A stretch of 64,000 nt of DNA from Planctomycetota bacterium (GTDB lineage Bacteria; Planctomycetota; UBA11346): positions 3,808 through 67,807 of the forward strand of contig JBIILZ010000004.1 in the NCBI GenBank assembly GCA_044338255.1. The letters run 5' to 3'. A program made the position numbers and the translations under genes. Positions within the stretch are counted from its first letter, which is position 1. Each line of letters starts with the position of its first letter. Under the pieces are notes generated by a model. The model worked only from the letters and a program-made list of their open reading frames with translations, made no database searches and had not been told where the DNA came from. This document shows, piece by piece, positions 1-64,000 of this stretch.

Positions 1-2013
1 CTGGAGATCGGCCAGCCAGGTCATGGTGTCCATGTCCGAGAGCGCGATCTTCACCTTGCTGCCAATGGATAAATCGACTTCGTCGTCATCGGCATCCAGG
101 TCATCGAGCCCGGCGGTGAGATCAGGGATCATGGTGTCACCAGCCCCGGATCGAGGGTGGCGGTGATGCGCTTCGATGGCGCTAACGCTGGTCACAATAC
201 GCTGATTCAAGGCGTGCAGGGTCAGGCGAAATGCTTCTACCGAGCTTTCCAGACGCTTGAGGAGATTCGTGGTCATCAGCGCCTGAAGGCTGCGTTCACG
301 ATCCAGCTGATGGAACTTGCGACCACCCGCGACCTCAGTGTCGTAGAGGTCTTGGTACTTCGCTAGTCGGCTGGGCAGGATGTAGGTGAGCGGTGCATAG
401 ACCGCCATTTTCATTTGCGAGAGATGGTCGAAGATCTCGTTGAATCCCAAGACATCCGTGCGATGCGTCAGCGGGCAGTGGTACGACTTGGGCTTCAGCC
501 GCTCGGGGAACTGACCGATGTCGGTGGTGTCGTAGAACTGCGTGATGTGCTTGCGCGAACGCGCGATGGTGACGCTGTCGAGCAACTCGAAGAAATCGAA
601 GTTGAGACGATCGAGGATGGCCTGCGTGGTGCGCTGGGCTGGCTCTAGCGCCGACCATTCATTAAACGCCCGCTGGGCTGAGCGGAAGATCTCATCGACG
701 GTCGTGTGGGTGCGCAGCTTGGCACTGAGCTTGGCTTCATCGCCCTCATAGGCCAAGGCGATCTGATTCTTGAGGTCGTTAAAGCGGTTGTTGACCGGGG
801 TGGCTGAAAGCATCAGCACTTTGGTTTTGACGCCGGACCTGATGACCTTGTTCATCAGCAGTTGATACCGTGTTTCTCGATCCTTGACGGCATCATTGTT
901 GCGGAAGTTGTGCGATTCGTCGATCACCACGAGATCGTAGTTACCCCAATTCACGCGATTCAGCGGCATGCCGTTGGAGGTGCCGCTGGTGCGCGACAAA
1001 TCCGTGTGGCAGAGGACATCGTAGCTGAAGCGGTCAGCCGCGAAGATGTTGGTGGTGAGATTGCGATTGAAATTGAGCCAGTTGTCGGAGAGCTTTTTCG
1101 GGCACAGGACCAGAACGGACTTATTGCGCAGTTCATAGTACTTGATGACTGCCAAGGCGGTGAATGTTTTGCCAAGGCCGACGCTGTCAGCGAGAATGCA
1201 ACCGTTATAAGTTTCCAGTTTATTAATGATGCCGGTGGCGGCATCGCGCTGGAAATTAAATAATTTTTTCCAGATCAGGGTGTCCAGGTAGCCGGTACGG
1301 TCGTTGGGCAGGACGTCCTCGTTGATGTCGTCGAGGAACTCTTTGAAGATGTTGTACAACAGGTGGAAGTAGACCCGTTCAGGCGGATTTTCCTGGTATA
1401 CCGTCTCGATGTGACGGCAGAGCTCTTCGGTGACGTCCTGAAGCTTGCTGGTATCAGCCCAAATCTGATTGAAGAGCGCAACGAAGGTTTGCGCGTTTTC
1501 CGCCGTATCCATGCGGGTAACCACATTGGAGACGGCGTTGCCCTTCTGGTAACCGAGATCGACGGCACTGAAGCCATGAATCGGCAGATAGCAGGTGCGG
1601 TCATCCTTGGCGCTGACGCAGGCGAATTGCTGCATCGGGGCTTTGGTGTTGTTGGAGCGGAACGCGGCCTTGCGACGGATCCAGTCAGCGCACTCGCGGG
1701 CAATGGCCTTTTGGGTCATCTGGTTGCGCAGGTGAATCTCGAACTCGGTTCCATACAGACTGCGTTCGCGGTCGAGCTTGGGGATGAAGAACTCGCGATG
1801 TTCTTTGCGCACATGATCGGCGTGCTCATCGGGCAAGAAGGTCGGCGCGGTGAAGATGAACTCCAGGCCATCGACTTTTTGCAGCGCCTGTCTGAGTACC
1901 TCATAGGCGTACATCGAAAAACATGAGGCGGCGATCTGCACCTTGCTGCCGGCGCGTATCGTCTGCTTAAGGTCGTCGCCCAGGAGATCGTTGATGTTGT
2001 CGATGATCTTCAT
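1..2013 (-). CDS. SNF2-family helicase with an N-terminal PLD-like (HKD-nuclease-like) region; C-terminus truncated by the window edge
   Basis: Not in the ORF track because it runs off the edge. My translation from ATG at 2013-2011 is open to nt 1 (671 codons): MKIIDNINDLLGDDLKQTIRAGSKVQIAASCF... Motif I is ILADSVGLGKT, motif II is VVIDESHNFRN (DESH) and motif III is MLSATPVNN. No minus-strand ORF fragment is listed in this frame, which fits one uninterrupted frame. Confidence 0.8.
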   Translation of the reverse strand, partial: MKIIDNINDLLGDDLKQTIRAGSKVQIAASCFSMYAYEVLRQALQKVDGLEFIFTAPTFLPDEHADHVRKEHREFFIPKLDRERSLYGTEFEIHLRNQMTQKAIARECADWIRRKAAFRSNNTKAPMQQFACVSAKDDRTCYLPIHGFSAVDLGYQKGNAVSNVVTRMDTAENAQTFVALFNQIWADTSKLQDVTEELCRHIETVYQENPPERVYFHLLYNIFKEFLDDINEDVLPNDRTGYLDTLIWKKLFNFQRDAATGIINKLETYNGCILADSVGLGKTFTALAVIKYYELRNKSVLVLCPKKLSDNWLNFNRNLTTNIFAADRFSYDVLCHTDLSRTSGTSNGMPLNRVNWGNYDLVVIDESHNFRNNDAVKDRETRYQLLMNKVIRSGVKTKVLMLSATPVNNRFNDLKNQIALAYEGDEAKLSAKLRTHTTVDEIFRSAQRAFNEWSALEPAQRTTQAILDRLNFDFFELLDSVTIARSRKHITQFYDTTDIGQFPERLKPKSYHCPLTHRTDVLGFNEIFDHLSQMKMAVYAPLTYILPSRLAKYQDLYDTEVAGGRKFHQLDRERSLQALMTTNLLKRLESSVEAFRLTLHALNQRIVTSVSAIEAHHRHPRSGAGDTMIPDLTAGLDDLDADDDEVDLSIGSKVKIALSDMDTMTWLADLQ

Positions 2014-2086
2014 GACGCGACCACGTATCGCCGCATGTGCGGGCATCCGGGCACGGACGCTCCGATCATGGTCATAATAATAGGGG

Positions 2087-2317
2087 TCACGAGCGGCCCT
2101 TCTTGACGGGCAGGGGCTTTTTCAGCGCCGCTGGAATGGAGTGGATGTCACGGGCCAGGGCGTCGATGTCCGCCTTCAGCAGCATCCGGTAGCCGTTTAC
2201 CGGATGGCGCTTGGCGCGTAGCAGGCCAGCAATCACCCAATTGCGCACGGTTCCAGCCGTAACTCCGAGGCACTTTGCGGCTTCGCTGACCAACATGAAC
2301 TCGGGGGCGGACGGCAT
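2087..2317 (-). CDS. MerR/excisionase-family helix-turn-helix DNA-binding protein
   Basis: 76 aa. The pattern MLVSEAAKCLGVTAGTVRNWVIAGLLRAKRHPVNGYRMLLKADIDAL matches excisionase/MerR-type HTH proteins. It lies directly upstream of, and co-oriented with, the SNF2 helicase gene. Confidence 0.7.
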   Translation of the reverse strand: MPSAPEFMLVSEAAKCLGVTAGTVRNWVIAGLLRAKRHPVNGYRMLLKADIDALARDIHSIPAALKKPLPVKKGRS

Positions 2318-2724
2318 GTGGCCACCCTATGGCATGGTGGGGTTAGTCAAACCCTACAAAGCGTTCAAACCAGGGGGCTTCGAGGACCTACGGCAAGCCC
2401 CAATTGGAAGGCACTTTGTCGAGCTGGTACTGAGTCATCGGGAGGCTCGGGGCCACGCACGCCAGATCGTGATTAGGTGCAATGGAGTTGGACTTCATTT
2501 CGAGGCGCTACCGCTGCGAAGTCACGTTCAGTTCCGGCTGCGTTCGATGGCACTTTGTGATGGTGAATTTCAACCGGAATCGGCTGCATTATTTTGTGTA
2601 CGCCAACCAGCGATTTCATGCGCAGGTTTTTTTTTGAGGATGTTTTTTTTTCAAAAATGTTCTTGAGGCATCGCCACCAAGCACCGTCCGGTGATGGCCG
2701 ATTGCCAACGCTTGAAAGAGGTAG

Positions 2725-2787
2725 CCAGACAGCCTTTTCCCGGATAGATTTCGCTTCGCGAAATCTATCCGGGAAAAGGCTGTCTGG
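2725..2787. repeat. Perfect 30-bp inverted repeat (hairpin with a 3-nt loop)
   Basis: ccagacagccttttcccggatagatttcgc / ttc / gcgaaatctatccgggaaaaggctgtctgg. The arms are exact reverse complements. ORFs on both strands reading through it give mirrored peptides, so it is non-coding. Confidence 0.9.
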
Positions 2788-2886
2788 TGATGATTTCCGG
2801 CAGCGAATAGCGCCAACAAAGGCAGCTCATTGTTCCGGCGAGAGCAAACTGCCCGAGTTGCGATTACGGGTCACCACAACCTTCCT

Positions 2887-3205
2887 AGGTGTCGACAAGG
2901 TGTTCCTGAGGTGTCGTCTCTTGTAGGTCTTGTAAATACAGCTCTTTATCTCCTCAGTCGACACCTTCGACACCTCGACACCTCTTTTAGAGACTCTGAG
3001 AGAATAATTGTGTCAGTGGAAAAGTGGTTGTGGACTCTGACTTCAGGCCATCTTTCCCAAGTAAAAAACCATAATGCGGATGTACACATCTAGCCCTATG
3101 CCGCAAAGCGCGAGGGCCATTGGTGTCGAGGTGCCAGTTCGAGTCATAACGATATGCCAGGAAATGGATTCGGCCAAATAACACCTGTTTTGACACCTCC
3201 GACAC
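2887..3205. promoter_or_regulatory. Cluster of about 10 iteron-like 8-mers, CGACACCT / AGGTGTCG
   Basis: AGGTGTCG occurs at 2887 and 2909, with the variant AGGTGTT at 2898. CGACACCT occurs at 2959, 2968 and 2976 in head-to-tail order. GGTGTCG is at 3122, ACACCT at 3181, GACACCT at 3192 and CGACAC at 3200. The region has no convincing ORF and lies upstream of the HTH-helicase operon. Confidence 0.55.
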
Positions 3206-3365
3206 TGGTATTTCATAGTCTCGTGGGTTGGACGATGGGTGAAATGAGGCGATTGTGATAGGAGGTCACCATGATGAATCGTCATAGACGGCCGGGGCGC
3301 AGTAAAAAAAAGCCAGCTTCCGGAAAGCCGGAAGCTGGCCATTGCTTCAGTTATTGTCCTGCAAT

Positions 3366-4271
3366 TTACGCTGCGATCTCTTTCGCCACGGAGCGACGAG
3401 CACGCAAGGCAATGTTGATGTCATCCCGCAGGGAACGCAGAGCAATGAGGCTGACAGTGGTCCATGACTTCACTTCTTTCATCGAAGTCGTCAAAGAATT
3501 TACGGCTGTCAGAGCATTCTTTTCATTATCGCTGGGGCTCTCCTCGGAGACGCTTGGCTGTGCCGTGGGAGTCGCAGAAGATTTATATTCATTGATGATG
3601 CGAATTGCCTGATGGAGGGACGTCTCTTTCGCAACTAACGCACGACAATGCGTGCCACTGCGAGCAACGTGAACATATTGCTCGACCTGACTTTGGCTGA
3701 ATCCACGATCTTTCCCAAGGACCTCACGAAACCACACGTGGACCGCATGGGAACGCTTTTTCGATTCGCCGAGCACAAAATTTGTGCCCACATTTTCGTA
3801 TGCGGCCAATACCAAGTCAGCACGCTCCAGCAGGGAAAGTTCACGGGTGGCAAGCTCCTGAAATGCAGCCGCTGGACCATCTTCCACCACCTGAGTGGTG
3901 GGCTTGATCTGCAATTCATTACAAATATTCATCAGCGTGCCGCCAGACCACACGACACCCTTTGAATCCACGAGGATTGGACGAGGGAGCCCAAATTTCT
4001 GCACGTACGCCTTTTCAGCCTCATAGTGCGGCCCGCAAGTTTCGGGAATGGGCAGACCGGGAATCTGGGCCAAGCCGGTAATGAAGGAACCGTCTGGGCG
4101 CGAGTCATTGTCGTGTAGGTTGTCTTGTGGATCTGCCACCACAGTAGATTTCTCATCAATGCGCATGCTGGGCTTGCGCTTTTTTGCTACGGCGCATGGC
4201 TGACTGGCGGTGGGGTCGATCTCTCCTTTGACATCAGAGGGAGAGAAGGTGGTGGGTGTTGAGGAATTCAT
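3366..4271 (-). CDS. Hypothetical protein with a possible degenerate ParB-N-like region
   Basis: Start chosen at MNSSTPTT (ATG 4271-4269). The segment PRPILVDSKGVVWSGGTLMNICNELQIKPTTQVV resembles the ParB N-terminal core but has GG where GxxR/HHR is expected. The functional call is weak. Confidence 0.4.
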   Translation of the reverse strand: MNSSTPTTFSPSDVKGEIDPTASQPCAVAKKRKPSMRIDEKSTVVADPQDNLHDNDSRPDGSFITGLAQIPGLPIPETCGPHYEAEKAYVQKFGLPRPILVDSKGVVWSGGTLMNICNELQIKPTTQVVEDGPAAAFQELATRELSLLERADLVLAAYENVGTNFVLGESKKRSHAVHVWFREVLGKDRGFSQSQVEQYVHVARSGTHCRALVAKETSLHQAIRIINEYKSSATPTAQPSVSEESPSDNEKNALTAVNSLTTSMKEVKSWTTVSLIALRSLRDDINIALRARRSVAKEIAA

Positions 4272-5155
4272 GGAAGTGCGTCCTTGGTCTGGATTGACGG
4301 CACATGGGTGCCGAAAAAGCAAAGCCCGAGAACCACACAACGACCGGCCCAAGGGAATCCCTGGGGCATAGGCATCAACTTCGATTTAGCGCGAGGGTGA
4401 CGCATCGTACATCCGGTAGCAGTGAGGGGCTCGGGTCGGAAGCGCGGGCAAAGCCGTGGTTCCGATAGATTCGGAAGCGCGGACGAAGCCGTGATTCCGA
4501 TATGTGCCCCCCGACACGCGTACGTGACCGGGATGGATGCGTCGTTGACGAGGAGCCTGATCGCTCGCTCGGCTGAGGAAGCTGTTGCCAGCTGTGGCGG
4601 TGACAGCCGCCGTCCTCTGAAAACACTATGAGCGTCAATCATAAATATGCAAGAACACCCTATAAAATGCGGCCATTTCAGGAGATAAGGTATCTGGCGA
4701 TCAAAACATCGTCGGCGCGCCGCAACTCTGCGGCCACCTCATCACCGGTGGCCATGTTGGCTGCCGGGTTCATCCCCAGCACCGAGGGCAGACCCATGAT
4801 CACGATCCACGAACAGCAGCTTTCATCCATGCGCCTGAACAGTCGGGAGGCGAGTGGCGGTGTCGCCGCCAGCTACTTCGAACGTCGCCACCATCAACTA
4901 CCACGCGACTGGCCCAGCGCGGTGTCGCGATTTCTGGATCGTGGCCCTGGACGGAATCTGCCTAAACCAAGTGCTGCGTCGCAGCCGTTGCCCAGACGCC
5001 GCGCGGCCTGAGTTGGTCGCCATCACGGTGCGAGTTTTCACCGACTCGCATCAGCGACTGTCTCACTGCCGACCATGGCAAGCCATGCCAGCCAACATCT
5101 GCATGGCTGTCATCTTGAGAACCCGCAAGCCACTGCGCACGATGGGCTGTTAGCT

Positions 5156-5446
5156 ATGGCAGAATCACGACCACCGGACCGACGAGTACTCTCAGTACGC
5201 CTTACGATCAAACAGATCCAACGTCTGAAGCGGGTGTGCCGCGATGGCGCAGGTAAACCGTTATATTTGACATTGGCTGGCTTGGTCGAGGCGGCTCTCA
5301 ACGCTGAACTCGATCGCGTCGAAAAAATTCTGGATCAGAGCATTGTCGATCCTGACGAGACCACGCTGTTGGATCGGCGCACGAAGCCGATCACCGGACG
5401 CATGTCGCGGATCAATAACTCGCAAGCGCGTTCCTCTTTGGAATAG
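5156..5446 (+). CDS. Small ribbon-helix-helix-like protein (hypothetical)
   Basis: MAESRPPDRRVLSVRLTIKQIQRLKRVCRDG... has the beta-strand then helix pattern of CopG/RHH proteins. It lies directly upstream of the EcsC-like gene. Confidence 0.4.
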   Translation: MAESRPPDRRVLSVRLTIKQIQRLKRVCRDGAGKPLYLTLAGLVEAALNAELDRVEKILDQSIVDPDETTLLDRRTKPITGRMSRINNSQARSSLE

Positions 5447-5479
5447 CACGGAAGTTATTTCAGGAACCAGGGAAATCAG

Positions 5480-6109
5480 ATGAGCAACGACGTCAGCACC
5501 CATACCGCCACCACCGCGCAGCGCATTCAAAACGCGTTGATGGACATCGTGGGGTCGGTGCCGACGCCGAGTTGTACAACCTCATCGAATCCTAAGCAGG
5601 AAGCCAGCAAGCTGGTGTCTCGTGCCAAAGCACAGGCTTCTGCCATCGCGGGCAGTTTGGCGTTGCCGCCGGGGCCATTTGGAATGATCACCATTGTTCC
5701 AGATATAATCATGATCTGGAAAACTCAGGCGCAGCTCGTCGCCGATATTGCGGCTCTCTATGGCAAGACCACCGAGCTGAAGCAGGAGGCGATGTTGTAT
5801 TGTCTGTTCCGCCACGGTGTCGCCAGCCTTGCTCGCGATGTCCTCATGCGTGTGGGCGAACGTGTCGTTATTCGTCGTGCTGGGCTGCGCTTTATGCAAA
5901 AGATGCTCGCCCAGGTTGGCGTTCGGATCACGCAAAAAGTCATCGGTAAAACCATTGCGCGGTGGATCCCGCTTGCGGGTGCCGTCGCGGTGGCGGGCTA
6001 TGCGTGGCATGATACCGCTAAAGTTGGCGAGACGGCGATCGACTTGTTCAGCCAGCAACTGGCGCTTGATGATAAAACTACGGAGGACGCACCCGTACCT
6101 GCCGCGTGA
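5480..6109 (+). CDS. EcsC-family protein
   Basis: 209 aa. LALPPGPFGMITIVPDIIMIWKTQAQLVADIAALYGK, followed by a C-terminal IPLAGAVAVAGYAWHDT, matches the conserved EcsC core pattern. Confidence 0.55.
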   Translation: MSNDVSTHTATTAQRIQNALMDIVGSVPTPSCTTSSNPKQEASKLVSRAKAQASAIAGSLALPPGPFGMITIVPDIIMIWKTQAQLVADIAALYGKTTELKQEAMLYCLFRHGVASLARDVLMRVGERVVIRRAGLRFMQKMLAQVGVRITQKVIGKTIARWIPLAGAVAVAGYAWHDTAKVGETAIDLFSQQLALDDKTTEDAPVPAA

Positions 6110-6203
6110 CCGTGTGCGCACAGAATCTGCCTCATCACGTTACCCCGCCGATTTCTCGGCGGGGTTATTCTTATCCATCTTCTTCGCACCAAAGGCACTT
6201 ACC

Positions 6204-6686
6204 ATGGCCATGAAATTGATCGTCACCATTTCCAAGAAAATTCCTGGTCCGCAGGACTATTCGTCCACCCAATCGTCGGTTTCTATCGAAGGCGAATTAG
6301 CCATCGGCCAAGATCCCGTGATTGAGGCAGCGCGGCTTCAGGCCCAAGCCGTTCAGGCCGTAGATCAGTTTCTTGGCCTCGCTCCCCAGGTTCAGACAGC
6401 GATTGCCCCGCCACAACCGGCGAACACGCACGCGTCATCGCATGCTGCTGCCCCAGGCGCACGTCCCGAGGTGACAACTGCTTCTCGCCCCTATCGCACT
6501 GGAAACCAGCGCCGCAGTGCGATCACACCAGCGCAAATGCGCTTTCTTCAGACACTGATCACGGACACCAACACGTCGCTGCCAGCCATCTTGGCGCATC
6601 ATGAGATTGGCGGTTTAGATCAGTTGTCAGCAGCAGCGGCGAGCTCGTTGATCGACGAGCTGCGCGCACGCGCGGTGCGGGCATGA
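6204..6686 (+). CDS. Hypothetical island protein
   Basis: An internal ATG at 6204 (MAMKLIVTISKKIPGPQDY...) avoids overlap with the EcsC gene. The stop overlaps the start of the next gene (ATGA at 6683). No motif recognised. Confidence 0.45.
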   Translation: MAMKLIVTISKKIPGPQDYSSTQSSVSIEGELAIGQDPVIEAARLQAQAVQAVDQFLGLAPQVQTAIAPPQPANTHASSHAAAPGARPEVTTASRPYRTGNQRRSAITPAQMRFLQTLITDTNTSLPAILAHHEIGGLDQLSAAAASSLIDELRARAVRA

Positions 6687-7498
6687 CGAACGTCACCATC
6701 ATTCCGCCAGGCACGGAAACGGCTGAGGTATATCGGGCGTCCGGCGCGTGGGGCAGTAGTTTGATCTCAAAATTCTTGGCTTCGCCCAGATTGGCCCACG
6801 CGATCAAAACTGGCGCTTACAAAGAGCCAGAGACAGCAGCGATGCGCACCGGAACGTATTTCCATCAACTACTTGATCCCGGATCTGGCTTTGACCAACA
6901 CCATCGCTGTGGTCCTGACGCCGATCGACGCACGACCATCTGGAAAACAGCTGAAGCCGCTGCGAAGGACGAAGGCATTGCCTTGCTGCCGAAAGATGAT
7001 TGGGACGCGCTCCATCGCATGGCAGACAGCGTGCGCTCGAATCCCGTGGCAGCGTCGCTGCTACACGGGGCAGAACATGAAACTGGATTTCGCATGGCGC
7101 ATGGCCCTATTCAGCTCCAAGGCCGGACAGATCTTCTACACCGATGGGACCACCTCGCTGATCTCAAGACGACGACCGACCTCAATGACTTCGGCAAATC
7201 CGTTGTCAATTATGGCTATCACCGGCAAGCCGCACTCTACCGCTGGATTGTACATGAGGCGTGTGGCAAGTGGTTGCCGTTCTCATTTATTTTAGTTGAG
7301 AAGGCGGAGCCATTTTATCGTTGCCGCGTGATCGACCTGACCGATGAATTCCTTGAGATCGGCCAATCCGAAGTCGAGTCGGCATTGGCGGACATCGTTG
7401 ATCGCACTGTGCGCAATGACTGGTCGGATCATCGTGATGCTGACTCCATTGCGCCACCGCATTGGCTTCGCGAATCCATGCACCAACGCGCTGCCTGA
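6683..7498 (+). CDS. PD-(D/E)XK nuclease (RecE/exonuclease VIII-like, DUF3799-like)
   Basis: 271 aa. GRTDLL...HLADLKTT is a D...(D/E)xK arrangement, followed by YGYHRQAALY, as in phage or ICE RecE-like PD-(D/E)XK nucleases. Confidence 0.6.
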   Translation: MTNVTIIPPGTETAEVYRASGAWGSSLISKFLASPRLAHAIKTGAYKEPETAAMRTGTYFHQLLDPGSGFDQHHRCGPDADRRTTIWKTAEAAAKDEGIALLPKDDWDALHRMADSVRSNPVAASLLHGAEHETGFRMAHGPIQLQGRTDLLHRWDHLADLKTTTDLNDFGKSVVNYGYHRQAALYRWIVHEACGKWLPFSFILVEKAEPFYRCRVIDLTDEFLEIGQSEVESALADIVDRTVRNDWSDHRDADSIAPPHWLRESMHQRAA

Positions 7499-7509
7499 TA
7501 TAGGAGGTT

Positions 7510-8358
7510 TTGATGACTGACGCATCCAAGACGCCAACGCGGTTGATCCCATTCGATGAGTGCATCGACAACCTTATCGTACGCATACAGCCCACTGACG
7601 CGGACGATTGCGCATGGTGGGCGGACGAGGGCGCATGGAGGAAACGCACGACCATTGGCCCGTTCATTGGCTTGACGGGAGTCATGAAGCCCAATTCGCT
7701 CACCGTTGTCCAAGCGCCCCGTCTGTTGGCAGCTGATGTGACTCTCGCCACCGCACTCGCCGTGGCGCATGCCGGCGGACACGTGCTCGTTGTCGATTTG
7801 CGCGATGCCGAAATAGATGTCGTGCAGCGCATCGGGCTGGTTCATGTGGGTATGCCTGAGTTATCGCATTCACGATTAGCCATGAATGCTGCAACGGCTA
7901 ATGACATCGCAACTCGCCTAATGGAACTCAGTGCGCTGCCGATTACGGTGGCGGTTGATCGACATCTGAAAATGTCCGATCTCTCGTCGTTGACGATCAA
8001 ATGGGCTTTAGCTCAGTCGAAGCCTGATCTACCATTTTCAATCGGCCTTCTGGTCATCACGGGTGTTGAGCGCATGGTGCACGACGCTGAGCAGTGGCGT
8101 GCGTTGAGTATTATAGCGAGGCAGGTGCGCTGTTCGATGTTGGTGGCGTTGGCGACGGAAGAGCGACCGCAGGCAGATGAATACCGCAAGTCGGACGACC
8201 GTGCCGATACATGGATCCGATGCGATGAGATGGTTGAAATACATACAGAAAGAAGCGGAACGTATCAGCCAGTCTTAGAACGTTGTTGGCTTCGGCCACC
8301 AACCACATTGCCAATGATCGTGCATGATCCATTACGTGGTCGTTGTACGATAAGCTAA
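7510..8358 (+). CDS. DnaB-C-terminal/RecA-fold-like protein lacking a Walker A motif
   Basis: The layout resembles the DnaB C-terminal domain: VLVVDLRDAEIDVVQRI, IGLLVITGVERM, SIIARQVRCSMLVALATEER and DRADTWIRCDEMVEIH. No GxxGxGK[ST] is present at the expected position (QAPRLLAADVTLA). Confidence 0.4.
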   Translation: MMTDASKTPTRLIPFDECIDNLIVRIQPTDADDCAWWADEGAWRKRTTIGPFIGLTGVMKPNSLTVVQAPRLLAADVTLATALAVAHAGGHVLVVDLRDAEIDVVQRIGLVHVGMPELSHSRLAMNAATANDIATRLMELSALPITVAVDRHLKMSDLSSLTIKWALAQSKPDLPFSIGLLVITGVERMVHDAEQWRALSIIARQVRCSMLVALATEERPQADEYRKSDDRADTWIRCDEMVEIHTERSGTYQPVLERCWLRPPTTLPMIVHDPLRGRCTIS

Positions 8359-8455
8359 TCACTGATTCACCGAAGAACTATGCGCTCGTTGCGCACGGCA
8401 ATCACCACCAGCACTGGCTTTTCAGCCGGGGCGTTTTCGTTTCTGGAGAAACCCC

Positions 8456-8671
8456 ATGTCCAAACTCAAGCGCCGCTATTCTTGGCCATCCTCGAAAATA
8501 TCGAAGGATGTCATGTTTGAGGTCTATCAGGTGGCACAGGAAACTGGTCGACCGATCACTGACATCATTGCTGATGCGGTGCACAGCGCGATGAACACAC
8601 GGTTCGACCAGAACCAACGTCAGCCCATCGGTTTCATCCAGACCCAGCAGTCGCCGAGACCGGCAGCCTGA
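8456..8671 (+). CDS. Small hypothetical protein (possible RHH-like)
   Basis: 71 aa, co-oriented between island genes. No strong motif. Confidence 0.35.
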   Translation: MSKLKRRYSWPSSKISKDVMFEVYQVAQETGRPITDIIADAVHSAMNTRFDQNQRQPIGFIQTQQSPRPAA

Positions 8672-8782
8672 TTCGGATGCCTTGACCATCATTCACGACT
8701 TCTGGCGGACCGAGCAAGCTGTCCGCATCTTCCACGGCAATTTCGCAAATCTCTAACACCCATTACACAGAGGATTCATTTC

Positions 8783-9880
8783 ATGAAGATTGGCTCTTCT
8801 CTCACGTCCGTTGCCCAGCGCGTCGATCATGTCCGCCGATCAGCGCGCGACTTCCTCGCCAAGCCGGCACAGGTGCGCATCTCCGCTGTCAGCGACAAAC
8901 CGCCCGCACTCGTGCTCGATGACGGCACGGGGGCTCTCTCCTTTGGCATCAGCGATCTCGTCCACGACCAACTCGCAGACTACGCGGGGATTCCGACCCC
9001 GTACTATCGCCGCATGCTGGCGGAAACGCCGGATTTGCTGGCATCCAATGCCAACACTTGGCTACAGAAGGGTGATGGCCGCCGCCTCGTTCGCACCGCG
9101 CTCAACGATCAGGAGCAGCCCATCGCCAGGGCCTTCCTGAGCGATCGGTACCGCCCCCTCGATCATTTTCAGTTGATGGAGGCCGTGCTTCCGCTCCTGC
9201 ACGAACAGGGCATTCGCATCGAATCCTGCGAGCTGACCGAGAAGAGGTTGTACCTCAAGGCGGTCAGCGAGCGGATCACCGGTGAGGTGAAGGTCGGCGA
9301 AACGGTGATGGCAGGGATCATCGTCTCGAATTCGGAGGTCGGCTTCGGTGCCCTCGGAATCCAGCCGCTGGTCTACACCCTGCGGTGCACGAATGGGCTG
9401 GTGGTCGAAGATTCCAGCCTCCGCCAGCACCATGTCGGCCGTCGCCATGGCGACCCTGGTGATAGCGACATCCGTCATCTCCTCAGCGACGAGACCCGCT
9501 CTGCCGACGACCGTGCCTTTTTCCTCAAGGTCCGCGACGTGGCAAAGGCGGCCCTCGACGAAGGCGCATTCCGTCGGCAGGTGGAGCGCCTAAAGATCGC
9601 GGCCGGCACCCCGATCAATTCCAACAACATCGAACGTGTGGTGGAGGTCACCGCCAAGCGCTTCGGCCTGACTGATGAGGAAGGTGCCGGCGTCCTGGCC
9701 CATCTGATTCGGGGCGGAGACTTGTCCCATTGGGGTCTCTGTTCGGCCGTCACGCGATTTAGCCAGGACGTGGGCAGCTACGACCGAGCTACCGAGTTGG
9801 AGCGGATCGGTGGCAAGTTGGTCGAGTTGCCCAAAAGCGATTGGCAGCGGCTGTCGGCTGCCACGCCGTCGGTGAATTGA
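8783..9880 (+). CDS. DUF932/DUF945-family protein (phage/plasmid-like)
   Basis: 365 aa. FLSDRYRPLDHFQLMEAVLPLL, GIIVSNSEVGFGAL and the position immediately upstream of radC are typical of DUF932 genes on integrative elements. Confidence 0.65.
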   Translation: MKIGSSLTSVAQRVDHVRRSARDFLAKPAQVRISAVSDKPPALVLDDGTGALSFGISDLVHDQLADYAGIPTPYYRRMLAETPDLLASNANTWLQKGDGRRLVRTALNDQEQPIARAFLSDRYRPLDHFQLMEAVLPLLHEQGIRIESCELTEKRLYLKAVSERITGEVKVGETVMAGIIVSNSEVGFGALGIQPLVYTLRCTNGLVVEDSSLRQHHVGRRHGDPGDSDIRHLLSDETRSADDRAFFLKVRDVAKAALDEGAFRRQVERLKIAAGTPINSNNIERVVEVTAKRFGLTDEEGAGVLAHLIRGGDLSHWGLCSAVTRFSQDVGSYDRATELERIGGKLVELPKSDWQRLSAATPSVN

Positions 9881-10576
9881 ATGGAGACCTCCAACGACTT
9901 CACGGTCGGACCTCCGTGCCAAACGCCGCCGGTCATCAATCCACTGCTAGTTGATCACGCGAAGATGAGCGACGCCGACTTGGTAAAAGCGGTTTTTGGC
10001 CATCGAAGGCAGCGGCTTCGCGAACAAATCTCCAGCGCCGTTGATGGGGTTGGGCTGTTGACGATGACTAGCCTTGATCCCATTGCACTCATGACGATTG
10101 CAGACTTGCCGCCAGCAATGGCCGCACGCTTCACGGCAATTGTTGAGCTGGCGCGGCGGCTTGCTGTAGGCAGTCGTCCTGCTCGCGTAAGTCTGATGAA
10201 TCCAGAAGAGGTCTGCGCGGTAATGGCCCCGACCCTTGCCGCAATTTCCCATGAAGAGTTTTGGTGCTTGCCGTTGGATTCCCGTAAGCAACTCATCGGT
10301 TACCCCCGCATTGTCAGTCGCGGCGACGTGGACGGTACGGACGCTGGCACGCGCACGTTTACACGCCAAGCATTGCTCGCTCACGCCACATCCGCGATCG
10401 CTGTTCACAATCATCCGACTGGTGATCCCGCGCCTTCACCGTCAGACCATGCGGTAACCGTGCGACTCGTGAGCGCAGGTCGAAGCGTTGACGTGCCATT
10501 ACTCGATCACGTTATCATCGGCGACGGTGGACGGTTTGTATCACTGAGACGCAATGCACCGGAACTGTTTCGATGA
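9881..10576 (+). CDS. radC: RadC-like JAB/MPN domain protein
   Basis: The JAMM motif HNHPTGDPAPSPSD is followed by LLDHVIIG. The start codon directly abuts the DUF932 stop. Confidence 0.85.
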   Translation: METSNDFTVGPPCQTPPVINPLLVDHAKMSDADLVKAVFGHRRQRLREQISSAVDGVGLLTMTSLDPIALMTIADLPPAMAARFTAIVELARRLAVGSRPARVSLMNPEEVCAVMAPTLAAISHEEFWCLPLDSRKQLIGYPRIVSRGDVDGTDAGTRTFTRQALLAHATSAIAVHNHPTGDPAPSPSDHAVTVRLVSAGRSVDVPLLDHVIIGDGGRFVSLRRNAPELFR

Positions 10577-11261
10577 ACCGCCTTGACCATCCATCAACAA
10601 CCAGGGAACGACCACCGGTAGCGCCGGGAATTTACCAGAGTGATGCTCCCCCGGTAAACGTGATCGTTTCGTTAGCGTCACACTCCAGGAATCAGCATCG
10701 CCGAAATTGCGCGGCCACCGCACAAGTGGGAGGCGTCACACATGGCGAATAATAATAAAGATCCGTGTCGGTTACAGTGGATCGAGGGCCTTCTGGTGGC
10801 GCTGACCGCGCTGCTGGCTTGGTTGGCTCGGCGCAGGCCGTAAAAAAAAATCGGCGAATCTTGATGGTACAAATTGGCACTTGGAAAAACAATTTGGGAC
10901 GGTAAAGTTCTCATACCTCAGCCCTGCCTGCCGAGCACTGTACTTGTTTTACCGGCCTTTTTTCAGGCCCAACCGTACTCGCAAAACTCAACTGTACCCG
11001 GCAGCCTAGCGTTCATGCCGGTGTTGTATCGGCGTGCGCAAAGTCTTCGAAGCGACGTGGCAAACGTCGCGGGCTCTTGCTTGCGAGTACATCATGGCTG
11101 TAAAACCCAAAGGCCACGCCCTTTTGGCAACTTCGTCGCGCACGAAGGCTAAATTTCACACGACCACCCACCAGAAGGTCGGTCCCCGCACATCTAAAAC
11201 ACTGAAATCCCGTCGTGGGATCGTTCCTGTTCGACAGGCAGCGATCCCACGAGAGGGGTTG

Positions 11262-11441
11262 ATGACCATGGATGAGATCTGCGCCTATACCAAAATCGCA
11301 CGTTCAACCATCTATCGGTATCTTGCGAACGGCCTGAAAACGTATCAACACGGCCCTGGCGGTGCGCGTCGCTTCCTTGTTGGGGACGTGTTGCATTTCT
11401 TGTCTCGTCCGGCGTCAGTGAACACGGGGGTGGTGTCATGA
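11262..11441 (+). CDS. Excisionase/AlpA-type HTH DNA-binding protein
   Basis: MTMDEICAYTKIARSTIYRYLANGLKTYQHGPGGARRFLVGDVLHFL fits the excisionase-family HTH pattern. It is the first gene of a tightly packed xis-orf-recombinase operon. Confidence 0.6.
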   Translation: MTMDEICAYTKIARSTIYRYLANGLKTYQHGPGGARRFLVGDVLHFLSRPASVNTGVVS

Positions 11442-11839
11442 ACACATCCACGAAAAACCTGATTGTTGGCGTAAATTTCAAAACCTATTTCACGAAAGAA
11501 ACTGCCATGCAGATCGTTTCCGATCCGCCTATGGCGGATTTTTATCGCCATCCGGTGACCTCCTTCCTCGGAGTTCAACCTGAATGGCGTCATGAAGATT
11601 CATCGAATGTCCGGCCATCTCCTCGCATTGCTCGATCGTCTAAAAGCACGCGTGGTGTCGTAAAGCATGCGCCGCCAGATTTTCACCGCCCTGGCTCGGT
11701 CGCGGTCGAATTCCGTTCGACTGGAGATGTTCAGGTTTCTCGGCGCATTGCCGAAGGGGTGATGCTGCTGCGGCAGTGGGGGCGTGAGGCAATCGCCGCT
11801 CGGTCGTTGAATGAACCTGTTTCGGCGTTGGCGAGCTGA
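11438..11839 (+). CDS. Hypothetical protein in the recombination module
   Basis: The start overlaps the xis stop (ATGA at 11438) and the stop lies 2 nt before the recombinase start. No motif recognised. Confidence 0.4.
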   Translation: MNTSTKNLIVGVNFKTYFTKETAMQIVSDPPMADFYRHPVTSFLGVQPEWRHEDSSNVRPSPRIARSSKSTRGVVKHAPPDFHRPGSVAVEFRSTGDVQVSRRIAEGVMLLRQWGREAIAARSLNEPVSALAS

Positions 11840-11841
11840 AC

Positions 11842-13467
11842 ATGAAACCAATACCAATCACGACAACCACGAAACCATATGTGATCTACACCCGGGTTTC
11901 AACCGAAGAGCAGGCTGAAAAAGGTCACAGCCTCGCGGCTCAGGAAAAAGCATGCCGCGCGACGTGCGAAGGTCGTGGCCTTCCCATTGGTCATGTGTTG
12001 TGCGACTCAGGCCAGAGCGCAAAGAATCTCGATCGCCCACAAGTTCAGCGTTTGTTGGAGATGGTCCGCGCCGGGCAGATCGGTGGCATCATGATTTGGC
12101 GGCTCGACCGCTTGACGCGCAACCTCCGTGATTTGCTTGATTTGGTCGAGTTGATTTCGGAAACAAATACGGCACTTGTCTCGGTCTGTGAGCAGATCGC
12201 CACCGATACTCCGGCAGGGCGCATGATGTTGGCCATCCTTGGGACCGTTGCGCAATGGGAACGCGAGACGATCGCTGAACGAATCCGCATGGGCGTTCGC
12301 CAGCGCATTCAGGATGGTGGTTGGACCGGTGGGCCAACGCCTGCTGGCTGCAAAGTAGTAGAAGAAGCAGGCGGGAAAATGTTGGAGGTCGACCCGACGA
12401 CCGCGCCCATCGTCAGTCAGATCTGGTCCATGGTGGCGAATGGAGCAACGCTCAACGACGTCGCCGTGTACCTGACCGAGGGTGGCATTGAACCACCGCG
12501 CAAGATGGGGTGGCGTCCAGCAACCGTCCATTCGCTCTTGAAGCAGATTCGTCTCATCGGGTTGCTGGTGTCCGATGAGACCTTCAATGCGGCTCATGCT
12601 GTGCTTCGGTCTCGGAGCTGCCCGGCTCGTCCCAATGGCGGTGCTCGCCTCTCCAGTCAGTCGCGGTCTGAACGCATCTGGCCACTGGCCAACTTGGCCC
12701 GCTGCGCCCACTGCGGCGGTTCTATGTTTGGGCACTCGGCCGTGAGCGGCAAAGGAGTCCGCTACTTCTACCTCCGCTGCACCAACAAGACCAAGAACCT
12801 GTGCAAGGCCCCAGACCTTGCGGCTCCGGTTTGGGAGGCTGCCATCTGCAAGGCGGTGCAGATGGTGTTGGTCGACCAGGGGCCGTATGCTGAGCGTCTC
12901 AATGCGACGACCGTTGAGCTTCAGCGCCGAGCTAGCACCCGTCAGGTTGACCTGGACGTGATGATCAAGGAGCGCGATGGGGTACAGGCACGCATCGCCC
13001 GACTGGTGAGCCTCGCAGAAGCTGGCGATGTCCCGATCAAGGGGATCGCCGATCGACTCAAGGAACTGGAGAAGGAGTCGGCTACCCTGGACCTGAAGGT
13101 TGCCGAGATGGAAGGGCTGTCGTCAGCCGCGCACATCGACGGCGACAGCGTGCAGATGCTCCTGGAGCAGATGCAGGCCGGGTCGGTGGGACTGGAGAGC
13201 CGCACCCCGGAAGAGCAGAAGCTGGTCCTGCACAGCCTCCTGGTGGAGGTGCAGATTGGCCTTGGGAAGCCAATCGGCTTAGCCATGTGGATGCCGGATC
13301 TGATGGCCTTGGCCGGGTCCAAAGGGACACCGCAAACCAAGGAACCCATGCCAACCGGAGGGGTTTCCTCCGGCGGACATGGGTTCGCCTGGTCATCTTC
13401 ATTGGTGGAGGCGGAGGGAATCGAACCCTCGTCCGAACATGTTCGTACACCGCGTCTACGCGTGTAG
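11842..13467 (+). CDS. Large serine recombinase (island 1 integrase)
   Basis: Resolvase catalytic domain: YVIYTRVSTEEQ (Ser nucleophile) and WRLDRLTRN. A recombinase domain, a zinc ribbon (CAHCGGSMFG...YLRCTNKTKNLC) and a coiled-coil follow. The last ~21 codons plus the stop (13403-13467, 65 nt) are encoded by the antisense of the tmRNA 3' end. Confidence 0.9.
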   Translation: MKPIPITTTTKPYVIYTRVSTEEQAEKGHSLAAQEKACRATCEGRGLPIGHVLCDSGQSAKNLDRPQVQRLLEMVRAGQIGGIMIWRLDRLTRNLRDLLDLVELISETNTALVSVCEQIATDTPAGRMMLAILGTVAQWERETIAERIRMGVRQRIQDGGWTGGPTPAGCKVVEEAGGKMLEVDPTTAPIVSQIWSMVANGATLNDVAVYLTEGGIEPPRKMGWRPATVHSLLKQIRLIGLLVSDETFNAAHAVLRSRSCPARPNGGARLSSQSRSERIWPLANLARCAHCGGSMFGHSAVSGKGVRYFYLRCTNKTKNLCKAPDLAAPVWEAAICKAVQMVLVDQGPYAERLNATTVELQRRASTRQVDLDVMIKERDGVQARIARLVSLAEAGDVPIKGIADRLKELEKESATLDLKVAEMEGLSSAAHIDGDSVQMLLEQMQAGSVGLESRTPEEQKLVLHSLLVEVQIGLGKPIGLAMWMPDLMALAGSKGTPQTKEPMPTGGVSSGGHGFAWSSSLVEAEGIEPSSEHVRTPRLRV

Positions 13468-13765
13468 GCAGTCATTTGTCGTCATCCATGAACACGACGG
13501 CTGCCAGCCTGGTTCATGGAGCAGTCCGGCTTTTCCTCGCTGACGGTAATCGGACGGCTCCGTCAGCCAGCTGATAATTATTATGGAAATTGCCGGGAGC
13601 ATCAGCACCCCCGGGTCTCCAACTCGTTACTTAATTAATTAAGCAGCGAGAGCGTACTCGACATGATCGTCGGCACGTGTGTTTTTGCGGGTTATTTACG
13701 TGGCCTCCCGCACCACGACGCGCGGCAAAGCGCCGGTGCATGCCCGTCGAAACCTGGTCGCCCCC
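13403..13765 (-). ncRNA. ssrA: tmRNA (SsrA)
   Basis: On the minus strand the 5' end is GGGGGCGACCAGGTTTCGACGGG. The 3' end is GGGTTCGATTCCCTCCGCCTCCACCA, with the G3:U70 pair in the acceptor stem. The tag ORF GCC GAC GAT CAT GTC GAG TAC GCT CTC GCT GCT TAA encodes ADDHVEYALAA. It is followed by TAATTAATTAA, which gives stops in all three frames. Confidence 0.9.
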
Positions 13766-13807
13766 ACATGAACTGTTTTTCAAAGCGTCTGCTATCCGTG
13801 ATGCAGC

Positions 13808-14926
13808 CTACGCATCATTCGCGCCAAGGAAGTCGAAGATGCTCTGCTGCCGGCCATGCGGCGAGCGGAAGGCCGCCGTCGAGAACGTCGGCCAACCATC
13901 GGTCAGGCCGTGGCGGGTGCGGTACAGCCGGAACTGGTCTCCGATGAGCTGCGCCAGGGGGCCGCTGCCGCGCATGCGCTGGCCAGCACCTCCGCCACTG
14001 AGCTTGCCGTCATGGCAGCTGGCAATCGCGCTCATGATCTTGTTCTTGGCCGCCGGCGCGTGGCGATCGAGCCAGTCGCTGAAGAGGTCCTCCACGGCGT
14101 GCGGCAGGCGCACGATCGAATAGGCGGCGGCGCACGCGCCGTGGTCGGCGGCGGCTTGCAGGATGGCCGGCATTTCATGGTCGTTGAGGCCGGGGATCAA
14201 CGGGGCGACGTTGACGGTCACGGGAATGCCGGCATCGGCCAAGGCCCGGATCGCCGCCAGTCGTGCCCGGGGCATGCTGGCGCGCGGCTCGAGGGCGGCG
14301 GCAAGGTCCTGCTTGAGGGAGGTCAGCGAGATGGTGACGGCGGCGGCGTGGTCGCGCGCGAGATCCTGAAGGACGTCGATATCGCGGGTAACCAGGCGGT
14401 TCTTGGTGATGATGGCTACCGGATTGCGGAATTCAGCGAGCACCTCCAGGCAGGCACGGGTGACGCGAAAAGTGCGCTCGGCGGGCTGATAGCAGTCGGT
14501 GACGCCGCTGAGATTGAGTACCTGCGGCTTCCAACCGGGTGACGAAAGTTCGGCTCGCAGCAGGTCTGGGGCCTCACGTTTGACCAGGATCCGGCTCTCG
14601 AAATCTAGGCCCGCCGACAGTCCCAGGTATTCGTGATAAGGCCGCGCATAGCAGTAACTGCAGCCGTGCTCGCAGCCGCGGTAGGGATTGAGGCTGGCGT
14701 TGAAGGGGATGTCGGGCGAGTCGTTGTAGGTGATCACCGAACGCGTGCGGTCGTCGGTGAAGGTCGTGCTGGGTGCGCTTTGTTCCTGCGGGTTCCATTG
14801 CTCGGCATCATCGGGATCACGCGCGGTGTGCGTGCGTTCAAAACGATTGGCGGGGTTGCGCGCCGTGCCGCGACCGGAGTGCCACGCGCCGGTGGCGAAG
14901 CGTTGCTGATCGGGTGTGGAATCCAC
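13808..14926 (-). CDS. Radical SAM protein (PA0069 family)
   Basis: The CEHGCSYCYAR CxxxCxxC cluster motif sits after an N-terminal NPANRFE segment that is characteristic of this family. Confidence 0.8.
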   Translation of the reverse strand: MDSTPDQQRFATGAWHSGRGTARNPANRFERTHTARDPDDAEQWNPQEQSAPSTTFTDDRTRSVITYNDSPDIPFNASLNPYRGCEHGCSYCYARPYHEYLGLSAGLDFESRILVKREAPDLLRAELSSPGWKPQVLNLSGVTDCYQPAERTFRVTRACLEVLAEFRNPVAIITKNRLVTRDIDVLQDLARDHAAAVTISLTSLKQDLAAALEPRASMPRARLAAIRALADAGIPVTVNVAPLIPGLNDHEMPAILQAAADHGACAAAYSIVRLPHAVEDLFSDWLDRHAPAAKNKIMSAIASCHDGKLSGGGAGQRMRGSGPLAQLIGDQFRLYRTRHGLTDGWPTFSTAAFRSPHGRQQSIFDFLGANDA

Positions 14927-14977
14927 TATGTCAGGCTAGATCGCTAATAAGTCCGTACAAACCTATTTTTCGGTTGT

Positions 14978-15451
14978 TCAGCGGGCGAGCGCAACGATCG
15001 CGTCGTAATGCTCGGCAGACACCGGCTGCACCGACAGTCGCGAGGCCTGGAACAGGAGCATGCCCGAGAGCGTCGATGCTTTACGCATTTCTTCCAGCGC
15101 CAGGACCTGGGTGAAGGCGCGCACGAAACGCACGTCGACGAGAAACCAGCGTGGTCCGCTGGTGGTCGCCTGGGGATCGAAGTACTCGCTGTGCACGTCG
15201 AACTGGGTCGGATCGGGGTAGGCCTTGGAGGCCACCGTCGCCAGCCCGGCGACGCCGCTGGGCTTGGCGTTGCTGTGGTAGAAGAGCACCCGGTCGCCGA
15301 CCTGCATTTCATCGCGCATGAAATTGCGCGCCTGGTAATTGCGCACACCGCTCCAGGGCTCCTGGCTGACCTTCTGCAGATCTTGGATAGCGAAGCTGTC
15401 TGGTTCGGATTTCATCAGCCAGCAGCGTCCGGGACCTTTCTTAGAGGGCAT
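14978..15451 (-). CDS. EVE (PUA-like) domain protein
   Basis: CWLMKSEPDSFAIQDL...WSGVRNYQARNFMRDEMQVGDRVLFYHS is the canonical EVE-domain N-terminus. Confidence 0.85.
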   Translation of the reverse strand: MPSKKGPGRCWLMKSEPDSFAIQDLQKVSQEPWSGVRNYQARNFMRDEMQVGDRVLFYHSNAKPSGVAGLATVASKAYPDPTQFDVHSEYFDPQATTSGPRWFLVDVRFVRAFTQVLALEEMRKASTLSGMLLFQASRLSVQPVSAEHYDAIVALAR

Positions 15452-16115
15452 CGTTCAGCTCGCGAAAATCGGTGACGAACCAATCGGCGCCGGCGACGAC
15501 CTTGGGCCGTTGTACGACGCCGCCAAAGCCGATGAAGGCATCGGCAGGGGGGCGGGCTTCGAGATCGGTGACGCCGTCGCCGACCATGATCAGCGGTTGA
15601 TAGCCGAAACGGGTCTTCAGTTGGGCCAGGGCCTTGGCCTTGCCGCCGCTGGCCGAGGTCGGCTGCGTGGTGTCGAAGCCACGATAGGTGCCATCGCCGT
15701 GGAATTGCAGGACGTTGGCAATGATGCGCTCGCTGGCGATTCCGACCAGTTTGGCCACCGGTCCGATCATTTGCCGGAAGCCGCCGCTGACGAGGTAGAC
15801 GTGGGTGCCGCGCGCATGCAGGCAGCGGATCAGTTCGCCGACGCCGGGGGTCAGGCGTGGGGGGTGCTTGGCCAGGCATTGACTGACCATGGCCCGCGAG
15901 GGTCGGATCAGATTCAAACGCTGCGAGAGGGCGAATTCGAACGGGACCTTGCCGCCCATGGCGCTGGCGGTGAGCTGGGCGACCTGCGTGCCGAGCCCGC
16001 TGTGGGCGGCAAGCACGTCGATGCCCTCGTCTTGGATGACGGTGGAATCGACATCGAAGCATACCGCCTTGGCGGTGCGCCACAGCTCGAGGGTGGGCGG
16101 ATGGCGCGGGGGCAT
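15441..16115 (-). CDS. serB: Phosphoserine phosphatase (HAD superfamily)
   Basis: Start at MPPRHPP (ATG 16115-16113). HAD motif I is CFDVDSTV. Further motifs are VSGGF and MVGDGVTD. The longer track ORF (to 16754) overlaps accD and was rejected. Confidence 0.75.
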   Translation of the reverse strand: MPPRHPPTLELWRTAKAVCFDVDSTVIQDEGIDVLAAHSGLGTQVAQLTASAMGGKVPFEFALSQRLNLIRPSRAMVSQCLAKHPPRLTPGVGELIRCLHARGTHVYLVSGGFRQMIGPVAKLVGIASERIIANVLQFHGDGTYRGFDTTQPTSASGGKAKALAQLKTRFGYQPLIMVGDGVTDLEARPPADAFIGFGGVVQRPKVVAGADWFVTDFRELNDAL

Positions 16116-16120
16116 GGGCG

Positions 16121-16966
16121 TCAGGCGATGTGCTGCATCAGGTAGCCGATCAAGCGCGCGATTTCGGCCTTCATGTCCTGGCGGGTGACGATGAGATCGA
16201 GCTGGCCGTGCTTGAGCAGGAATTCCGAGGTCTGGAAGCCCTCTGGCAGTTCCTGCTTGATGGTCTCCTGGATGACGCGCGCGCCGGTGAAGCCGATGAG
16301 GGCCTTGGGCTCGGCGATGATCACGTCGCCGAGGCTGGCGAAGCTGGCCATGACCCCGGCCATGGTCGGATTGGTCAGGATGCTGAAGTAGGGCAGGCGC
16401 TTTTCCGCATGGCGGGCGAGCGCGGCGCTGGTCTTGGTCATCTGCATCAGGGAGATCGCGCCTTCCTGCATGCGCGCTCCGCCCGAGGCGTTGACGATGA
16501 TCGCCGGCATGCGCGCGGCGGTCGATTTCTCGATCATGCGCGTGAGCTTTTCGCCGACCACCGAACCCATCGAGCCGCCGTTGAAGTCGAAGTCCATGAC
16601 GCCGAGGCCAACAGCCTGGCCGCTGATCTTGCCGGTGCCGGTGAGCACGGCGTCCTTCATGCCGGTCTTGGCCTGCTGCTGGGCGATGCGCTCGGGATAG
16701 GGTTTGCCGTCGATGAAGCCGAGGGGATCGCCGCTGACCAGGTCGGCGTCCCATTCGCTCCAGGTGCCTTCATCGATCAGGCTGGCGATGCGTCGGCTGG
16801 CGGGCATGCGGAAGTGATGATTGCACTCGGGGCAGGTATCCATGCGCTCTTCGACCAGCCGCTTGAACACGGTCTTCACGCAGGAGGGGCATTTGATCCA
16901 CAGGCCATCGGGGATCTTTTTGGGATCTTTGGTGGGAGTGGAGCGGCGAAGGCGATCGAGAACCAT
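16121..16966 (-). CDS. accD: Acetyl-CoA carboxylase carboxyltransferase beta subunit
   Basis: MVLDRLRRSTPTKDPKKIPDGLWIKCPSC...CPECNHH is the N-terminal zinc ribbon. It is followed by GSMGSVVGEK and the carboxyltransferase core. Start set at ATG 16966-16964 because this N-terminus matches the usual AccD layout. Confidence 0.9.
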   Translation of the reverse strand: MVLDRLRRSTPTKDPKKIPDGLWIKCPSCVKTVFKRLVEERMDTCPECNHHFRMPASRRIASLIDEGTWSEWDADLVSGDPLGFIDGKPYPERIAQQQAKTGMKDAVLTGTGKISGQAVGLGVMDFDFNGGSMGSVVGEKLTRMIEKSTAARMPAIIVNASGGARMQEGAISLMQMTKTSAALARHAEKRLPYFSILTNPTMAGVMASFASLGDVIIAEPKALIGFTGARVIQETIKQELPEGFQTSEFLLKHGQLDLIVTRQDMKAEIARLIGYLMQHIA

Positions 16967-16999
16967 GGGTGGGGAAGGCTGGGGCTTTCGCGGCTTTTT

Positions 17000-17063
17000 C
17001 CAGTGGGAGTTCCAGTGGGAGTTCCAGTGGGAGTTCCAGTGGGAATTCCAGTGGGAGTTCCAG
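17000..17063. repeat. 12-bp tandem repeat CCAGTGGGAGTT, 5.3 copies
   Basis: Five head-to-tail copies, the fourth being the variant CCAGTGGGAATT, plus a partial CCAG. It lies 34 bp upstream of the accD start, in the accD/nusA divergent intergenic region. Confidence 0.95.
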
Positions 17064-17251
17064 ATAAACATTCCCACGCCAGAAGCTGGCCGTCGCGACG
17101 AACCCACCAATTCAAAACTTGCAACGCCCGCAGTGTCCCTAACATCCGCCCTTCACTCTTCCGGTTTTCCGAAAGCGTGGGCCGGGCGGCTCACGCTTTT
17201 TTCGTCCAGTGTACTTTTTTTGACCGCCCCAGAAGGACTCCAGGCCATATC

Positions 17252-18568
17252 ATGATTAACGGCTCCATGCTCCTGCAGCGTATTGACCAGCTCGCCCGTG
17301 AACGCGGCATGGACAAGGACCTGATCCTCGACCAGCTCGAGAAGGCCTTGATCCAGGCGGCGCAAAAGCGCTTCAATGCCGAAGGTGAGTTCACTCTTAC
17401 CATCGATCGCGAATCGGGCGAGATCCGCGCCTTCGAAGACGACAAGCCAGTCAATCTCGAAGAGCTCGGGCGCATCGTCGCCAACGTCGCCAAGCAGGTC
17501 CTGGTGCAGGCGCTCAAGGAAACCGAGCGCGATATGGTCTACGAGGAGCTCGCTCCCCGTGCGCGCACCATCGTCAATGGCACGATCGCCCGCGAAGAGC
17601 GTGGCATGATCCTCGTGACCATGGGCCGCGCCGAGGCTATTTTGCCCAAAGAAGAGCAGATTCCCGGCGAAATCTACCGCGTCGGGGCCGTCATCCGGGC
17701 CTTCGTGCTGCGCGTCGAGAAGAAGGGCCAGCGCGTGCGCATCGTCCTCACCCGGACCCACGCCGACTTCGTCAAGGAGCTCTTCAAGCAAGAGATCCCC
17801 GAGGTCGCCGACGGCCTGATCGAGATCAAGGGCATCGTGCGCGAGCCCGGCCGCCGCACCAAGATCGCGGTTGCCTCCAGCGACGCGCGCATCGATCCGG
17901 TGGGGTCGTGCGTTGGCGTACGCGGCAGCCGTATCACCAAGGTCACCGATGAGCTCGGTGGCGAAAAGATCGACATCATCCCCTGGGCCGAGGATCCCGC
18001 GCAGTTCATCGAGAACTCGCTCAAGCCGGCGCGCATCCTGCGCATCAGCTACGATCATTTCCGTGACCGCGCCCGGGTCGTGGTCGGTCAGGACCAGCTG
18101 CCGTTGGCCATCGGCAAGGCCGGTCAGAACGTCCGCCTGTCGGCGCGTCTGACGCGCTACAAGATCGACGTGATGTCCGAAGAGAACGCCGCCAAGGCCC
18201 GCCAGGCCGGTTCGGAAGAGCTCCAGAAGCTCATCGACGCCGGCGTCATGGACGACTTCCTGCGCGAAACCTTCATCGACAACCACCTCGACGGACTAGC
18301 GGTACTAGCCGCTCAAGAGCCGGCGCATCTCATTGAGGTGCTTGAAGAAGTGAAGTTGGATCCGGAGCGCGCCGCGAAGCTCATCTCGGCCGCCAATACC
18401 CTGCTCAGCGATGAGCAGCGGGTCCAGCGCGACGAGATCATCGCCCGTCGTCTCGAATCCGAGCGGCGTGCCCAAGAGGAAGAGGCCCGCGCCATGGCCG
18501 ATGCCGAGCAGCAGGCCATTTCCGAAGTCCAGGCCCTCACCGGCGAGGCCTTTGGTCGCAACGCTTGA
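17252..18568 (+). CDS. nusA: Transcription termination/antitermination factor NusA
   Basis: MINGSMLLQRIDQLARERGMDKDLILDQLEKAL is the N-terminal domain. An S1 domain (GEIYRVGAVIRAFV) and KH domains (GSCVGVRGSRI, AIGKAGQNVRL) follow. The 812-aa track ORF is an upstream artefact. Confidence 0.95.
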   Translation: MINGSMLLQRIDQLARERGMDKDLILDQLEKALIQAAQKRFNAEGEFTLTIDRESGEIRAFEDDKPVNLEELGRIVANVAKQVLVQALKETERDMVYEELAPRARTIVNGTIAREERGMILVTMGRAEAILPKEEQIPGEIYRVGAVIRAFVLRVEKKGQRVRIVLTRTHADFVKELFKQEIPEVADGLIEIKGIVREPGRRTKIAVASSDARIDPVGSCVGVRGSRITKVTDELGGEKIDIIPWAEDPAQFIENSLKPARILRISYDHFRDRARVVVGQDQLPLAIGKAGQNVRLSARLTRYKIDVMSEENAAKARQAGSEELQKLIDAGVMDDFLRETFIDNHLDGLAVLAAQEPAHLIEVLEEVKLDPERAAKLISAANTLLSDEQRVQRDEIIARRLESERRAQEEEARAMADAEQQAISEVQALTGEAFGRNA

Positions 18569-18651
18569 TTCCGGCTCCGCCACGTAACGCTGTTCCCTCC
18601 CTTGACTCTGGTTTGGCGAATGACGCCCGCCCGCCCTGGAAAAATGCCTGT

Positions 18652-21816
<3,165 letters not shown>

Positions 21817-21899
21817 GCTGACGGCGCATGATGCCTCGGTTCGCGCGTCGCGCGGACCGGGGCATTGATTTTTTACACTTGGAAAATGGAGATTTGCAC

Positions 21900-22325
21900 A
21901 TGCCGACCAATAGTCGAAAAGCCAAACTCGAATCGGTGCTCTTACAAGAGATTGCGATTTGCGTCCAACAAGAACTGAAAGACCCGCGCATTGGTTTCGT
22001 GACCATCATCCGCGTCGTCCTCAGTGATGATTTCAGCGAGTGTAAGGCCTATTACACCGTCTTGGGCGAAGAGAAAAAACGGCGCTTGGCCGCGCAAGCC
22101 CTGCTCCACGCCCGTGGTTTCATCCAGGGGCGCTATGCCGACGTGGTCAAGACGCGCATGCTGCCGCGTTTGGAATTCGTCTATGACGATGCCGAGCTCA
22201 AGCGCCAGACGATGCATGATCTGATTCGCAAAGCCCGCGAGACTGACACCGATGGCGGCGCCATGCCGACGCCGGCGACGCTCGAACAACGGCCGCCACT
22301 GCCCGAGCCCAAGCCCGGCGTCTGA
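21900..22325 (+). CDS. rbfA: Ribosome-binding factor A
   Basis: RKAKLESVLLQEIAICVQQELKDPRIGFVTIIRVVLSDDFSECKAYY matches the RbfA KH-like core. The position after infB is conserved. Confidence 0.85.
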   Translation: MPTNSRKAKLESVLLQEIAICVQQELKDPRIGFVTIIRVVLSDDFSECKAYYTVLGEEKKRRLAAQALLHARGFIQGRYADVVKTRMLPRLEFVYDDAELKRQTMHDLIRKARETDTDGGAMPTPATLEQRPPLPEPKPGV

Positions 22326-22338
22326 GGCTCGCTGCTTC

Positions 22339-23322
22339 ATGCACACGGTGATCGTGGGGACGGGTACCTGGGGTACGGCGGCGGCATTCCTGCTCGCTGC
22401 CAATCAGCAGCCGGTGACATTGCTGGGCCGCTCTGCCGACAAGGTCGCGGCCCTGCGCGATAGCCGACGTCACCCGCAACTAGGCGATGTCGCGCTACCC
22501 GCAGAAATCGGACTCACTGCCGATCCGCAGATCCTCAGCCAGGCCGATCTGGTGCTGTGGGCGGTACCGACGCAGCATTCGCGGGCCTGGGCGCAACAGC
22601 TGGTACCGTATCTGCCACCGCTGGTGCCGCTGGTGTCCTTGGCCAAGGGTTTTGAAGTAGGCACCCTGCAGACGCCCTGTGAGCTGCTGGTTGCGATCTT
22701 CGGGCCGCGTCCGTGCGCGGTGCTGTCGGGCCCCAGCCACGCCGTGGAGATCGTCGCCGGCAAGCCGGTGTGCCTGGTTGCCGCCGGCCCCGAGGCAGTG
22801 ACCTCCGTCCTGCGTGAGCGCCTGCACGGGCCACGATGCCGCATCTACACCAGCAACGATCGCATCGGGGTCGAAATCGGCGGCGCCTTGAAAAATGTCG
22901 TGGCGATTGCCGCCGGCATCTGCGATGGACTCGAGGTTGGCGACAATTTGAAGGCTGCCCTTATTACCCGTGGCTTGGCTGAGATGCGTCGGCTCGGCCG
23001 GGCGCTCGGGGCCCAAGATGCCACTTTTTCCGGGATGGCGGGTATTGGCGACCTTTTAACCACGTGCTATGCTCCGCACGGACGCAATCGCGCTCTGGGC
23101 AAGGTTATTGCAAGTGGCGTGAACCCCCTCATGTTCCTGCGTCAGCAGCAAACCGTGGCCGAGGGTGCAGCGACCAGCCGTGCGGCAGTCGAACTCGCTC
23201 AACGTTACGGAGTTGATCTGCCGATCGCTGCGCAAGTCTGTGCCATCATCTGGCAGCAGACTCCTGTCCGTACGGCGATGGACGCCCTTTTTGCCCGTTC
23301 CCCCAAGGAAGAAGACGCATGA
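22339..23322 (+). CDS. gpsA: NAD(P)H-dependent glycerol-3-phosphate dehydrogenase
   Basis: VIVGTGTWGTAAAFLLA is a Rossmann motif. GALKNVVAIAAGI and EGAATS are typical GpsA motifs. Confidence 0.9.
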   Translation: MHTVIVGTGTWGTAAAFLLAANQQPVTLLGRSADKVAALRDSRRHPQLGDVALPAEIGLTADPQILSQADLVLWAVPTQHSRAWAQQLVPYLPPLVPLVSLAKGFEVGTLQTPCELLVAIFGPRPCAVLSGPSHAVEIVAGKPVCLVAAGPEAVTSVLRERLHGPRCRIYTSNDRIGVEIGGALKNVVAIAAGICDGLEVGDNLKAALITRGLAEMRRLGRALGAQDATFSGMAGIGDLLTTCYAPHGRNRALGKVIASGVNPLMFLRQQQTVAEGAATSRAAVELAQRYGVDLPIAAQVCAIIWQQTPVRTAMDALFARSPKEEDA

Positions 23323-24209
23323 CTCGTCTCGCATCCCTGACTGCCTTCATGGCCGTCCTCGCCAGTACCACCCTCAGCGCCCTGGAGATCGAGCCGCAAA
23401 GCGGCGGTCTGGTCTTCGGCAACGACACGGCCAAGGATTATTCCTTGAATTGGCATGGCGGCCTCGCCAACAAACAGATGGATCAAGGCTGGGCGCGTAG
23501 CCAAGACGCCGTCTTCCAGACCGGCGGCACGGTTCGTTATTGGGGCCTCGGCGCCACCATCGACGTCGCCCTCGCCCTCGGCCAGGATCGCAGCGCGACC
23601 TACGTCGCCAACACCGATCCCAACCAGTATGCCTCGCGTCCGATCCAGTTCGGCGAGACCATCCAGTTGAATGCCAAGTTCGACTACTTGATGCAGATCG
23701 ACGGCGTCTACGGCGAAGGCGTGCCCTTTCTGCAGCTCGATCCGCATCTCGAATTCGTCACCTACCCCAATCAGCCACCGAACACCGTCAAGGATGATCA
23801 GGTCTGGCTGGGCACCGATTTGTGGTTGTCGGCTCCGTTTGAAGAGCTCGCCGGCGTCGATTTCGGTGGCAGCATCGACTACAACATCTCCGACCCAGCC
23901 CTGCGTTCGTCGATCGGCTTCCGCGAGCTGAAGCAGTACGCCCCATACGAATTGCTGATGTGGCAGTACGTCAACCTCGGCAACCGTTCCTACCACGGTT
24001 ACTTCACCAATACCGAGCACACCGGCCTGACCACCAGCCAGATCGGCGCCAAGATCCGTTCGCCGATGGCCTGGAACGAATGGTGGGCCTATGCCGCCGT
24101 CGATTGGTCGTACTGGCTGCAGTCCGAGGACCGCGACTACCGCAAGGCGCTCGGTCAGGATGCCGGCGAACTGGCCTTCACCGTCGGTATCGAGTGGCGC
24201 GCCCCATAA
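23319..24209 (+). CDS. Secreted or outer-membrane protein, unknown function
   Basis: The N-terminal signal peptide is MTRLASLTAFMAVLASTTLSA. The sequence is rich in aromatic and alternating residues, which suggests a beta-barrel. No family recognised. Confidence 0.5.
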   Translation: MTRLASLTAFMAVLASTTLSALEIEPQSGGLVFGNDTAKDYSLNWHGGLANKQMDQGWARSQDAVFQTGGTVRYWGLGATIDVALALGQDRSATYVANTDPNQYASRPIQFGETIQLNAKFDYLMQIDGVYGEGVPFLQLDPHLEFVTYPNQPPNTVKDDQVWLGTDLWLSAPFEELAGVDFGGSIDYNISDPALRSSIGFRELKQYAPYELLMWQYVNLGNRSYHGYFTNTEHTGLTTSQIGAKIRSPMAWNEWWAYAAVDWSYWLQSEDRDYRKALGQDAGELAFTVGIEWRAP

Positions 24210-24236
24210 GCCGCTGTTGATTTCTCGGCTGATCAC

Positions 24237-24275
24237 AACCGCGTCTCGGCAGCTGCCGGGGCGCGGTTTTTTTTT
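24237..24275 (+). terminator. Rho-independent terminator
   Basis: aaccgcgtctcggcagctgccggggcgcggtt is a GC-rich hairpin followed by T9. It lies 28 nt after the stop of the preceding gene. Confidence 0.7.
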
Positions 24276-24341
24276 CGTGCTTATGCCGTCGCCGGGATTG
24301 TCGTTTTCAGGACTGCCTTTGCTGCGAGACTGGCCACCTCT

Positions 24342-25742
24342 ATGGGTGCGATTCTGGTCGTCGATGATGAGCCTGGCCTTCGCCAGATGTTGGAAGTCGT
24401 GCTCCGCCGCGATGGCCACACGGTTCACGGATGTGGCGATGGCGCGAGCGCGCTCGCCTGCCTGGCCAAGCATCCCGAGATCGAACTGGTCTTGTCGGAT
24501 CTGCGCATGGCGCCCGTGGATGGGTTGACCTTGCTGGGCGAGATCCGCAAACGCCATCCTGATACCTTCGTGGTGATCATGACCGCTTTCGCGGAATGGA
24601 ACACGGCGGTGCAGGCGATGCGTCTGGGGGCCTATAATTTTCTGCGCAAGCCGTTCGACAATCAGGTCGCCAAGACGCTCGTGGGGCGGGCCCTGGCGGC
24701 TCGCGAGCACCGCATGGCCTCGAAGGCCGCCGGTGAGCAGGCCCCACCAGTGCATCTGATCGGTTCCAGCGCCGTGATCCAGGCGGTGCAGACCTTGATC
24801 GAGCAGGTCTCGACGACTGATTCGACGGTGCTGGTCAGTGGCGAAAGCGGTACCGGCAAGGAACTCGTCGCGCGCGCTATCCATTACGCATCGTTGCGCT
24901 CGGACGGACCTCTGGTGCGGGTGAACTCCGGGGCGCTGACGCCGTCGCTGCTTGAGAGTGAATTGTTCGGGCACGTCAAAGGCGCCTTCACCGGCGCCAT
25001 CGAAGACCGTCAGGGGCTCTTCAGTCTCGCCGATGGCGGGACCTTGTTCCTCGATGAGGTCGGCGAGCTCGCCACCGAGACCCAGGTCAAATTACTGCGC
25101 GTCCTCGAAAACGGCGAATACCTGCCGGTAGGCGGACGCGAGGTCCTGACCTGCAATGTGCGCGTGGTGGCGGCGACCAACCGCGACCTCGAACAGATGG
25201 TGCAGGCGGGAACCTTCCGCGAGGATCTCTATTTCCGCCTGGCGGTGATCCCCGTGCATCTGCCGCCGTTGCGCGACCGTATCGATGATATCGCGCTCAT
25301 CGCCGGACATCTGCTGGCTCGGCATGCGGTGAAGCTGCGCCGCGGCATCACCGGTTTCCAGGCCGATGCCCTTGAAGCCATGCAGCGCTATCCGTGGCCG
25401 GGCAATGTCCGTGAACTCGATAACCGTATCCAGCGCGGGGTGGCCTTGACCACCGCCGGAGACATTCCCGCCCAGGCTCTGTTCGGTGAAATCCAGCACC
25501 CGCGTCCGCTACTGTCCGGAGTTGCGGCGGCGCCGACACCGACGGCCTCGGCAGGCGCCTTACGGCAGAAGGTCGGGGCCCGCCAGCCGATCGATCTCGA
25601 AGCCGAATTGCAGCGCTATGAACGGATCCTGGTCGAAGACGCCTTGAACGTGACCAAGGACAATCTCACCGAGGCAGCGACCCTGCTCGGCATCTCCTTC
25701 CGGCAGATCCGCTACAAGGTCCGCCAGCTGGGATTGAGATAG
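24342..25742 (+). CDS. Sigma-54-dependent response regulator (NtrC family)
   Basis: The REC domain has ILVVDDE...SDLRMAPVDG. The AAA+ sigma-54 interaction domain has GESGTGKELVARAIH, ELFGHVKGAFTGA and the GAFTGA loop. The C-terminal Fis-type HTH is AATLLGISFRQIRYKVRQLGL. Confidence 0.9.
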   Translation: MGAILVVDDEPGLRQMLEVVLRRDGHTVHGCGDGASALACLAKHPEIELVLSDLRMAPVDGLTLLGEIRKRHPDTFVVIMTAFAEWNTAVQAMRLGAYNFLRKPFDNQVAKTLVGRALAAREHRMASKAAGEQAPPVHLIGSSAVIQAVQTLIEQVSTTDSTVLVSGESGTGKELVARAIHYASLRSDGPLVRVNSGALTPSLLESELFGHVKGAFTGAIEDRQGLFSLADGGTLFLDEVGELATETQVKLLRVLENGEYLPVGGREVLTCNVRVVAATNRDLEQMVQAGTFREDLYFRLAVIPVHLPPLRDRIDDIALIAGHLLARHAVKLRRGITGFQADALEAMQRYPWPGNVRELDNRIQRGVALTTAGDIPAQALFGEIQHPRPLLSGVAAAPTPTASAGALRQKVGARQPIDLEAELQRYERILVEDALNVTKDNLTEAATLLGISFRQIRYKVRQLGLR

Positions 25743-25747
25743 GAGCC

Positions 25748-26000
25748 AGTCACTGGTCGCTGGTCGTGGTCCCTGGCCCCTGGTCTCTGGTCTCTGGTCC
25801 CTGGTCTCTGGTCTCTGGTCCCTGGTCTCTGGTCTCTGGTCTCTGGTCTCTGGCCTCTGGTCTCTGGTCCCTGGCCTCTGGTCCCTGGTCCCTGGCCCCT
25901 GGCCCCTGGCCTCTGGCCTCTGGTCTCTGGCCCCTGGTCCCTGGTCCCTGGCCTCTGGCCCCTGGTCTCTAATCCCTGACCTCTGGTCGCCAGTCCCTGG
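25748..26000. repeat. Heptanucleotide tandem array A: about 36 units of GGYCYCT (plus-strand sense)
   Basis: ggtccct ggcccct ggtctct ggtctct ggtccct ... read in register across the array. It fills the whole gap between the convergent ntrC-like gene (stop 25742) and the lipoprotein gene (stop 26010). Confidence 0.95.
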
Positions 26001-26009
26001 AGTACCGTT

Positions 26010-26573
26010 TCAGCGTTTCGTCGGCGGGCACCAGCCCTCGTCGTCACGCATGCCAGCGACGAGACCATGGTTATTGCGGTTGATGCCTTCGCCGGGAACC
26101 GGTAGGGGCCGCTGATCGTAGCCACTGATCGGCTCATGGGCGCGGGTATCGCGCGCCCCGAGGACGCGTTCGTCATGCCAGGCACCGGTCGGCGCCAGGC
26201 GCTCCGGCGGCAGCGGCACGCCGCCACGTTCTTCATGGATGCCGACCAGGGGCAGGCCATCGACCTGGCTGCGTCCCTGGATGGCCGTGCCATTGCCGGT
26301 GGCCACGCGATCCGCCTTCCATTCCGGGCCGGGCTTGGCGCAGTCGATGCGCGCGCGGTGGTCATCATCGGCGCCGACTTCAGAGGCCAAGGCTGGCGGC
26401 TTCGACGGCAGGTCGTAGACCTGGGTATCTTCGCTCCAGAACAGGCGTTGGCTCGAACTGTAGGTTTCTTCGCTCGACGTCGGCAGGTAGCGCGTCTGGA
26501 AATACGCGTTGTTTGCGCAACCGCCAAGAACGAAGGAGGTCATAACGGCGAAGGTAAGGACAGCGGCTCGCAT
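26010..26573 (-). CDS. Lipoprotein, unknown function
   Basis: Start at MRAAVLTFAVMTSFVLGGCANN, which has a lipobox (L-G-G-C). No family recognised. Confidence 0.5.
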   Translation of the reverse strand: MRAAVLTFAVMTSFVLGGCANNAYFQTRYLPTSSEETYSSSQRLFWSEDTQVYDLPSKPPALASEVGADDDHRARIDCAKPGPEWKADRVATGNGTAIQGRSQVDGLPLVGIHEERGGVPLPPERLAPTGAWHDERVLGARDTRAHEPISGYDQRPLPVPGEGINRNNHGLVAGMRDDEGWCPPTKR

Positions 26574-26687
26574 GGCGGAATGAAAAGCCCTGACCTGCGT
26601 CCAGGCAACCAGAATCAGCCCGAGGTCGAGCCTGCGTTGCACCCACGTGGGCGAGGTTGCGTTTTTTTTGTGCGAGCAGCCCTCTCC

Positions 26688-26731
26688 CAGCTTCCTCCCA
26701 GCTTCCTCCCAGCTTCCTCGCAGCTTCCTCG
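26688..26731. repeat. 11-bp tandem repeat CAGCTTCCTCC, 4 copies
   Basis: Head-to-tail copies, with the last base of copies 3 and 4 changed to G. It lies in the divergent region between the lipoprotein gene (start 26573) and the ABC ATPase gene (start 26771). A T8 run precedes it at 26662-26669. Confidence 0.9.
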
Positions 26732-26770
26732 GGCTTTCCGCGCCAGCGGCGGGGAGTAGCGTGACCGCCC

Positions 26771-27685
26771 ATGCAGGCCGACTTACAGCGCACGACCGAT
26801 CTCGTTTTGAAAACCGTCGGTTTGACCAAGACCTACACCGACTTCTGGGGGCGGCCGCGGGTCACCGCCTTAACCGATCTGACCCTCGAGGTACGTCCCG
26901 GTGAGGTCTTTGGGCTCCTCGGTCCCAACGGCAGTGGTAAGACCACCACCATTAAGCTCCTGCTCGGCCTGTTGCGCCCGACCCGCGGCGATGCCTTTGT
27001 CTTCGGCCGCGATCCGGGGGATCGGGCGGCGAAGCAGTTGATAGGCTACCTGCCAGAAGAGACCTACCTCTATAAATTTCTCACCGCCGAAGAGACGCTA
27101 GCTTTCTTCGGACGTCTCTTCGACCTGCCGTCGGCGGTGATCCGCGCCCGCAGCGAGGAGCTGATCAGCCTCGTGGGCCTCGATCATGCGCGGAAGCGCC
27201 GCCTCGGCGAATATTCCAAGGGCATGGCCCGCCGCCTCGGGTTGGCCCAGGCGTTGATCAACGACCCGCAGCTGGTGGTTCTCGATGAGCCGACCTCTGG
27301 CCTCGATCCCATCGGCGCTGCCGAGGTCAAGGATCTCATCGTGCGTCTGAAGCAGGCCGGCAAGACCGTGCTGCTCTGCAGCCACCTGCTGGCGGACGTC
27401 GAAGATGTCTGCGATCGCATCGCCATCCTCCATCAGGGCGTGCTACGCGAAATGGGTACCGTCGAGGAACTGCTGCGCGCCGATGATCGGCAACTGGTCG
27501 AGCTGCGCGCGCCGACGCCGGAGATCCTGCGTGCGGTCTCTGCCGCCGCCGGCGAGCATTTGATCTCGGTGGCTCCGCCACGCGAACGCCTCGAAGCGCA
27601 TTTCCGCCGCATCATCGCCGACGCCCGCAAGGCCGATGCCGGGACTGCCCCCGCCAACCGTCTGCAGTCGGGTCGCGACGCATGA
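26771..27685 (+). CDS. ABC transporter ATP-binding protein (ABC-2 type)
   Basis: Walker A is GPNGSGKTT, the signature-like motif is YSKGMARRLGLAQAL and Walker B is VVLDEPTSGLD. Confidence 0.9.
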   Translation: MQADLQRTTDLVLKTVGLTKTYTDFWGRPRVTALTDLTLEVRPGEVFGLLGPNGSGKTTTIKLLLGLLRPTRGDAFVFGRDPGDRAAKQLIGYLPEETYLYKFLTAEETLAFFGRLFDLPSAVIRARSEELISLVGLDHARKRRLGEYSKGMARRLGLAQALINDPQLVVLDEPTSGLDPIGAAEVKDLIVRLKQAGKTVLLCSHLLADVEDVCDRIAILHQGVLREMGTVEELLRADDRQLVELRAPTPEILRAVSAAAGEHLISVAPPRERLEAHFRRIIADARKADAGTAPANRLQSGRDA

Positions 27686-29022
27686 CGCCGTTCTCGAGTT
27701 GGTTGGCGATCGTCGGCCTGTCGTTGCGCGAAGCCCTGCGGCAGCGTCTGTGGCTGTTGTTCGCGGTCGCGGCGGCGGCGGTTATGATCGTCGGCCTCAG
27801 TCTGCAGGCGGTGGACAGCGCCAACAAATTAAAATTGGCGGTGGTCGCGATCACCGCCGCGATCAGCTTCGTGGTCGTGCTCCTGGCGGTGCTGGTCGGT
27901 TCTGGGCAGGTCCGTCGCGACCTCGATGCCCGCGTCGCCTTCCTGCTCTTCGCCAAGCCCATGCCGCGCCTGTCGTACCTCCTCGGGCGCTGGAGCGGGG
28001 TGCAGCTTATTTTGCTCACCGGCATCGTCGGCCTGTCGCTGGTCGGCACCGGCATGATCTGGGTGACCTTCAAGCAGGTGCCGGCGATCTATGCGGTGAC
28101 CGCGCCCAGTGAATGGGTCGAGCTCAGCGCCCTCGGCGAAACCCTGCCGATCAGTGACGGCAGCAATCGCAAGATGCTCTCCGGCCAGCCCGGCAATGGC
28201 GTGCGTTGGACGCTTCGCGGCCTGCCCACGGATGACGAGGCCTACGCCAACGGCGGGCTCGATCTCTTACTGCGCTGCCAGGTGCGCAGCGTCGATTACG
28301 GACTCAACATCGAAGAGTGCCTAGTACAGCTCTCGGCGACGCCGGGTCCGAGTCCGACGCCCGCGTCCGCCCCGGCCGTTCCGCGTCTGTTGCAGCTGGC
28401 GGCGGATTCGCCCTATGGCCAGGGCACCGAAGAGGGGCTGGCCGGCGAAGGGCAGGTCGTCGTCCGCCATCGCGAGCAGATGCGCAACGATTACACCGCC
28501 GACTACGTACGCATGAAGCTGGTCCGCGACAGCGTCAGCGCCGACGGTACCTCGGTGGTGCAGATCACGCGCCTCGATTCGCGGGCCCAACTCATCGTCA
28601 CCCGCACCGACTCGCTCAAGGTCACCCGTCCAGGCGGCAGCCTGGCCGCGAACCTCATGCGCGGCGGTCTGGTGCTGCTTGCCTCGGCGGCGATGCTCAC
28701 GGCGTGGACCCTGTTCATCGGCACGCTCTCGAACCTCGGCGTCACGCTCCTTGCCGGTCTGACGATGTTCTTCGCCGGCAGCGCGCTGTGGACGATCCAG
28801 GATACCCTGGTCTACGAAAAGCTGTCGCTGCCGGCGCAACGAGTCCTGCAGTTGGCGCAGTTCCTGCTGCCCGACTTCGAGCGCTTCCAGGTTGCCGCCA
28901 ATCTCGCTGCCGGGCAGGCGATCAGCTGGAACGCGGTGCTCCACGCCTGGTTGTATTTCGGGGTCTATACCGGGGTCTTTCTGGGCATGGGATGGGTCGC
29001 CCTCGTGCGCAAGGAACTGTGA
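27682..29022 (+). CDS. ABC-2-type transporter permease-like membrane protein
   Basis: The start overlaps the ATPase stop (ATGA). Hydrophobic segments occur at both ends, around a large soluble loop. Confidence 0.55.
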   Translation: MTPFSSWLAIVGLSLREALRQRLWLLFAVAAAAVMIVGLSLQAVDSANKLKLAVVAITAAISFVVVLLAVLVGSGQVRRDLDARVAFLLFAKPMPRLSYLLGRWSGVQLILLTGIVGLSLVGTGMIWVTFKQVPAIYAVTAPSEWVELSALGETLPISDGSNRKMLSGQPGNGVRWTLRGLPTDDEAYANGGLDLLLRCQVRSVDYGLNIEECLVQLSATPGPSPTPASAPAVPRLLQLAADSPYGQGTEEGLAGEGQVVVRHREQMRNDYTADYVRMKLVRDSVSADGTSVVQITRLDSRAQLIVTRTDSLKVTRPGGSLAANLMRGGLVLLASAAMLTAWTLFIGTLSNLGVTLLAGLTMFFAGSALWTIQDTLVYEKLSLPAQRVLQLAQFLLPDFERFQVAANLAAGQAISWNAVLHAWLYFGVYTGVFLGMGWVALVRKEL

Positions 29023-29023
29023 G

Positions 29024-30094
29024 ATGAGATCACGCACATGTCTGTTGCTGGGCGTCGGCTGTCTGCTCGCGGCCCAGGCGGTTTCGACCTGGTGGTGTAC
29101 GCCGCAACGCGGCGAACTGACCCCCAATCGCGACGTCTACGAAGCGCTGACCCCGGGCGAATTGGCAGGCACCTTGATGCTCGGCGGTTTCCGCGGCCTG
29201 GCCTGCGATCTGCTGTGGTTGCGCGCCGATTCGGCGAAGGAAAACGGCCGCTTCTACGAATCGGTGGCGTTGTTCGAGGCCATCAGCCGCATCCAGCCGC
29301 GCTTCGAGCAGCCCTGGCAGTTCATGTCTTGGGATCTCGCCTACAACCTCAGCCACGAGGTCGAGGATCGCGACGCCAAGTGGTCGTGGATCATCGCCGG
29401 CATCGACACCAACGTTCGCGGCGTCACGCGCAATCCGCAGAGCGAACGCCTGCTGCGCCACTTGGCGTGGATGTTCCATCACAAGGGTGATCTGTTCCAC
29501 GATAAGATCGAAGCCCTGGCCTGGGCCTCGCGGCTCAATCCGCTGCTCAAAGAGGTCAATGCCCGGGTCAAACCCGGGTACCAGGTGGCCTTGCTTGAGG
29601 AGGGTATCGGCACCAGCAACTTCTCCATCTCGGCGCGGCTCTACCAGGCGTGCATCGCCCTCGGCGACGGCTCCCTCGATGGCCAGGGCCGGCTCTCGGC
29701 GCAGTTCGTGCGGCGCATGGTGCCCCTGGCTCTGGAGAGCGATGGCAATCTCAAGCGCAACCAGAGCCGTCATCTCGAAGCCCTCAAGCGCTACGTCGAT
29801 TCCCTGCAGGCCTGGGATGTGGTGATCGCCTGGGCGAATGCGCCGGCCGCCAATCCCTACGAGGTCGGCCAGCACAAGGTCACCCTCGACAGCGTCGAGC
29901 GCAACGAAGGCCGCCTGCGCCGCAAGGCCGCGCAGTATTGCTACGATCTCGCTCCCGACAGCGATACCGCCGAGAAGACCGCGCAGGCGATCCTCGCCCG
30001 CAACTGGAGCGAGGCCCTGCGCCACCTACAGCGTCCGGGATGGAAGTCCGCCGCCAGCAATTCACGCATCCATTGGCTCGACGAACCCGGATGA
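29024..30094 (+). CDS. Membrane-anchored hypothetical protein (same operon as the ABC-2 genes)
   Basis: Start at MRSRTCLLLGVGCLLAAQAV, 2 nt after the permease stop. The stop overlaps the ribF start. The body is helical, with no motif recognised. Confidence 0.45.
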   Translation: MRSRTCLLLGVGCLLAAQAVSTWWCTPQRGELTPNRDVYEALTPGELAGTLMLGGFRGLACDLLWLRADSAKENGRFYESVALFEAISRIQPRFEQPWQFMSWDLAYNLSHEVEDRDAKWSWIIAGIDTNVRGVTRNPQSERLLRHLAWMFHHKGDLFHDKIEALAWASRLNPLLKEVNARVKPGYQVALLEEGIGTSNFSISARLYQACIALGDGSLDGQGRLSAQFVRRMVPLALESDGNLKRNQSRHLEALKRYVDSLQAWDVVIAWANAPAANPYEVGQHKVTLDSVERNEGRLRRKAAQYCYDLAPDSDTAEKTAQAILARNWSEALRHLQRPGWKSAASNSRIHWLDEPG

Positions 30095-30948
30095 GCGTCT
30101 TGTGTCTGGGAAAATTCGACGCCCTGCATCGCGGTCATCGGGCCCTGGCAGAGCGCGCGGCAGCCCATGGCGGGCCGGTGCAGCTGCTGAGTTTTGCAGG
30201 CATGGCCAAGATCCTCGGCTGGCAGCCGCGACTACCGCTGACGGCGCCGCTCGATCGGACGCGCATCCTGGCGACCTGGCCGGGTACGCCGGGTGAGCTC
30301 GACCTGCCCTTTGCCGACATCCAGCCGCTCGATGCCCTGGGTTTCATCCGTCTGCTGCAATCCCGCCTCGGTGCCACCGCCGTGGTCGTGGGCGAGAACT
30401 TCCGTGGTGGTCGCGGCCGTCAGGCCGATGTCGCGGCCTTCACCCGCGCCGGGGTCGAGGCGGGTCTAACGGTGCTGGCGGTGAGCCAGATCGCCGATGC
30501 CGAGGGCCCAGTGTCGAGTACCCGCGTGCGTAGCGCCCTGGACGCCGGCGACGTGATCGCGGTCGAGGCCCTGCTTGGCCGCCGCCATCGACTGCTCGGG
30601 CGGGTCGTCCGTGGCGACGGCCGGGGTCGGCAGATCGGCATCCCCACTGCCAATCTCGGCGAGCGTGCTAATCAGGAGCCCGGTACCGGGGTCTACGCCG
30701 CCTGGGCGATCGTCGGCGGGCAGCGCTTGCCGGCGGTGGTCAATGTCGGCCGCGTACCGACCGCCGGCGAGGACCGGCCGTTGACCGTCGAAGCCCATCT
30801 GCTTGGCTGGCAGGGAGATCTCTACGAGGCTCCGCTGGCCCTCGAATTCGTCGCGCGTTTGCGCGCTGAACGGCGCTTTTCCGGGTTCTCGGAACTGGTC
30901 GCGCAGATCCATCTCGATATCGCCAACGCGGCGACATTCCTCGGCTGA
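30091..30948 (+). CDS. ribF: Bifunctional riboflavin kinase / FAD synthetase
   Basis: LGKFDALHRGH is the nucleotidyltransferase motif. The C-terminal riboflavin kinase part has GRGRQIGIPTANL and VEAHLL. Confidence 0.85.
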   Translation: MSVLCLGKFDALHRGHRALAERAAAHGGPVQLLSFAGMAKILGWQPRLPLTAPLDRTRILATWPGTPGELDLPFADIQPLDALGFIRLLQSRLGATAVVVGENFRGGRGRQADVAAFTRAGVEAGLTVLAVSQIADAEGPVSSTRVRSALDAGDVIAVEALLGRRHRLLGRVVRGDGRGRQIGIPTANLGERANQEPGTGVYAAWAIVGGQRLPAVVNVGRVPTAGEDRPLTVEAHLLGWQGDLYEAPLALEFVARLRAERRFSGFSELVAQIHLDIANAATFLG

Positions 30949-31001
30949 GGTCGACGCCATCGCAGGTGGCAATGAGGACAAGCGGCTTAGAGTCAGTCGC
31001 G

Positions 31002-32075
31002 ATGACTGACTCTGTTACGGCGGTGCGCGCCGCCTTGTCGCTGGTGCAGGATCCTGACCTGCACCAGGACCTGGTGACCCTCAACATGATCCGCAATCTG
31101 CGCATCGAGGACGGCATCGCCCGCTTCGATCTGGTGCTCACCACCGGTGCCTGTCCGGTGAAGCAGCAGCTTGAGGACCAGTGCCGGGCGGCGGCGCTCT
31201 CGGTGGCTGGCGTGACCCGCGCCGAGATCGCAGTCAGTGCCGAGGTCCCCAAGGGCGCCGACGGCAAGAACGTCCTCCCCGGCGTGCGTAAGCTGATCGG
31301 CGTGGGCTCGGGCAAGGGCGGCGTCGGCAAGAGCACTGTCACCGTCAATCTCGCCCTGGCCCTGGCCAAGACCGGTGCCCGCGTCGGCATCCTCGATGCC
31401 GACATCTATGGGCCTTCGATCCCGACCATGATGGGCGTCAATCGCCAGCCGACGGTGGTCGAGCGCAAGCTGGTCCCGGTCGAGGCTCACGGCATCAAGC
31501 TTATCTCTATCGGTTTCCTCATCGAGGAGCGGCAGGCGATCGTGTGGCGTGGGCCGATGCTGGTCGGGGCCTTGAAGCAGTTCCTCTCCGACGTCGCCTG
31601 GGGCGAGCTTGATTACCTGCTCGTCGATCTGCCGCCCGGCACCGGTGATGTGCAGCTGACTCTGGCCCAGAACGCGCCCTTGGCGGGCGTGGTCATCGTC
31701 TCCACGCCGCAGGCGGTGGCCTTGGCGGATGTCCGCCGCTCGGTGTCGATGTTCGAGAAAGTCGGGGTCAAGGTTTTCGGCGTGGTCGAGAACATGAGCG
31801 AGTTCGTGTGTCCGCGCTGCGGCCATGTCGAGCCGATCTTCGGCGTCGGCGGCGCCGAGCGCGAGGCCGCCGCCATGCACTTGCCCTTCCTCGGCCGCGT
31901 GCCCCTGGAGATCGGCGTGCGCGAGGCCGGTGATGCCGGCACGCCGGTGATCATCGCCCATCCCGATTCGGTCTCGTCACGGGCCTTCGTGGCCATCGCC
32001 GAGCGCGTCGCGCAACGAGTCTCGATCGCCGCGCTCACCGCTTCGTCAGCGACCGCCGTACCTGCTTCACCCTAG
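31002..32075 (+). CDS. apbC: Mrp/ApbC/NBP35-family Fe-S cluster carrier ATPase
   Basis: The N-terminal part is DUF59-like (LSLVQDPDLHQDLVTLNMI). The deviant Walker A is GSGKGGVGKSTV. The CPRCG motif is present. An alternative GTG start exists at 30966. Confidence 0.9.
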   Translation: MTDSVTAVRAALSLVQDPDLHQDLVTLNMIRNLRIEDGIARFDLVLTTGACPVKQQLEDQCRAAALSVAGVTRAEIAVSAEVPKGADGKNVLPGVRKLIGVGSGKGGVGKSTVTVNLALALAKTGARVGILDADIYGPSIPTMMGVNRQPTVVERKLVPVEAHGIKLISIGFLIEERQAIVWRGPMLVGALKQFLSDVAWGELDYLLVDLPPGTGDVQLTLAQNAPLAGVVIVSTPQAVALADVRRSVSMFEKVGVKVFGVVENMSEFVCPRCGHVEPIFGVGGAEREAAAMHLPFLGRVPLEIGVREAGDAGTPVIIAHPDSVSSRAFVAIAERVAQRVSIAALTASSATAVPASP

Positions 32076-32076
32076 G

Positions 32077-32946
32077 ATGACCATGACCATCACCGCCATC
32101 ACCGATCATGAGCTGCCCGTACTGCGCATCGCCAACGAGCTCGGCGAAGCCCTGATCCATCTGCATGGGGCGCACCTCGTGCACTTCCAGCCGCGCGGCC
32201 ATCAGCCGGTGCTGTGGATGAGCGGCTCAAGTTATTTCGTCGACGGCAAGCCGATCCGTGGCGGGGTGCCGGTGTGCGGTCCGTGGTTCGGTCCGCATGC
32301 CACGGTCGCGACCCTGCCTGCGCACGGCCTGCTGCGTCAGCGCCGCTGGAGCCAGCTCAGCAGCCGCGAGCTCGCCGATGGGCGGACCGAGGTGGTCTTG
32401 TCGCTGACTAGCGACGCCGCCATGCACGCGCTCTGGCCGCATCCGTTCGCCGCCACCTTGAGCGTGGTGGTCGGGGCCTCGTTGACCATGGAACTGTCGC
32501 TGCGCAATACCGGCGTGGCGCCGTTCCTGCTCGGCGAAGCGCTGCATACCTATTTCAGCGTTTCGGATGTGCGCACCATCCGCCTCACCGGCCTCGCCGG
32601 CGTGACCTTCCTCGACAAGGTCGACGGCGGTGCGCGCAAGGTGCAGGGTCCCGAACCCTTGGCGATCAGCGCTCAGACCGATCGCGTTTATCTCTCTGCC
32701 AACGATACCGTGGTCATCGATGATCCGGGCCTAGCGCGGACCATCACCGTCAGCAAATCCGGTAGCGGCGCGACCGTGGTGTGGAATCCGTGGATCGAAA
32801 AAGCCCAGGCGATGGTCGATTTCGGCGATGATGAATGGCCAGCTATGGTCTGCGTCGAAGCCGCCAACACCGCTGACAGCACGGTCGTGGTGCCGCCGGC
32901 CTTCACCCATCACCTGACCCAGGTGATCAGCGTCGCCCGTCGCTGA
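32077..32946 (+). CDS. D-hexose-6-phosphate mutarotase (aldose 1-epimerase family, YeaD-like)
   Basis: IRGGVPVCGPWFGPH...LPAHGLLR matches the YeaD-type glucose-6-P 1-epimerase core. Later VVWNPW is also typical. Confidence 0.8.
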   Translation: MTMTITAITDHELPVLRIANELGEALIHLHGAHLVHFQPRGHQPVLWMSGSSYFVDGKPIRGGVPVCGPWFGPHATVATLPAHGLLRQRRWSQLSSRELADGRTEVVLSLTSDAAMHALWPHPFAATLSVVVGASLTMELSLRNTGVAPFLLGEALHTYFSVSDVRTIRLTGLAGVTFLDKVDGGARKVQGPEPLAISAQTDRVYLSANDTVVIDDPGLARTITVSKSGSGATVVWNPWIEKAQAMVDFGDDEWPAMVCVEAANTADSTVVVPPAFTHHLTQVISVARR

Positions 32947-32947
32947 G

Positions 32948-33673
32948 ATGCGGCTGTTGTTGCTGCGAGTGGTGTTGCTGCGAGTGGTGTTGCTGCGAGT
33001 GGTGTTGCTGCGAGGGGTCCCGCTGCTGTGCGTGCTGCTGCTGGCCTGCGGATGCTCGTCGGTGGTTCGCACCATGCCTCCGCCGGGTCTCACGCCGGCG
33101 CATCAACTGACGGTGTTCACCGATGGTTTCCACAGCGGCGTGGTCCTCGACAAGGCGGCGCTGCCGGTGACCCTCGACCCGCAAGGTGGCGATGAGCCGG
33201 CCTCGTGGCCGCAGCAGACCCTACATTTCGGCGAGTTGAAATGGACCGCGGGCTACGACAACTCCATGTGGCATGCCCTCGGCCTGGTCATCATTCCCGG
33301 TGAGGGCGTGGTGCAGTCGGATCATACCCGCCCCGGTCTGGTCGATGTCCCCGGCCTCGAACTCGGCAAGCTGCGGATGTGGAATTTTCCGGTGAATCAG
33401 GAGGGCATGGATGCGGTGGTGGTCAATCTCAAAAAGAATTGGTTCGAAGGCGAGATCATGCCCCGAGAGATCGGTACGCCCTCGACGTTGTACCCGGCCC
33501 AACACACATGGTCGGTCTATCACAATTGCCATGACTTCACCCTCGACCTGTTGCGCTCGGCCGGGCTCGATCTCTATCCGCGGTGGCTGTATCTCGCTGG
33601 CGGAATGACCACCGACCTCGACGAAGCCCAGAGTGAGATGGCTCGCGCTGGGGTCACCGTCATCGGGAAATGA
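32948..33673 (+). CDS. DUF2459-like lipoprotein
   Basis: The lipobox is LLLACGC. FTDGFHSGVVL and YHNCHDFT resemble the DUF2459/TIGR02117 family. The true start may be an internal GTG near 32995-33000 (see the 15-bp repeat). Confidence 0.55.
   Translation: MRLLLLRVVLLRVVLLRVVLLRGVPLLCVLLLACGCSSVVRTMPPPGLTPAHQLTVFTDGFHSGVVLDKAALPVTLDPQGGDEPASWPQQTLHFGELKWTAGYDNSMWHALGLVIIPGEGVVQSDHTRPGLVDVPGLELGKLRMWNFPVNQEGMDAVVVNLKKNWFEGEIMPREIGTPSTLYPAQHTWSVYHNCHDFTLDLLRSAGLDLYPRWLYLAGGMTTDLDEAQSEMARAGVTVIGK
32959..33018. repeat. 15-bp tandem repeat GTTGCTGCGAGTGGT, 4 copies
   Basis: Three exact copies and one copy with a 1-nt change, directly after the mutarotase stop. It encodes (LLRVV)n if the annotated ATG at 32948 is used. 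Confidence 0.9.
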
Positions 33674-33701
33674 TTGGGGAAGGCAGCTGCCAGCTTTCAG
33701 C

Positions 33702-33838
33702 CGTCAGGGGCCAGTGACCAGGGGCCAGTGGCCAGGGACCAGGGACCAGGGACCAGAGACCAGAGGCCAGAGGCCGGGGACCAGAGGCCAGGGACCAGGG
33801 GCCAGGGGCCAGCGACCAGCGACCAGCCCCCAATCACC
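33702..33838. repeat. Heptanucleotide tandem array B: about 19 units of CCAGRGR (reverse orientation of array A)
   Basis: ccagtga ccagggg ccagtgg ccaggga ccaggga ccaggga ccagaga ccagagg ... It lies between the convergent DUF2459 gene (stop 33673) and glyQS (stop 33844). Confidence 0.95.
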
Positions 33839-33843
33839 GGGTC

Positions 33844-35586
33844 TCAGCCCTCGATGCGCGTGCGTACCTGTGCCACCGCCTCGGCGATGGGGATGCGGAC
33901 CTGCTCGGTAGTGTCGCGGTCACGGATGGTGACCTGGCCATCGGTGAGCGAATCGTAGTCGATGGTGATGCACAACGGGGTGCCGATCTCATCGTGCTTG
34001 GCGTAGCGTTTGCCGATCGCGCCCTTGTCGTCGTATTTGGCATTGATGCCGGCCTGCAGCAGGGCGGCGATAATCTCGCGGGCCTTTTCCGGGAGGCCGT
34101 CCTTCTTCATCAACGGCAGCACCGCGCATTTGATCGGGGCGAGCTTGGGGTGCAGCTTGAGCACCGTGCGCGTGACCGGCTTGCCGTCCTTGTCCTTGCG
34201 CTCCTCCTCGTGGTAGGCATCGAGCAGGAAGCACAGCAGGGCGCGGGTGGCACCGGCGGCAGGCTCGATGACATAGGGCAGGTAGCGCCAGGGTTTGGCG
34301 CCGGTCTTGGGATTGACGTTGTCGACGTCGATGTACTCAAGGTTTTCGCCGGACGCATCCTGATGCGCATGCAGGTCGTGGTCGGTTCGCGAGGCGATGC
34401 CTTCGAGCTCGCCCCAGCCCCAGGGGTATTCGTACTCGACGTCGAAGCACTGATCGGCGTAGTGCGCGAGTTCGTCCTTTTCGTGCGGGCGGAATTTGAA
34501 CTTCTGCGGATAGTTGGCGTAGCGCTGCCACCAGGCCATGCGCTGGGCCTTCCAGTAGTCCATCCACTCGCCCTGGGTCCCCGGTTCGCAGAAGAACTCC
34601 ATCTCCATCTGCTCGAATTCGCAGGAGCGGAAGATGAAGTGCTCGACGGTGACTTCATTGCGGAACGACTTGCCCATCTGGGCGATGCCGAACGGCGGCT
34701 TGAGGCTCATCGAGTTCATGACGTTCTTGAACTGCACGAACATCGCCTGTGCGGTTTCCGGACGCAGGTAGACCATGGCGGTGTTGGTGACCTGTTCGGC
34801 GACCGCCCGCAGCATCTTGGCGCGCTCGCCGGACTCGATGGCTTTTGCCAGGGCGCCGCTCTCGGCGAGTTTGCCGAAGTGGGCCTTGATGGCGGCGGTG
34901 AGATCGGGTTCGAGGGTCAGCTTGGCGGTGACCTCGGCCACGTCCTGCATCGGATCGACCGCACCGAGTGGGGTGCGGAACATCAGATTGAACTGCTTTT
35001 CAGCGGTCAAGAACGGGCAGCCGATCAACGGGCTGACATAGCCACGCCAAGCCCAGGTCTGCGTCGGCGCGGTCGCGCCCTTGGGGATGAAGCCGAACTC
35101 GGTGGCGCTCAGCGCGTGCAGGCCGGTGAGGACGTTGCCGTCGCGTTCGAGGGCGACGCCGAAGTTCTTCTCGATGATCTCGGCGTAGGTCTTGGCGATG
35201 CCCTTGTCGACGCAGGTGATCGGCAAGGCGCCGGGCACGCTCGGACGCGGGGCCTTGTCGGCGCGGAAGCGCTCCTTCGAGACCTGGCAATCCACCAGCG
35301 GATCGGCGAACCCGGCAGCATGGCCGGAGGCCCGCCAGACATTGGGGTGCATGATGATCGAGGCGTCGATGCCGACTACGTTTTCGCGCGTGGTGACCAT
35401 GTCCTTCCACCACTCGCCCATGAGGTTGCGCTTGAGCTCGGCGCCCAGCGGGCCGTAATCGTAGGCGCTCTTCAGGCCGCCGTAGATTTCCGAGGACTGG
35501 AACACGAAGCCGCGGTTCTTGCACAAGGCGACAAGTTTCTTCATCACGTCGGGAACAGCGTGCAGTGCAGGAGCGGATTCGGTCAT
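33844..35586 (-). CDS. glyQS: Glycine--tRNA ligase (dimeric class II type)
   Basis: Start at MTESAPALHAV (ATG 35586-35584). GFVFQSSEIYGGLKSAYDYGPLG, FRNEVTVEHFIFR and the C-terminal anticodon-binding domain are canonical GlyQS features. Confidence 0.95.
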   Translation of the reverse strand: MTESAPALHAVPDVMKKLVALCKNRGFVFQSSEIYGGLKSAYDYGPLGAELKRNLMGEWWKDMVTTRENVVGIDASIIMHPNVWRASGHAAGFADPLVDCQVSKERFRADKAPRPSVPGALPITCVDKGIAKTYAEIIEKNFGVALERDGNVLTGLHALSATEFGFIPKGATAPTQTWAWRGYVSPLIGCPFLTAEKQFNLMFRTPLGAVDPMQDVAEVTAKLTLEPDLTAAIKAHFGKLAESGALAKAIESGERAKMLRAVAEQVTNTAMVYLRPETAQAMFVQFKNVMNSMSLKPPFGIAQMGKSFRNEVTVEHFIFRSCEFEQMEMEFFCEPGTQGEWMDYWKAQRMAWWQRYANYPQKFKFRPHEKDELAHYADQCFDVEYEYPWGWGELEGIASRTDHDLHAHQDASGENLEYIDVDNVNPKTGAKPWRYLPYVIEPAAGATRALLCFLLDAYHEEERKDKDGKPVTRTVLKLHPKLAPIKCAVLPLMKKDGLPEKAREIIAALLQAGINAKYDDKGAIGKRYAKHDEIGTPLCITIDYDSLTDGQVTIRDRDTTEQVRIPIAEAVAQVRTRIEG

Positions 35587-35797
35587 GGTCACCTCGAAGG
35601 GGGGTGCGCAGGGTAGATCGCGGTCCGAGGCAGTCCAGTGATGGGCGGGCTTTCCGGCTCGGTAAAATCCCTGCATGCGGAACCACCGCCCGGTTGTCGT
35701 CAGTCACCCCCGGGATGCCGGGGTCTGATGCATGAAACCGTACGTAAGTGGTACCGCCGTCGCATCGGCAGACACGCGTTCCCGGGGTCGAGGCGCT

Positions 35798-36838
35798 CTA
35801 AGGGGCGAGGATGAATACCGGAGCGGCCCAGACGCCGGCGGCGGCGGCGGCAGTCATGATCCGGGCACGGGCGGCGACGTCGCGGGTGCGGGCGGTACTC
35901 GCGGCGACGGTGACGCCGACGGCATGCAGCGGGGCAGTGGCGAAGGTGCTCGCCAGCACGGTGCGCAGGGCCGCGTCATCGAGGACCTTGCCGCCAGCGG
36001 ACAAACTGCCGCCCGCGGACAAGCTGCCATCGGCGGCCAGGGCCACGGTCAGCGGCAGGGTCGCGACACCGATGACCAGTTGCACCGGCGTGCCGGCGGG
36101 CGGACAGGCGCCGCTGTAGGCTTCGAAGCGTTGATCAAAGTTGGCTCCGGGAAACGGACTGGCGAGCAAGGCATCGGGCTCGTCGAAGACCACCGCCACC
36201 GAGCGCGTGGCATCGAGCATGAAGATCTCGCGGGCCTGGGCTTTGCCATCGGCGCCATTGGTGTACACGGTCTGGAAGCGGCTGCCGACATAGACGAAGG
36301 GCAGGGCCGGATAGGGCTGATCGACGACCCGGTCACGGATCAGGGAACTGGCGGGAATCTCCAGCCATTGCTTGGCGGCATTCTGCCAGCGCACGGTGAG
36401 CGTCACCGGCGTGCCGCGAGCGGGATGGCCGCTGCCTTCATCGGCGGGCTGGCCATCGCCGAGGCCGAGGGCGGCGATGCTCGCGGCCTTCACCAGTTGG
36501 CCGAGCGTGGTCTCGAGGCGGATGAGGGCCTCATGGCTTTTGCCGTCCTTTAGGCAGGCCAGCACTTCTAAGCCATCGACGGGACCCTGGTCCATATTGA
36601 TGGCCCCGGCCAGGACCACGCATTTACCTTTGACGATCTGCACCCCGGGGGCGAGCTCTTCGAGAGTCCCCAGATCGGCCGCGGGTTGGACCACGGGCTT
36701 GGGGAGTTGCGGAAAGCCATGCAGGAGATCGCGGGTCGCCTCGGGCAGGACCTTGGGGCTGGGTGGCGCATCGTGCTCAGCCGCCTGGACGCAGACGGTT
36801 GCCAGCGCCACACTCAGGAGCGCGATGCGCCAGGACAT
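35798..36838 (-). CDS. Secreted hypothetical protein
   Basis: The signal peptide is MSWRIALLSVALATVCVQAAE. The start codon shares one base with the stop of the upstream DUF1611 gene (TGATG). There is an internal 15-bp duplication (GGSLSAGGSLSAGG). Confidence 0.5.
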   Translation of the reverse strand: MSWRIALLSVALATVCVQAAEHDAPPSPKVLPEATRDLLHGFPQLPKPVVQPAADLGTLEELAPGVQIVKGKCVVLAGAINMDQGPVDGLEVLACLKDGKSHEALIRLETTLGQLVKAASIAALGLGDGQPADEGSGHPARGTPVTLTVRWQNAAKQWLEIPASSLIRDRVVDQPYPALPFVYVGSRFQTVYTNGADGKAQAREIFMLDATRSVAVVFDEPDALLASPFPGANFDQRFEAYSGACPPAGTPVQLVIGVATLPLTVALAADGSLSAGGSLSAGGKVLDDAALRTVLASTFATAPLHAVGVTVAASTARTRDVAARARIMTAAAAAGVWAAPVFILAP

Positions 36839-38109
36839 CAGCGGGATCCTTTGGTGAGCGCTTTAACGGCCTTTTTGGGCGCGGTTTTTTCCTTTTTTTT
36901 CAGGCTTTTTTCGATGCTGGTTATCTTGGCCGGGCTTTTCCTGTTCAGACTTTTCTTGGTCGGGCTTTTCGCTTTGATCGTCACCGCGGGCTTGGCGCTG
37001 GTCTTGCGCTGGGCGCGTTTGGCGGCGCGGGCCGCGAGCACCGCGTCGGCCAGACGCTTGCAGCCGTCGGCACCTTCGCGGATGACGTCGGCCACCGGCA
37101 GACCGGTCTCTTTGTTGGCGGCGGCGATAGCAGCCGCCGCTTCATCATCGGTCAGTTCGAGGGTGTTGAGGGCAATGCCCACGACCTTGCCAGGATGCAC
37201 CGGGGCCAGCACGCGCTCATAGAGATCAATGTAGGTGGCCAAAGGCGGGACCGGCGCATCGGTGTGCCGCAACAGCGTCCGGCGCGGATTATGGCAGAGG
37301 ATCATGGCATCCGGGCAGGAGCCGTGCACCAAGCTCATGGCCGTGCCGCTATAGCACGGCGAGAGGATCGAATTCTGGCCCTCGATCAGCAGCACGTCGT
37401 GACCGCGATCATTCGACAGTACCAACTGCTCGACCATGCCGCCGGTGAAATCGGAGATCATCCGATCGACCGCCACGCCCCGGCCGGTGATGAGGATGCC
37501 ATCCTGGCTGGTCGAGACGAAACGCGCCGCGACGTGGTATTTTTTGACGCTGTTGAGGTAGCGTTCGAGCATCAGGGCGACGGTGGTCTTGCCAATGTTG
37601 GCATCGGTGCCCACGGTCAGCACGCGGAAGGCCTTGGTCGAACGCGCCTTGCCGGTCGAGACGATGCGATCATCGGGAGTCGCGCGGAGGTTGACGAGTT
37701 CGACCGCGTAGCGGGCTGCGAGCGAGACCAGGTTGGGGTCGCCGTTGACGCTTTCGTGCAGGCCGCTGATGATCCCGATACGGTTGCGGATGGCCTCGTA
37801 GATCAGCGGTCGGATCGAATCCGGCAGCGAACCACCGGGGGTGTTGACGCCGATGACTAGCCACTCGACGCCGAGATCGAGGACTTCGCGGATCGTGCTC
37901 ACCACCGGAATGTTCGTGTCGATGCCGGGCATCGACGAGAGATCGGTGCCGACATGCTTGGAGTCAAGCACGCACCGCACATCTTCTGGGCGGAAGCGCA
38001 AAAGGCCCATGGCGGTCTTGTTGCGATAGATGTCGCAGGTGCCTTCGGTAAGCACCGCCAGCTTGCGGTAGATGGGGTGAGTGGGGCGATAGGTGTGGAG
38101 TCCGGGCAT
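36838..38109 (-). CDS. DUF1611-family protein with a Lys/Ala/Pro-rich C-terminal tail
   Basis: VLTVGTDANIGKTTVAL is P-loop-like, and the overall pattern matches DUF1611. The last ~70 aa, AKRAQRKTSAKPAVTIKAKSPTKKSLNRKSPAK...KKKEKTAPKKAVKALTK, are histone-H1-like. Confidence 0.65.
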   Translation of the reverse strand: MPGLHTYRPTHPIYRKLAVLTEGTCDIYRNKTAMGLLRFRPEDVRCVLDSKHVGTDLSSMPGIDTNIPVVSTIREVLDLGVEWLVIGVNTPGGSLPDSIRPLIYEAIRNRIGIISGLHESVNGDPNLVSLAARYAVELVNLRATPDDRIVSTGKARSTKAFRVLTVGTDANIGKTTVALMLERYLNSVKKYHVAARFVSTSQDGILITGRGVAVDRMISDFTGGMVEQLVLSNDRGHDVLLIEGQNSILSPCYSGTAMSLVHGSCPDAMILCHNPRRTLLRHTDAPVPPLATYIDLYERVLAPVHPGKVVGIALNTLELTDDEAAAAIAAANKETGLPVADVIREGADGCKRLADAVLAARAAKRAQRKTSAKPAVTIKAKSPTKKSLNRKSPAKITSIEKSLKKKEKTAPKKAVKALTKGSR

Positions 38110-38167
38110 GCACGGAGACTAAGCGCCGGCTCCCCCCGATGCATGCTGAAAATCGCCCCTGGCCTCC

Positions 38168-39289
38168 TTAAAGATCGCGACCCACCGCTTCCGTTATGGA
38201 GCTCAGCCCGGCCTTGGCCAAGCAGGTCAGCAAGCCCTGATTGATATCGCGGACCAGCAGCGGGCCATGATAGATCAACGCCGAATAGACCTGTACCAAG
38301 CTGGCGCCGTGGGTGATTTTCTCCCAGGCGCTGGCGGGAGAATCGATGCCGCCGACGCCGATCACCGGCAGGGCCCGGCCTTGGGCGCGGATGCGCCGTG
38401 CGACGCGGGCGAGGACGTAGGTCGAGCGTTCGCGTACCGGCCGTCCGGACAGGCCACCGGCGCCGATGCCTGCCACCCGTGCCGGGTTTTCGGCGAGGCC
38501 GGTGCGCCCGATGGTGGTGTTGGTGGTGATCAGCCCATCACAGCCGGTCTCGAGGGCGACATCGACGGCGGCATCGATGCCGGCATCGCTGAGATCGGGG
38601 GCGATCTTGAGCAGCAACGGCGTGCCGGCGGCGGCGCGATCGACGCACGCGCGCACCCCGGCGAGCAGCGGCCGCAAGGCGGCTTCCGATTGCAGATCGC
38701 GCAGCCCGGGCGTGTTGGGGCTGGAGACGTTGACCACCAGATAGTCGGCATAGCGCCCGACGGCGCGGATCGAGGCTTCGTAATCGGCGAGGGCTTCAGC
38801 ATTGTCGACGATCTTCGATTTGCCGAGATTGATGCCGAGCACGCAGGGCGGACGGCGCGGACCGCCGACGGGCGAGAACTCCGCGGAGAGATTGGCCGCC
38901 AGCGTCTCCGCACCGCGGTTGTTGAAGCCCATGCGATTGATGATGGCTTCATCCTCGCGCAGGCGAAAGAGACGCGGCTGAGGATTACCGGGTTGCGCGC
39001 GGCCGGTGACGGTGCCGATCTCAAGATGCGAAAAGCCGACGGCGGCGAGGGCTTCGATGGCCACGCCGTTCTTGTCCAGGCCGGCGGCAAGGCCTACGGG
39101 ATTGCCGAAGCGTCGACCGAAGACCGTCTGGCTCAGGCGTGGATCGGCGACCTCCAGCCAGCTGCGCAGCTCACGGCAGAGACTCGGGCAGCGCGAACCC
39201 AGGCGCATGCTGGCGAGGGCCAGGTCATGGGCGTGCTCGGCATCCATGGCGAACAGGGCGGGACGGAAGACCGTGCGGTAGATGCTCAT
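38168..39289 (-). CDS. pyrD: Dihydroorotate dehydrogenase (quinone), class 2
   Basis: Start at MSIYRTVFRPALF (ATG 39289-39287). Motifs GLAAGLDKNG, GFNNRG, NLGKSK and NVSSPNTPGLR are present. Confidence 0.9.
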   Translation of the reverse strand: MSIYRTVFRPALFAMDAEHAHDLALASMRLGSRCPSLCRELRSWLEVADPRLSQTVFGRRFGNPVGLAAGLDKNGVAIEALAAVGFSHLEIGTVTGRAQPGNPQPRLFRLREDEAIINRMGFNNRGAETLAANLSAEFSPVGGPRRPPCVLGINLGKSKIVDNAEALADYEASIRAVGRYADYLVVNVSSPNTPGLRDLQSEAALRPLLAGVRACVDRAAAGTPLLLKIAPDLSDAGIDAAVDVALETGCDGLITTNTTIGRTGLAENPARVAGIGAGGLSGRPVRERSTYVLARVARRIRAQGRALPVIGVGGIDSPASAWEKITHGASLVQVYSALIYHGPLLVRDINQGLLTCLAKAGLSSITEAVGRDL

Positions 39290-40128
39290 CGACGTGGTTC
39301 GCGGATCAGGGTGAGGATGGCGCTGAAATCGAGATCGCCGAGCCCGTGGGTTTCGGCCGCGGTCAGCGTTTCGGTGGCGGTGTCGGTCAAGGGCATGGCC
39401 AGGGCATGCGCGGCCGCCAGGCGTTGGGCTAGGCGGACATCCTTGGCCATGTGCTTGATGGCGAATTGCGGGCTGTAATCGCTGTTCAGCCACTTGGGCT
39501 TTTTCAGGTCAGCGTATGGCGACTTGCCGACGTTGAGATCGAGGGCCGCGAACCACGCCTCCGGAGGGATACCGGCGCGACGCGCCAATTCCTGGGCTTC
39601 GCACATCGCCTGATTGAGGTCGGCGAGCAGCAGGTTGAAGGAGAGCTTCATGGCCGTCGCCTGACCGACGGCACCGGCCAGGACCTGGGCCTTGGCGAGA
39701 CGTGCGTAAAGCGGCTGGACCTCGGCGGCATCGCTATCTTCGCCGGCGACGAAAAACACATTCTGCCGCTGTTCGGCCGCTGGCTTGCTGCCGGTGAAGG
39801 GCATATCGAGAAAGCGCGCCCCGGCGCTGCGCACCAGCTGTGCGGCGGCGAGGGTCTCATCGTAGCCGATGGTGCTGTGCTGACAGACGAGCGCCCGCGG
39901 CGGTAGCGCGGAACGCACCGCTTCCAGCACGGAGAGCACGGCCGCGCCATCGGCGACGACCACCAGGACGAGTTCGGCATCACGGACGGCATCGCTGGCG
40001 TCGGCAGTCCAGCCGGGTTGGTCAGGCTTGGGGCTACGGTTCCAGGCCCGGACCTGATGGCCATCGGAATGCAGATGACGAGCCCAGATCGAACCGATGA
40101 GACCAAGGCCGAGGACGGCAATACGCAT
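39286..40128 (-). CDS. NAD(P)-dependent beta-hydroxyacid dehydrogenase family oxidoreductase
   Basis: MRIAVLGLGLIGSIWARHL is a Rossmann motif. The layout is that of 3-hydroxyisobutyrate/6-phosphogluconate dehydrogenases. The stop overlaps the pyrD start. Confidence 0.8.
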   Translation of the reverse strand: MRIAVLGLGLIGSIWARHLHSDGHQVRAWNRSPKPDQPGWTADASDAVRDAELVLVVVADGAAVLSVLEAVRSALPPRALVCQHSTIGYDETLAAAQLVRSAGARFLDMPFTGSKPAAEQRQNVFFVAGEDSDAAEVQPLYARLAKAQVLAGAVGQATAMKLSFNLLLADLNQAMCEAQELARRAGIPPEAWFAALDLNVGKSPYADLKKPKWLNSDYSPQFAIKHMAKDVRLAQRLAAAHALAMPLTDTATETLTAAETHGLGDLDFSAILTLIREPRR

Positions 40129-40180
40129 GATCGCCGCAGTATTCAGGGATTTGGGGGTATTGCTATCGGATGTAGGAGCT

Positions 40181-40270
40181 GACCTGGGATCAGGGATCAG
40201 GGGCCAGGGATCAGGGATCAGGTGCTAGGAACCAGAGACCAGGGGCCAGAGACCAGAGACCAGGGACCAG
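40181..40270. repeat. Heptanucleotide array C: about 13 units of GRYCAGG/CCAGRGR orientation
   Basis: gacctgg gatcagg gatcagg ggccagg gatcagg gatcagg ... gaccaga gaccagg gaccagg. It lies upstream of the oxidoreductase-pyrD operon. Confidence 0.9.
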
Positions 40271-40360
40271 GAAGCATAGGAAGCTCCATGTTCAAATACT
40301 GACGCTCGACTACGGTATACTGGGTTGCTGGACTTTGAGCTTCGTTCGTCGATCTCGAAA

Positions 40361-40533
40361 GCTGGTCGCTGGTCGCTGGTCGCTGGTTCCTGGTCCCTGG
40401 TCCCTGGTCCCTGGTCCCTGGTCCCTGGTCCCTGGTCCCTGGTCCCTGGTCCCTGGACTCTGGTCTCTGGCCCCTGGCCCCTGGCCCCTGGCCCCTGGTT
40501 CCTAATCCCTGGCACCTGGTTCCTAATCCCTGT
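40361..40533. repeat. Heptanucleotide array D: about 25 units of GGYCYCT, inverted relative to array C
   Basis: It includes nine exact GGTCCCT copies (40392-40454) and four exact GGCCCCT copies (40469-40496). A 90-bp unique spacer separates it from array C. Confidence 0.95.
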
Positions 40534-40568
40534 CTCTATCTCCCACTCACCCCCGACTCAAAAATCCA

Positions 40569-40736
40569 CTAGGAGCCTGTCGGGAATAGATGACCGAGGA
40601 TGGCGAAGGGATCGTGCGGCAGATCCAAGGCGGCAAGGCGGGCGGATAGCGAGAGCTATCTGACCGTTTTGCCAACGCCGGAGCTGCCGTACGAGACCGA
40701 GTCAGCCGACCGAATCTATTCCCGACAGACTCCTAG
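40569..40736. repeat. 168-bp element bounded by 23-bp terminal inverted repeats (MITE-like or a long-range RNA stem)
   Basis: The left arm is ctaggagcctgtcgggaatagat (40569-40591). The right arm is atctattcccgacagactcctag (40714-40736). 22 of 23 positions are complementary. An internal hairpin, gatagcgagagctatc, is also present. Confidence 0.6.
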
Positions 40737-40744
40737 CAAAATCC

Positions 40745-41872
40745 CTAAACCGAAGTCCCTCTTCCCCCCACCCTCTTCAATCTCAAATCCACATTCCCCA
40801 ACTGTCCACACGCGGCCATGATTGTCCGCCCTTTGGTGATCCGTCTGCGGACCGGCAGTCCTTCATCGCGCAGCCAGCCGAGGAAGGTGTCGACCTCGAC
40901 CTCGCTGGGCGCTCTCGTCAAGGGCGCATTGCCGGGATTGTAGGGGATCAGATTGAGCAGCACCCGGCCCAACGGCTGGCAAAAGGCGGCGACGTGCGCG
41001 GCATCGGCGCGGGTGTCATTGAGCCCCGGCAGCAGGCAGTAATTGACTCCGAGGGTGAAATTGCGGCGCTGAGGATAAGCCGCCAGGATCCGCTGTAATT
41101 CCGCCAGCGGGGTCTTGCGGTTGACCGGCATGATCCGCGAGCGCAGCTCGTCGGTGGCGCCATTGAGGCTGAGCGAGAGGTTGAGTCGCTTCCAACCGAG
41201 GGCGGCGATGCGCGCGATGCCTTCGGCATGGCCGCTGGTGCAGATGGTGATGCGCTCCTGGCTGTAGTGCAGACCGCGGCGATCGGTCAGCACCTGCAGG
41301 GCCTGGATGACGTTGTCGCAATTGTCGAGCGCTTCGCCCATGCCCATGAAGACGATGTTTTTCGGGGTCCATCCGAGCACGGTGCGGGCAGTGATCACCT
41401 GGGCGACGATCTCGCCGGCAGTCAGATGACGCAGCAGGCCCATGCGCCCGGTCTCGCAAAAGGTGCAGCCCATCTTGCAGCCGACCTGCGAGGAGATGCA
41501 GATGGTGTGCTCCATGGTCCCGTCTTCGGCGACATGCATGGGGATGCGTACGGCTTCGATCTCGTAGCCGTCATGAGTGGCGAACACCGCTTTGGCGGTG
41601 ATCCCTGAGGTTGTCTCTTCGTCGAGATGGGTGATGACCTTCAGCAATGGCGCCTGGAAGTGCTGGTGCCAGGTGGCGGCGGTGGCGGCGCTGATGGGAA
41701 AACTTTCCGGCGCATAGCGTCCCTCGCGCATCACCTGCGGATAGAGCGTATGGGCGATGCCGTGGCCGACGGGCATGGCGAATTGCGCAGCTGCGGAAAG
41801 CTCGTCGCTGGTCAGTCCGAAGACATTCAGCGGAACAGGCGTCAGCGGTGGAGACGAGGGGGGCAGGGGCAC
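40745..41872 (-). CDS. rlmN: 23S rRNA/tRNA adenine-C2 methyltransferase RlmN (radical SAM)
   Basis: CISSQVGCKMGCTFCETG is the CxxxCxxC cluster. FMGMGEALDN and the C-terminal AACGQL catalytic cysteine are present. Confidence 0.9.
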   Translation of the reverse strand: MPLPPSSPPLTPVPLNVFGLTSDELSAAAQFAMPVGHGIAHTLYPQVMREGRYAPESFPISAATAATWHQHFQAPLLKVITHLDEETTSGITAKAVFATHDGYEIEAVRIPMHVAEDGTMEHTICISSQVGCKMGCTFCETGRMGLLRHLTAGEIVAQVITARTVLGWTPKNIVFMGMGEALDNCDNVIQALQVLTDRRGLHYSQERITICTSGHAEGIARIAALGWKRLNLSLSLNGATDELRSRIMPVNRKTPLAELQRILAAYPQRRNFTLGVNYCLLPGLNDTRADAAHVAAFCQPLGRVLLNLIPYNPGNAPLTRAPSEVEVDTFLGWLRDEGLPVRRRITKGRTIMAACGQLGNVDLRLKRVGGRGTSV

Positions 41873-41917
41873 GGCGGGCTCACGTCAGCGCCACGGGGCG
41901 CACAGGCGATGGGTCGT

Positions 41918-42937
41918 TTATTCCGGGCCCTTGATGCGCGCCAGGATGCCGATCTTCGCGAAGCGCTGCTTGGCGGCTTCGGCATCGGCCTGGGTCGCAC
42001 CCTTGAGCACCGGTATGATGACCTTCTTGGACAGCACTTCGGCTTCTTCGGGGGTGATCTTGGCCATTTCGACGATCAGTGGCAGGGCCTTCTGGCGCCG
42101 GCCTTCGTCGCCGATCTTGGCCAGGAAGACCGCCCATCCCGAAGCCGCCTGACCTTCGCCGCCAACGCTTGGCCGATGACCCGAACCCGAGGGCTGCAAC
42201 ACGCTACTGCTGCCGTTGCTCCCGGAATCTTCATCGGGCAGGAGCCGATTGAGGATCGAGGTGATGTCTTGATTGTTGGGGATGAAGCCGCTGGATTCGT
42301 CTTCCGGAAACAGCTCGTTCAAGCGCGACAAGGCATCATCGTTGGATGCGGACGGGCGAGCCGAATTCCAGCTCGATGTGGTGGGAGGATTGCTGGCGGT
42401 CGACGGACGCGGGGCAGGTCCCGAAGGCAAGGTCGGAACACCACCGAAAGGCGTGATCTCGGGCAGTTGGATGCCACGGAATTCGTTGCTGCGCGCCAGC
42501 GGCGCCTGCGGTACGGGAGCGATCGCAGGTTGCGCACCGCTTATCAGTCCGCTGCTGTGCACGGTATTGAGCAATAAGGCGAGCACCGTGGTGACGCTGC
42601 CGTCGGGGAGGGTCACCGGCAGTTTGCAGTCGGCGACGTGATCGCTGATATCACGTTTGAATACCTGCGGACGACGCGGCCAGTCGATCTTTGGCAACTC
42701 TTCAGGGGCGTAGTCGGCGAACTCGACTATGGCCCCGATGCGAGTGAAGCCGGCGAGGGCCAGGTGCATCACGGCAGCTTCTTCGCTGGTCATGTCCGGG
42801 AGCAGCACGATCGGTGCCGAATCGGCGATCGACGCGCAGGTACTTTCCTTCAGGCTGAAGGCCCGGCCGAGCATTTGAGCGATCGCAGGTTTGACTGCAT
42901 CGGGACACGCACGAAGGATGAAGGTGAAGGTAGCCAT
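41918..42937 (-). CDS. Hypothetical protein with two ribosomal L7/L12 C-terminal-like domains joined by a Pro/Ser-rich linker
   Basis: The N-terminus is FTFILRACPDAVKPAIAQMLGRAFSLKESTCASIADSAPIVLLPDMTSEEAAVMHLALAGFTRIGAIVEF. The C-terminus is VFLAKIGDEGRRQKALPLIVEMAKITPEEAEVLSKKVIIPVLKGATQADAEAAKQRFAKIGILARIK. Both follow the L7/L12 CTD pattern (FDVxL..K..VIK.VR...GLKEAK..V...P..vk.gvsk.eAe.ik.kLe..GA.ve). Confidence 0.45.
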   Translation of the reverse strand: MATFTFILRACPDAVKPAIAQMLGRAFSLKESTCASIADSAPIVLLPDMTSEEAAVMHLALAGFTRIGAIVEFADYAPEELPKIDWPRRPQVFKRDISDHVADCKLPVTLPDGSVTTVLALLLNTVHSSGLISGAQPAIAPVPQAPLARSNEFRGIQLPEITPFGGVPTLPSGPAPRPSTASNPPTTSSWNSARPSASNDDALSRLNELFPEDESSGFIPNNQDITSILNRLLPDEDSGSNGSSSVLQPSGSGHRPSVGGEGQAASGWAVFLAKIGDEGRRQKALPLIVEMAKITPEEAEVLSKKVIIPVLKGATQADAEAAKQRFAKIGILARIKGPE

Positions 42938-43033
42938 CGGACTCGGTGCAGCATGATCAAAGTGCCGGAGTGGCGGTCAACTGTCATAGTGATGCAGACG
43001 ATGCGAGGGGAGTCAGACATGGACCAGCCCCCC

Positions 43034-43087
43034 AAAGTCCATGGCGAAAGTCCATGGCGAAAGTCCATGGCGAAAGTCCATGGCGAA
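43034..43087. repeat. 13-bp tandem repeat AAAGTCCATGGCG, 4 exact copies
   Basis: Each unit contains the palindrome CCATGG. The unit length is not a multiple of 3. It lies in the divergent region between the L7/L12-like gene (start 42937) and the thioredoxin-like gene (start 43115). Confidence 0.95.
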
Positions 43088-43114
43088 CGGACTCGACCTG
43101 CGGATGCTAAAGCC

Positions 43115-43498
43115 ATGCCCATTACACGTTGCACTACCTCAGACGAAGCCGCAGCGTATCTTGAGGCAATAGTTGCCAGCCAGGGTTCGGCGCTGTTCGT
43201 GTTCTTCGGCGCCGAAGATCCGCAGACCGGTGAGAGCTGGTGCCCGGACTGCGTCACCGCCGATCCGGTGTTGCGGCGGACCATCGCCGCGACGCGCAAA
43301 GATCTCGTCCTGTATGAATGCCCGGTGGGCCAGCGCGCCGACTGGAAGAATCAGCCGGCGCACCCGTATCGTCTGCATCCGCTGCTGCGTGTCGCGCGTA
43401 TCCCCACCCTGGTGTTCTTCGAGAACGGGATTGAACGCGGTCGTCTGGTCGAGGCCGATTGCGCGCAGGTCGCGACCGTCGAAGCCTTCCTTCGTTGA
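43115..43498 (+). CDS. Thioredoxin-fold protein (TXNDC17/DUF953-like, WCPDC motif)
   Basis: MPITRCTTSDEAAAYLEAI...ALFVFFGAEDPQTGESWCPDCV...IPTLVFFENG. The start was chosen downstream of the 13-bp repeats. An upstream in-frame start at 43019 cannot be excluded. Confidence 0.6.
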   Translation: MPITRCTTSDEAAAYLEAIVASQGSALFVFFGAEDPQTGESWCPDCVTADPVLRRTIAATRKDLVLYECPVGQRADWKNQPAHPYRLHPLLRVARIPTLVFFENGIERGRLVEADCAQVATVEAFLR

Positions 43499-43505
43499 GG
43501 GCCGC

Positions 43506-44201
43506 TCAAAAAGCAGCTGAGGCGCCGAGGAACGGCCCGCCGATGGTCAGGTCCCAGGTATCGCCGTTGTCGAGCTTCTGCGTGCTGGTGACCTGACGCC
43601 AGCCGCCGATGAGCGCCAGTGGACCGATGAGGCGCCAGTTGAGCTCCGCGACACCGTCAATCACATCGTCACGATCCAAGGCTCCGCCCATGAGCCGGGC
43701 TTCAAGGCTCAAGCCATCGGTGAGGCGGACCCAGCCACGCGCGGCGGCAGCAGGCACCAGGAAATCCTCGCGGTTGCCGGTGGCGGGATCGAGGTCTTGG
43801 GCGAGCACGCCGGCGCCCAGCGCCACGCCCACCCGATCGATCAATTCCAGTTCCCACATGGCCACGGCATAGCCGCCGGTGACTTTGGCATCCGCGCCAT
43901 TGTCTGCGTCATCCTTCCACTGCCAGGCGCCGGCATGGATGCCGGGAATCAGCGGCACCGGCAGATCGACATAGGCATCGACCATGACGTTGGTGTGGTC
44001 ATCATCCAGGCCGACGCTGCTGCCTGAGGTCGAGCCCCCGCCTTGCGGTTTGATGGTGACCGTCGGCTGCTGGTACCACGCCGCCGCTGAGACGCGAACG
44101 AAGGGATCACTGAGGTTGTCAGCCGCGAAGGCGGCAGTGCCGCAGGCAGCATTGCCGCAGGCCACGAGGAAAGTGCTCAGGATTGAAGTTGAAATGCGCA
44201 T
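43506..44201 (-). CDS. Outer-membrane beta-barrel-like protein
   Basis: The signal peptide is MRISTSILSTFLVACGNAACGTAAFA. Strands are alternating and aromatic-rich. The C-terminal residue is Phe. Confidence 0.5.
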   Translation of the reverse strand: MRISTSILSTFLVACGNAACGTAAFAADNLSDPFVRVSAAAWYQQPTVTIKPQGGGSTSGSSVGLDDDHTNVMVDAYVDLPVPLIPGIHAGAWQWKDDADNGADAKVTGGYAVAMWELELIDRVGVALGAGVLAQDLDPATGNREDFLVPAAAARGWVRLTDGLSLEARLMGGALDRDDVIDGVAELNWRLIGPLALIGGWRQVTSTQKLDNGDTWDLTIGGPFLGASAAF

Positions 44202-44338
44202 GACGTGGCCTGGTAAAGTGGTGAAGGCTTGGGCAAACTATATCGGGAAGAAAATCGCGGTAGTGGGAAAAAGGTGCTGTCGGCAGTGCCAGGCGCTTCG
44301 TCATTGGCTGACGCGCGCGGTGTACACACTCTCGGCCC

Positions 44339-44881
44339 ATGGCGAAAAAAACCGCGCCCGCGAAGACTGAGAACAAAAGCGTCAAGAAGGACGCCGCCAA
44401 GGGCATCAAGCCGGGCGGCACCTTGGAGATCCTCTATAATCGCAAACTGCGCCACGATTATGCGATCCTCGATACCTGGGAAGCCGGCATCGTGTTGATG
44501 GGCAGCGAGGTCAAGAGCCTGCGCAATGGCGACGTGCAGTGGGGCGATGCCCATGCCCGCCCCAGTCCCAGCGAGGAATTGTGGCTCTATGGCCTGCATA
44601 TCGGCGAGTACCGCCAGGCGGGGATATGGGGCCACCAACCGCAGCAGCCGCGCAAACTGCTCATGCATCGCAAGGAGATCAACAAGATCATCTCCAAGTT
44701 GGCGACCAAGGGACTGACCATGGTTCCCGAACAACTGCTGTTCCGCAGCGGCAAGGCCAAGGTCGTGATCTGCCTTTGCCAAGGCAAGACGCATGGAGAC
44801 AAGCGACAGGACCTGATCAAACGGGCGCAGGGGAGAGATGTGGAAAGGGAGATATCGAGGAGGACGAGGGGGAAGGATTAG
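44339..44881 (+). CDS. smpB: SsrA-binding protein SmpB
   Basis: NRKLRHDYAILDTWEAGIVLMGSEVKSLR...LYGLHIGEY...RKLLMHRKEINKI...KGLTMVP is the canonical SmpB pattern, here with a Lys-rich N-terminal extension. Confidence 0.95.
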   Translation: MAKKTAPAKTENKSVKKDAAKGIKPGGTLEILYNRKLRHDYAILDTWEAGIVLMGSEVKSLRNGDVQWGDAHARPSPSEELWLYGLHIGEYRQAGIWGHQPQQPRKLLMHRKEINKIISKLATKGLTMVPEQLLFRSGKAKVVICLCQGKTHGDKRQDLIKRAQGRDVEREISRRTRGKD

Positions 44882-44955
44882 AGGTTTCGGAGCTCGGCAT
44901 ATCGAAGCCTGAAGCACCGAAGCATCTAAGCACCGAAGCTTCGGTACTTCGAAAT

Positions 44956-45133
44956 CTGGTTTTTGGTCTCTGGTCTCTGGTCTCTGGTCCCTGGCTCCTA
45001 GTCCCTGGCCCCTGGTCTCTGGTCTCTGGTCTCTGGTCTCTGGTCTCTGGTCCCTGGTCCCTGGCCCCTGGTCCCTGGTCCCTGGTCTCTGGCCTCTGGC
45101 CCCTGGTCCCTGGTCCCAGTTCCCAGTTCCCAG
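44956..45133. repeat. Heptanucleotide array E: about 25 units of GGYCYCT
   Basis: ggtctct ggtctct ggtctct ggtccct ggctcct agtccct ggcccct ggtctct ... It lies between convergent smpB (stop 44881) and the adenosyltransferase gene (stop 45160). The palindrome accgaagcttcggt (44932-44945) precedes it. Confidence 0.95.
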
Positions 45134-45159
45134 AACACCCCTGATCCCCTTCCCGCCGT

Positions 45160-45726
45160 TCAGCGCACCTCGCCCCCAGGCATCCACAACACCTCCGCCT
45201 TCCCCCCGTCATTCTCCTTCCTCGCCCAGATAAAGCACAGATCCGAAAGCCGATTGAGATACCGCAGGCAATTCGGATTCCACGCCCGGGCCGGATCGGC
45301 GTGCTGGGCGGCGACGAGGTCGCGCTCGGCCCGGCGCACCACCGTGCGCGCCAGGTGCAGCCACGCCGAGGCCCGGCTGCCAGCCGGCAGGACGAAGCTG
45401 GTGAGCGGGGCGAGGCCGGCATTGGCCGCCGTCGCCCAGGCTTCGAGGCGTGCGACCTGGGCATCGGTGATGCGTGGGATCTTGGCTTCCCAGGGGCTGC
45501 CCGGCGGGGTCGCGAGATCGGCGCCGAGATCGAAGAGGTCGTTCTGCACCTGCGGCAACTCGGCCAGCGGTGCGTCGAGCCGGACCACTCCCAACAGCGA
45601 ATTGGCCTCATCGACGCTGCCGATGACGGCGATCAGCGGGTGATCCTTGGCGATGCGGCTGCCGTCGCCGAGGCCGGTGGTGCCTTGGTCGCCGGTGCGC
45701 GTGATGATCTGATTGAGGGTTACCAT
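45160..45726 (-). CDS. ATP:cob(I)alamin adenosyltransferase (PduO type)
   Basis: IITRTGDQGTTGLGDGSRIAKD...GSVDEANS is the PduO-type N-terminal signature. Confidence 0.85.
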   Translation of the reverse strand: MVTLNQIITRTGDQGTTGLGDGSRIAKDHPLIAVIGSVDEANSLLGVVRLDAPLAELPQVQNDLFDLGADLATPPGSPWEAKIPRITDAQVARLEAWATAANAGLAPLTSFVLPAGSRASAWLHLARTVVRRAERDLVAAQHADPARAWNPNCLRYLNRLSDLCFIWARKENDGGKAEVLWMPGGEVR

Positions 45727-45811
45727 GCGGGCACGCTACAAGCTACTACGGCTGACGCACGCCGCAGGCTGGCCCTTCGCCTGGCGCGCTTCGACGTAGT
45801 CTCTCTTTTCC

Positions 45812-46813
45812 ATGTCCGCGACTGCGATCCAGGCCGACAGCCTGAGCAAGATCTTCCGCACCTACGATCGTCGCCCTGGCTTCTGGGGCTCGCTGCGCGA
45901 CCTCGTCGATCGCCAGCACCGCGAGTTGAAGGCGGTTGACAACATCTCCCTGACCATCCCCCAGGGCCAGGCGATCGGCTACATCGGCCCCAACGGCGCC
46001 GGTAAGAGCACCACCATCAAGATGCTCACCGGTATCCTCACGCCGACCTCCGGCAGCGTGCGCGTCAACGGCTTCGATCCGCATCGCCAGCGCGGACAGT
46101 ACGTCAAGACCGTGGGCGCGGTCTTCGGCCAACGCTCGCAGCTGTGGTGGGATCTGGCAGTGGGCGAAAGCTTCGAGTTGCTGCGCCATCTCTACGACGT
46201 CTCGGCCGCCGACTACGCCACGCGCCTGAAGCGCTTCGACGAGGTCCTTGAGCTCACGCCGTTCCTGCGCACGCCGGTGCGCAAACTCTCGTTGGGCCAG
46301 CGCATGAAGGCCGACATCGCGGCTGCCCTGCTGCACAATCCCTCGGTGCTGTTCCTCGACGAGCCCACCGTTGGCGTCGATGTCGTGACCAAGACCCGCC
46401 TGCGCGAATTCCTGCGCGAGCTCAATCGCGAGCAGGGTACGACCATCCTTCTCACCACCCACGACATGCAGGACATCGAAGCCCTCGCCAGCCGCGTGGT
46501 GGTGATCGATCACGGCGCGATCATGCATGACGGCACGCTCGCCTCGCTGACCGATCGCTATGGTGGAGGCAAGCTGCTGCGGTTGACCTTGAGCCGCGCG
46601 ATCGAGTTGGACCAGCATGCCGATCTGCCCCGCCAGGGCATCGTCTGGACGCAGAGCAGTCCGGTCGAGGTCGTCGCCGTGCTCGAGCGCGACATCGATT
46701 GTCCGGCGACCTTGCAGCGGGTCCTGGGCCTGCTGCCGGTGGCCGACATCGCCATCGAGGAACCCTCGATCGAGGAAGTGGTCAAAGCTCTGTACGGAGG
46801 ACGCGCCGGATGA
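45812..46813 (+). CDS. ABC transporter ATP-binding protein (no adjacent permease)
   Basis: Walker A is GPNGAGKSTT, the signature is LSLGQRMK and Walker B is LFLDEPTVGVD. Confidence 0.9.
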   Translation: MSATAIQADSLSKIFRTYDRRPGFWGSLRDLVDRQHRELKAVDNISLTIPQGQAIGYIGPNGAGKSTTIKMLTGILTPTSGSVRVNGFDPHRQRGQYVKTVGAVFGQRSQLWWDLAVGESFELLRHLYDVSAADYATRLKRFDEVLELTPFLRTPVRKLSLGQRMKADIAAALLHNPSVLFLDEPTVGVDVVTKTRLREFLRELNREQGTTILLTTHDMQDIEALASRVVVIDHGAIMHDGTLASLTDRYGGGKLLRLTLSRAIELDQHADLPRQGIVWTQSSPVEVVAVLERDIDCPATLQRVLGLLPVADIAIEEPSIEEVVKALYGGRAG

Positions 46814-47721
46814 TCCCGCTTGCCCAACATCCGGATGTGGCGGCGCTGGTGCGCCTCGCCCTCCACGAGGACCTGCGCTTCGGCGGCGATGTGACGTGCA
46901 GCGCGACACTCGCCCCGGGTTCGCAGCTTAGCGGTTGGGTGCGCGCCAAGGAGCCCGGCGTGGTTTGCGGCCTGTGGCTGTTCGCCGAGGTCTTCGCACA
47001 ACTGGGGAGAACGGTCGAGGTCAGCGAGGTCGCCGCCGACGGTACCGTCGTCAAGCCCGGCGACATCGTCATCCGCATGCACGGCGACGCGGCGGCGATG
47101 CTCATCGGCGAACGTACGGCGCTCAACTTCTGCCAGCGTCTCTCGGGTACCGCGACCCTCACGCGGCACTATGTCGAGGCCATCGCGGGCACGCGGGCAC
47201 AGATCCTCGACACCCGCAAGACCACCCCCGGCATGCGCCTGCTGCAGAAACAAGCGGTGCTCGCCGGCGGCGGCCGCAACCATCGCATCGGGCTCTATGA
47301 TCAAGTGCTGATCAAGGACAATCACATCGCCCTGATGCCCCCCGGTCCGTTGGGCTCGGGCCCTGCCGAAGCCGTGCGCCGCAGTCGTGAGCGCCTGGGC
47401 CCGACGGTGATCGTCGAGGTCGAAATCGAAAGCCTGGCGGATCTTGAGCCGTGTATCCACGCGGGGGCCGACATCATCCTCCTCGACAACCTGCCGCCGG
47501 CGACGCTACGCGAAGCCGTCTCCCGCCGTGATGCCTGCGCCGCGTCGCGACCGGTGCTGCTGGAGGCCTCTGGCGGCATCACTCTGGCGACCGTGCGGAC
47601 CTTTGCCGAATCCGGCGTCGAGCGCATTTCCACTGGCGAATTGACGCATTCGGTGCGTTCGCTGGACCTCTCGATGCGTTGCCAGCCGCTTTCGCGCTCC
47701 GCGAACGAGACCGGCGGATGA
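46810..47721 (+). CDS. nadC: Nicotinate-nucleotide diphosphorylase (carboxylating)
   Basis: Start at MIPLAQHP (ATGA overlap with the upstream stop). ERTALNFCQRLSG, DTRKTTPG, GGGRNHRIGLYD and LIKDNH are present. Confidence 0.9.
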   Translation: MIPLAQHPDVAALVRLALHEDLRFGGDVTCSATLAPGSQLSGWVRAKEPGVVCGLWLFAEVFAQLGRTVEVSEVAADGTVVKPGDIVIRMHGDAAAMLIGERTALNFCQRLSGTATLTRHYVEAIAGTRAQILDTRKTTPGMRLLQKQAVLAGGGRNHRIGLYDQVLIKDNHIALMPPGPLGSGPAEAVRRSRERLGPTVIVEVEIESLADLEPCIHAGADIILLDNLPPATLREAVSRRDACAASRPVLLEASGGITLATVRTFAESGVERISTGELTHSVRSLDLSMRCQPLSRSANETGG

Positions 47722-48872
47722 GGTTGGACGAAGCCCTGGCGGCAGTGCACGACGCGCCCGAGGTCTGGTGCCTGGCAGGCCCGTGGTCGATGCTGACCTG
47801 GGACGTCGAGCCGGCCACGCTCGCTGACTTGCCACCGCTCGCCGACCTGCCACCGCTCGCCGGCGTGGGCGCAGCGGACAGTCTCGGCTGGAGCCGGTTC
47901 TCCGGTGGCTGGTTGATGCAGGCTGATTACGCCGGCGCGATGCAGGTGGTGCGGGTACGCTCGGCCCTGGTGTGGGGTCCGGATGGCGTGTGCACGACGC
48001 TGGGCGGAGCGCGTCTGCCCGCGTCGCCGACACCGACCGTTGCTGCCCTCAGCCCGCGTCTGGCCGGTCCCTTGCAGCCGGCCTGGGATCGGGCGGGACA
48101 TGGCCAGCGCGTGGCGCGCATCCGTGAACACATCGCCGCCGGCGATTGCTATCAGATCAACCTCACCCTGCCGTTTATCGGCAGTTTGGCGCAGGGTGAT
48201 GATCTGGCGGTCTTCCGTGCCTTGCTCGCGACCAGTCCGGCGCCGTTTGCCGGCTGCATCCGCCGCCCCGGTCAGTCGACCATCGTCAGCCATAGTCCGG
48301 AATGCCTGGTGGCCTGTGCCGCCGGGAACATCGCCAGCGCGCCGATCAAGGGCACCCGTCCTCGCGGACGTCGCGCCGAGCTCCTCGCGAGCGGCAAGGA
48401 CGCAGCCGAATTGACCATGATCGTCGATCTCGTGCGCAACGATCTCGGGCGCGTCGCCCAGCCCGGCAGCGTGCGCGTCAGCGATGCCCAGCGCGTCATC
48501 GACCTGCCCTATGTCCATCATCGGGCGGCGGAGGTGATCGCGCAGCTGCGCCCGGGTACGCGCTGGCACGAGGTCATCGACGCGATCTTTCCCGCAGGCT
48601 CGATCACCGGTGCGCCCAAGCGCAAGGCCATGGAGCTCATTGACCGTTATGAGGTCGCCACGCGCGGCGCATATTGCGGCAGCTTCGGCTGGATCGGCAA
48701 CGACGGAGCCGGCCAGCTCAACGTCGCGATCCGCACAGCACTGATCAGTGGCAAGCGCATTGCCGTGCATGCCGGCGGGGGCATCGTCGCCGACTCGGAA
48801 GGGGACAGCGAATGGGACGAAGTTCGCGCCAAGGCCTCGGCGCTGGCGGCGGCGCTCGGAGAAATTTTATGA
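47718..48872 (+). CDS. pabB: Aminodeoxychorismate/anthranilate synthase component I family (short form)
   Basis: Chorismate-binding motifs are present: IKGTRPRG, MIVDLVRNDLGRV, GSITGAPKRKAME, RGAYCGSFGW and GGGIVADS. The start overlaps the nadC stop. Confidence 0.8.
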   Translation: MRLDEALAAVHDAPEVWCLAGPWSMLTWDVEPATLADLPPLADLPPLAGVGAADSLGWSRFSGGWLMQADYAGAMQVVRVRSALVWGPDGVCTTLGGARLPASPTPTVAALSPRLAGPLQPAWDRAGHGQRVARIREHIAAGDCYQINLTLPFIGSLAQGDDLAVFRALLATSPAPFAGCIRRPGQSTIVSHSPECLVACAAGNIASAPIKGTRPRGRRAELLASGKDAAELTMIVDLVRNDLGRVAQPGSVRVSDAQRVIDLPYVHHRAAEVIAQLRPGTRWHEVIDAIFPAGSITGAPKRKAMELIDRYEVATRGAYCGSFGWIGNDGAGQLNVAIRTALISGKRIAVHAGGGIVADSEGDSEWDEVRAKASALAAALGEIL

Positions 48873-49750
48873 AATCTGCTGATATGGTGCGTGCGCTGCT
48901 GCTGAGCGGGGTCGTGCTGCTGCCGGCCTGTGCCCGCAATGAGGGCTATTCCGGTCGGGGGGTGTTTAATGAAGCGCACACCTCCTCGACCACCGCCTTG
49001 GCTGATGCTGAGCGCGTCGATGCCGCTCAGCATTTGTACACCGATGGCCTGTTCGATCGCGCCCGCGAAGCCGTCGATGGCCTGCTGGCTGATGGCGTCC
49101 GTCATCCGCAGGTGTTCATGCTCAAGGCCCAGCTGCTGCGCCAGGCCGGTGATCTCGATGGTGCTATTCCCTGGTGCGCGAAGGCCGTCGAGGCCTCGCC
49201 CGCGTGGGTCGAGCCACGCGTTCTGGCGGCGCAGATCCATCTCGCTCGTGAGCGCTACGCCGCCGCCGCGAGCTTGTTCGAGGACATCGATCGCCTGGCG
49301 CCGCGCGGACCGTGGGGCGCCTACGGTCAGGCGGTGGTGGCTTCGCGGCGCGGCGACCATGCGCAGGCGATCAGCTTCTGCGATCGGGCCCTGGAGCGCG
49401 ATCCCGACCACGAGCCGAGTCTCCAGCTGCGTGCCCAGCTGGCGCGGTTGAAGGGCGATGCCGCCGGCGAAGAACGTCTGCTGGCGCGCTACGCCGCCCT
49501 GCAGCCCATGGATGCCGAGGCGCGGGTGCGCCTGGGCGAGCTCGCGCAGGCCGCCGGGCGCATGGAGGACGCGCGTCGGCAGCTGATGCGCGCCTACGAG
49601 CTCGAACCGCGACCGAGCACCGCCGCGCAGCTCGCCGATCTGGCGCGCTTAGCCAACGACGTCGAAGACGAACGCCGCTGGCGACAACGCAGCGGTGCAC
49701 CGGTCAGGAATCCCGACGAGGAGCCCGTCTCACAACCATCGGTGCAGTAG
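48869..49750 (+). CDS. TPR-repeat lipoprotein
   Basis: MKSADMVRALLLSGVVLLPACARN contains a lipobox. Repeated A..y...g....A...f..al...P helical pairs follow. The start overlaps the pabB stop. Confidence 0.6.
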   Translation: MKSADMVRALLLSGVVLLPACARNEGYSGRGVFNEAHTSSTTALADAERVDAAQHLYTDGLFDRAREAVDGLLADGVRHPQVFMLKAQLLRQAGDLDGAIPWCAKAVEASPAWVEPRVLAAQIHLARERYAAAASLFEDIDRLAPRGPWGAYGQAVVASRRGDHAQAISFCDRALERDPDHEPSLQLRAQLARLKGDAAGEERLLARYAALQPMDAEARVRLGELAQAAGRMEDARRQLMRAYELEPRPSTAAQLADLARLANDVEDERRWRQRSGAPVRNPDEEPVSQPSVQ

Positions 49751-49799
49751 CCGGTGTCAGAGCTTCCTTTGCGATTTATATATCATATATGATTAGCCT

Positions 49800-50603
49800 A
49801 TGCTGACTCCTGGTCTGGTCTCCATCAGTTTTCGTACCTTGCCGGTGCCGGCGGTTCTGGGCTTGGCGCGCACCGCCGGTCTGCAGGCCATCGAATGGGG
49901 CGGCGATGTGCATTGCCCGCACGGTGACGAGGCCACCGCGCGGACGGTGGCAGCGGCGACCGCCGCCGCCGGCCTGACGGTTGCCGCCTATGGCTCGTAT
50001 TACCGCCTCGGCGTGAGCGAGGGCCAGGGCCTGAGTTTCGCCCAGGTGCTGGCGTCGGCGGTGGCCATCGGTGCCCCGGCGATCCGCGTCTGGGCCGGCA
50101 ATCAGGGCTCGGCAGCGACCTCGCCCGGGCAGCGGACGGCGATCATCAGCGATGCCCGTCGTATCGCCGACCTCGCGGCGGCGGTTGGCATCCGCGTGCT
50201 CAGCGAATGGCATGGCGGGACGCTGACCGACACCAGTGCCAGCGGCGTCGACTTTCTGAGCGCGGTCGGTCATCCGCATTTCGCGACCGTGTGGCAGCCG
50301 AATGTCGGACTGAGCACCGCGGCGGCCTTGGCCGAGCTTGCCGCCGCGCTGCCTTGGGTCGAACAACTGCATGTCTTTCACTGGCGTGAGCACGAGCGCC
50401 TGCCCTTGCAGGAGGGGGCCGACGCTTGGCGGCGCTACCTGGAGCTCGCCGCCACCAGCGGCAAGGTCCGCGCTGCGCTGCTCGAATTCGTGCGCGCTGA
50501 CGAGCCGGCGCAACTGGCTCGTGATGCCGCCACTTTACTCGACTTACTCCACCAGCTTGACCTCCTTGCCCCGCTCGCCGAACAGAAAGAGACCCCCGCA
50601 TGA
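49800..50603 (+). CDS. Sugar phosphate isomerase/epimerase (xylose isomerase-like TIM barrel)
   Basis: GLVSISFRTLPVPAVLGLARTAGLQAIEWGGDVH and the overall ~265-aa layout fit the AP endonuclease 2/xylose isomerase-like TIM-barrel family. Confidence 0.65.
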   Translation: MLTPGLVSISFRTLPVPAVLGLARTAGLQAIEWGGDVHCPHGDEATARTVAAATAAAGLTVAAYGSYYRLGVSEGQGLSFAQVLASAVAIGAPAIRVWAGNQGSAATSPGQRTAIISDARRIADLAAAVGIRVLSEWHGGTLTDTSASGVDFLSAVGHPHFATVWQPNVGLSTAAALAELAAALPWVEQLHVFHWREHERLPLQEGADAWRRYLELAATSGKVRAALLEFVRADEPAQLARDAATLLDLLHQLDLLAPLAEQKETPA

Positions 50604-51568
50604 CCGTCATCGCCATAACCCATCATGCGCAAGAGTTGCCACGTTTTTTCACCGATGGCGATCTGCGTCGTCTCCATGAGGCCGCCGAGGTCCGCATCGT
50701 CGGCCCTGAGCGTGCTGCGGTCTTGCCGCAATTGGCGGACGTCGACATCCTCCTCGGTTCGTGGGGCATGTTGCGTCTGGATACGGAATTGCTGGCGGCA
50801 GCGCCGCGCTTGCGGGCGGTGTGCTATGCCGCTGGCTCGGTGAAGTGCTTCGTCACGCCCGAGTCCTACGCCCGGGGGGTGCTGATCACCACGGCCATGC
50901 ATGCCAATGCCGTGCCGGTGGCCGAGGTCACCCTCGCCCTGATCACCCTCGCCAACAAGAACTGGTTCACCGCTCAGGCGGTGATGCGTCAGCCCTACAA
51001 GCATGAAATCGCCCATGTCGGCAATTTTGGAACCACGGTCGGTCTTATCGGCTATGGCGCGATCGCCCGCCTGGTGCTGGCCAAGCTGATGGCCATGGAA
51101 CTCAACGTCCTGGTCTACGACCCGCATGTGCGGGAATTGCCGGCGGGCGCCGAGCGCGTCGCCGACCTCGTCGAACTCGCCCGCCGCTGCGATGTCCTCA
51201 GCCTGCATGCGCCCGACATCCCGGCCACGCACGGGATGTGCGATGCCGCTTTCTTCGCCGCCATGCGCGACGGGGCGACCTTCATCAACACCGCCCGCGG
51301 CAGGCTGGTCGATGAGGCAGCGATGCTCGTCGAGCTCGAGCGCGGGCGCATCTACGCGCACCTCGATGTCACCCATCCCGAGCCACCGGTGGCCGACAGT
51401 CCCCTCTATCGCCTGCCCAACGTCTGGCTGACGCCGCACCTCGCAGGCAGCTCGAGCGGCGAGATCCGCCGCATGGGCCGCCTGGCGATCGAGGAATGCC
51501 TGAGCGTGATCGGCGGCCAGGCGCCGCGATTCCCAGTGCCGCAAAGCATGCTGGCGACGATGGCATAA
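50600..51568 (+). CDS. D-isomer-specific 2-hydroxyacid dehydrogenase family protein
   Basis: The NAD-binding motif is VGLIGYGAIARLV. SLHAP, INTARG and the catalytic THPEP...TPHLAGSS region are present. Confidence 0.85.
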   Translation: MTVIAITHHAQELPRFFTDGDLRRLHEAAEVRIVGPERAAVLPQLADVDILLGSWGMLRLDTELLAAAPRLRAVCYAAGSVKCFVTPESYARGVLITTAMHANAVPVAEVTLALITLANKNWFTAQAVMRQPYKHEIAHVGNFGTTVGLIGYGAIARLVLAKLMAMELNVLVYDPHVRELPAGAERVADLVELARRCDVLSLHAPDIPATHGMCDAAFFAAMRDGATFINTARGRLVDEAAMLVELERGRIYAHLDVTHPEPPVADSPLYRLPNVWLTPHLAGSSSGEIRRMGRLAIEECLSVIGGQAPRFPVPQSMLATMA

Positions 51569-51682
51569 GTGGCCGGGCGGGATGCCGGGGTCCAGGGGCC
51601 GGGCCGAGTGCCGGGGACCAGGGGCGGTCGTCCACGACTTGACGCCTGCCACTTTGCCCTATGTTGCCCGCCCTGTTGACGG

Positions 51683-51756
51683 TGGGGCATCGTCTAACGG
51701 TAGGACTGCAGATTCTGGCTCTGCCTATCGGGGTTCGAATCCCTGTGCCCCAACCA
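51683..51756 (+). tRNA. tRNA-Gln (anticodon CUG), CCA encoded
   Basis: Hand-folded. The acceptor is TGGGGCA/TGCCCCA with a U1-A72 pair typical of tRNA-Gln. The D arm is GTCT-AACGGTA-GGAC. The anticodon stem is GCAGA/TCTGC with loop TTCTGGC. The T arm is CGGGG-TTCGAAT-CCCTG. Discriminator A and CCA follow. Confidence 0.9.
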
Positions 51757-53248
51757 ACCAGGACGGCTGTACAAAACAGCCGTTTTGACCTGTGATGGCC
51801 CTCCCCTGCAAGGGGGAGGGCCACGCTTTTAGGGTCATATGCCTATCAAACCCGCAATGAACTTCTGCTAACAAGGCGCTTATCACGGCCTGTTGCTCGT
51901 CATTTGGCCGGCCCAACAGGCGATCAAGCCCTGTGCGAAGCCGTTCGGCCTGAATTTCCAGATCGTCATCCTTGATGCGTGCATGGGCTAGAGCGCCTTC
52001 GATGCGATCGAGGTTTTTCTGGGCTACAGCCTGCTCTTCGCTCAGTCTTTCGACTTCGCCCCGAGCGGCGGTCGCTAGGGCGTCTCCTTTGGCGAGGAGA
52101 TCGATGATGCGTGCGATTCGTGCCTGGCATCCATCGCGCAGTCGGGCGTGCTTGGCCCGCTCCTCGATGAGCAGTTCCCCGCGAAGGGCGTTTGCCGCTC
52201 GTTCACGCGCCCAAATCTTCATGAGTGGTCCGTCGGTGCCCGCGAGAGAGGAAAGTGCCTGTAATGCGGCTCTTTCCCATGCTACGGCAGGAAGGTCTCT
52301 GGCCGTGCATCCCGCATGTGCGATTTTTCTGGAGCAACGGTAGTAGGGATACGCCTGCCCATGTCGCCCGCATGATGTTACTCCGACTAAGCGGCCACCG
52401 CATAGGGCACAACGCCCAACACTTCCCAAAACCCAGATACGATTCGTGCCGCGGCCGATCTTCTTCCGAGCTCCCTCACCAAAGCCGGCACGATCATTTG
52501 GACGCCTGTCGACCAGCGCTTTGGCTGCGCGTACAAATGTATCTAAATCGATGAGCTGTCCGATATATCGACGTTGGCGGATCAATCTTGCTACTGCTTG
52601 CCTGCTCCATGGACGATTGCGTGGAGATTGCACACCATTGCTGCGCAGCCAGTCGCTCAGTTCGGCCAAAGATTCTCCTTCGAGGCAGCGATGCCAGACC
52701 TGGGCAACGATCGGTCCGTGTTCAGGATGAACGATGAGCTTTTTGTTGCCTGGTGGCCCAATGACAACGAGCCCTGCGGGGACCGGACCACCAACGAAGG
52801 CTCCCTTCGACTTAAGCAATCGCATAGACGCTCCGACCCGTTCGCTGATCGCTTCGCGCTCATATTGGCCAAAAGTTCCTAAAATCCCTAAGAACATCCG
52901 GCCGACCGCGGATTCCGTATCCAAGTTTTCGGTTACCGAAACGAGTTCAATATTGTTTTGGTTACACAATTTCACCAGCGAACACAGGTCGCTCACTGAG
53001 CGACTCAAGCGGTCGAGCTTCCAGACGCAGATACCCTTCACGCTTCCTGTTTTGACCAGCTCCAGGACTCGCTTCGCTCCTGGCCTCATGAGATCCTTAG
53101 CGCTGAATCCCGCGTCTTCTACGTGGATGGGATCGTTCACGCCTTTGCTGAGCAGAAGCGCCCTGCATCGCTCGAGTTGAGAGGACAAGCTAACGCCCTC
53201 GCGAGCTTGATCCTCGGTGGACACTCTCGTGTAGATGACCCAGTGCAT
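51725..53248 (-). CDS. Large serine recombinase (island 2 integrase)
   Basis: MHWVIYTRVSTEDQ contains the Ser nucleophile. WKLDRLSRS, a recombinase domain, a zinc ribbon (CALCGGRLVG...YYRCSRKIAHAGC) and a coiled-coil follow. The last ~10 codons plus the stop (51725-51756, 32 nt) are antisense to the tRNA-Gln T-arm and acceptor. Confidence 0.9.
   Translation of the reverse strand: MHWVIYTRVSTEDQAREGVSLSSQLERCRALLLSKGVNDPIHVEDAGFSAKDLMRPGAKRVLELVKTGSVKGICVWKLDRLSRSVSDLCSLVKLCNQNNIELVSVTENLDTESAVGRMFLGILGTFGQYEREAISERVGASMRLLKSKGAFVGGPVPAGLVVIGPPGNKKLIVHPEHGPIVAQVWHRCLEGESLAELSDWLRSNGVQSPRNRPWSRQAVARLIRQRRYIGQLIDLDTFVRAAKALVDRRPNDRAGFGEGARKKIGRGTNRIWVLGSVGRCALCGGRLVGVTSCGRHGQAYPYYRCSRKIAHAGCTARDLPAVAWERAALQALSSLAGTDGPLMKIWARERAANALRGELLIEERAKHARLRDGCQARIARIIDLLAKGDALATAARGEVERLSEEQAVAQKNLDRIEGALAHARIKDDDLEIQAERLRTGLDRLLGRPNDEQQAVISALLAEVHCGFDRHMTLKAWPSPLQGRAITGQNGCFVQPSWLVGAQGFEPR
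51763..51787 (+). terminator. Hairpin plus T-run downstream of tRNA-Gln
   Basis: acggctg tacaaaa cagccgt is followed by ttt. It lies inside the C-terminal coding region of the minus-strand recombinase. Confidence 0.5.
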
Positions 53249-53509
53249 GGATACTCCCGGAGAAGGTGAAGTCAGACGGACTGAATCCTATCATGCACTG
53301 TGGCATTCCATCATGAACCTGGAAAGGGGTTCTTATTCTGTCCGGTCCTTTTGTCTTGACGGTATGCCTGCGGTAGTCGGTTGATGCAAATAATCATCTG
53401 GTCAGGCCTTAAGATAAAAGTGATTCGTAATCTTCCCTGGTGTTGACAGTCCGGAAAATCGGACAGCTTAAAATTGCTTAGAAATACCGCGCATTTTCAA
53501 TAGATTCAT

Positions 53510-55186
53510 GTGCTATGGCTATTTCCAGAGCCGAGTGCAATCGATTGGGCGCGATTCAGGCAGCCAACGATGCTCGACTCGAAATCCATCCTTCAGAATG
53601 CGATCATCCAGACGCGCAACGCAGACGCGCCAAGGCCCTCGAGATCCTTTGGGAACTCGGGGCCATGGCTGCACCCGCAGCTTATCCGGCACCCGAAGAA
53701 TCCACAGGGGCAGATAGCCGTGCGCGACCGTCCATTTGAATCGCCAAACCCACTGGCTGGTCATCGTGTAGCCAAGGCGGTGAGCTGGTTTACCAGCGAA
53801 GAACGAGTTCCCGCCATCGCACCGCGATGGCTCCTCGAACAACCGCTTTGGCATGAGCCCGAACGGGCAATCAAACACGCGCATTTCCGGCGTGATTTCG
53901 TGGCCACCGACCCGCATAATGGCTTTTCGCGGCGCATGATCCTCGAAACCAACAACGACATCGCTGGCCAAACTGGAAGGCACTCTCCGGGCGGCTTGCT
54001 GCGCTGGCTCGACATGGATATCGCGGTCGCCCTCAGTCGGGCTTGGACGGAAAACCGCTCAAAGAATCTAGAATGCTTCCAGAAGGATCTGTTGACCTGG
54101 ATGGGCTACCATTCATCGAATAGGCACCATTCTCCTTATCGAGAAATACGCGGGTCTATTGATCGTCTACGTCGTACCGCGATCGCGCTGTATGCCTATG
54201 GTGATGACCGCTCGCGCGTACCGTGGTTCACGATTCTGTCCGAAGGCAATCTGTGCCAGGAACAGCTCTCGGGTCGTCGTGTCATCTTGCAAGCGCAGCT
54301 CAGCGATGCCTGGACTAAGGTGCTCTCCAGTTTGGAGGATTGGACCATTTTCGACATAGAGTGCTATGCCCATCTTGCCCGCACTAACCTTCGGTTGGGT
54401 CTTTCCCGAGCAATGTACCTCTATTTTGCAGCAAACCGCGACTGGAAAACGATGCAGTTTTCAGTCAGCGTCACGGCGCTCCACGAGCAATTCGGAGATA
54501 GATCGGGAATTGATGGGCCATTGATTTATCGGAACGCCTTCAATCAGAAATCCCGCCTTCGCCGGGCCATCGATCATTTGGCCGGTTCCGGCGTTATCCG
54601 CTTCAGCGATGTAACCCGCAATCACCTACTCAACGGAGAATTTATCAGGCCGAGCAGCCTCATCACGTTTGCCACAATCGAGCAGGAGCGCGCTCATCGT
54701 ATCGGTACTCAAGAAGAATTACCTTTCTTGACGGGCCCGCTGCTGGCGCTCAGTGCGCAATCAGTCGAGGCGCAAGTAGCGATACCGAAGAACCCGCCGC
54801 GTACGGTTCCAAAGATTTTTCATACGTTCACCGAGCTATTGCCCAGCCTGCGCCCTGCATTGCTACAGCGGGCATGCGACAACGGATGGACTCAGGATCA
54901 ATTGAGCAATTTTCTCGGATATCTGTTTTGGAAGGAGGCGAACGGTGGGGTCCATAGCCTCATCGGGCTCGCAGTTCGATTGCTGGATGAGGGAATTACG
55001 GATCCTCAGCATCGTGAACTGCGCTGGTGCTGGCATGGGATCAGTAGCGAGATCGGTCTTTCGACTCGGGAGGAATGGATCGCCTGGACACGAAAAGAGG
55101 TGGTCCGCAGACGCGCTCTGAAGGGAAGGTTCACAGAGCAAAGAAAAGTTACCACATCTGTCCCAGAGATGGAGACCCAGCCATGA
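53510..55186 (+). CDS. Putative plasmid-type replication initiator (RepA/TrfA-like); function tentative
   Basis: 558 aa from GTG 53510, with an alternative ATG at 53570. GGLLRWLDMDIAVALSRAW and the later YLYFAANRDWK...VSVTALHEQFG resemble winged-helix Rep initiators. It lies directly upstream of parA, with an ATGA overlap. Confidence 0.4.
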   Translation: MLWLFPEPSAIDWARFRQPTMLDSKSILQNAIIQTRNADAPRPSRSFGNSGPWLHPQLIRHPKNPQGQIAVRDRPFESPNPLAGHRVAKAVSWFTSEERVPAIAPRWLLEQPLWHEPERAIKHAHFRRDFVATDPHNGFSRRMILETNNDIAGQTGRHSPGGLLRWLDMDIAVALSRAWTENRSKNLECFQKDLLTWMGYHSSNRHHSPYREIRGSIDRLRRTAIALYAYGDDRSRVPWFTILSEGNLCQEQLSGRRVILQAQLSDAWTKVLSSLEDWTIFDIECYAHLARTNLRLGLSRAMYLYFAANRDWKTMQFSVSVTALHEQFGDRSGIDGPLIYRNAFNQKSRLRRAIDHLAGSGVIRFSDVTRNHLLNGEFIRPSSLITFATIEQERAHRIGTQEELPFLTGPLLALSAQSVEAQVAIPKNPPRTVPKIFHTFTELLPSLRPALLQRACDNGWTQDQLSNFLGYLFWKEANGGVHSLIGLAVRLLDEGITDPQHRELRWCWHGISSEIGLSTREEWIAWTRKEVVRRRALKGRFTEQRKVTTSVPEMETQP

Positions 55187-55905
55187 CACTAGTCCGCATA
55201 GCCGTCGCCGCACGCAAGGGCGGAGTCGGAAAGACGACGCTGGCGACCGGCCTGGCATCAGCGTTCGCTGCCGTTGGCATCGAGACGTTGCTGTTCGACC
55301 TTGACCCCCAGAGCAATGCCGCCTTCGCGTTGGGCGTTGATCCGACTGCACAGGGGACTGCCGAATATCTCACGGGTAAAGCCGTCGAGCCGACAGGGGC
55401 TGCACCTCATTTGCATGTCTTTCCTGGCGGACCGGCTTTGACCAGTTACCTCATCGAGAGCCTCGACGTCGAAGAGCTCCATGACCGAATTCGAGGTCGA
55501 AATGAATCAGTGATCATCTTTGATTGCCCTCCCGGGGAGGAGCACCTCGAACGTTTAGCGCTCGTGGCAGCTGATGTTGCGTTGGTAACCGTAGATGCCC
55601 ATCCATTCGCCGTGAGCGGTGCAGCGCGGGTGCTGGACCTCATCGCGAGCCGAAGGCTCAAGGGAAGGCAATGCCCACACAGGCTTGCCCTGATCGCATC
55701 ACGGATAGATGCCCGCCGCAGCTTCGATCGGGAGCTTGTTCAGCAATTGGCTCAGGCTTTCCCCAACATTCCGATTTTCAGCGTTCGCCAGGATGCCGCG
55801 CTTGCTGCCGCATCTGCCGACCGCATTCCCATCGCCAAAGCGGCACCTGAATGCCGTGGCTACCACGACCTCATCTCCATAAAGGAATGGATACATGACC
55901 ACTGA
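55183..55905 (+). CDS. parA: ParA-family partition ATPase
   Basis: The deviant Walker A is AARKGGVGKTTLA. DLDPQSN and IFDCPPG are also present. Confidence 0.85.
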   Translation: MTLVRIAVAARKGGVGKTTLATGLASAFAAVGIETLLFDLDPQSNAAFALGVDPTAQGTAEYLTGKAVEPTGAAPHLHVFPGGPALTSYLIESLDVEELHDRIRGRNESVIIFDCPPGEEHLERLALVAADVALVTVDAHPFAVSGAARVLDLIASRRLKGRQCPHRLALIASRIDARRSFDRELVQQLAQAFPNIPIFSVRQDAALAAASADRIPIAKAAPECRGYHDLISIKEWIHDH

Positions 55906-56698
55906 TCGTAATCGCGTCGTCTCTCAGGATGCCCTGGATGCCGGGCGTGCTTTATCACGCCAAGAAAGTGCCATGAACGCCGATGGGGCGGAAATGCAGG
56001 GACGTCGGACAATCTCGTTGGAGGGAATCCAAGACCGCCATGCGGAGACCCGCAAGCTCACGCCAAGCCATGTTGAGCATTTGAGCGAAAGCATAGCTGC
56101 GTTGGGCCTGATCGAGCCGATCGTTGTCGACCGTTCGGGCCGCTTGTTGGCAGGTGGGCATAGGCTGCAGGCGATCAAGCAGCTCAAGGCTGAATCGCCC
56201 ACCGTTTTTGTGGAGCGATTTCCTAATGGCATGATCCCGGTCCGTATCATGGATCTGAATGCGGATACGGATCATCAGCAGGCATTGGCTATCGAGGTCG
56301 CAGAGAACGCGCAGCGCCGAAACTACACTTCCCGGGAGGTAAAAAAGCTAGCCAAGCGCTTAGTGAAAGCTGGCTATAAAGACACTGCTGGCCGCCCGAA
56401 AGATGGAGAGAAATCACTCGCGCCGGCCCTTGCGGTGGTGATTGGTTGCAGCTTGAGAACGGTTCGGAGACACCTCAGCTCGACCGATAATCAAATAGTG
56501 ACAGATGTCACCATTACTTCAGATCCATCGCATTTTCTGGCAGTTCAACAGCTTTTAATCGCGACCAATAAAGGTCTCGATAAGCTGAACTCCTGCGCTG
56601 AGGTTCCGGCTGATCTCATGGCGATTGCGCGGCAGTTTTCGGATTGCCTGAAAAGTGAGATTCAGCGTCTTGGGGCTGTAAGGCGAGAATTGGCCTGA
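55895..56698 (+). CDS. parB: ParB-like nuclease-domain / partition protein
   Basis: LTPSHVEHLSESIAALGLIEPIVVDRSGRLLAGGHRLQAIKQL is the ParB N-terminal motif with GxHR. An HTH-like region follows. It overlaps the parA 3' end. Confidence 0.8.
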   Translation: MTTDRNRVVSQDALDAGRALSRQESAMNADGAEMQGRRTISLEGIQDRHAETRKLTPSHVEHLSESIAALGLIEPIVVDRSGRLLAGGHRLQAIKQLKAESPTVFVERFPNGMIPVRIMDLNADTDHQQALAIEVAENAQRRNYTSREVKKLAKRLVKAGYKDTAGRPKDGEKSLAPALAVVIGCSLRTVRRHLSSTDNQIVTDVTITSDPSHFLAVQQLLIATNKGLDKLNSCAEVPADLMAIARQFSDCLKSEIQRLGAVRRELA

Positions 56699-56760
56699 GT
56701 CCTTTTGAAGGTCTAATGGCAAAAAGACTACCGCATACGAAGACAGCGATGCAAGATATA

Positions 56761-56795
56761 GGTTATACATTAAAACGGTGTTTTACTGTATAACC
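56761..56795. repeat. AT-rich 16-bp-stem hairpin (1 mismatch, 3-nt loop)
   Basis: ggttatacattaaaac ggt gttttactgtataacc. It lies between parB and the mobC-like gene. Confidence 0.85.
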
Positions 56796-56908
56796 GCGGT
56801 CCCACTCGCTGCCGTCTCTCCCTTTGGTCGAGAACGGCGCTTGGGGCTTTATGATATGTCCGTGCCACTGCGCTTTGCTTGTGATCACACTTTCCAAATG
56901 GCATACTC

Positions 56909-57316
56909 ATGACTATCCCACGCGTTCAGATTACCGTTTATTTAACGGCCGAAGGCCAAGCGTTACTACGCGAACGCATGAGGACGTCTGGCCTTAATGC
57001 GTCTCAATATTTCGGTTCCCGGTTAAAAAATGCCGATGTGCGGGTCACCCGGCACACATCCGCTCCGAGCAATATTTCCTCGGACGCCATTGGACTGGCG
57101 AGGAAGATGTCCGAGCACATGAATGAAATTGCACGTCGGATCAATTCGGCAGACCGCAATGAGCCATTCCCGATGGCCCGTGAGGAGTTTGATCTCATAG
57201 ACCGCGCTGCGACTCTGTTGGTGGCCAAGCTTTTGCATATCAAAAATGTGGGGAAAGTTAGCCGGAAACTGGGCATAACCAAATGGATGAGGGGCTCCAA
57301 CAGCCATAACGATTAA
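56909..57316 (+). CDS. MobC-like relaxosome accessory protein
   Basis: RVQITVYLTAEGQALLRERMRTSGLNASQYFGSRL is RHH-like. The later MSEHMNEIARRINS follows the MobC pattern (..NlNQiAr.lN). Confidence 0.5.
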   Translation: MTIPRVQITVYLTAEGQALLRERMRTSGLNASQYFGSRLKNADVRVTRHTSAPSNISSDAIGLARKMSEHMNEIARRINSADRNEPFPMAREEFDLIDRAATLLVAKLLHIKNVGKVSRKLGITKWMRGSNSHND

Positions 57317-57417
57317 CCCATGGGGATAGGTTCGGCTAAGCGCTCAATGATTCTTAATTTGGATAAGTTGACGAAATGATCAGCATAAATTCCCCACGTG
57401 GACCTGCAGGGCGCCTC

Positions 57418-60400
57418 TCAGGAGCACGCCTGCTTCACCGCATGCAACAACACCTGCTTCGCCTTCACCTGACCGTAGAACCAATCAGTCGACCAGATGC
57501 GGTGCAGGTTCCAATCCCGTTCTTTGAGGATTTCTTCCCGTAGATGGTCACGATCACGCGCCGCACGGCTGCTGTGGTAGGTCGCTCCATCGCACTCGAT
57601 GCCGAGCGCGAAGCGGCCAGAGTCACGTGGGTGGCGGACGCCCAGATCGACAAAGTAGCCGCACACGCCGACCTGCGGCTCGATCGTGTATCCCTCGGCA
57701 CGTAGGAACGCTGCCACGGCCTCCTCGAACGGCGAATCCATCGACTGGCCCGTACGAGAGCCAAGGTCTGGCACCGCCACACGTCGATCTGTCTCGCAAT
57801 AGCGAAGAAATCGGTGAAAATCGACCACGCCTTCATTCTTTCCCTCGCCAATAAGAATTTGTTCGCTGCGCATCGAAGAAAAAACGACCATCTGCTGCTT
57901 CGCACGCGTGATGGCTACATTGAAACGGCGCTTTCCTGCAATCCCGTTGATCGATTTGAATCGCTGATGCACCTTGTCCGTGCCTGGGTACTCTGGCCCG
58001 TACGTGCATGCGATCACGATGATGTCCCGTTGATCACCTTGGAAATTTTCGAGGTTGCGAACGATGAGCGGCTCAACGCCGCGGCTTTCCTCCTCCATTA
58101 GGATCTTGGCCACGATGGCATCACCCTGGCGAGCTTGATCGAGCAGATTGCTGATCGCCTCCTGATGACGCGCGTTCATCGTCAATACGCCGATGGTGGC
58201 GCGCTTCTTAGGCGGAATTCCAGCATAGGAACGAAGCGTTTTTACCAAGTACCCGACTACCGCACCTGCTTCGGGGGTATTGACCTGATTACGGAAAAAG
58301 CCGTCTGGGACGTAGTGGTGCTTGATCCCTCGGTCATCACGACGGTCAACGGCTGACGGAAAAATGATGAGTCGGTGGTTGTAGGAGAATGCGTTGGCAG
58401 GAGCTATGAGCTCTTGGTGCTGGCTGCGGTAGTGCCAGATCAAACCCGACTCGGGAAGCGATGCCTTGGCGAGTTCCAGGATGCTCTCGGCGGCCGCAGC
58501 CTCGGCTTCTTCGTCCTCCTCTTCCACGTCATTGGTCGTGGTTGACTGGAAGAAGTTGCTCGGTGGCATCTGTGCTGGATCACCGACGATGACGACTTCA
58601 CGACCACGAGCGATAGCCCCGAATGCATCTTCGGGAGTGAGCTGTGAGGCTTCGTCCATTACCACCAAATCGAATTCAATGGCCCCAGGGGACAGATATT
58701 GAGCGACCGCGAGCGGGGTCATCAGCCAGCACGGACACAGGTCCTGCATCGCCTTACCTGCCCTGGTGACAAGCTTACGAATTGGGAAATGCTTCCGCTG
58801 TTTGGAGCGCTCCTTGTCGAGCAATGCCCGCTGCGTCATATCGGCAGTAACACGACTATTTCGTCCTGCTTCCACATGACGACTCGCCACCGAAGCGATC
58901 ACACGCGCCTGATTCTTTTCCAGCATCGAGAGGTCATGGGCGGCGAATTCTTTGCGCTCGGCTTGATGGCGGCTCCCCGTGAAATTAGCCAACACAGGAT
59001 TCGCCTGGATAACCATTTCGGCTTGACGGTACAAGATGAGCGAGGCGAACACCGCTAGCATATCCTCGGCTGAGGGACGCGTAATGCGCAAGGTGTTGAG
59101 GAGCTGGGCCAGACCGTCATCTGCAAGCTGACGCTCCAACCGCAGCAGGTCGGCGAACGGCAGCAGAGATGCCTCAGCGTCGCTGAGCTGTGCCAAAGCT
59201 GTTCGCCGCTGAACAACCGTTTGAGAAAATAGGCATGTTCCACACGGGCCTTCGTACGTCTGCTTGCCAAATCGTTCGGCGAGCGCGACATGCTCTTCGG
59301 TCGCTTTGAACAGCGACTCGGCAATGCCAGAAAGTGCTTTAAGGTGATCGAGGGCAGCGCGAGTCCCCAATCCCAGCAACCACGCACATAGCTTCGACGG
59401 CAGCTCACGTGCCTGCGCCACGAGAAGCCAATGATCGCGCATCATCGTTGGCGTGAGGTCGGTGGTGCGGAATCCGACTCGATCATCGTAGGTCGCCATC
59501 TCGCGGGCCACCGCAGCCGCTTGGGTGTGGGACTCCAAGCTACGCGTCAGGTCGGACAGCGTCAGGACAGGTGTTGAGGCGGCCGAAGACAGCAGATCGA
59601 GCGATGAACGCCATTCCGCAAGCGATCGAGGCAGGTGATCGTGCCAGGTCGCAACGGGACTATCCGTCGTCGCGTCGGCAATATTGAGCATACCCACCGT
59701 GCGAGCGGTCTCGATGGTATCCTTTACCTGGTTCGCGCTGAAAGCGAGACGCTTCCACCACGTGGCGCGATGTTCCGCATCCGCCGCAACGATCCACTGC
59801 ACAAGCGGAACGGAGACGTCGTTTGCGCGAACCGCTCGCGTCCACTCGGTGCTGACGGTGACTGGATCCAGGTCACTGGAACCGAAACCCTGACCCAGTT
59901 CCTTCGACCAGGGTGCGATGGTCGTGGTGATTGCTCGCACCTGCTGCGCGCTGCGCAAAACGTCTGCAACCGTGCCGAGTGTCGTTTCACGTTGCGTGTG
60001 CAGGAGGGCGATGGTGGTGCGCATGCCGACCATTGTGGTGCGGATCGCTTCCAAGGTGGCGACGACGTCGCTGGCCTGACGAGCATCCTCAATTCCGATT
60101 CTAGCTGCTACCCGAGCATGTGCAGCTTCGATTTCGGCAACGGCATCACGGCATGCCCGCAGGGTCATGCGTGCATCGCCAACCACCAAATCGAGGCACG
60201 ATTGCAGTGTGAATCCAGCTGCCATGAGATTGGAGGTCCACTGGCGAGCCTCTTCAATAGATGATACACGCACTTGGTTCCAGGTGCGGCCAGCAAGTAC
60301 GACCGCGAATGGCTTTAGACCACCAGCGGTAAATTGGCTGTCAGTGTACGCTCCGATTACTTCCAGCGCCTGATTCGGTGTTACACCGGCTTGTGCACCC

Positions 60401-63400
60401 AGGCCATCGAGTGCAGTGACGATGCGACCAAGCCGAGACGCTGCGGCGGACATCGCCGACGCCTGCGATTCAAGCAACGTCAAGGATTCGCAGTTCCCCG
60501 TCGAGGATTGCCACGCCTTCCAGCTGACCAAAGCAGCGATGTGCGTGGAAGTTGACGGCAGTCCAGCAACCTGTGTGGTTGCGAACCACCGTAGAATGCT
60601 GCCTGCTTCCTCCCTCGGCAACGTGCGAACCCAGGCGAAGATCTGCTGTGCTTGCGCCCAGTTGGAATCGATGCCTTTCCATTGAGCGCCCAGCGCCATC
60701 GCACCGATGCCATCCTGATCGAGTGCGGCAACGGCGCGCTTCCAAGCCACCAATCGATCCAGCAGGGTGATGAGTTCCTGAGTGGAAGGAAGGGCAGCGG
60801 TACAGAATCGCATGAGCCGCGCACGCGCTGCACGCCACGACGAGCTGAACCAACGGAAGATTCCCGTCTGCGTTGCGAATGTCCTCCGCAGGGCGGTAAT
60901 AGCGTCTGCGTCTGGTGCCTCAGAGAGAAGGAAGTGGGATGCAAGACGATCGCGCTCCTGCACGAGCTGGCGCCCAGTCTCAGCGATCACCTCGATCGTG
61001 GCTTGAATCGGAAGCTCTGCCCAGCGCCCCAACTGCGTCGGCATCACAGGACTCGGGAACGTGCGGAGGATTTCCACCGTGGCGAAGGCGCCTGTTACGT
61101 GGTCGTGGTTGGTCGCTTCGGGGAGGCCCCATGCTGCCAGCAGCTGGTCCGCGACTTGAACAGCTCCACGTCGACCCTGTTCGATGCGAGCCATCACCTC
61201 CTGGTCGCGACGGAGGTCATCGAGTGGACGATCAGCCCATGCCGGTACCGTCGAAAGACCCCCACGGATCGTCGCGACTGCCTCGTCCTGTTCGTCGAGA
61301 TTGCCCGCTAGACGTCCACGGATTTGTGCGAATTTGACTTCTATTGCCTGGAAGGCTGCGAGCTGAGAGGCCAGCTCTGGCACCTTTTTTAGCGGAAGCA
61401 CGCCCTGGCAGACAGCAGCCACCGTTGGCTGATCGATCTCGGTGAGCGACAACGCGCGTGACACGAACGGCGTACGGGCGAGCGCCAAAAGAGCCCCCAC
61501 TGACGGCGAAGCTAAGCGGGGAAGAATAGGGGATGTGCGTGCAGAGATCGCATGCCAGGCGGCAACTACATCGGCAACAGAAACAGCCAATTCTTCCAGT
61601 GCAGAGAGTTGCACGGTATGCGCGGCGCGTGGCAGTGAAGCTAAGCGTTCCGCCAACGAATCCTGAGCGGCACCATCGACATTTCCCAGGCCGATACCGC
61701 TCGTGCTAATGGCCAACTGGTGGTCCCGTAGGCTGCTCAGCGAGGACACCAGCTCAGCAATACGAGTGAAGGCGTCGCCGCCCGCCAAGAGGTAGGCGAC
61801 GACACGCTGGTTGAGCTGTCTTGGGATCGCAGGGACCGCGTCGTGTGGGAACTCAGTAAGAGCGTGCAGGGTTCCCCACGTGAGCCCACCAAGCGCCTGC
61901 ACGCCTTCGGGCAGTTCCCCTGCGATTGCACGGTGGGTTTCCAGTGCGAGGTGGACCGAGTTGATGTGGTCGAGAGCCGATCCCGCTTCGGCCAGGCGGG
62001 TGCCAGGCACGAGGCCCCCCGTTAGCTGGCGCACGGCGGGACCGAGTCGTTCAACGATTTCTGCCGGCTTTTCGTTTCGCAGCGGCAGTGACTGGGTCGC
62101 GCTGCTCACATGACTCGCGTACTGTTTCACCAGCGCTTCGAGCGTGGCTACCTGTTTCACGTCGCCGCCCGATGCCGCGGCGATCTTCGATACGATCCAT
62201 GGCGATGGACGTTCGATGAAGGGCACGGCGCGAATTGCGAGCAGACTCTTTTTTACTGACGCCAGCGACTGTTCGCTGAGACTGGGATCGATAAGTTCCA
62301 GCGCCGTTTTCAGGTCGGAAACCTTTTCCAAACAGACGCGCAGGCTTCGCATGACCTGGGGCACTTGCGACGCCATCAGGTCGATCGGGGACCACCCAAT
62401 CCAGGTGTCGTTGGTGTTATCCAGCAGATGGCGCCACTCACGCAATGCATGGTCAGCTTGCGCTTTCCACGCATCGACGGCGATCTGGGTAGGTGGGAGA
62501 CTGAGCTGAATACTTTCAGCTGAGAACTCCGACCCCAAGATCTGCTGAGCCCGTTCTCTCGTGGCATTTGCCGACCTGATGACGGTCGCGTTGACACCGT
62601 AGACACCGATGCCACTGAGTCCGTTGGCGACCGTATTCAGCCGCTTCGCCGCGGCGGTCAGATGGGAGTTGCTGGCCGCCGAGCGGGGAGCCTTGGTGCG
62701 TGCGTCCTCAGCCTTTTGAAAATGTTGATGGACCTCGACTGGCCGCGACTTGTCGGTGTAGAGCGGAAGACAGAAATCGCTCACACCAACCTTGGTCAAA
62801 TTGCTGAACACCACGTTGAGAGCGGCCATCTTCTGAGCGACGAATAGGACTCGTTTCCCTTCGTGCAGAGCGGTGGCTATCAGGTTGGTAATTGTCTGCG
62901 ATTTGCCTGTGCCTGGTGGACCGATGATCGTGATCGACGTGTTGTTGCGAGCGGCAAGCAGCGCGGCGTACTGGCTCGAATCGGCATGGAGCAGAATCGG
63001 CAGATCTTCCTGCGCTTGGTGCTCGGCGACCTCCTCGGCAGAAGGGATAGGGGATTGCTCATTCGGGTCGTAATACGCGCGACGTTCAGCGAGGGCTGCG
63101 ATGACGGGATGTTCGAAGAGAGCCGACTGGTCTGGCCAATTGGCTGGATCCAGATCCAGCCACATGCGATACCTCGAAAAATTAAAGAAACCCAGGCTGA
63201 TCGTCGGATGTATCTTGCAGCCGAGCTTGCGGCTCACGGCTTGCGTGATTGCACCGATGTAATCAGACCAGGTTTCGTACTTTTCTGAGTCGTAGTCGGG
63301 GAGGGTTAGCCTTTGATCGGACTTGAATTTTTGAATCAGGCACGGGTTCCCCTGCGCCTCGTCGGCATCCATCTCGATGGTGAATTTTAAGTCACCGCCC

Positions 63401-64000
63401 CCAGGGGGTGTGAGCCGCTTCAATTTCACGTGCACCAGGATCAGCGGGCTGCACACGCGAGTCCGCTTTGGTCCTTCGGGTTCTTGCTGCACGGGGACTT
63501 TGATCCTCGACGGTCCTTCCTCGATTTCCCAGTCCAAAAATCCGATTGCCAGGAAGAGACAGGAGTCCCCCGTTGATGATTCGAGCGTCTCCTGCTTGCG
63601 ATAGATCGTCAGCAGCTTGGCGGTGCTGGCTTTCAGCGGTAGCGGGCTGATTAGACCACCCTCGGCGATATACGTCTGCAAGCGCTTTGCGATGTCGTCG
63701 GTCGACCGTGATTTGCTCGAACCGCTCTGTCTCGTGCGAATGCTGAGCGCATGACCAGCGATCTCGGTTTCCACGTCCCCAGATCGAAGGCTGCCGATGG
63801 CCTCGGCCTGCTCCTGTTCCGTGAGGATGAGGATGTCACGTGTGCGTTCCTCAGTGACAAGCTGGTCCCAAGCCGCGCCAGCGTTGCCCATAAGCACGAG
63901 GGAATCGGCAGTCGTCTTACCTTCGTCTGGGTTCCCAGGGCCGAAGTGGACCAGACGGTTCCTACGCGTGAGATCGAGGAGCTTCTGCCGTGCGGCAGCG
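57418..64000 (-). CDS. Giant DUF4011-like / SF1 (Upf1-like) helicase / DUF559-Vsr-like endonuclease fusion protein; N-terminus outside the window
   Basis: The track ORF of 2,159 aa begins at an internal GTG. The same frame stays open from 63898 to 64000 (...AAARQKLLDLTRRNRLVHFGPGNPDEGKTTADSL). Walker A is IIGPPGTGKSQT. Motif II is LVVMDEASQ. Further motifs are VIVGDPAQMPP, YRSQH, FQGDQRDIIV and NVAITRAKQ. The C-terminal PD-(D/E)XK module is GYFVDLG...LGIECDGATYHSS...RIWSTDW. Confidence 0.85.
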   Translation of the reverse strand, partial: AAARQKLLDLTRRNRLVHFGPGNPDEGKTTADSLVLMGNAGAAWDQLVTEERTRDILILTEQEQAEAIGSLRSGDVETEIAGHALSIRTRQSGSSKSRSTDDIAKRLQTYIAEGGLISPLPLKASTAKLLTIYRKQETLESSTGDSCLFLAIGFLDWEIEEGPSRIKVPVQQEPEGPKRTRVCSPLILVHVKLKRLTPPGGGDLKFTIEMDADEAQGNPCLIQKFKSDQRLTLPDYDSEKYETWSDYIGAITQAVSRKLGCKIHPTISLGFFNFSRYRMWLDLDPANWPDQSALFEHPVIAALAERRAYYDPNEQSPIPSAEEVAEHQAQEDLPILLHADSSQYAALLAARNNTSITIIGPPGTGKSQTITNLIATALHEGKRVLFVAQKMAALNVVFSNLTKVGVSDFCLPLYTDKSRPVEVHQHFQKAEDARTKAPRSAASNSHLTAAAKRLNTVANGLSGIGVYGVNATVIRSANATRERAQQILGSEFSAESIQLSLPPTQIAVDAWKAQADHALREWRHLLDNTNDTWIGWSPIDLMASQVPQVMRSLRVCLEKVSDLKTALELIDPSLSEQSLASVKKSLLAIRAVPFIERPSPWIVSKIAAASGGDVKQVATLEALVKQYASHVSSATQSLPLRNEKPAEIVERLGPAVRQLTGGLVPGTRLAEAGSALDHINSVHLALETHRAIAGELPEGVQALGGLTWGTLHALTEFPHDAVPAIPRQLNQRVVAYLLAGGDAFTRIAELVSSLSSLRDHQLAISTSGIGLGNVDGAAQDSLAERLASLPRAAHTVQLSALEELAVSVADVVAAWHAISARTSPILPRLASPSVGALLALARTPFVSRALSLTEIDQPTVAAVCQGVLPLKKVPELASQLAAFQAIEVKFAQIRGRLAGNLDEQDEAVATIRGGLSTVPAWADRPLDDLRRDQEVMARIEQGRRGAVQVADQLLAAWGLPEATNHDHVTGAFATVEILRTFPSPVMPTQLGRWAELPIQATIEVIAETGRQLVQERDRLASHFLLSEAPDADAITALRRTFATQTGIFRWFSSSWRAARARLMRFCTAALPSTQELITLLDRLVAWKRAVAALDQDGIGAMALGAQWKGIDSNWAQAQQIFAWVRTLPREEAGSILRWFATTQVAGLPSTSTHIAALVSWKAWQSSTGNCESLTLLESQASAMSAAASRLGRIVTALDGLGAQAGVTPNQALEVIGAYTDSQFTAGGLKPFAVVLAGRTWNQVRVSSIEEARQWTSNLMAAGFTLQSCLDLVVGDARMTLRACRDAVAEIEAAHARVAARIGIEDARQASDVVATLEAIRTTMVGMRTTIALLHTQRETTLGTVADVLRSAQQVRAITTTIAPWSKELGQGFGSSDLDPVTVSTEWTRAVRANDVSVPLVQWIVAADAEHRATWWKRLAFSANQVKDTIETARTVGMLNIADATTDSPVATWHDHLPRSLAEWRSSLDLLSSAASTPVLTLSDLTRSLESHTQAAAVAREMATYDDRVGFRTTDLTPTMMRDHWLLVAQARELPSKLCAWLLGLGTRAALDHLKALSGIAESLFKATEEHVALAERFGKQTYEGPCGTCLFSQTVVQRRTALAQLSDAEASLLPFADLLRLERQLADDGLAQLLNTLRITRPSAEDMLAVFASLILYRQAEMVIQANPVLANFTGSRHQAERKEFAAHDLSMLEKNQARVIASVASRHVEAGRNSRVTADMTQRALLDKERSKQRKHFPIRKLVTRAGKAMQDLCPCWLMTPLAVAQYLSPGAIEFDLVVMDEASQLTPEDAFGAIARGREVVIVGDPAQMPPSNFFQSTTTNDVEEEDEEAEAAAAESILELAKASLPESGLIWHYRSQHQELIAPANAFSYNHRLIIFPSAVDRRDDRGIKHHYVPDGFFRNQVNTPEAGAVVGYLVKTLRSYAGIPPKKRATIGVLTMNARHQEAISNLLDQARQGDAIVAKILMEEESRGVEPLIVRNLENFQGDQRDIIVIACTYGPEYPGTDKVHQRFKSINGIAGKRRFNVAITRAKQQMVVFSSMRSEQILIGEGKNEGVVDFHRFLRYCETDRRVAVPDLGSRTGQSMDSPFEEAVAAFLRAEGYTIEPQVGVCGYFVDLGVRHPRDSGRFALGIECDGATYHSSRAARDRDHLREEILKERDWNLHRIWSTDWFYGQVKAKQVLLHAVKQACS

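Follow-up and report, generated by a model that had tools for sequence, protein, structure and literature searches.

The STRR sequences of heterocystous cyanobacteria are tandem heptamers with the units CCCCAAT, TTGGTCA and CAACAGT, which are dispersed in non-coding DNA and belong to only a few unit families per genome. Heptanucleotides are also, in the account of long simple-sequence repeats (LSSRs) that later papers quote from Mrázek 2007, the most abundant LSSR class in many bacteria, an abundance put down to polymerase slippage (PMC4679880, PMC4692102). The GGGNATC heptamers of Xanthomonas and Nostoc described by Rehm in 2015 are 89–93% intergenic, with mean distances of 28 nt to the preceding ORF and 160 nt to the following one; they lie in sense after stop codons and in antisense upstream of starts, are rare between divergent genes, form some inverted pairs and vary between sister species at positions that are kept, and G-quadruplexes have been proposed for them (PMC4692102). 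Geobacter metallireducens has fourfold repeats of GGACCGG at 49 sites, some of which fall within genes, and a role as regulatory RNA elements was proposed for them (PMC2700814). The TAACTGA direct repeats of marine Beggiatoaceae are AT-rich, occur in 2–6 copies and are located mainly upstream of start codons (MacGregor 2015, PMC4679880); the same paper cites a report that CspB binds heptamer repeats with one protein per unit.

The window analysed here, a stretch of 64,000 nt from a Planctomycetota bacterium, holds five period-7 arrays of the unit CTGGYCY with 12–34 units each, and Tandem Repeats Finder (TRF) recovered with period 7 all of the heptamer arrays listed in the first-pass annotation, with matches of 76–88% within them. 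Array A (25748–26000; TRF 25749–25988) has its CTGGYCY strand on the plus strand and comprises 34.4 copies, among them 11 CTGGTCT, seven CTGGTCC, five CTGGCCC and five CTGGCCT, with CTGGTCG units at its head and degenerate CTAATCC/CTGACCT units at its tail. Array B (33702–33838; TRF 33705–33826) is on the minus strand, with 17.4 copies (about 18 units) and two CTGGTCG units at its head. Array C (40181–40271, minus strand) has 12–13 units and a tail with CTGATCC variants; it is the inverted partner of array D (40362–40533, plus strand, 24.4 copies), from which it is separated by a unique spacer of 90 nt (40272–40361) that forms the loop of a predicted long hairpin. Array D starts with three CTGGTCG units, continues with a run of nine identical CTGGTCC and four CTGGCCC units and ends in a degenerate CTGGTTC/CTAATCC tail. 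Array E (44956–45133, plus strand) consists of 22 plus 2.9 copies (about 25 units), with a higher-order period of 56 nt and a CAGTTCC tail. The stretch from the stop codon of SmpB to array E contains a plus-strand 8-mer repeat, CGAAGCAC (44903–44939), which forms a palindromic hairpin and differs by a 16-nt indel between strains.

This clustering is far beyond chance: the dimer CTGGYCYCTGGYCY has 68 copies in the window, all within the arrays, against 0.02 expected from 100 dinucleotide-preserving shuffles, and single CTGGYCY units are rare in the window outside the arrays. The in-phase units are mostly CTGGTCT, CTGGTCC, CTGGCCC and CTGGCCT, with variants at the array ends: A, B and D have CTGGTCG at their heads, and the tails contain CTAATCC, CTGATCC or CAGTTCC. 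In array D, 13 of the 23 adjacent unit pairs are identical where 4.1 would be expected, in array E nine of 24 against 4.2, and higher-order periods of 21 and 56 nt were detected in the arrays by TRF. Homogeneous cores, degenerate ends and runs of identical neighbours are what growth by local duplication typically leaves behind. One strand of the arrays is C-rich, with 38–41% C, 23–34% G and 2–8% A.

The likeness to STRRs that had been pointed out for these arrays, together with their non-coding location and a host other than a cyanobacterium, is borne out, as the arrays are intergenic and the nearest named homologues of SmpB and RlmN come from Planctomycetes MAGs (62–72% identity). Apart from the host, the arrays differ from STRRs in their unit CTGGYCY, with TTGGTCA being two substitutions away from CTGGTCC. 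Closer is the LSSR class (Mrázek, Guo and Shah 2007, as presented in PMC4679880 and PMC4692102), with near-perfect 7-nt units arranged head to tail, a length beyond chance and an intergenic position; as far as those papers present it, the class is found in large high-GC genomes of non-pathogens, favours period 7 over 6 or 8, varies among strains and has slippage as its proposed origin. The features by which LSSRs are recognised, which are a unit of 1–11 nt, a length beyond chance, a non-coding location for non-triplet units and polymorphism between strains, are all found in the window arrays, which differ from the LSSRs described in those accounts in their great length (up to 34 units) and their mixture of unit types. 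The GGGNATC repeats (PMC4692102) share the position near the end of the upstream gene, the G-rich strand being sense after the stop codon and antisense upstream of starts, the scarcity between divergent genes, the inverted pair and a position that is kept while length and sequence vary; they differ in that the unit here is RGRCCAG/CTGGYCY and that the arrays have 12–34 units without a preference for four. The closest unit is the Geobacter heptamer GGACCGG (PMC2700814), whose reverse complement CCGGTCC is one base from CTGGTCC and occurs as a unit also inside CTGGTCC arrays of other genomes (L064, L107), but the Geobacter elements have a fixed number of four copies, in contrast to the 12–34 copies of the window arrays, which lie outside genes. 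With the TAACTGA repeats (PMC4679880) the arrays have in common that one heptamer family is dominant, intergenic and patchily spread across phyla. The papers searched mention neither the CTGGYCY unit nor a planctomycete-like host, and none of them has tandem repeats of CTGGTCC or GGTCTCT in a bacterium. What is new here is the unit CTGGYCY, the host group and the unusual length of the arrays, while the class itself is already known.

The gene map of the window was built from Pfam matches, JGI gene calls on an identical contig and a heuristic GC3-based caller that reproduces the JGI calls. All five arrays lie between called genes in both the JGI and the GC3-based calls, and the ORFs that cross them are stop-free artefacts. 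The gap between the gene of an NtrC-type sigma-54 activator (plus strand, stop 25742) and a convergent gene for a 210-aa protein (minus strand, stop 26010) measures 267 nt, of which array A takes up 253. Array B occupies 137 nt of the 170-nt gap from a gene for a 241-aa protein (plus strand, stop 33673) to ProRS (minus strand, stop 33844), and array E 178 nt of the 278-nt gap from SmpB (plus strand, stop 44881) to cobalamin adenosyltransferase (minus strand, stop 45160), where the rest of the gap holds the hairpin-forming 8-mer repeat. The gene map thus agrees with the observation that three of the four convergent junctions of the core are occupied by arrays and that the fourth (43498/43506) has a gap of 7 nt; within the window this compares with one of about 27 other junctions (Fisher p = 0.003). 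The exception is the single co-directional spacer of 616 nt that C and D share. Array D lies on the 3' side of an RlmN-like radical SAM gene (minus strand, stop 40745), for which the G-rich strand is sense; C precedes the start of a 3-hydroxyisobutyrate-dehydrogenase-like gene by 53 nt, which shows that not all arrays sit at 3' ends. Folding of the 616 nt (z = -12.8) predicts a long imperfect hairpin of the inverted pair with the 90-nt loop, alongside an inverted-repeat element distinct from it, so that the formation of dsRNA, which had been suggested for the arrays in general, is plausible for C/D and not for the others. At 40569–40736, the window contains a distinct element of the inverted-repeat/MITE type that is separate from the arrays.

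Both low-GC flanks of the window are integrative islands, bordered by a tmRNA gene (13403–13765) and a tRNA-Gln gene (51683–51756), with a large serine recombinase gene abutting the RNA gene at each border, and neither contains an array, as had been noted before. Two hairpin-plus-T-run terminators had been reported after core genes, of which the one at 24237–24268 was confirmed, while 51763–51787 proved to be a 7-bp hairpin with only four T's directly after the tRNA-Gln gene. A GC-rich hairpin with a U-run, as in an intrinsic terminator, was absent from all array junctions of the window.

Orthologous junctions in strains and relatives reveal a rapid turnover of the arrays. At junction E, where the window has a 278-nt gap with 25 mixed units, L116 (SmpB 100% identical) has the same array start as the window, with its contig ending about 35 nt into the array, whereas L114 (95% nucleotide identity) carries (CTGGTCC)n and L115 (94%) carries (CTGGCCC)n up to contig ends in the array; the SmpB proteins of all three are 100% identical to that of the window, yet the unit types differ. 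L445 (about 90% nucleotide identity) has a gap of 156 nt with about 12 units, mostly CTGGTCC, and L323 (85%) a gap of 127 nt with 9.7 copies of CTGGTTT, which means that the array at this junction is kept across lineages of roughly 85–100% identity. In L325 and L326 (75–76% nucleotide identity) the junction is without an array and holds a dispersed palindromic element of about 105 nt, an A5-hairpin-T5 structure flanked by an A-run and a T-run with a dG of -85 kcal/mol (z = -8.2), of which the window has no copy. At junction A, L120 (83%) has a gap of 7 nt, TCTGGTC, which corresponds to one unit, in L119 (90%) the gap of 117 nt is free of arrays and the adjacent gene is another one, and L122 (77%) has a MITE-like end and the same palindromic element as L325 and L326. 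Downstream of RlmN, the 86–90% relatives have unrelated sequence without the C/D arrays. The strain comparison covers junctions A, C/D and E; a look-up of the 241-aa protein beside array B gave no match. Tandem repeats of other kinds differ between strains as well, one being a 13-mer that is present four times in the window and once in L114 and L115. The differences at junctions A and E imply that the arrays are young and lineage-restricted, that they are gained and lost, and that they evolve in concert. This also upholds the earlier description of the arrays as copy-number hotspots, with strains of identical SmpB differing in unit type and complete junctions of 278, 156 and 127 nt, although exact copy numbers are to be taken with caution because short-read contigs often end within arrays (L002, L114–L118, L321).

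Outside this lineage, a scan for four tandem copies of CTGGYCY in one genome per GTDB species gave at least 111 stretches from at least 15 bacterial phylum-level groups. By record title, the matches listed comprise 24 from Acidobacteriota, 15 from Gemmatimonadota, 14 from Gammaproteobacteria, 11 from Verrucomicrobiota, 10 from the Desulfobacterota, Myxococcota and 'delta' groups, nine from Planctomycetota, six from Actinomycetota, five from Chloroflexota and four each from Alphaproteobacteria and Clostridia, with one or two in each of five more groups; about a third of the short matches (28–40 nt) lie inside predicted ORFs. Other tandem repeats in the same 8-kb loci have periods of 7 (88), 14 (43) and 21 (18) far more often than 6 (5) or 8 (7), and among the listed loci the units of these further repeats are very diverse. 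The CTGGYCY unit itself is not special, as judged from controls run in viral contigs, where it gave 22 stretches against 13 and 28 for permuted heptamers and 14 for an octamer; the octamer count indicates that viruses have no excess of heptamers. A hexamer control in the same contigs (more than 120 matches) carries no information here, since repeats compatible with triplets may be coding. The CTGGTCG head is not general among the arrays of other genomes, and a metagenome scan for the head motif CTGGTCGCTGGTCGCTGGYCY gave unrelated and mostly short matches (median 33 nt, 44 of them inside ORFs), which shows that the head motif is not a lineage marker.

The position of the arrays relative to genes follows a rule that differs from the one suggested by the window. 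In other genomes, where the gene calls and hence all counts of position and orientation are heuristic, 51 intergenic arrays had both flanking genes called (among the matches listed, about 100 genomes); 31 of these are in co-directional, 13 in convergent and seven in divergent junctions, compared with 417, 95 and 107 background junctions in the same loci, which gives an odds ratio of 2.0 for convergent junctions (p = 0.04). A second set from metagenomes has 26 co-directional, three convergent and 10 divergent arrays. The general preference for convergent junctions that had been proposed from this window is therefore not upheld, as the arrays of other genomes are mostly co-directional (31 against 13 and 26 against 3). 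Within co-directional spacers the array is nearer to the upstream stop codon in 26 of 31 cases in the first set, with median distances of 10 nt to the stop codon and 86 nt to the next start, and in 16 of 26 in the second. The robust placement rule is thus a position right after a stop codon and not the convergent junction as such, and the convergent preference in the window is a local consequence of this wider rule.

A second rule concerns orientation, which was scored by the actual G and C content of the sense strand in period-7 arrays of any unit at most 30 nt from a stop codon. The sense strand has more G than C in 65 of 86 such stop-proximal arrays (p = 2e-6), and this holds for units other than CTGGYCY as well (42 of 54, p = 5e-5), while the metagenome set alone, with 20 of 30, is not significant. 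In the window, D, E and C fit the G-rich-sense rule or its upstream-antisense counterpart, while the orientation of A and B is ambiguous because stop codons lie on both flanks. Scoring by the strand that bears CTGG had given ratios of 24:7 and 14:12 in the two sets; this label is wrong for CTGGTCG-rich arrays and was replaced by the G/C content of the sense strand. Replication strand as a cause of orientation does not fit the window, where the G-rich strand is plus for B and C and minus for A, D and E within 20 kb. The orientation bias implies that the arrays are not fully neutral.

The explanation that probably accounts for these observations is that the arrays are heptanucleotide LSSRs, that is micro- or minisatellite VNTRs, which are driven by slippage and survive in the untranslated DNA that follows stop codons. 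They would grow, shrink and homogenise by replication slippage and by unequal exchange among their units, and arrays would persist only where a non-triplet unit is harmless, which would be the untranslated DNA directly after stop codons. As a convergent junction is bordered by two stop codons, an array can take almost the whole gap there, which explains the junctions that the first-pass annotation had called completely occupied. In a co-directional spacer, the array would stay close to the upstream stop and not intrude on the promoter and ribosome-binding region of the downstream gene. The arrays probably form transcribed 3' tails, and the most economical reason for the preference for G/A-rich sense strands would be selection against a long C-rich untranslated tail that loads Rho and causes polarity; apart from such a filter, the arrays would be close to neutral. 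Several observations run counter to the slippage view. All five arrays belong to one unit family and three have the CTGGTCG head, which random seeding would not predict, and the persistence of the array at junction E, the excess of G over C in the sense strand and the palindromic element at the same junctions in relatives point in the same direction.

A dedicated function in transcription would account for some of these points. The arrays could be functional stops or insulators without a hairpin that replaced a palindromic terminator and work by Rho loading on C-rich (CUGGUCY)n RNA or by R-loops or G-quadruplexes on the G-rich strand, which on balance seems unlikely. Three of the four convergent junctions of the window are filled by an array and have no hairpin-plus-T terminator, and the relatives at 75–77% identity have the A5-hairpin-T5 palindrome at junctions A and E, which the window lacks; a terminator-like element at the same junctions in distant relatives leaves room for a substitute role of the arrays. 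Real loading of Rho would also yield the depletion of C-rich sense strands in operon-like spacers that is seen across genomes. A rut region is a stretch of at least 70–80 nt of C-rich, G-poor, weakly structured, untranslated RNA. Only one strand of the arrays is comparable, being C-rich (38–41%), nearly free of A and weakly structured, so that rut-like activity would be possible in one direction only, and even there the G content (23–34%) is not low for a rut site. The RNA of array A has no significant structure in either direction (folding z = -1.30 and -1.55 against shuffles), and no Rfam family matches the arrays at gathering thresholds.

The junctions themselves also speak against such a function. 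The 7-nt gaps at junction A of the 83% relative and at 43498/43506 of the window show that a junction can do without any spacer element. Strains differ freely in unit type and array length, array C precedes a gene start, and most arrays elsewhere are in co-directional spacers. Bidirectional termination or insulation, which had been put forward as a role of the arrays, is therefore not supported, given the lack of significant RNA structure in single arrays and the fact that an orthologous convergent junction and one in the window manage with 7 nt. The arrays are probably not a conserved, dedicated terminator. In its specific form, in which heptamer arrays took over the job of a palindromic bidirectional terminator in this planctomycete lineage by loading Rho on one strand and by R-loops or G-rich pausing on the other, the proposal is decidedly doubtful.

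Alternatively, the arrays may be multivalent binding platforms, with one protein of the OB-fold or cold-shock type per 7-nt unit, or may form G-quadruplexes, and in this way affect the stability of mRNA 3' ends or DNA topology. This would fit the strict period of 7 nt that is common to many unrelated units in many genomes, the preference for the G-rich strand as sense beside stop codons, which is the same rule as in Rehm et al. (PMC4692102), and the binding of heptamer repeats by CspB, one protein per unit, as cited in PMC4679880. Canonical G3+N1-7 motifs, taken as sequence motifs only, are found on the G-rich strand of A (one), C (one), D (three) and E (two), but B has none, and no G-run is present in CTGGTCT (reverse complement AGACCAG), the unit that A and E contain most often. 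As many units of the window are of this kind, the formation of G-quadruplexes can hardly be the common property of the arrays. The unit also drifts between strains (TCC, CCC, TCT and TTT endings), orthologous junctions of relatives do without arrays and no candidate binding protein was identified, all of which makes such a platform improbable.

It is very improbable that the arrays were dispersed as pre-formed copies, by recombination or another copying process, and did not arise independently at each site. A polar layout with two or three CTGGTCG units at the head, a CTGGYCY core and a tail of the CTAATCC/CTGATCC type is shared by A, B and D, a single unit family is found within 38 kb of core, and two array junctions coincide with synteny breaks relative to the 86–90% relatives. 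The hallmarks of MITE and REP elements, such as shared flanks and inverted termini, are however absent from the five arrays, as are target duplications; the head motif is not general in other genomes, and the metagenome matches to CTGGTCGCTGGTCGCTGGYCY are unrelated and mostly short.

That the arrays are artefacts of assembly, as the frequent stopping of contigs inside them might suggest, is scarcely credible: array A is base-for-base identical in the JGI contig L001 from another sample, JGI, ENA and Logan assemblies, made independently from different samples, agree in having arrays at these junctions, and L323 and L445 cross complete array-bearing junctions. The arrays are real sequences that are hard to assemble. 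In a blastn comparison of the window with at least 111 genome loci and 117 metagenome loci, only L001 and L002 matched.

If the arrays are only products of slippage after stop codons, which is judged most likely, the finding is an ordinary one. The locus nevertheless bears on why bacterial tandem repeats favour a period of 7 nt and on whether such arrays act, a question that has stood since 2007, as a single junction can be followed through graded relatives from a terminator-like palindrome to a short homogeneous array and a long mixed array. In practical terms, short-read assemblies break at the arrays, which might be of use for telling strains apart. The G-rich-sense rule beside stop codons holds for unrelated units and, if heptamer arrays did take over the job of the terminator, it would reflect a general influence of heptamer arrays on the shaping of 3' ends in bacteria that has so far gone undescribed.

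At 86-90% nucleotide identity, the relatives of this genome depart from the order of the window at two of its array junctions, namely the convergent junction holding the heptamer array A and the co-directional spacer beyond the RlmN-like gene which carries the inverted array pair C/D. Both coincide with synteny breaks, and the 210-aa gene adjoining array A and the RlmN-like gene each have different genes beyond them in these relatives (break regions at 1797-2845 of contig L119, 6058-6385 of L445 and 3050-3355 of L446). In relatives at 75-77% nucleotide identity, the convergent junctions where the window has arrays A and E are occupied by a dispersed palindrome of about 105 nt (L326 3526-3640, L325 3546-3660 and L122 5530-5650), copies of which are about 84% identical to each other. 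It is built as a long hairpin between A5 and T5 with a folding energy of -85 kcal/mol (z = -8.2). It has the appearance of a bidirectional terminator that is mobile, and no copy of it is present in the window.

In a relative that is 83% identical (L120), 7 nt (1896-1902) separate the two stop codons at the junction where the window has array A. Their sequence, TCTGGTC, amounts to exactly one repeat unit and could be the seed of an array or a collapsed array. Within the window, a 26-mer repeated 2.1 times (51571-51625) immediately follows the stop codon of the gene at 50600-51568 and includes GGGGACCAGGGGC/GGGGTCCAGGGGC, two heptamer-like units whose sense strand is the G-rich one, and may represent a proto-array.

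The spacer between array D and the RlmN-like gene also contains an element of 168 nt (40569-40736) which is bounded by 23-nt inverted repeats, CTAGGAGCCTGTCGGGAATAGAT, with one mismatch, and which folds into a long hairpin. Its end motif CTAGGAGYCTGTCGG is also found in three relatives (L119, L122 and L123). The element probably belongs to a MITE family of this lineage.

Both ends of the window are low in GC. The left flank (1-13765; 53-58% GC versus about 65% in the core) has at its right-hand end a tmRNA gene on the minus strand (13403-13765, tag ADDHVEYALAA), the end of which is overlapped by a large serine recombinase gene (11842-13467), and it resembles an integrative island that has inserted into ssrA. 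The right flank (51683-64000) is a second integrative element: it begins with a tRNA-Gln gene (51683-51756) whose 3' end is overlapped by a second large serine recombinase gene on the minus strand (51725-53248), followed by a RepA-like gene with a weak Pfam match (53510-55186) and a very long ORF of more than 2190 aa (57418-63999) that runs past the end of the window.

In the 8-kb loci from unrelated genomes that were found by scanning for four CTGGYCY units, the other tandem repeats are overwhelmingly of period 7, 14 or 21, with diverse units and mostly four to five copies; examples are AACTCCC repeated 24 times in L062 and AAGACGC repeated 4.6 times at three sites in L094. Tandem repeats of other periods occur in the window itself. 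The 13-mer AAAGTCCATGGCG forms a perfect tandem of 4.2 copies (43034-43087) in the divergent spacer between the 339-aa gene and the TXD17-like thioredoxin gene, and since two close strains (L114 and L115, 94-95% nucleotide identity) have one copy, the expansion is specific to the strain and lies in a promoter region. Four more near-perfect short repeats have periods different from both the arrays and the 13-mer: the 12-mer TTCCAGTGGGAG with 5.5 copies (16998-17063), the 11-mer CTCCCAGCTTC with 4.3 copies in the divergent spacer adjoining array A's gene (26684-26730), a 15-mer with 4.1 copies where the 241-aa gene next to array B begins (32958-33018), and a 15-mer with 2.3 copies (44129-44162), against 3.3 in L114. 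In general, the lineage seems prone to tandem duplication.

Follow-up and report, generated by a model that had tools for sequence, protein, structure and literature searches.

Two paralogous large serine recombinases (LSRs) in one planctomycete genome each run in antisense out of an island and into the 3' end of the RNA gene that borders it, one at the tmRNA gene and the other at tRNA-Gln, 38 kb apart; the geometry is inherited within their recombinase family, and the cores at the junctions we compared are short. We propose that both islands are integrative elements, probably of a mobilizable, plasmid-like kind, and that each would be inserted by its own LSR, which recombines attP with an attB at the very 3' terminus of a tRNA or tmRNA gene. 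The crossover would fall in the last 8–15 bp, on the 3' side of the acceptor stem or at the ACCA end, where the P' arm of the island would swap in for those few bases and bring a terminator-like hairpin behind the RNA gene, which should remain intact because nothing but its last few bases is substituted. P' arm and core would lie inside the 3' end of the recombinase open-reading frame, which would lack a stop codon on the island side of the junction, so that the integrated frame would run antisense into the RNA gene up to a chance stop, and on the excised circle the last 10–33 codons would be supplied by the other end of the island. We give this full reading, LSR-driven insertion at a t(m)RNA 3' end with attP in the 3' end of the LSR gene and a neutral run-on tail, a probability of about 0.78 on the sequence comparisons that follow.

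Recombinases and islands in the window

The window, the whole 64,000-nt stretch of DNA that was analysed, covers positions 3808-67807 of a 68,413-nt contig (C25 of genome G000) from a 219-contig MAG, the contig ending 606 nt past the window. ARAGORN reports two RNA genes in it, tRNA-Gln and tmRNA, and the features at and around them are as follows:

1..13402, island 1 (GC profile, Pfam), with a SNF2 helicase, a DUF3799 nuclease, DUF932, RadC and LSR1
11034-11441, plus strand, HTH_17 protein (open-reading frame, Pfam), 5' neighbour of the LSR1 start region
11438-11839, plus strand, 133-aa open-reading frame (open-reading frame call), abutting the LSR1 start
11842..13467, plus strand, LSR1, 541-aa large serine recombinase (open-reading frame, Pfam), presumed integrase of island 1
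13403..13765, minus strand, tmRNA gene (ARAGORN), tag ADDHVEYALAA, target of island 1
51683..51756, plus strand, tRNA-Gln(CTG) (ARAGORN), intact with CCA encoded, target of island 2 (B arm and core)
51725..51756, 32-nt overlap of the LSR2 frame with the tRNA-Gln 3' end, holding the last 10 residues and the TAG stop
51725..53248, minus strand, LSR2, 507-aa large serine recombinase (open-reading frame, Pfam), presumed integrase of island 2
51757..64000, island 2 (GC profile, Pfam), with LSR2, RepA-like, ParA, ParB-like and NikA-like genes and a giant helicase-nuclease

The tmRNA gene is full length (Rfam RF00023, 183 bits, model positions 1-374 of 374), and the tRNA-Gln sequence is identical among congeners whether the island is present or absent. 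GC content is ~0.55-0.58 in both islands vs. 0.64-0.68 in the 38-kb core block that separates the tmRNA site of island 1 from the tRNA-Gln site of island 2. Both islands are incomplete, each extending beyond the end of the contig, and they look like integrated plasmid-like or mobilizable elements; the RepA-like gene of island 2 is a weak match and its helicase-nuclease is at least 2159 aa long (Pfam). No match to the tyrosine recombinase domain PF00589 was found on this contig, and there are 10 on the other contigs of the genome. The HTH_17 protein and the 133-aa frame may be candidate directionality or regulatory factors for LSR1.

LSR1 ends in ...SLVEAEGIEPSSEHVRTPRLRV, its stop 65 nt inside the tmRNA 3' end, and LSR2 ends in ...NGCFVQPSWLVGAQGFEPR (also given as ...GCFVQPSWLVGAQGFEPR), its TAG stop 32 nt inside tRNA-Gln. 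Both carry Resolvase, Recombinase and Zn_ribbon_recom domains (PF00239 at E 9e-35 in LSR2 and 3e-39 in LSR1; PF07508 and PF13408 pass the cut-off in each), and across 27 homologues the residues Y6, R8, S10, D79 and R80 and the zinc-ribbon cysteines C280, C283, C305 and C314 are invariant. The two proteins share 37% identity over their whole length (E 3e-96), with the motif pairs IYTRVSTEDQ/IYTRVSTEEQ and KLDRLSR/RLDRLTR, and the alignment reaches the last residues, LVGAQGFEP vs. LVEAEGIEP, where each RNA 3' end is read in the same frame. We infer that LSR1 and LSR2 are the active integrases of their islands.

The first-pass annotation of this DNA had described an LSR2 that stops at 51725 inside tRNA-Gln after reading through the hairpin behind it, a catalytic core and zinc ribbon common to two recombinases, and two islands of like geometry flanking one block. 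All of this stands: open-reading frame and ARAGORN agree on the stop, the hairpin (51759..51787) lies within the frame, the quoted motifs recur in the full-length alignment that had been proposed as a check, and LSR1 at tmRNA and LSR2 at tRNA-Gln, together with the GC profile, bear out the symmetry.

The overlap with RNA genes among homologues

A 495-aa LSR homologue in a congener (G004, same genus) stops at the identical base of its own tRNA-Gln. LSR2 homologues at 45-53% identity likewise end in tRNA-Gln antisense, LSR1 homologues at 63-88% identity bear the same tmRNA-antisense tails, and among the nearest database homologues (P0002-P0027 for LSR2, P0049-P0069 for LSR1) nearly all C-termini are translations of a t(m)RNA 3' end in antisense, with tail peptides such as GFEPR, GDSNPR...CLQPLSHLS, G(I/L)RT and MVEAxGIEP. 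Over a broader set of LSR loci from many phyla, 42/108 open-reading frames stop in an antisense t(m)RNA gene or shortly after it. On one-genome-per-species contigs, 22 of ~50 LSR loci have the stop inside or just beyond an antisense tRNA called by ARAGORN (Asn, Ser, Gln, Lys, Pro, Glu, Asp and Arg), in records from Planctomycetota, Chloroflexota, Verrucomicrobiota, Omnitrophota, Myxococcota and Bdellovibrionota; in a sample of Dehalococcoidia genomes 17 of the 31 LSR frames do so (Ala, Lys, Ile, Glu, Val, Asn, Gln and Asp), which brings the tRNA identities across these two sets to 12. None of ~76 phage-type LSRs from IMG/VR overlaps an ARAGORN tRNA gene, and one has a tRNA-like tail.

We placed the 108 LSRs on a FastTree phylogeny built with the last 40 residues removed, which has some long branches and shows clustering only. 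The overlap trait requires 17 changes on this tree vs. 33 when shuffled, and none of 500 shuffles gives so low a number. LSR1 and LSR2 belong to a clade of eight, every member of which sits at a t(m)RNA end (tRNA-Gln twice, tmRNA once, tRNA-Ser four times and tRNA-Lys once). The recombinase lineage is thus tied to t(m)RNA 3' ends, and the geometry is a family trait beyond chance, as the first-pass annotation had supposed for the lineage; its expectation that homologues elsewhere would show the overlap is borne out for the geometry (42/108), and not for the overlap tails, which are not conserved. These counts suggest that LSRs commonly target tDNA ends in Planctomycetota, Chloroflexota, Verrucomicrobiota, Omnitrophota, Myxococcota and other phyla.

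Position of the crossover

To place the crossover we compared the empty tmRNA site of a congener (G005), two attR-type junctions in the present genome, one attP-like sequence and two complete islands elsewhere. In the complete islands the repeat is short and straddles the tRNA 3' terminus: the tRNA-Lys locus L019, from a 1.56-Mb contig, has the 15 nt of AGTGGTACACCATGA repeated exactly on the same strand 24.6 kb upstream, and at the tRNA-Asn locus L032 the 12 nt of GGAAGTGGCTCC recur at a distance of 11.3 kb upstream. The ~290-nt flank downstream of the island-free G005 tmRNA junction occurs twice in the present genome, on contigs C28 and C53, where just CTCCACCA or CCTCCACCA, 8-9 nt from the end of tmRNA, stands before it; the DNA in front of that is not tmRNA. 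We treat both as attR-type junctions and as candidate partners of island 1. The copy on C28 adjoins high-GC core genes, whilst that on C53 does not; candidate explanations for two diverged copies in one MAG are a tandem array, an island-borne copy or mixed strains. A third LSR (LSR3), on C28, was tried as a second junction and rejected, being N-terminally truncated with an ordinary C-terminus.

The core of island 1 was read from the alignment of these junctions:

13403..13410, putative core of island 1, TGGTGGAG, antisense of the last 8 nt of tmRNA, CTCCACCA (junction alignment)

A metagenomic LSR (P0052, locus L208) departs from its tmRNA-bound sisters exactly after TGGTGGAG, and continues into an arm ~80% identical to the island arm on C28. 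In an alignment of five junctions (attB, attL, the two attR-type junctions and the P-core-P' sequence of L208), CTCCACCA is the sole invariant block. On its left is the tmRNA body in attB and attL, and in the three island arms a T-loop-like GGTyCGrTTyCC, spaced from the core as in tmRNA; on its right, attB and both attR-type junctions have the native flank, and attL and L208 have the P' arm, which is conserved between island 1 and L208. Since no other block is invariant, the tmRNA crossover should lie within the last eight bases. At a tRNA-Ser target the change is just as abrupt, P0007 (locus L096) departing from its tRNA-Ser-bound relatives right after TGGCGGAG.

Judging by these junctions, the crossover falls within the RNA gene's last 8–15 bp, either on the 3' side of the acceptor stem or at the CCA end, and cores of 8–15 bp fit attP × attB integration with a 2-bp crossover. 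The predicted attP and the integrase gene's 3' end overlap, with P' arm and core inside the LSR1 frame, in agreement with the embedded attP of the first-pass annotation. The same annotation had the enzyme targeting T-arm and acceptor sequences together; the T-loop-like motif in the island P arms fits recognition of T-loop plus acceptor sequence, whilst the exchange itself would be confined to the gene's last bases.

The main alternative is a deeper crossover, in the T-loop or anticodon loop, for LSR2 and perhaps LSR1, with an attP that carries the T-arm and an open-reading frame that is wholly island-encoded and the same in both states. We consider this unlikely, although several observations lean its way. 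[quoted passage not shown] The first two of these mean that crossover depth varies between lineages, and the partial mimicry of the T-loop by the P arms may reflect a decayed longer repeat at the tmRNA junctions. Against a deeper crossover, tmRNA identity stops after 8-9 nt at three independent tmRNA-type junctions, the L019 and L032 cores are short and sit at the very 3' end, P0052/L208 and P0007/L096 diverge directly behind their short cores, and the 3' half of tRNA-Gln is single-copy in the assembly.

For tRNA-Gln the shallow position that we favour is placed by analogy only, because island 2 leaves the contig and the congener flanks are without a match. The islands of the window and of G004 have the same target and differ directly past CCA, so their shared core should lie at or inside the tRNA-Gln end. 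In three further relatives (G005, G002 and G013) tRNA-Gln is immediately followed by an unrelated hairpin and U-run without an LSR, and similarity to the window ends at CCA. A search of the whole assembly with tRNA-Gln plus 60 nt for the attR of island 2 gave generic T-arm matches only, and the congener tRNA-Gln flanks gave no syntenic match to this assembly. An 11-mer on C21 was rejected as the attR at chance level, and a match of the G005 flank on C123 was dropped as a transposase (rve_3) fragment rather than synteny. By this analogy, the tRNA-Gln crossover would sit where those of tmRNA, tRNA-Lys and tRNA-Asn do, and the 32-nt overlap of LSR2 with tRNA-Gln would be mostly host-derived DNA beyond the crossover.

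Other loci were searched for cores. No significant repeat was found within the 40-50 kb upstream of L043, L028, L063, L047 and L040, L097 has no 8-mer repeat in its 10 kb, and a 16-nt match at L082 was rejected as a core since it lies in the anticodon arm without extension. Attempts to join C25, C28 and C53 by their ends gave no link, the contigs ending in 64-127-nt sequences common to many contigs.

Hairpins behind the RNA genes

On the island side of each RNA gene, inside the LSR frame, the DNA folds strongly:

13335..13394, minus strand, long hairpin past the tmRNA 3' end, in the LSR1 frame (P' arm), -46.1 kcal/mol, z -7.6
51759..51787, plus strand, island-supplied hairpin followed by UUUU, immediately past the tRNA-Gln 3' end, in the LSR2 frame (putative P' arm), -18.5 kcal/mol, z -5.2
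51792..51826, plus strand, second strong hairpin in the LSR2 3' end, -30.7 kcal/mol, z -4.9

We call the hairpin at 51759..51787 terminator-like only, because it failed a strict terminator scan and just 4 T follow it. An analogous hairpin and U-run stand past tRNA-Gln in G004, and altogether six loci have a strong island-side hairpin a few bases past the RNA 3' end and inside the LSR frame (z -4.6 to -7.6), in most of them with a U-run behind it. The island hairpins may serve as substitute terminators and at the same time form part of the P' arm. The idea that such a hairpin ends the integrase transcript before its stop, giving a non-stop mRNA, was dropped, as the integrase strand has no U-run after the hairpin.

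The probable run-on tail

Because the crossover would lie in the last 8–15 bp, the T-arm codons would be host DNA that is read only in the integrated state. Homologues read through their RNA genes in all three frames, even in the window's own clade, whose tRNA-Ser and tRNA-Lys members use a frame other than that of LSR1 and LSR2; the stops of these homologues range from 13 nt within the tRNA to 215 nt past it, with overlaps of 13 to 292 nt, and those bound to tRNA-Gln have either a 10-aa tail or, where the TAG is absent, one of ~50 aa through the whole tRNA. In rebuilt attP sequences only the last 10-33 aa change, the L019 protein going from 503 to 527 aa and that of L032 from 565 to 552 aa; in a hypothetical attP made with the C28 arm, LSR1 goes from 541 to 551 aa. 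The GFEP and GIEP tails are thus most likely host-encoded run-on translation, and we take the recombinase tail to be functionally neutral. The first-pass annotation had counted the translated T-arm as a feature of the enzymes, a view that the use of host DNA, three frames and variable stops and tail lengths does not sustain; GFEP resembles GIEP because the T-arm is conserved in both RNA genes and read in the same frame, and not through selection on the protein.

Two readings would give the tail a role. The bolder, which we regard as a long shot, is a joint one: the tDNA-specific LSRs would form a single large radiation across phyla and recognise a T-loop-like motif in attB and attP alike, and the swap of tails between integrated and circular forms would act as a state sensor, the two forms of the recombinase differing in stability, activity or directionality. 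If true, this would be a serine integrase with a built-in integration/excision switch. The other, which we rate as very unlikely, holds that the tail encoded by the antisense RNA gene is a selected functional part, for example for state-specific tuning of activity or directionality. LSR1 and LSR2 do share a frame and align to the last residue, the tail necessarily differs between integrated and excised states, and the possibility was raised for DsiB by McMurdie et al. (PMC3146451); but a part under selection would hardly be read in any of three frames, ended at so wide a range of positions and reduced to 10 or extended to ~50 residues on the same tRNA-Gln target, and the LSR1 and LSR2 tails are alike because the T-arms of the RNA genes themselves are conserved.

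That the LSRs are cargo or resolvases, with another enzyme such as a tyrosine integrase inserting the islands and the overlap an accident of stop-poor, GC-rich DNA, draws on the incompleteness of both islands on the contig and on the 10 PF00589 matches elsewhere in the genome and is extremely improbable, as the LSR is always the gene abutting the RNA 3' end, in one orientation, across dozens of unrelated islands and phyla, AT-rich cases occur too (L019 at 43% GC), C25 has no PF00589 match and the short cores fit serine rather than tyrosine recombination.

Implications

Standard accounts assign tRNA and tmRNA integration to tyrosine integrases, and a single planctomycete genome here has paralogous serine integrases at both kinds of gene. 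Island finders that insist on a tyrosine integrase or on a long repeat of the tDNA will overlook such elements, and gene callers will put out integrase C-termini that are artefacts of the junction. These LSRs are also obvious candidates for placing DNA at conserved ends of tRNA genes with the tRNA undamaged.

Comparison with known systems

The classical phage LSRs (Bxb1, phiC31, A118/LI and TP901-1) have protein-coding or intergenic targets, and their genes end before attP. LSR1 and LSR2 resemble the phage type in their domain order (Resolvase, Recombinase, zinc ribbon) and in short att sites with little identity between attP and attB. The LSR survey of Durrant et al. does not mention tRNA.

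Integration of serine recombinases into tRNA genes is called "rare" by Ghinet et al. 2011 (PMC3218068), who name phiRSM1 at the 3' end of tRNA-Ser (Askora et al. 2011, via PMC3218068) and eight Mycobacterium elements (AICEs) at tRNA-Leu. These share with the present islands a serine-family recombinase and an attB at a tRNA gene's 3' end; phiRSM differs in having a small resolvase-like enzyme, and the passages on these elements report no integrase frame that enters the tRNA (PMC3218068).

[quoted passage not shown] The present islands are like those of Islander in their t(m)RNA 3' targets, in a gene restored by island sequence and in an integrase beside an intact RNA gene. They differ in an unrelated enzyme family, C25 being without PF00589, and in cores of 8–15 bp vs. 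the longer displaced fragments that Islander seeks: the displaced pieces of the RNA genes here are 8-9 nt for tmRNA, and for tRNA-Gln none was found in the assembly, both tDNAs being intact.

The closest known system is that of the Dehalococcoides ssrA islands of McMurdie et al. 2011 (BMC Genomics 12:287, PMC3146451), which occur in tandem arrays and carry the ~540-aa serine recombinase DsiB. Its gene is the first beside attL at the tmRNA gene, has no stop before the junction and ends in a divergent C-terminal tail, and McMurdie et al. suggested that it is perhaps complete only on the circle (PMC3146451). LSR1 has the same geometry, its 3' end overlapping attL/ssrA without a stop of its own, with a shorter core, 8-9 nt common to attL and the attR-type junctions vs. 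the 20 bp of DsiB. The six-gene DsiB module, which includes the small serine recombinase DsiA, a RecF-like protein, ParB, a Mom protein gene with an embedded tRNA-like locus and a large protein (PMC3146451), is not seen beside LSR1 or LSR2: the genes upstream of LSR1 encode the HTH_17 protein, the 133-aa frame, RadC and DUF932, and no second resolvase-domain gene occurs among the scanned island frames. LSRs from the sampled Dehalococcoidia genomes, which are not the named DsiB, share 21-31% identity with LSR1 (best E 4e-44) and fall in a clade of their own. The host phylum differs as well, being Planctomycetota, and the paralogue LSR2 sits at a true tRNA gene. The overlap design has therefore been known since McMurdie et al. 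2011 (PMC3146451), of which LSR1 is a new example, and it looks far more widespread than the literature states.

Junctions at the tmRNA gene on other contigs

Two further contigs of the window's own genome carry attR-type tmRNA junctions, with these features:

G000:C53 (L206), 1838-4528: AAA_21 ATPase and RloB-like pair, a defence-type module, with direct repeats on both sides
G000:C28 (L207), 9560-16771: attR-type junction, adjoining high-GC core genes

The repeats on C53 are 328 nt long and 89% identical, and the second terminates in the tmRNA core (the last 8 nt of the gene), followed by the native tmRNA flank; possible interpretations of the repeat-bracketed AAA_21/RloB-like unit are a mini-cassette and a tandem junction. 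On the island side of the C28 junction lies a third large serine recombinase (LSR), N-terminally truncated (12559-13920), and ~520 nt of the host flank recurs on this side as an inverted copy. The congener G005 has an island-free tmRNA site (L196), where a reading frame ~300 nt downstream of the tmRNA, past the junction, resembles the N-terminal portion of a tyrosine recombinase, judging by its translation only.

Variant target sites

At L096 (11560-11720) sits an island from the family that also includes the tRNA-Ser islands (L097). Its site has only TGGCGGAG in common with the tRNA end, and ARAGORN called no tRNA there; possible readings are a secondary site, a tandem junction or an attP-like one. 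In the IMG/VR viral contig L138 (11560-11700), the LSR 3' end enters the 3' part of a tRNA-Glu-like gene, a ~52-nt fragment that comprises the anticodon arm, T-arm, acceptor and CCA without the 5' half, and is followed by a hairpin and U-run. The site may be an attP bearing a long tRNA piece, in which case LSR lineages differ in crossover depth.

Genes upstream of the recombinases

The island 1 recombinase (LSR1), whose 3' end lies inside the tmRNA gene, is preceded by:

11034-11839: HTH_17 protein (excisionase-type fold) and a 133-aa ORF, directly upstream and abutting the LSR1 start

In related islands the corresponding partner is a Peptidase_S24 repressor-like gene (L096 and L097) or a 124-aa ORF (L208); all are possible directionality or regulatory factors.

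Contig ends and island 2 cargo

Contigs C25 (which holds the window), C28 and C53 end in 64-127-nt sequences common to the ends of many other contigs, which they match at 96-100% identity; the two explanations for them are dispersed repeats and overlaps in the assembly graph. Because C25 ends in such sequences, islands 1 and 2 are both cut. The island 2 cargo, all within 53510-64000, comprises:

RepA-like protein, 558 aa, weak match
ParA
ParB-like protein
NikA-like protein
Giant helicase-nuclease (DUF4011/AAA_11/AAA_12/MTES_1575), at least 2159 aa as its reading frame continues past the window edge

Taken together, this cargo looks like that of an integrated plasmid or mobilizable element.

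Follow-up and report, generated by a model that had tools for sequence, protein, structure and literature searches.

Hhe (HheA) is a single-gene system from the panel of 33 anti-phage systems of Gao et al., and phage triggers and counter-genes are described for it in the literature; no settled account of its mechanism was found in the literature searched. Proteins of this type are recognized by dedicated models (NCBIfam NF042953, PADLOC PDLC02194), and a further model, NCBIfam NF058533, defines ProA and corresponds to the PADLOC candidate PDC-S37. Hhe is built from a DUF4011 domain, an SF1B helicase that is split by a helical insert, and an REase_MTES_1575 nuclease (a domain described in PMC3710099). 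The planctomycete helicase-nuclease gene analyzed here carries the same domains in the same order and, like Hhe, forms a single-gene system. A first-pass annotation made from the DNA alone did not recognize this architecture as a described defence system, but it is the architecture of both Hhe and ProA/PDC-S37 in the NCBIfam and PADLOC models. The family and its architecture are known, and what is new is a long-arm variant, the function of which we infer.

The gene occupies positions 57418-64000 (minus strand) of the window, the whole stretch of 64,000 nucleotides that was analyzed, where the ORF list and translation give aa 78-2270 of a 2,270-aa protein. The frame is open on the minus strand from the stop codon (57418-57420) up to the window edge, and the window portion comprises the last 2,193 residues, with the start codon ~230 nt past base 64000, outside the window. 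An identical full-length protein of 2,270 aa (P0001) exists, and the independent Logan contig L001 encodes it too, so just 77 codons at the 5' end of the gene are missing from the window. The ORF list, the translation and P0001 agree with the first-pass annotation that the gene is longer than its ORF track, and P0001 supplies the true N-terminus for which an extension past 64000 had been advised. A weakly supported terminator-like hairpin (57392-57411, minus strand) lies immediately 3' of the stop codon and does not rise above chance, as the consensus scan found 1 site versus 1.1 expected from shuffles.

The Pfam matches (DUF4011, AAA_11, AAA_12, MTES_1575) indicate an N-terminal DUF4011 domain followed by a Upf1-like SF1B helicase and a Vsr-fold MTES_1575 nuclease, which agrees with the earlier description of a helicase-nuclease fusion with a DUF4011 N-terminus and a Vsr-type C-terminus. 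The DUF4011 match (63328-63984, minus strand; aa 83-301; PF13195, E 1.7e-14, 54.5 bits versus a cut-off of 22.2) includes LLDLTRRNRLVHF, which had been read as a DUF4011-like signature, and falls within an N-terminal domain of alpha/beta type (~aa 78-400) that has long beta-hairpins. The AlphaFold2 model of aa 78-600 has a pLDDT of 84.4 and a pTM of 0.71, and no fold match to the N-terminal alpha/beta domain was found in the PDB (best E 0.08). The N-terminal half of RecA1, including Walker A and motif Ia (62734-63003, minus strand; aa 410-499), is identified by AAA_19, AAA_30 and AAA_11 matches and has a weak PDB sequence match to IGHMBP2. Walker A (GPPGTGKS) lies at 62899-62922, exactly where it had been placed, and G437-S444 are invariant among 27 homologues. 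After motif Ia, ~1,350 all-alpha residues interrupt RecA1. The C-terminal half of RecA1 and RecA2 (57856-58665, minus strand; aa 1856-2125) are identified by AAA_11 and AAA_12 matches, with PDB sequence matches to Sen1, and contain Walker B/motif II (VVMDEASQ, 58642-58665) followed by motifs III, V and VI. The VVMDEASQ motif had been recognized correctly, at a position 4 nt off, and the starts of Walker A and Walker B are 1,419 residues apart, close to the ~1,400 aa estimated at first. The residues D1859, E1860, G1883, D1884, Q2064-D2069, T2108 and R2109 are invariant in the 27 homologues, as are D2195, E2212, D2214 and H2219 of the PD-(D/E)XK-type nuclease (REase_MTES_1575, 57439-57729, minus strand; aa 2168-2264; PF18741, E 1.1e-31, 109 bits versus a cut-off of 38.2). 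The protein ends 6 residues beyond the nuclease, without a DUF3320/wHTH tail. Judged from the sequence, the SF1B motor motifs are all intact and the family-invariant acidic and His nuclease residues are present.

In Upf1-like helicases, accessory subdomains (1B stalk/barrel, 1C) are also inserted in RecA1 between motifs Ia and II. These SF1B enzymes (IGHMBP2, Sen1, Upf1) have a helicase core homologous to that of the planctomycete protein (AAA_11, AAA_12; PDB 4b3f, 5mzn); however, their RecA1 insertions span tens to ~200 residues, compared with ~1,350 here, and they are without DUF4011, a Vsr-fold nuclease or a repeat array.

The insert is rich in Ala, Leu and Trp (15.3%, 11.9% and 2.3%, versus 9.7%, 8.6% and 1.0% in the remaining protein), as the first-pass annotation had described. 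The AlphaFold2 model, a prediction that had been recommended, is all alpha (pLDDT 82.9, pTM 0.40), with short helices (≤32 aa) in units of ~130 aa, and each repeat boundary is the start of a long helix. Aligning the insert profile to itself at a 126-aa shift gives an E of 2.4e-23, compared with a best score of E 4.8e-5 for the reversed insert profile used as a control. Together with the unit comparison and the model, this self-alignment supports the suggestion that the insert consists of repeated helical modules. The order is a short pre-repeat segment, four A-type units, a conserved apex, four B-type units and a conserved return segment, with each unit ~126-147 aa in length. The pre-repeat helical segment (62368-62733, minus strand; aa 500-621), modelled by AlphaFold2 as a pair of long helices, lies at the arm's base, on the outgoing side; it is conserved in the 1682 length class and matches no repeat unit (hhalign probability ≤1%). 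The A-type alpha-helical repeats (60778-62367, minus strand) comprise R1 (622-747), R2 (748-876), R3 (877-1004) and R4 (1005-1151), with hhalign probabilities of 82% for R1 and R2 and 96% for R2 and R3. The B-type alpha-helical repeats (59134-60777, minus strand) comprise R5 (1152-1286), R6 (1287-1419), R7 (1420-1559) and R8 (1560-1699), with probabilities of 95% for R6 and R7, 95% for R6 and R8, 96% for R7 and R8 and 42% for R5 and R6. No similarity between B-type and A-type units was detected by hhalign (≤4%), and the flanking segments, used as controls, match neither of the two repeat families. The W-containing helices that had been seen to recur lie at roughly similar offsets in R5, R7 and R8. 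The apex motif FRWFSSSWRAARARL (60814-60858, minus strand; aa 1125-1139) lies at the end of R4; the apex-region HMM is present in 120/120 homologues, and distant matches in an exhaustive search cover only aa 1079-1209. The return helical segment to RecA1 (58666-59133, minus strand; aa 1700-1855) is conserved family-wide, with hhalign probabilities of 99-99.9% against every length class.

Both sequence conservation and pLDDT show mirror symmetry centred on aa 1144-1150 (~1147), and the distances of the apex from Walker A and from Walker B are balanced. The balanced growth of the two halves, this symmetry and a weak resemblance in fold to SMC/Rad50 arms suggest that the insert is a folded-back arm growing in paired units, one half leading outwards and the other returning, with A units packing on B units and the apex motif as the predicted turning point. 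A closed ring of units would show the same balance and mirror symmetry. Units map as 1A+1B, 2A+2B and 4A+4B, always around the R4-R5 apex, and the 1682 class has roughly one further unit per half. Longer arms appear to have evolved exclusively through the gain of units on both sides (1+1 in ProA-like proteins, 2+2 in Hhe-like proteins and 4+4 in the present protein); the 818 and 1054 classes argue against such paired growth, as their one-unit changes affect the two halves unequally. The top Foldseek matches in the PDB and BFVD are the arms of SMC, MukB, JetC, SbcC and Rad50, and these matches are weak (TM-scores ≤0.12). Similar to the insert, the arms of these proteins are very long helical segments between Walker A and Walker B that return to the same ATPase domain, and their length varies within a family. 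In contrast to the helicase-nuclease, with its SF1 RecA pair and an arm of short helices in ~130-aa units, these non-homologous proteins have an ABC-type head and continuous coiled coils, and the resemblance is best regarded as an analogy only.

The defence-model searches that had been proposed alongside those of Pfam gave PADLOC PDC-S37 as the best PADLOC match (976 bits), with Hhe at 644 bits. The NCBIfam models gave 915 bits for Hhe and 926 bits for ProA, far under both equivalog cut-offs (2000 and 1500, respectively), and true Hhe proteins score 2384-2572 bits with the NCBIfam Hhe model. Judged by these model matches, the helicase-nuclease belongs to the Hhe/ProA (PDC-S37) anti-phage family. 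Homologues number 7,309 at E≤1e-10, and the gap between Walker A and Walker B falls into discrete classes of ~622, 818, 930, 1054, 1463 and 1682 aa, of which the ~622-aa class was found additionally in a genome scan. A gap of at least 816 aa is present in all of the 120 best homologues, and a large gap is a family trait, not peculiar to the planctomycete gene. Hhe shares the conserved apex and the return segment after the repeats, and a protein named Hhe by PGAP is 35-44% identical in the N-terminal domain and helicase-nuclease core (BLASTP, 44% from aa 1731 on). However, Hhe has 2A+2B repeats, ~930 aa between the Walker motifs and ~140 aa after the nuclease, so the planctomycete arm, with 4A+4B repeats and 1,419 aa, is twice as long and the C-terminal extension is absent; an arm of this length is unusual. 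ProA/PDC-S37 belongs to the same superfamily, with the same core domains and apex, but has only the apex pair R4-R5 (1A+1B, ~622 aa between Walker motifs). Plasmid-borne relatives with genes of ~4 kb, similar to ProA/PDC-S37, are usually named DUF3320-containing in PGAP.

The gene had been placed on an integrated plasmid-like element, and several features agree with this location. A tRNA-Gln(CTG) gene (51683-51756, plus strand; ARAGORN) forms the left boundary of the island, and directly to its right, at 52 kb, the G+C content falls from ~0.66 to ~0.56. A large serine recombinase is encoded at 51725-53248 (minus strand; Pfam Resolvase, Recombinase, Zn_ribbon_recom), and the 3' ends of its ORF and of the tRNA gene overlap. 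The recombinase gene is followed on the plus strand by RepA-like (53510-55186), ParA (55075-55905), ParB-like (55895-56698) and NikA-like (56909-57316) genes, of which ParA has a clear Pfam match and the others match weakly, below the Pfam cut-offs. This block (53510-57316) is convergent with the helicase-nuclease gene, and its plasmid-like maintenance genes gave no notable defence-model matches. The description of the helicase-nuclease as the only large cargo of the island holds for the part inside the window and does not extend beyond it, as the right end of the island is outside.

Defence is the most likely role of the helicase-nuclease, as the first-pass annotation had suggested from its anti-phage or anti-plasmid context. 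The protein is probably a single-protein immune effector of the Hhe/ProA family, carried as cargo by an element that has inserted at tRNA-Gln into the chromosome of a member of the Planctomycetota. Similar to what may hold for Hhe, the protein could patrol DNA as an ATP-driven 5'->3' translocase with its nuclease held inactive. The DUF4011 domain, the arm with its conserved tip, or both would sense a phage or foreign-DNA replication signal, and the nuclease would then be released to cut DNA, such that the invader is blocked or the infection aborted. The unit that moves is a one-gene cassette, in which the helicase-nuclease gene is accompanied by ~75 nt of upstream sequence of its own.

An enzyme of housekeeping or element-maintenance DNA repair or replication, acting for example on stalled forks or element intermediates, is an unlikely alternative to an immune effector. 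Within the window the gene adjoins replication and partition genes, and Upf1-like helicases and Vsr-fold nucleases act in repair too. A 65% identical homologue (P0003) also lies among housekeeping genes (smpB, purA-like, dapF-like), and in every Pseudomonas aeruginosa isolate the defence hotspot cDHS1 is flanked by a DUF4011 gene that belongs to the conserved core, indicating that the family is not uniformly accessory. Uniformly housekeeping homologues, named at the outset as an outcome that would speak against defence, were nevertheless not seen: the distribution is patchy, relatives occur on 525 PLSDB plasmids, and four of the six long-class homologue loci adjoin known defence genes (type I R-M with GmrSD; SNF2 with an MmeI-like methyltransferase; NACHT/Mrr/AbiJ/nSTAND genes; AbiE with TrwC). 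Furthermore, two branches of the family are curated as anti-phage proteins, and the arm is fast-diverging, with matches at E≤1e-10 in just 8 representative proteins among 1.84 billion, which is unusual for a housekeeping enzyme.

Also improbable is a weapon between elements, through which the integrated element destroys incoming plasmids, ICEs and rival elements and not phages; this would resemble the anti-plasmid activity of Wadjet, with the long arm sensing DNA size or topology. The gene does lie on an integrative element with Rep/ParAB-like genes, and the survey of homologues for mobile contexts, which had been advised, showed that ParA, ParB-like and Xre-MbcA antitoxin genes adjoin the close homologue P0002 and that P0038 lies near a TrwC relaxase. 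Among the arm's nearest, if weak, structural matches are MukB and Wadjet JetC, but the matches (TM≤0.09) are of a generic kind, as for any long helical arm. The characterized relative Hhe was scored against phages, and no topology-sensing partners of the JetA, JetB or JetD type were found among the window neighbours with Pfam and defence models.

A reading of the giant ORF as a product of chimeric assembly or of gene decay, with the 1,400-aa insert as unrelated or junk sequence, was considered only because the contig is of metagenome type and the window edge truncates the protein at its N-terminus; no evidence was found in its favour, and it is already refuted by the identical 2,270-aa protein in the independent Logan assembly and by homologues of 82%, 65% and, in ~38 more, 30-33% identity with the same length and full occupancy of the insert, and is further opposed by the intact catalytic motifs and by the predicted folding of the insert (pLDDT 82.9).

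The helicase-nuclease gene on the minus strand (window positions 57418-64000) belongs to the Hhe/ProA family of helicase-nuclease defence proteins as a long-armed variant, outside both curated equivalogs. As the first-pass annotation had claimed, ORF calls and translation show a frame that runs uninterrupted between the stop codon (57418-57420) and the edge of the window. A protein search recovered an identical full-length product of 2,270 aa (P0001), and consequently only the first 77 codons are missing from the window. The same protein is encoded on an independent Logan assembly (contig L001), which, together with homologues of the same length, rules out an assembly artefact as the source of the giant ORF. 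The motifs recognized earlier are largely confirmed. The stretch LLDLTRRNRLVHF, taken as a DUF4011 signature, sits within a Pfam DUF4011 match (E 1.7e-14), and the Walker A motif GPPGTGKS is located exactly at 62899-62922. Motif II (VVMDEASQ) is present but occupies 58642-58665, not the coordinates originally assigned to it. The separation of Walker A and Walker B, estimated at about 1,400 aa, measures 1,419 residues, and the reported enrichment of this insert in Ala, Leu, and Trp is seen in its composition.

The Pfam domain order is DUF4011 at the N-terminus, P-loop matches at Walker A, AAA_11, AAA_12, and REase_MTES_1575 at the C-terminus (E 1.1e-31), in agreement with the proposed helicase followed by a Vsr-type nuclease; DUF4011, AAA_11, AAA_12, and MTES_1575 all score above their cut-offs. 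The SF1B helicase motifs I, Ia, II, III, V, and VI are all intact and can be read directly as GPPGTGKS, VLFVAQK, DEASQ, VGDPAQMPP, QGDQRD, and TRAK. The nuclease match (PF18741) reaches 109.2 bits against a gathering cut-off of 38.2 and covers profile positions 1-95 of 96. The MTES_1575 family has been defined as a Vsr-fold REase, and DUF3320 as two wHTH domains (PMC3710099). Because the helicase key residues and the nuclease side chains D2195, E2212, D2214, and H2219 are invariant in an alignment of 27 homologues, both enzymatic activities are probably intact. From family membership, we infer ATP-dependent unwinding in the 5' to 3' direction. A sequence search of the PDB gave weak matches of the core to the Upf1-like proteins IGHMBP2 and Sen1 and no solved structure for any Hhe-family member. 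The N-terminal region (aa 78-600) was modeled with a pLDDT of 84.4 and a pTM of 0.71; the DUF4011 part of this model is an alpha/beta domain with long beta-hairpins, for which Foldseek found no fold match in the PDB (best E 0.08).

The suggestion that this architecture represents an undescribed defence system is not supported, as the same domain order is found in the named anti-phage proteins Hhe and ProA. Similar to the focal protein, Hhe combines DUF4011, a split AAA_11/AAA_12 helicase, and MTES_1575 in one polypeptide, and the alignment of the Hhe protein P0104 to the focal protein spans the N-terminal domain, the conserved apex of the insert, and the core. The features of the DUF4011 helicase-nuclease superfamily are likewise present (DUF4011, Walker A and B split by a helical, apex-bearing insert, and MTES_1575). 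The C-terminal tails differ: the focal protein stops 6 residues past the nuclease, whereas Hhe runs on for ~140 residues. PADLOC scores are 976 bits for PDC-S37 (E 1e-293) and 644 bits for Hhe, with the best PDC-S37 stretch covering only positions 719-1341 of a profile of ~1,550 positions rather than matching end to end. The Hhe equivalog NF042953 ("DUF4011 domain-containing anti-phage protein Hhe") gives 914.8 bits in three stretches against a cut-off of 2000, and the ProA equivalog NF058533 ("anti-phage protein ProA") gives 925.7 bits against a cut-off of 1500. Proteins named Hhe by PGAP score 2384-2572 with NF042953 (2572 for P0104, 2384 for a Pseudomonas protein at L008). Since both scores fall below the cut-offs, the focal protein is a relative of two named defence proteins that belongs to neither equivalog, and long-arm members are missed by annotation pipelines for the same reason. 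A 1,588-aa Labrys protein (contig L081) passes the ProA model at 1510 bits, just above the cut-off, and matches PDC-S37 end to end at 1799 bits, indicating that PDC-S37 and ProA stand for essentially the same class. Gao et al. included Hhe among the 33 anti-phage systems that they built. Preprints on E. coli hhe portray it as a single-gene system with both helicase and nuclease domains, name Bas63 g40 and T7 class II genes as its phage triggers, and report phage counter-genes too. The literature searched yielded no source paper for ProA or PDC-S37 and no paper on the structure or mechanism of Hhe. The Hhe family is widespread, with >590 relatives among the genome-scan matches listed, all of them shorter-arm forms.

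The organization of the insert was probed by profile-profile comparison, which supports the earlier guess of repeated helical modules and refines it to eight units (R1-R8) in two families. The insert profile matches itself at a shift of ~126 aa (E 2.4e-23 over 853 columns) and of ~255 aa (E 3e-10); the best score of the reversed profile is only E 4.8e-5. Reversal served as the hhalign control since a block shuffle is invalid, intact 20-column blocks re-matching themselves. Chaining of the shifts places the unit starts at aa 622, 748, 877, 1005, 1152, 1287, 1420, and 1560, with the end near aa 1700. A single-unit HMM matched only itself in HMMER; profile-to-sequence search fails because the repeats have diverged too far, and they have to be compared profile to profile. 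The AlphaFold2 model of aa 540-1739 (mean pLDDT 82.9, pTM 0.40) is wholly alpha-helical, with 55 helices of at most 32 residues, and every sequence-derived repeat boundary lies no more than 2 residues from where a long helix begins.

Pairwise hhalign probabilities are 82% for R1 and R2, 96% for R2 and R3, 95% for R6 with either R7 or R8, 96% for R7 and R8, and 42% for R5 and R6, and the similar pairs align in register. Any of R1-R4 compared with any of R5-R8 gives ≤4%, and the flanking segments give ≤1% with any unit. On these profile similarities, R1-R4 form one repeat family (A) and R5-R8 a second (B). The most conserved part of the insert is the A/B junction, or apex, comprising FRWFSSSWRAARARL (aa 1125-1139) and its surroundings, and an HMM of this region matches 120 of 120 homologues, the focal protein included. 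An exhaustive search of the insert against 1.84 billion representative proteins returned 64 matches at E≤1e-3, the distant ones confined to aa 1079-1209, suggesting fast evolution of the arms but not of the tip.

The insert is a family trait that occurs in quantised lengths. Walker A-B distances among the best 120 homologues fall into classes of ~818, 905-940, 1054, 1420-1463, and 1682-1713 aa, and a further class of ~622 aa is found among the genome-scan proteins. The focal protein belongs to the 1420-1463 class, which accounts for 42 of the 120 clusters and has the insert fully occupied across its members. The ~622 aa class, which is ProA-like, contains a pre segment, R4, R5, and a post segment (1A+1B), and the ~930 aa Hhe-like class contains an R1-like unit, R4, R5, and R8 (2A+2B). 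The 1,419-aa insert of the focal protein contains R1-R4 and R5-R8 (4A+4B), and the ~1682 aa class contains R1-R3, an extra ~90 aa, R4, R5, an extra R5-like unit, and R6-R8. The distances from Walker A to the apex and from the apex to Walker B grow together, from ~280 and ~345 aa in the ProA-like class to ~420 and ~505 in the Hhe-like class, ~690 and ~770 in the focal protein, and ~780 and ~910 in the longest class. Relative to the Hhe-like class, the A half of the focal class is longer by one block of 255 aa and its B half by one block of 235 aa. ProA/PDC-S37, Hhe, and the long form differ mainly in the number of A:B unit pairs. The 818 and 1054 classes carry one-unit changes that are unbalanced and adjoin the apex.

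The sole member of the 1054 class, P0057 (1,829 aa), has a tandem duplication of the apex junction at insert positions ~365-686; the duplicated stretch spans the C-terminal portion of R4 together with the N-terminal portion of R5, and the protein would be a natural double-tip variant. Exceptions to the balanced halves are found at L077 (Streptomyces sp. NPDC001480, 10301-16303) and L043 (9980-15421), where the distance from Walker A to the apex is 930 and 570 aa, respectively, and that from the apex to Walker B only ~342-356 aa. The outgoing half may contain an unrelated domain as an insertion, or the HMM may have misplaced the apex.

Both ends of the insert have to connect back to a single RecA1 domain. 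The alignment-entropy and pLDDT profiles both show a peak of mirror symmetry at aa 1144-1150 (r = 0.72 and 0.73), compared with a median r of ~0.07 at other mirror centres. Conservation and model confidence are both lowest in patches of R3 and R6, two units that would pair if the arm folds back. The top Foldseek matches of the insert model in the PDB and BFVD are MukB, JetC, condensin, Smc5/6, PrgA, SbcC, and Rad50, all weak (TM≤0.12). The balanced distances, the mirror symmetry, the rejoining ends, and the arm-type matches together point to an arm that folds back on itself, with A and B units paired and the tip conserved, a structural reading that is reasonably likely. A closed ring of units would be expected to produce the same balance and symmetry. 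Proteins of the SMC/Rad50 type possess an ABC-type head with a signature motif, a continuous antiparallel coiled coil, and a hinge or zinc hook; the focal protein, in contrast, has no ABC head but an SF1 RecA pair, and the short helices and low TM scores of its insert set it apart further, so that the likeness is one of analogy and not of membership. As the Foldseek matches are generic long-arm proteins, they allowed no domain assignment.

If the folded-back arm is correct, it explains the length classes across the whole family. The hitherto unexplained centre of Hhe-family proteins is a two-family repeat array about a conserved apex. In the mechanism proposed, an array of heterotypic A:B helical units would be folded back on itself and planted in RecA1 of an SF1 helicase, with its length set by evolution in whole pairs (1+1, 2+2, 4+4, and about 5+5). 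The conserved tip may mediate dimerisation or target sensing, and arm length may fix the reach, or the span of DNA surveyed, of the helicase-nuclease. Such a protein would apply an SMC/Rad50-like logic to an unrelated motor, and the focal protein would be among its longest natural versions. This joint reading, a new arm that is extendable by units and whose length sets reach, is tentative and somewhat doubtful as a whole. The repeat anatomy and unit counts of the family offer a testable structural framework (arm length, apex contacts, and paired units), and natural length variants are at hand for experiments.

Six loci encoding long-class homologues were inspected. Immediately downstream of the gene for P0015 is a type I R-M system that includes two GmrSD genes, with a WYL regulator nearby; the gene for P0017 is followed by a SNF2 helicase and an MmeI-like methyltransferase. 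P0018 is flanked by NACHT, Mrr, AbiJ, and ImmA-like genes on one side and by an nSTAND NTPase and IS66 elements on the other, and P0038 is near AbiEi/AbiEii and a TrwC relaxase. P0002 (82% identical) adjoins ParA, ParB-like genes, and an antitoxin, and P0003 (65% identical) is among housekeeping genes near smpB. Hhe-family relatives are also carried by 525 PLSDB plasmids, many from clinical Klebsiella, with no long-arm forms among them. A defence role for the focal gene is likely; the retention of a DUF4011 gene as a core gene in P. aeruginosa counts against a uniform defence role.

No conserved partner gene was found, and upstream genes differ among the loci examined. A stretch of ~75 nt directly upstream of the start codon is common to the focal locus (L001 260-337) and the P0002 locus (L084 5735-5812), with complete divergence further upstream. 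This stretch probably serves the cassette as its own promoter or 5' leader; no obvious Shine-Dalgarno sequence was seen. A one-gene cassette fits, since no partner is conserved and only these ~75 nt upstream are shared with the P0002 locus.

Two contigs that share the long-arm homologue P0015 in identical form (L087 16744-19125 and L088 16723-19098) differ in the DNA just downstream, where one contains hsdM and the other two unannotated ORFs on the opposite strand; hsdS, the two GmrSD genes, and hsdR are unchanged. Part of the R-M locus could have been inverted or replaced, or the genes may have been called differently.

The core of the window (~0.63-0.68 G+C) encodes NusA, IF-2, a sigma-54 response regulator, and dihydroorotate dehydrogenase. 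This IF-2 shares 74-76% identity with its counterparts in MAGs of Planctomycetes/Planctomycetota, which makes a planctomycete the most likely host. At the tRNA-Gln (51683-51756) the G+C content drops to ~0.56, marking the start of island 2, the element that carries the focal gene. Island 2 contains a large serine recombinase and ParA with clear Pfam matches, as well as RepA-like, ParB-like, and NikA-like genes with matches below the Pfam cut-offs, and the focal gene is convergent with these replication/partition-like genes. Defence models gave no convincing match to the other island 2 genes in the window. No direct repeat of the tRNA 3' end was found within the window, and the right end of the island is beyond it.

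At the border of each low-G+C island lies a gene for a large serine recombinase, and its reading frame extends into the 3' end of an RNA gene (11842-13765 and 51683-53248). Island 1 (1-13.4 kb, G+C 0.53-0.58) abuts a tmRNA (13403-13765, minus strand; tag peptide ADDHVEYALAA), island 2 the tRNA-Gln. The recombinases are 37% identical and end in ...GFEP and ...GIEP; in the overlap between each ORF and its RNA gene, the tail appears to be encoded by the reverse complement of the T-arm. The two islands resemble related integrative elements with tRNA-like 3' ends as their targets. To the left of the tmRNA, island 1 encodes a DUF932 protein (8783-9880). In the longest ORF containing nusA (16130-18568, plus strand), the NusA N-terminal domain begins only at residue 381; translation probably begins well downstream of the first in-frame start codon, unless the protein carries an unusual N-terminal extension.
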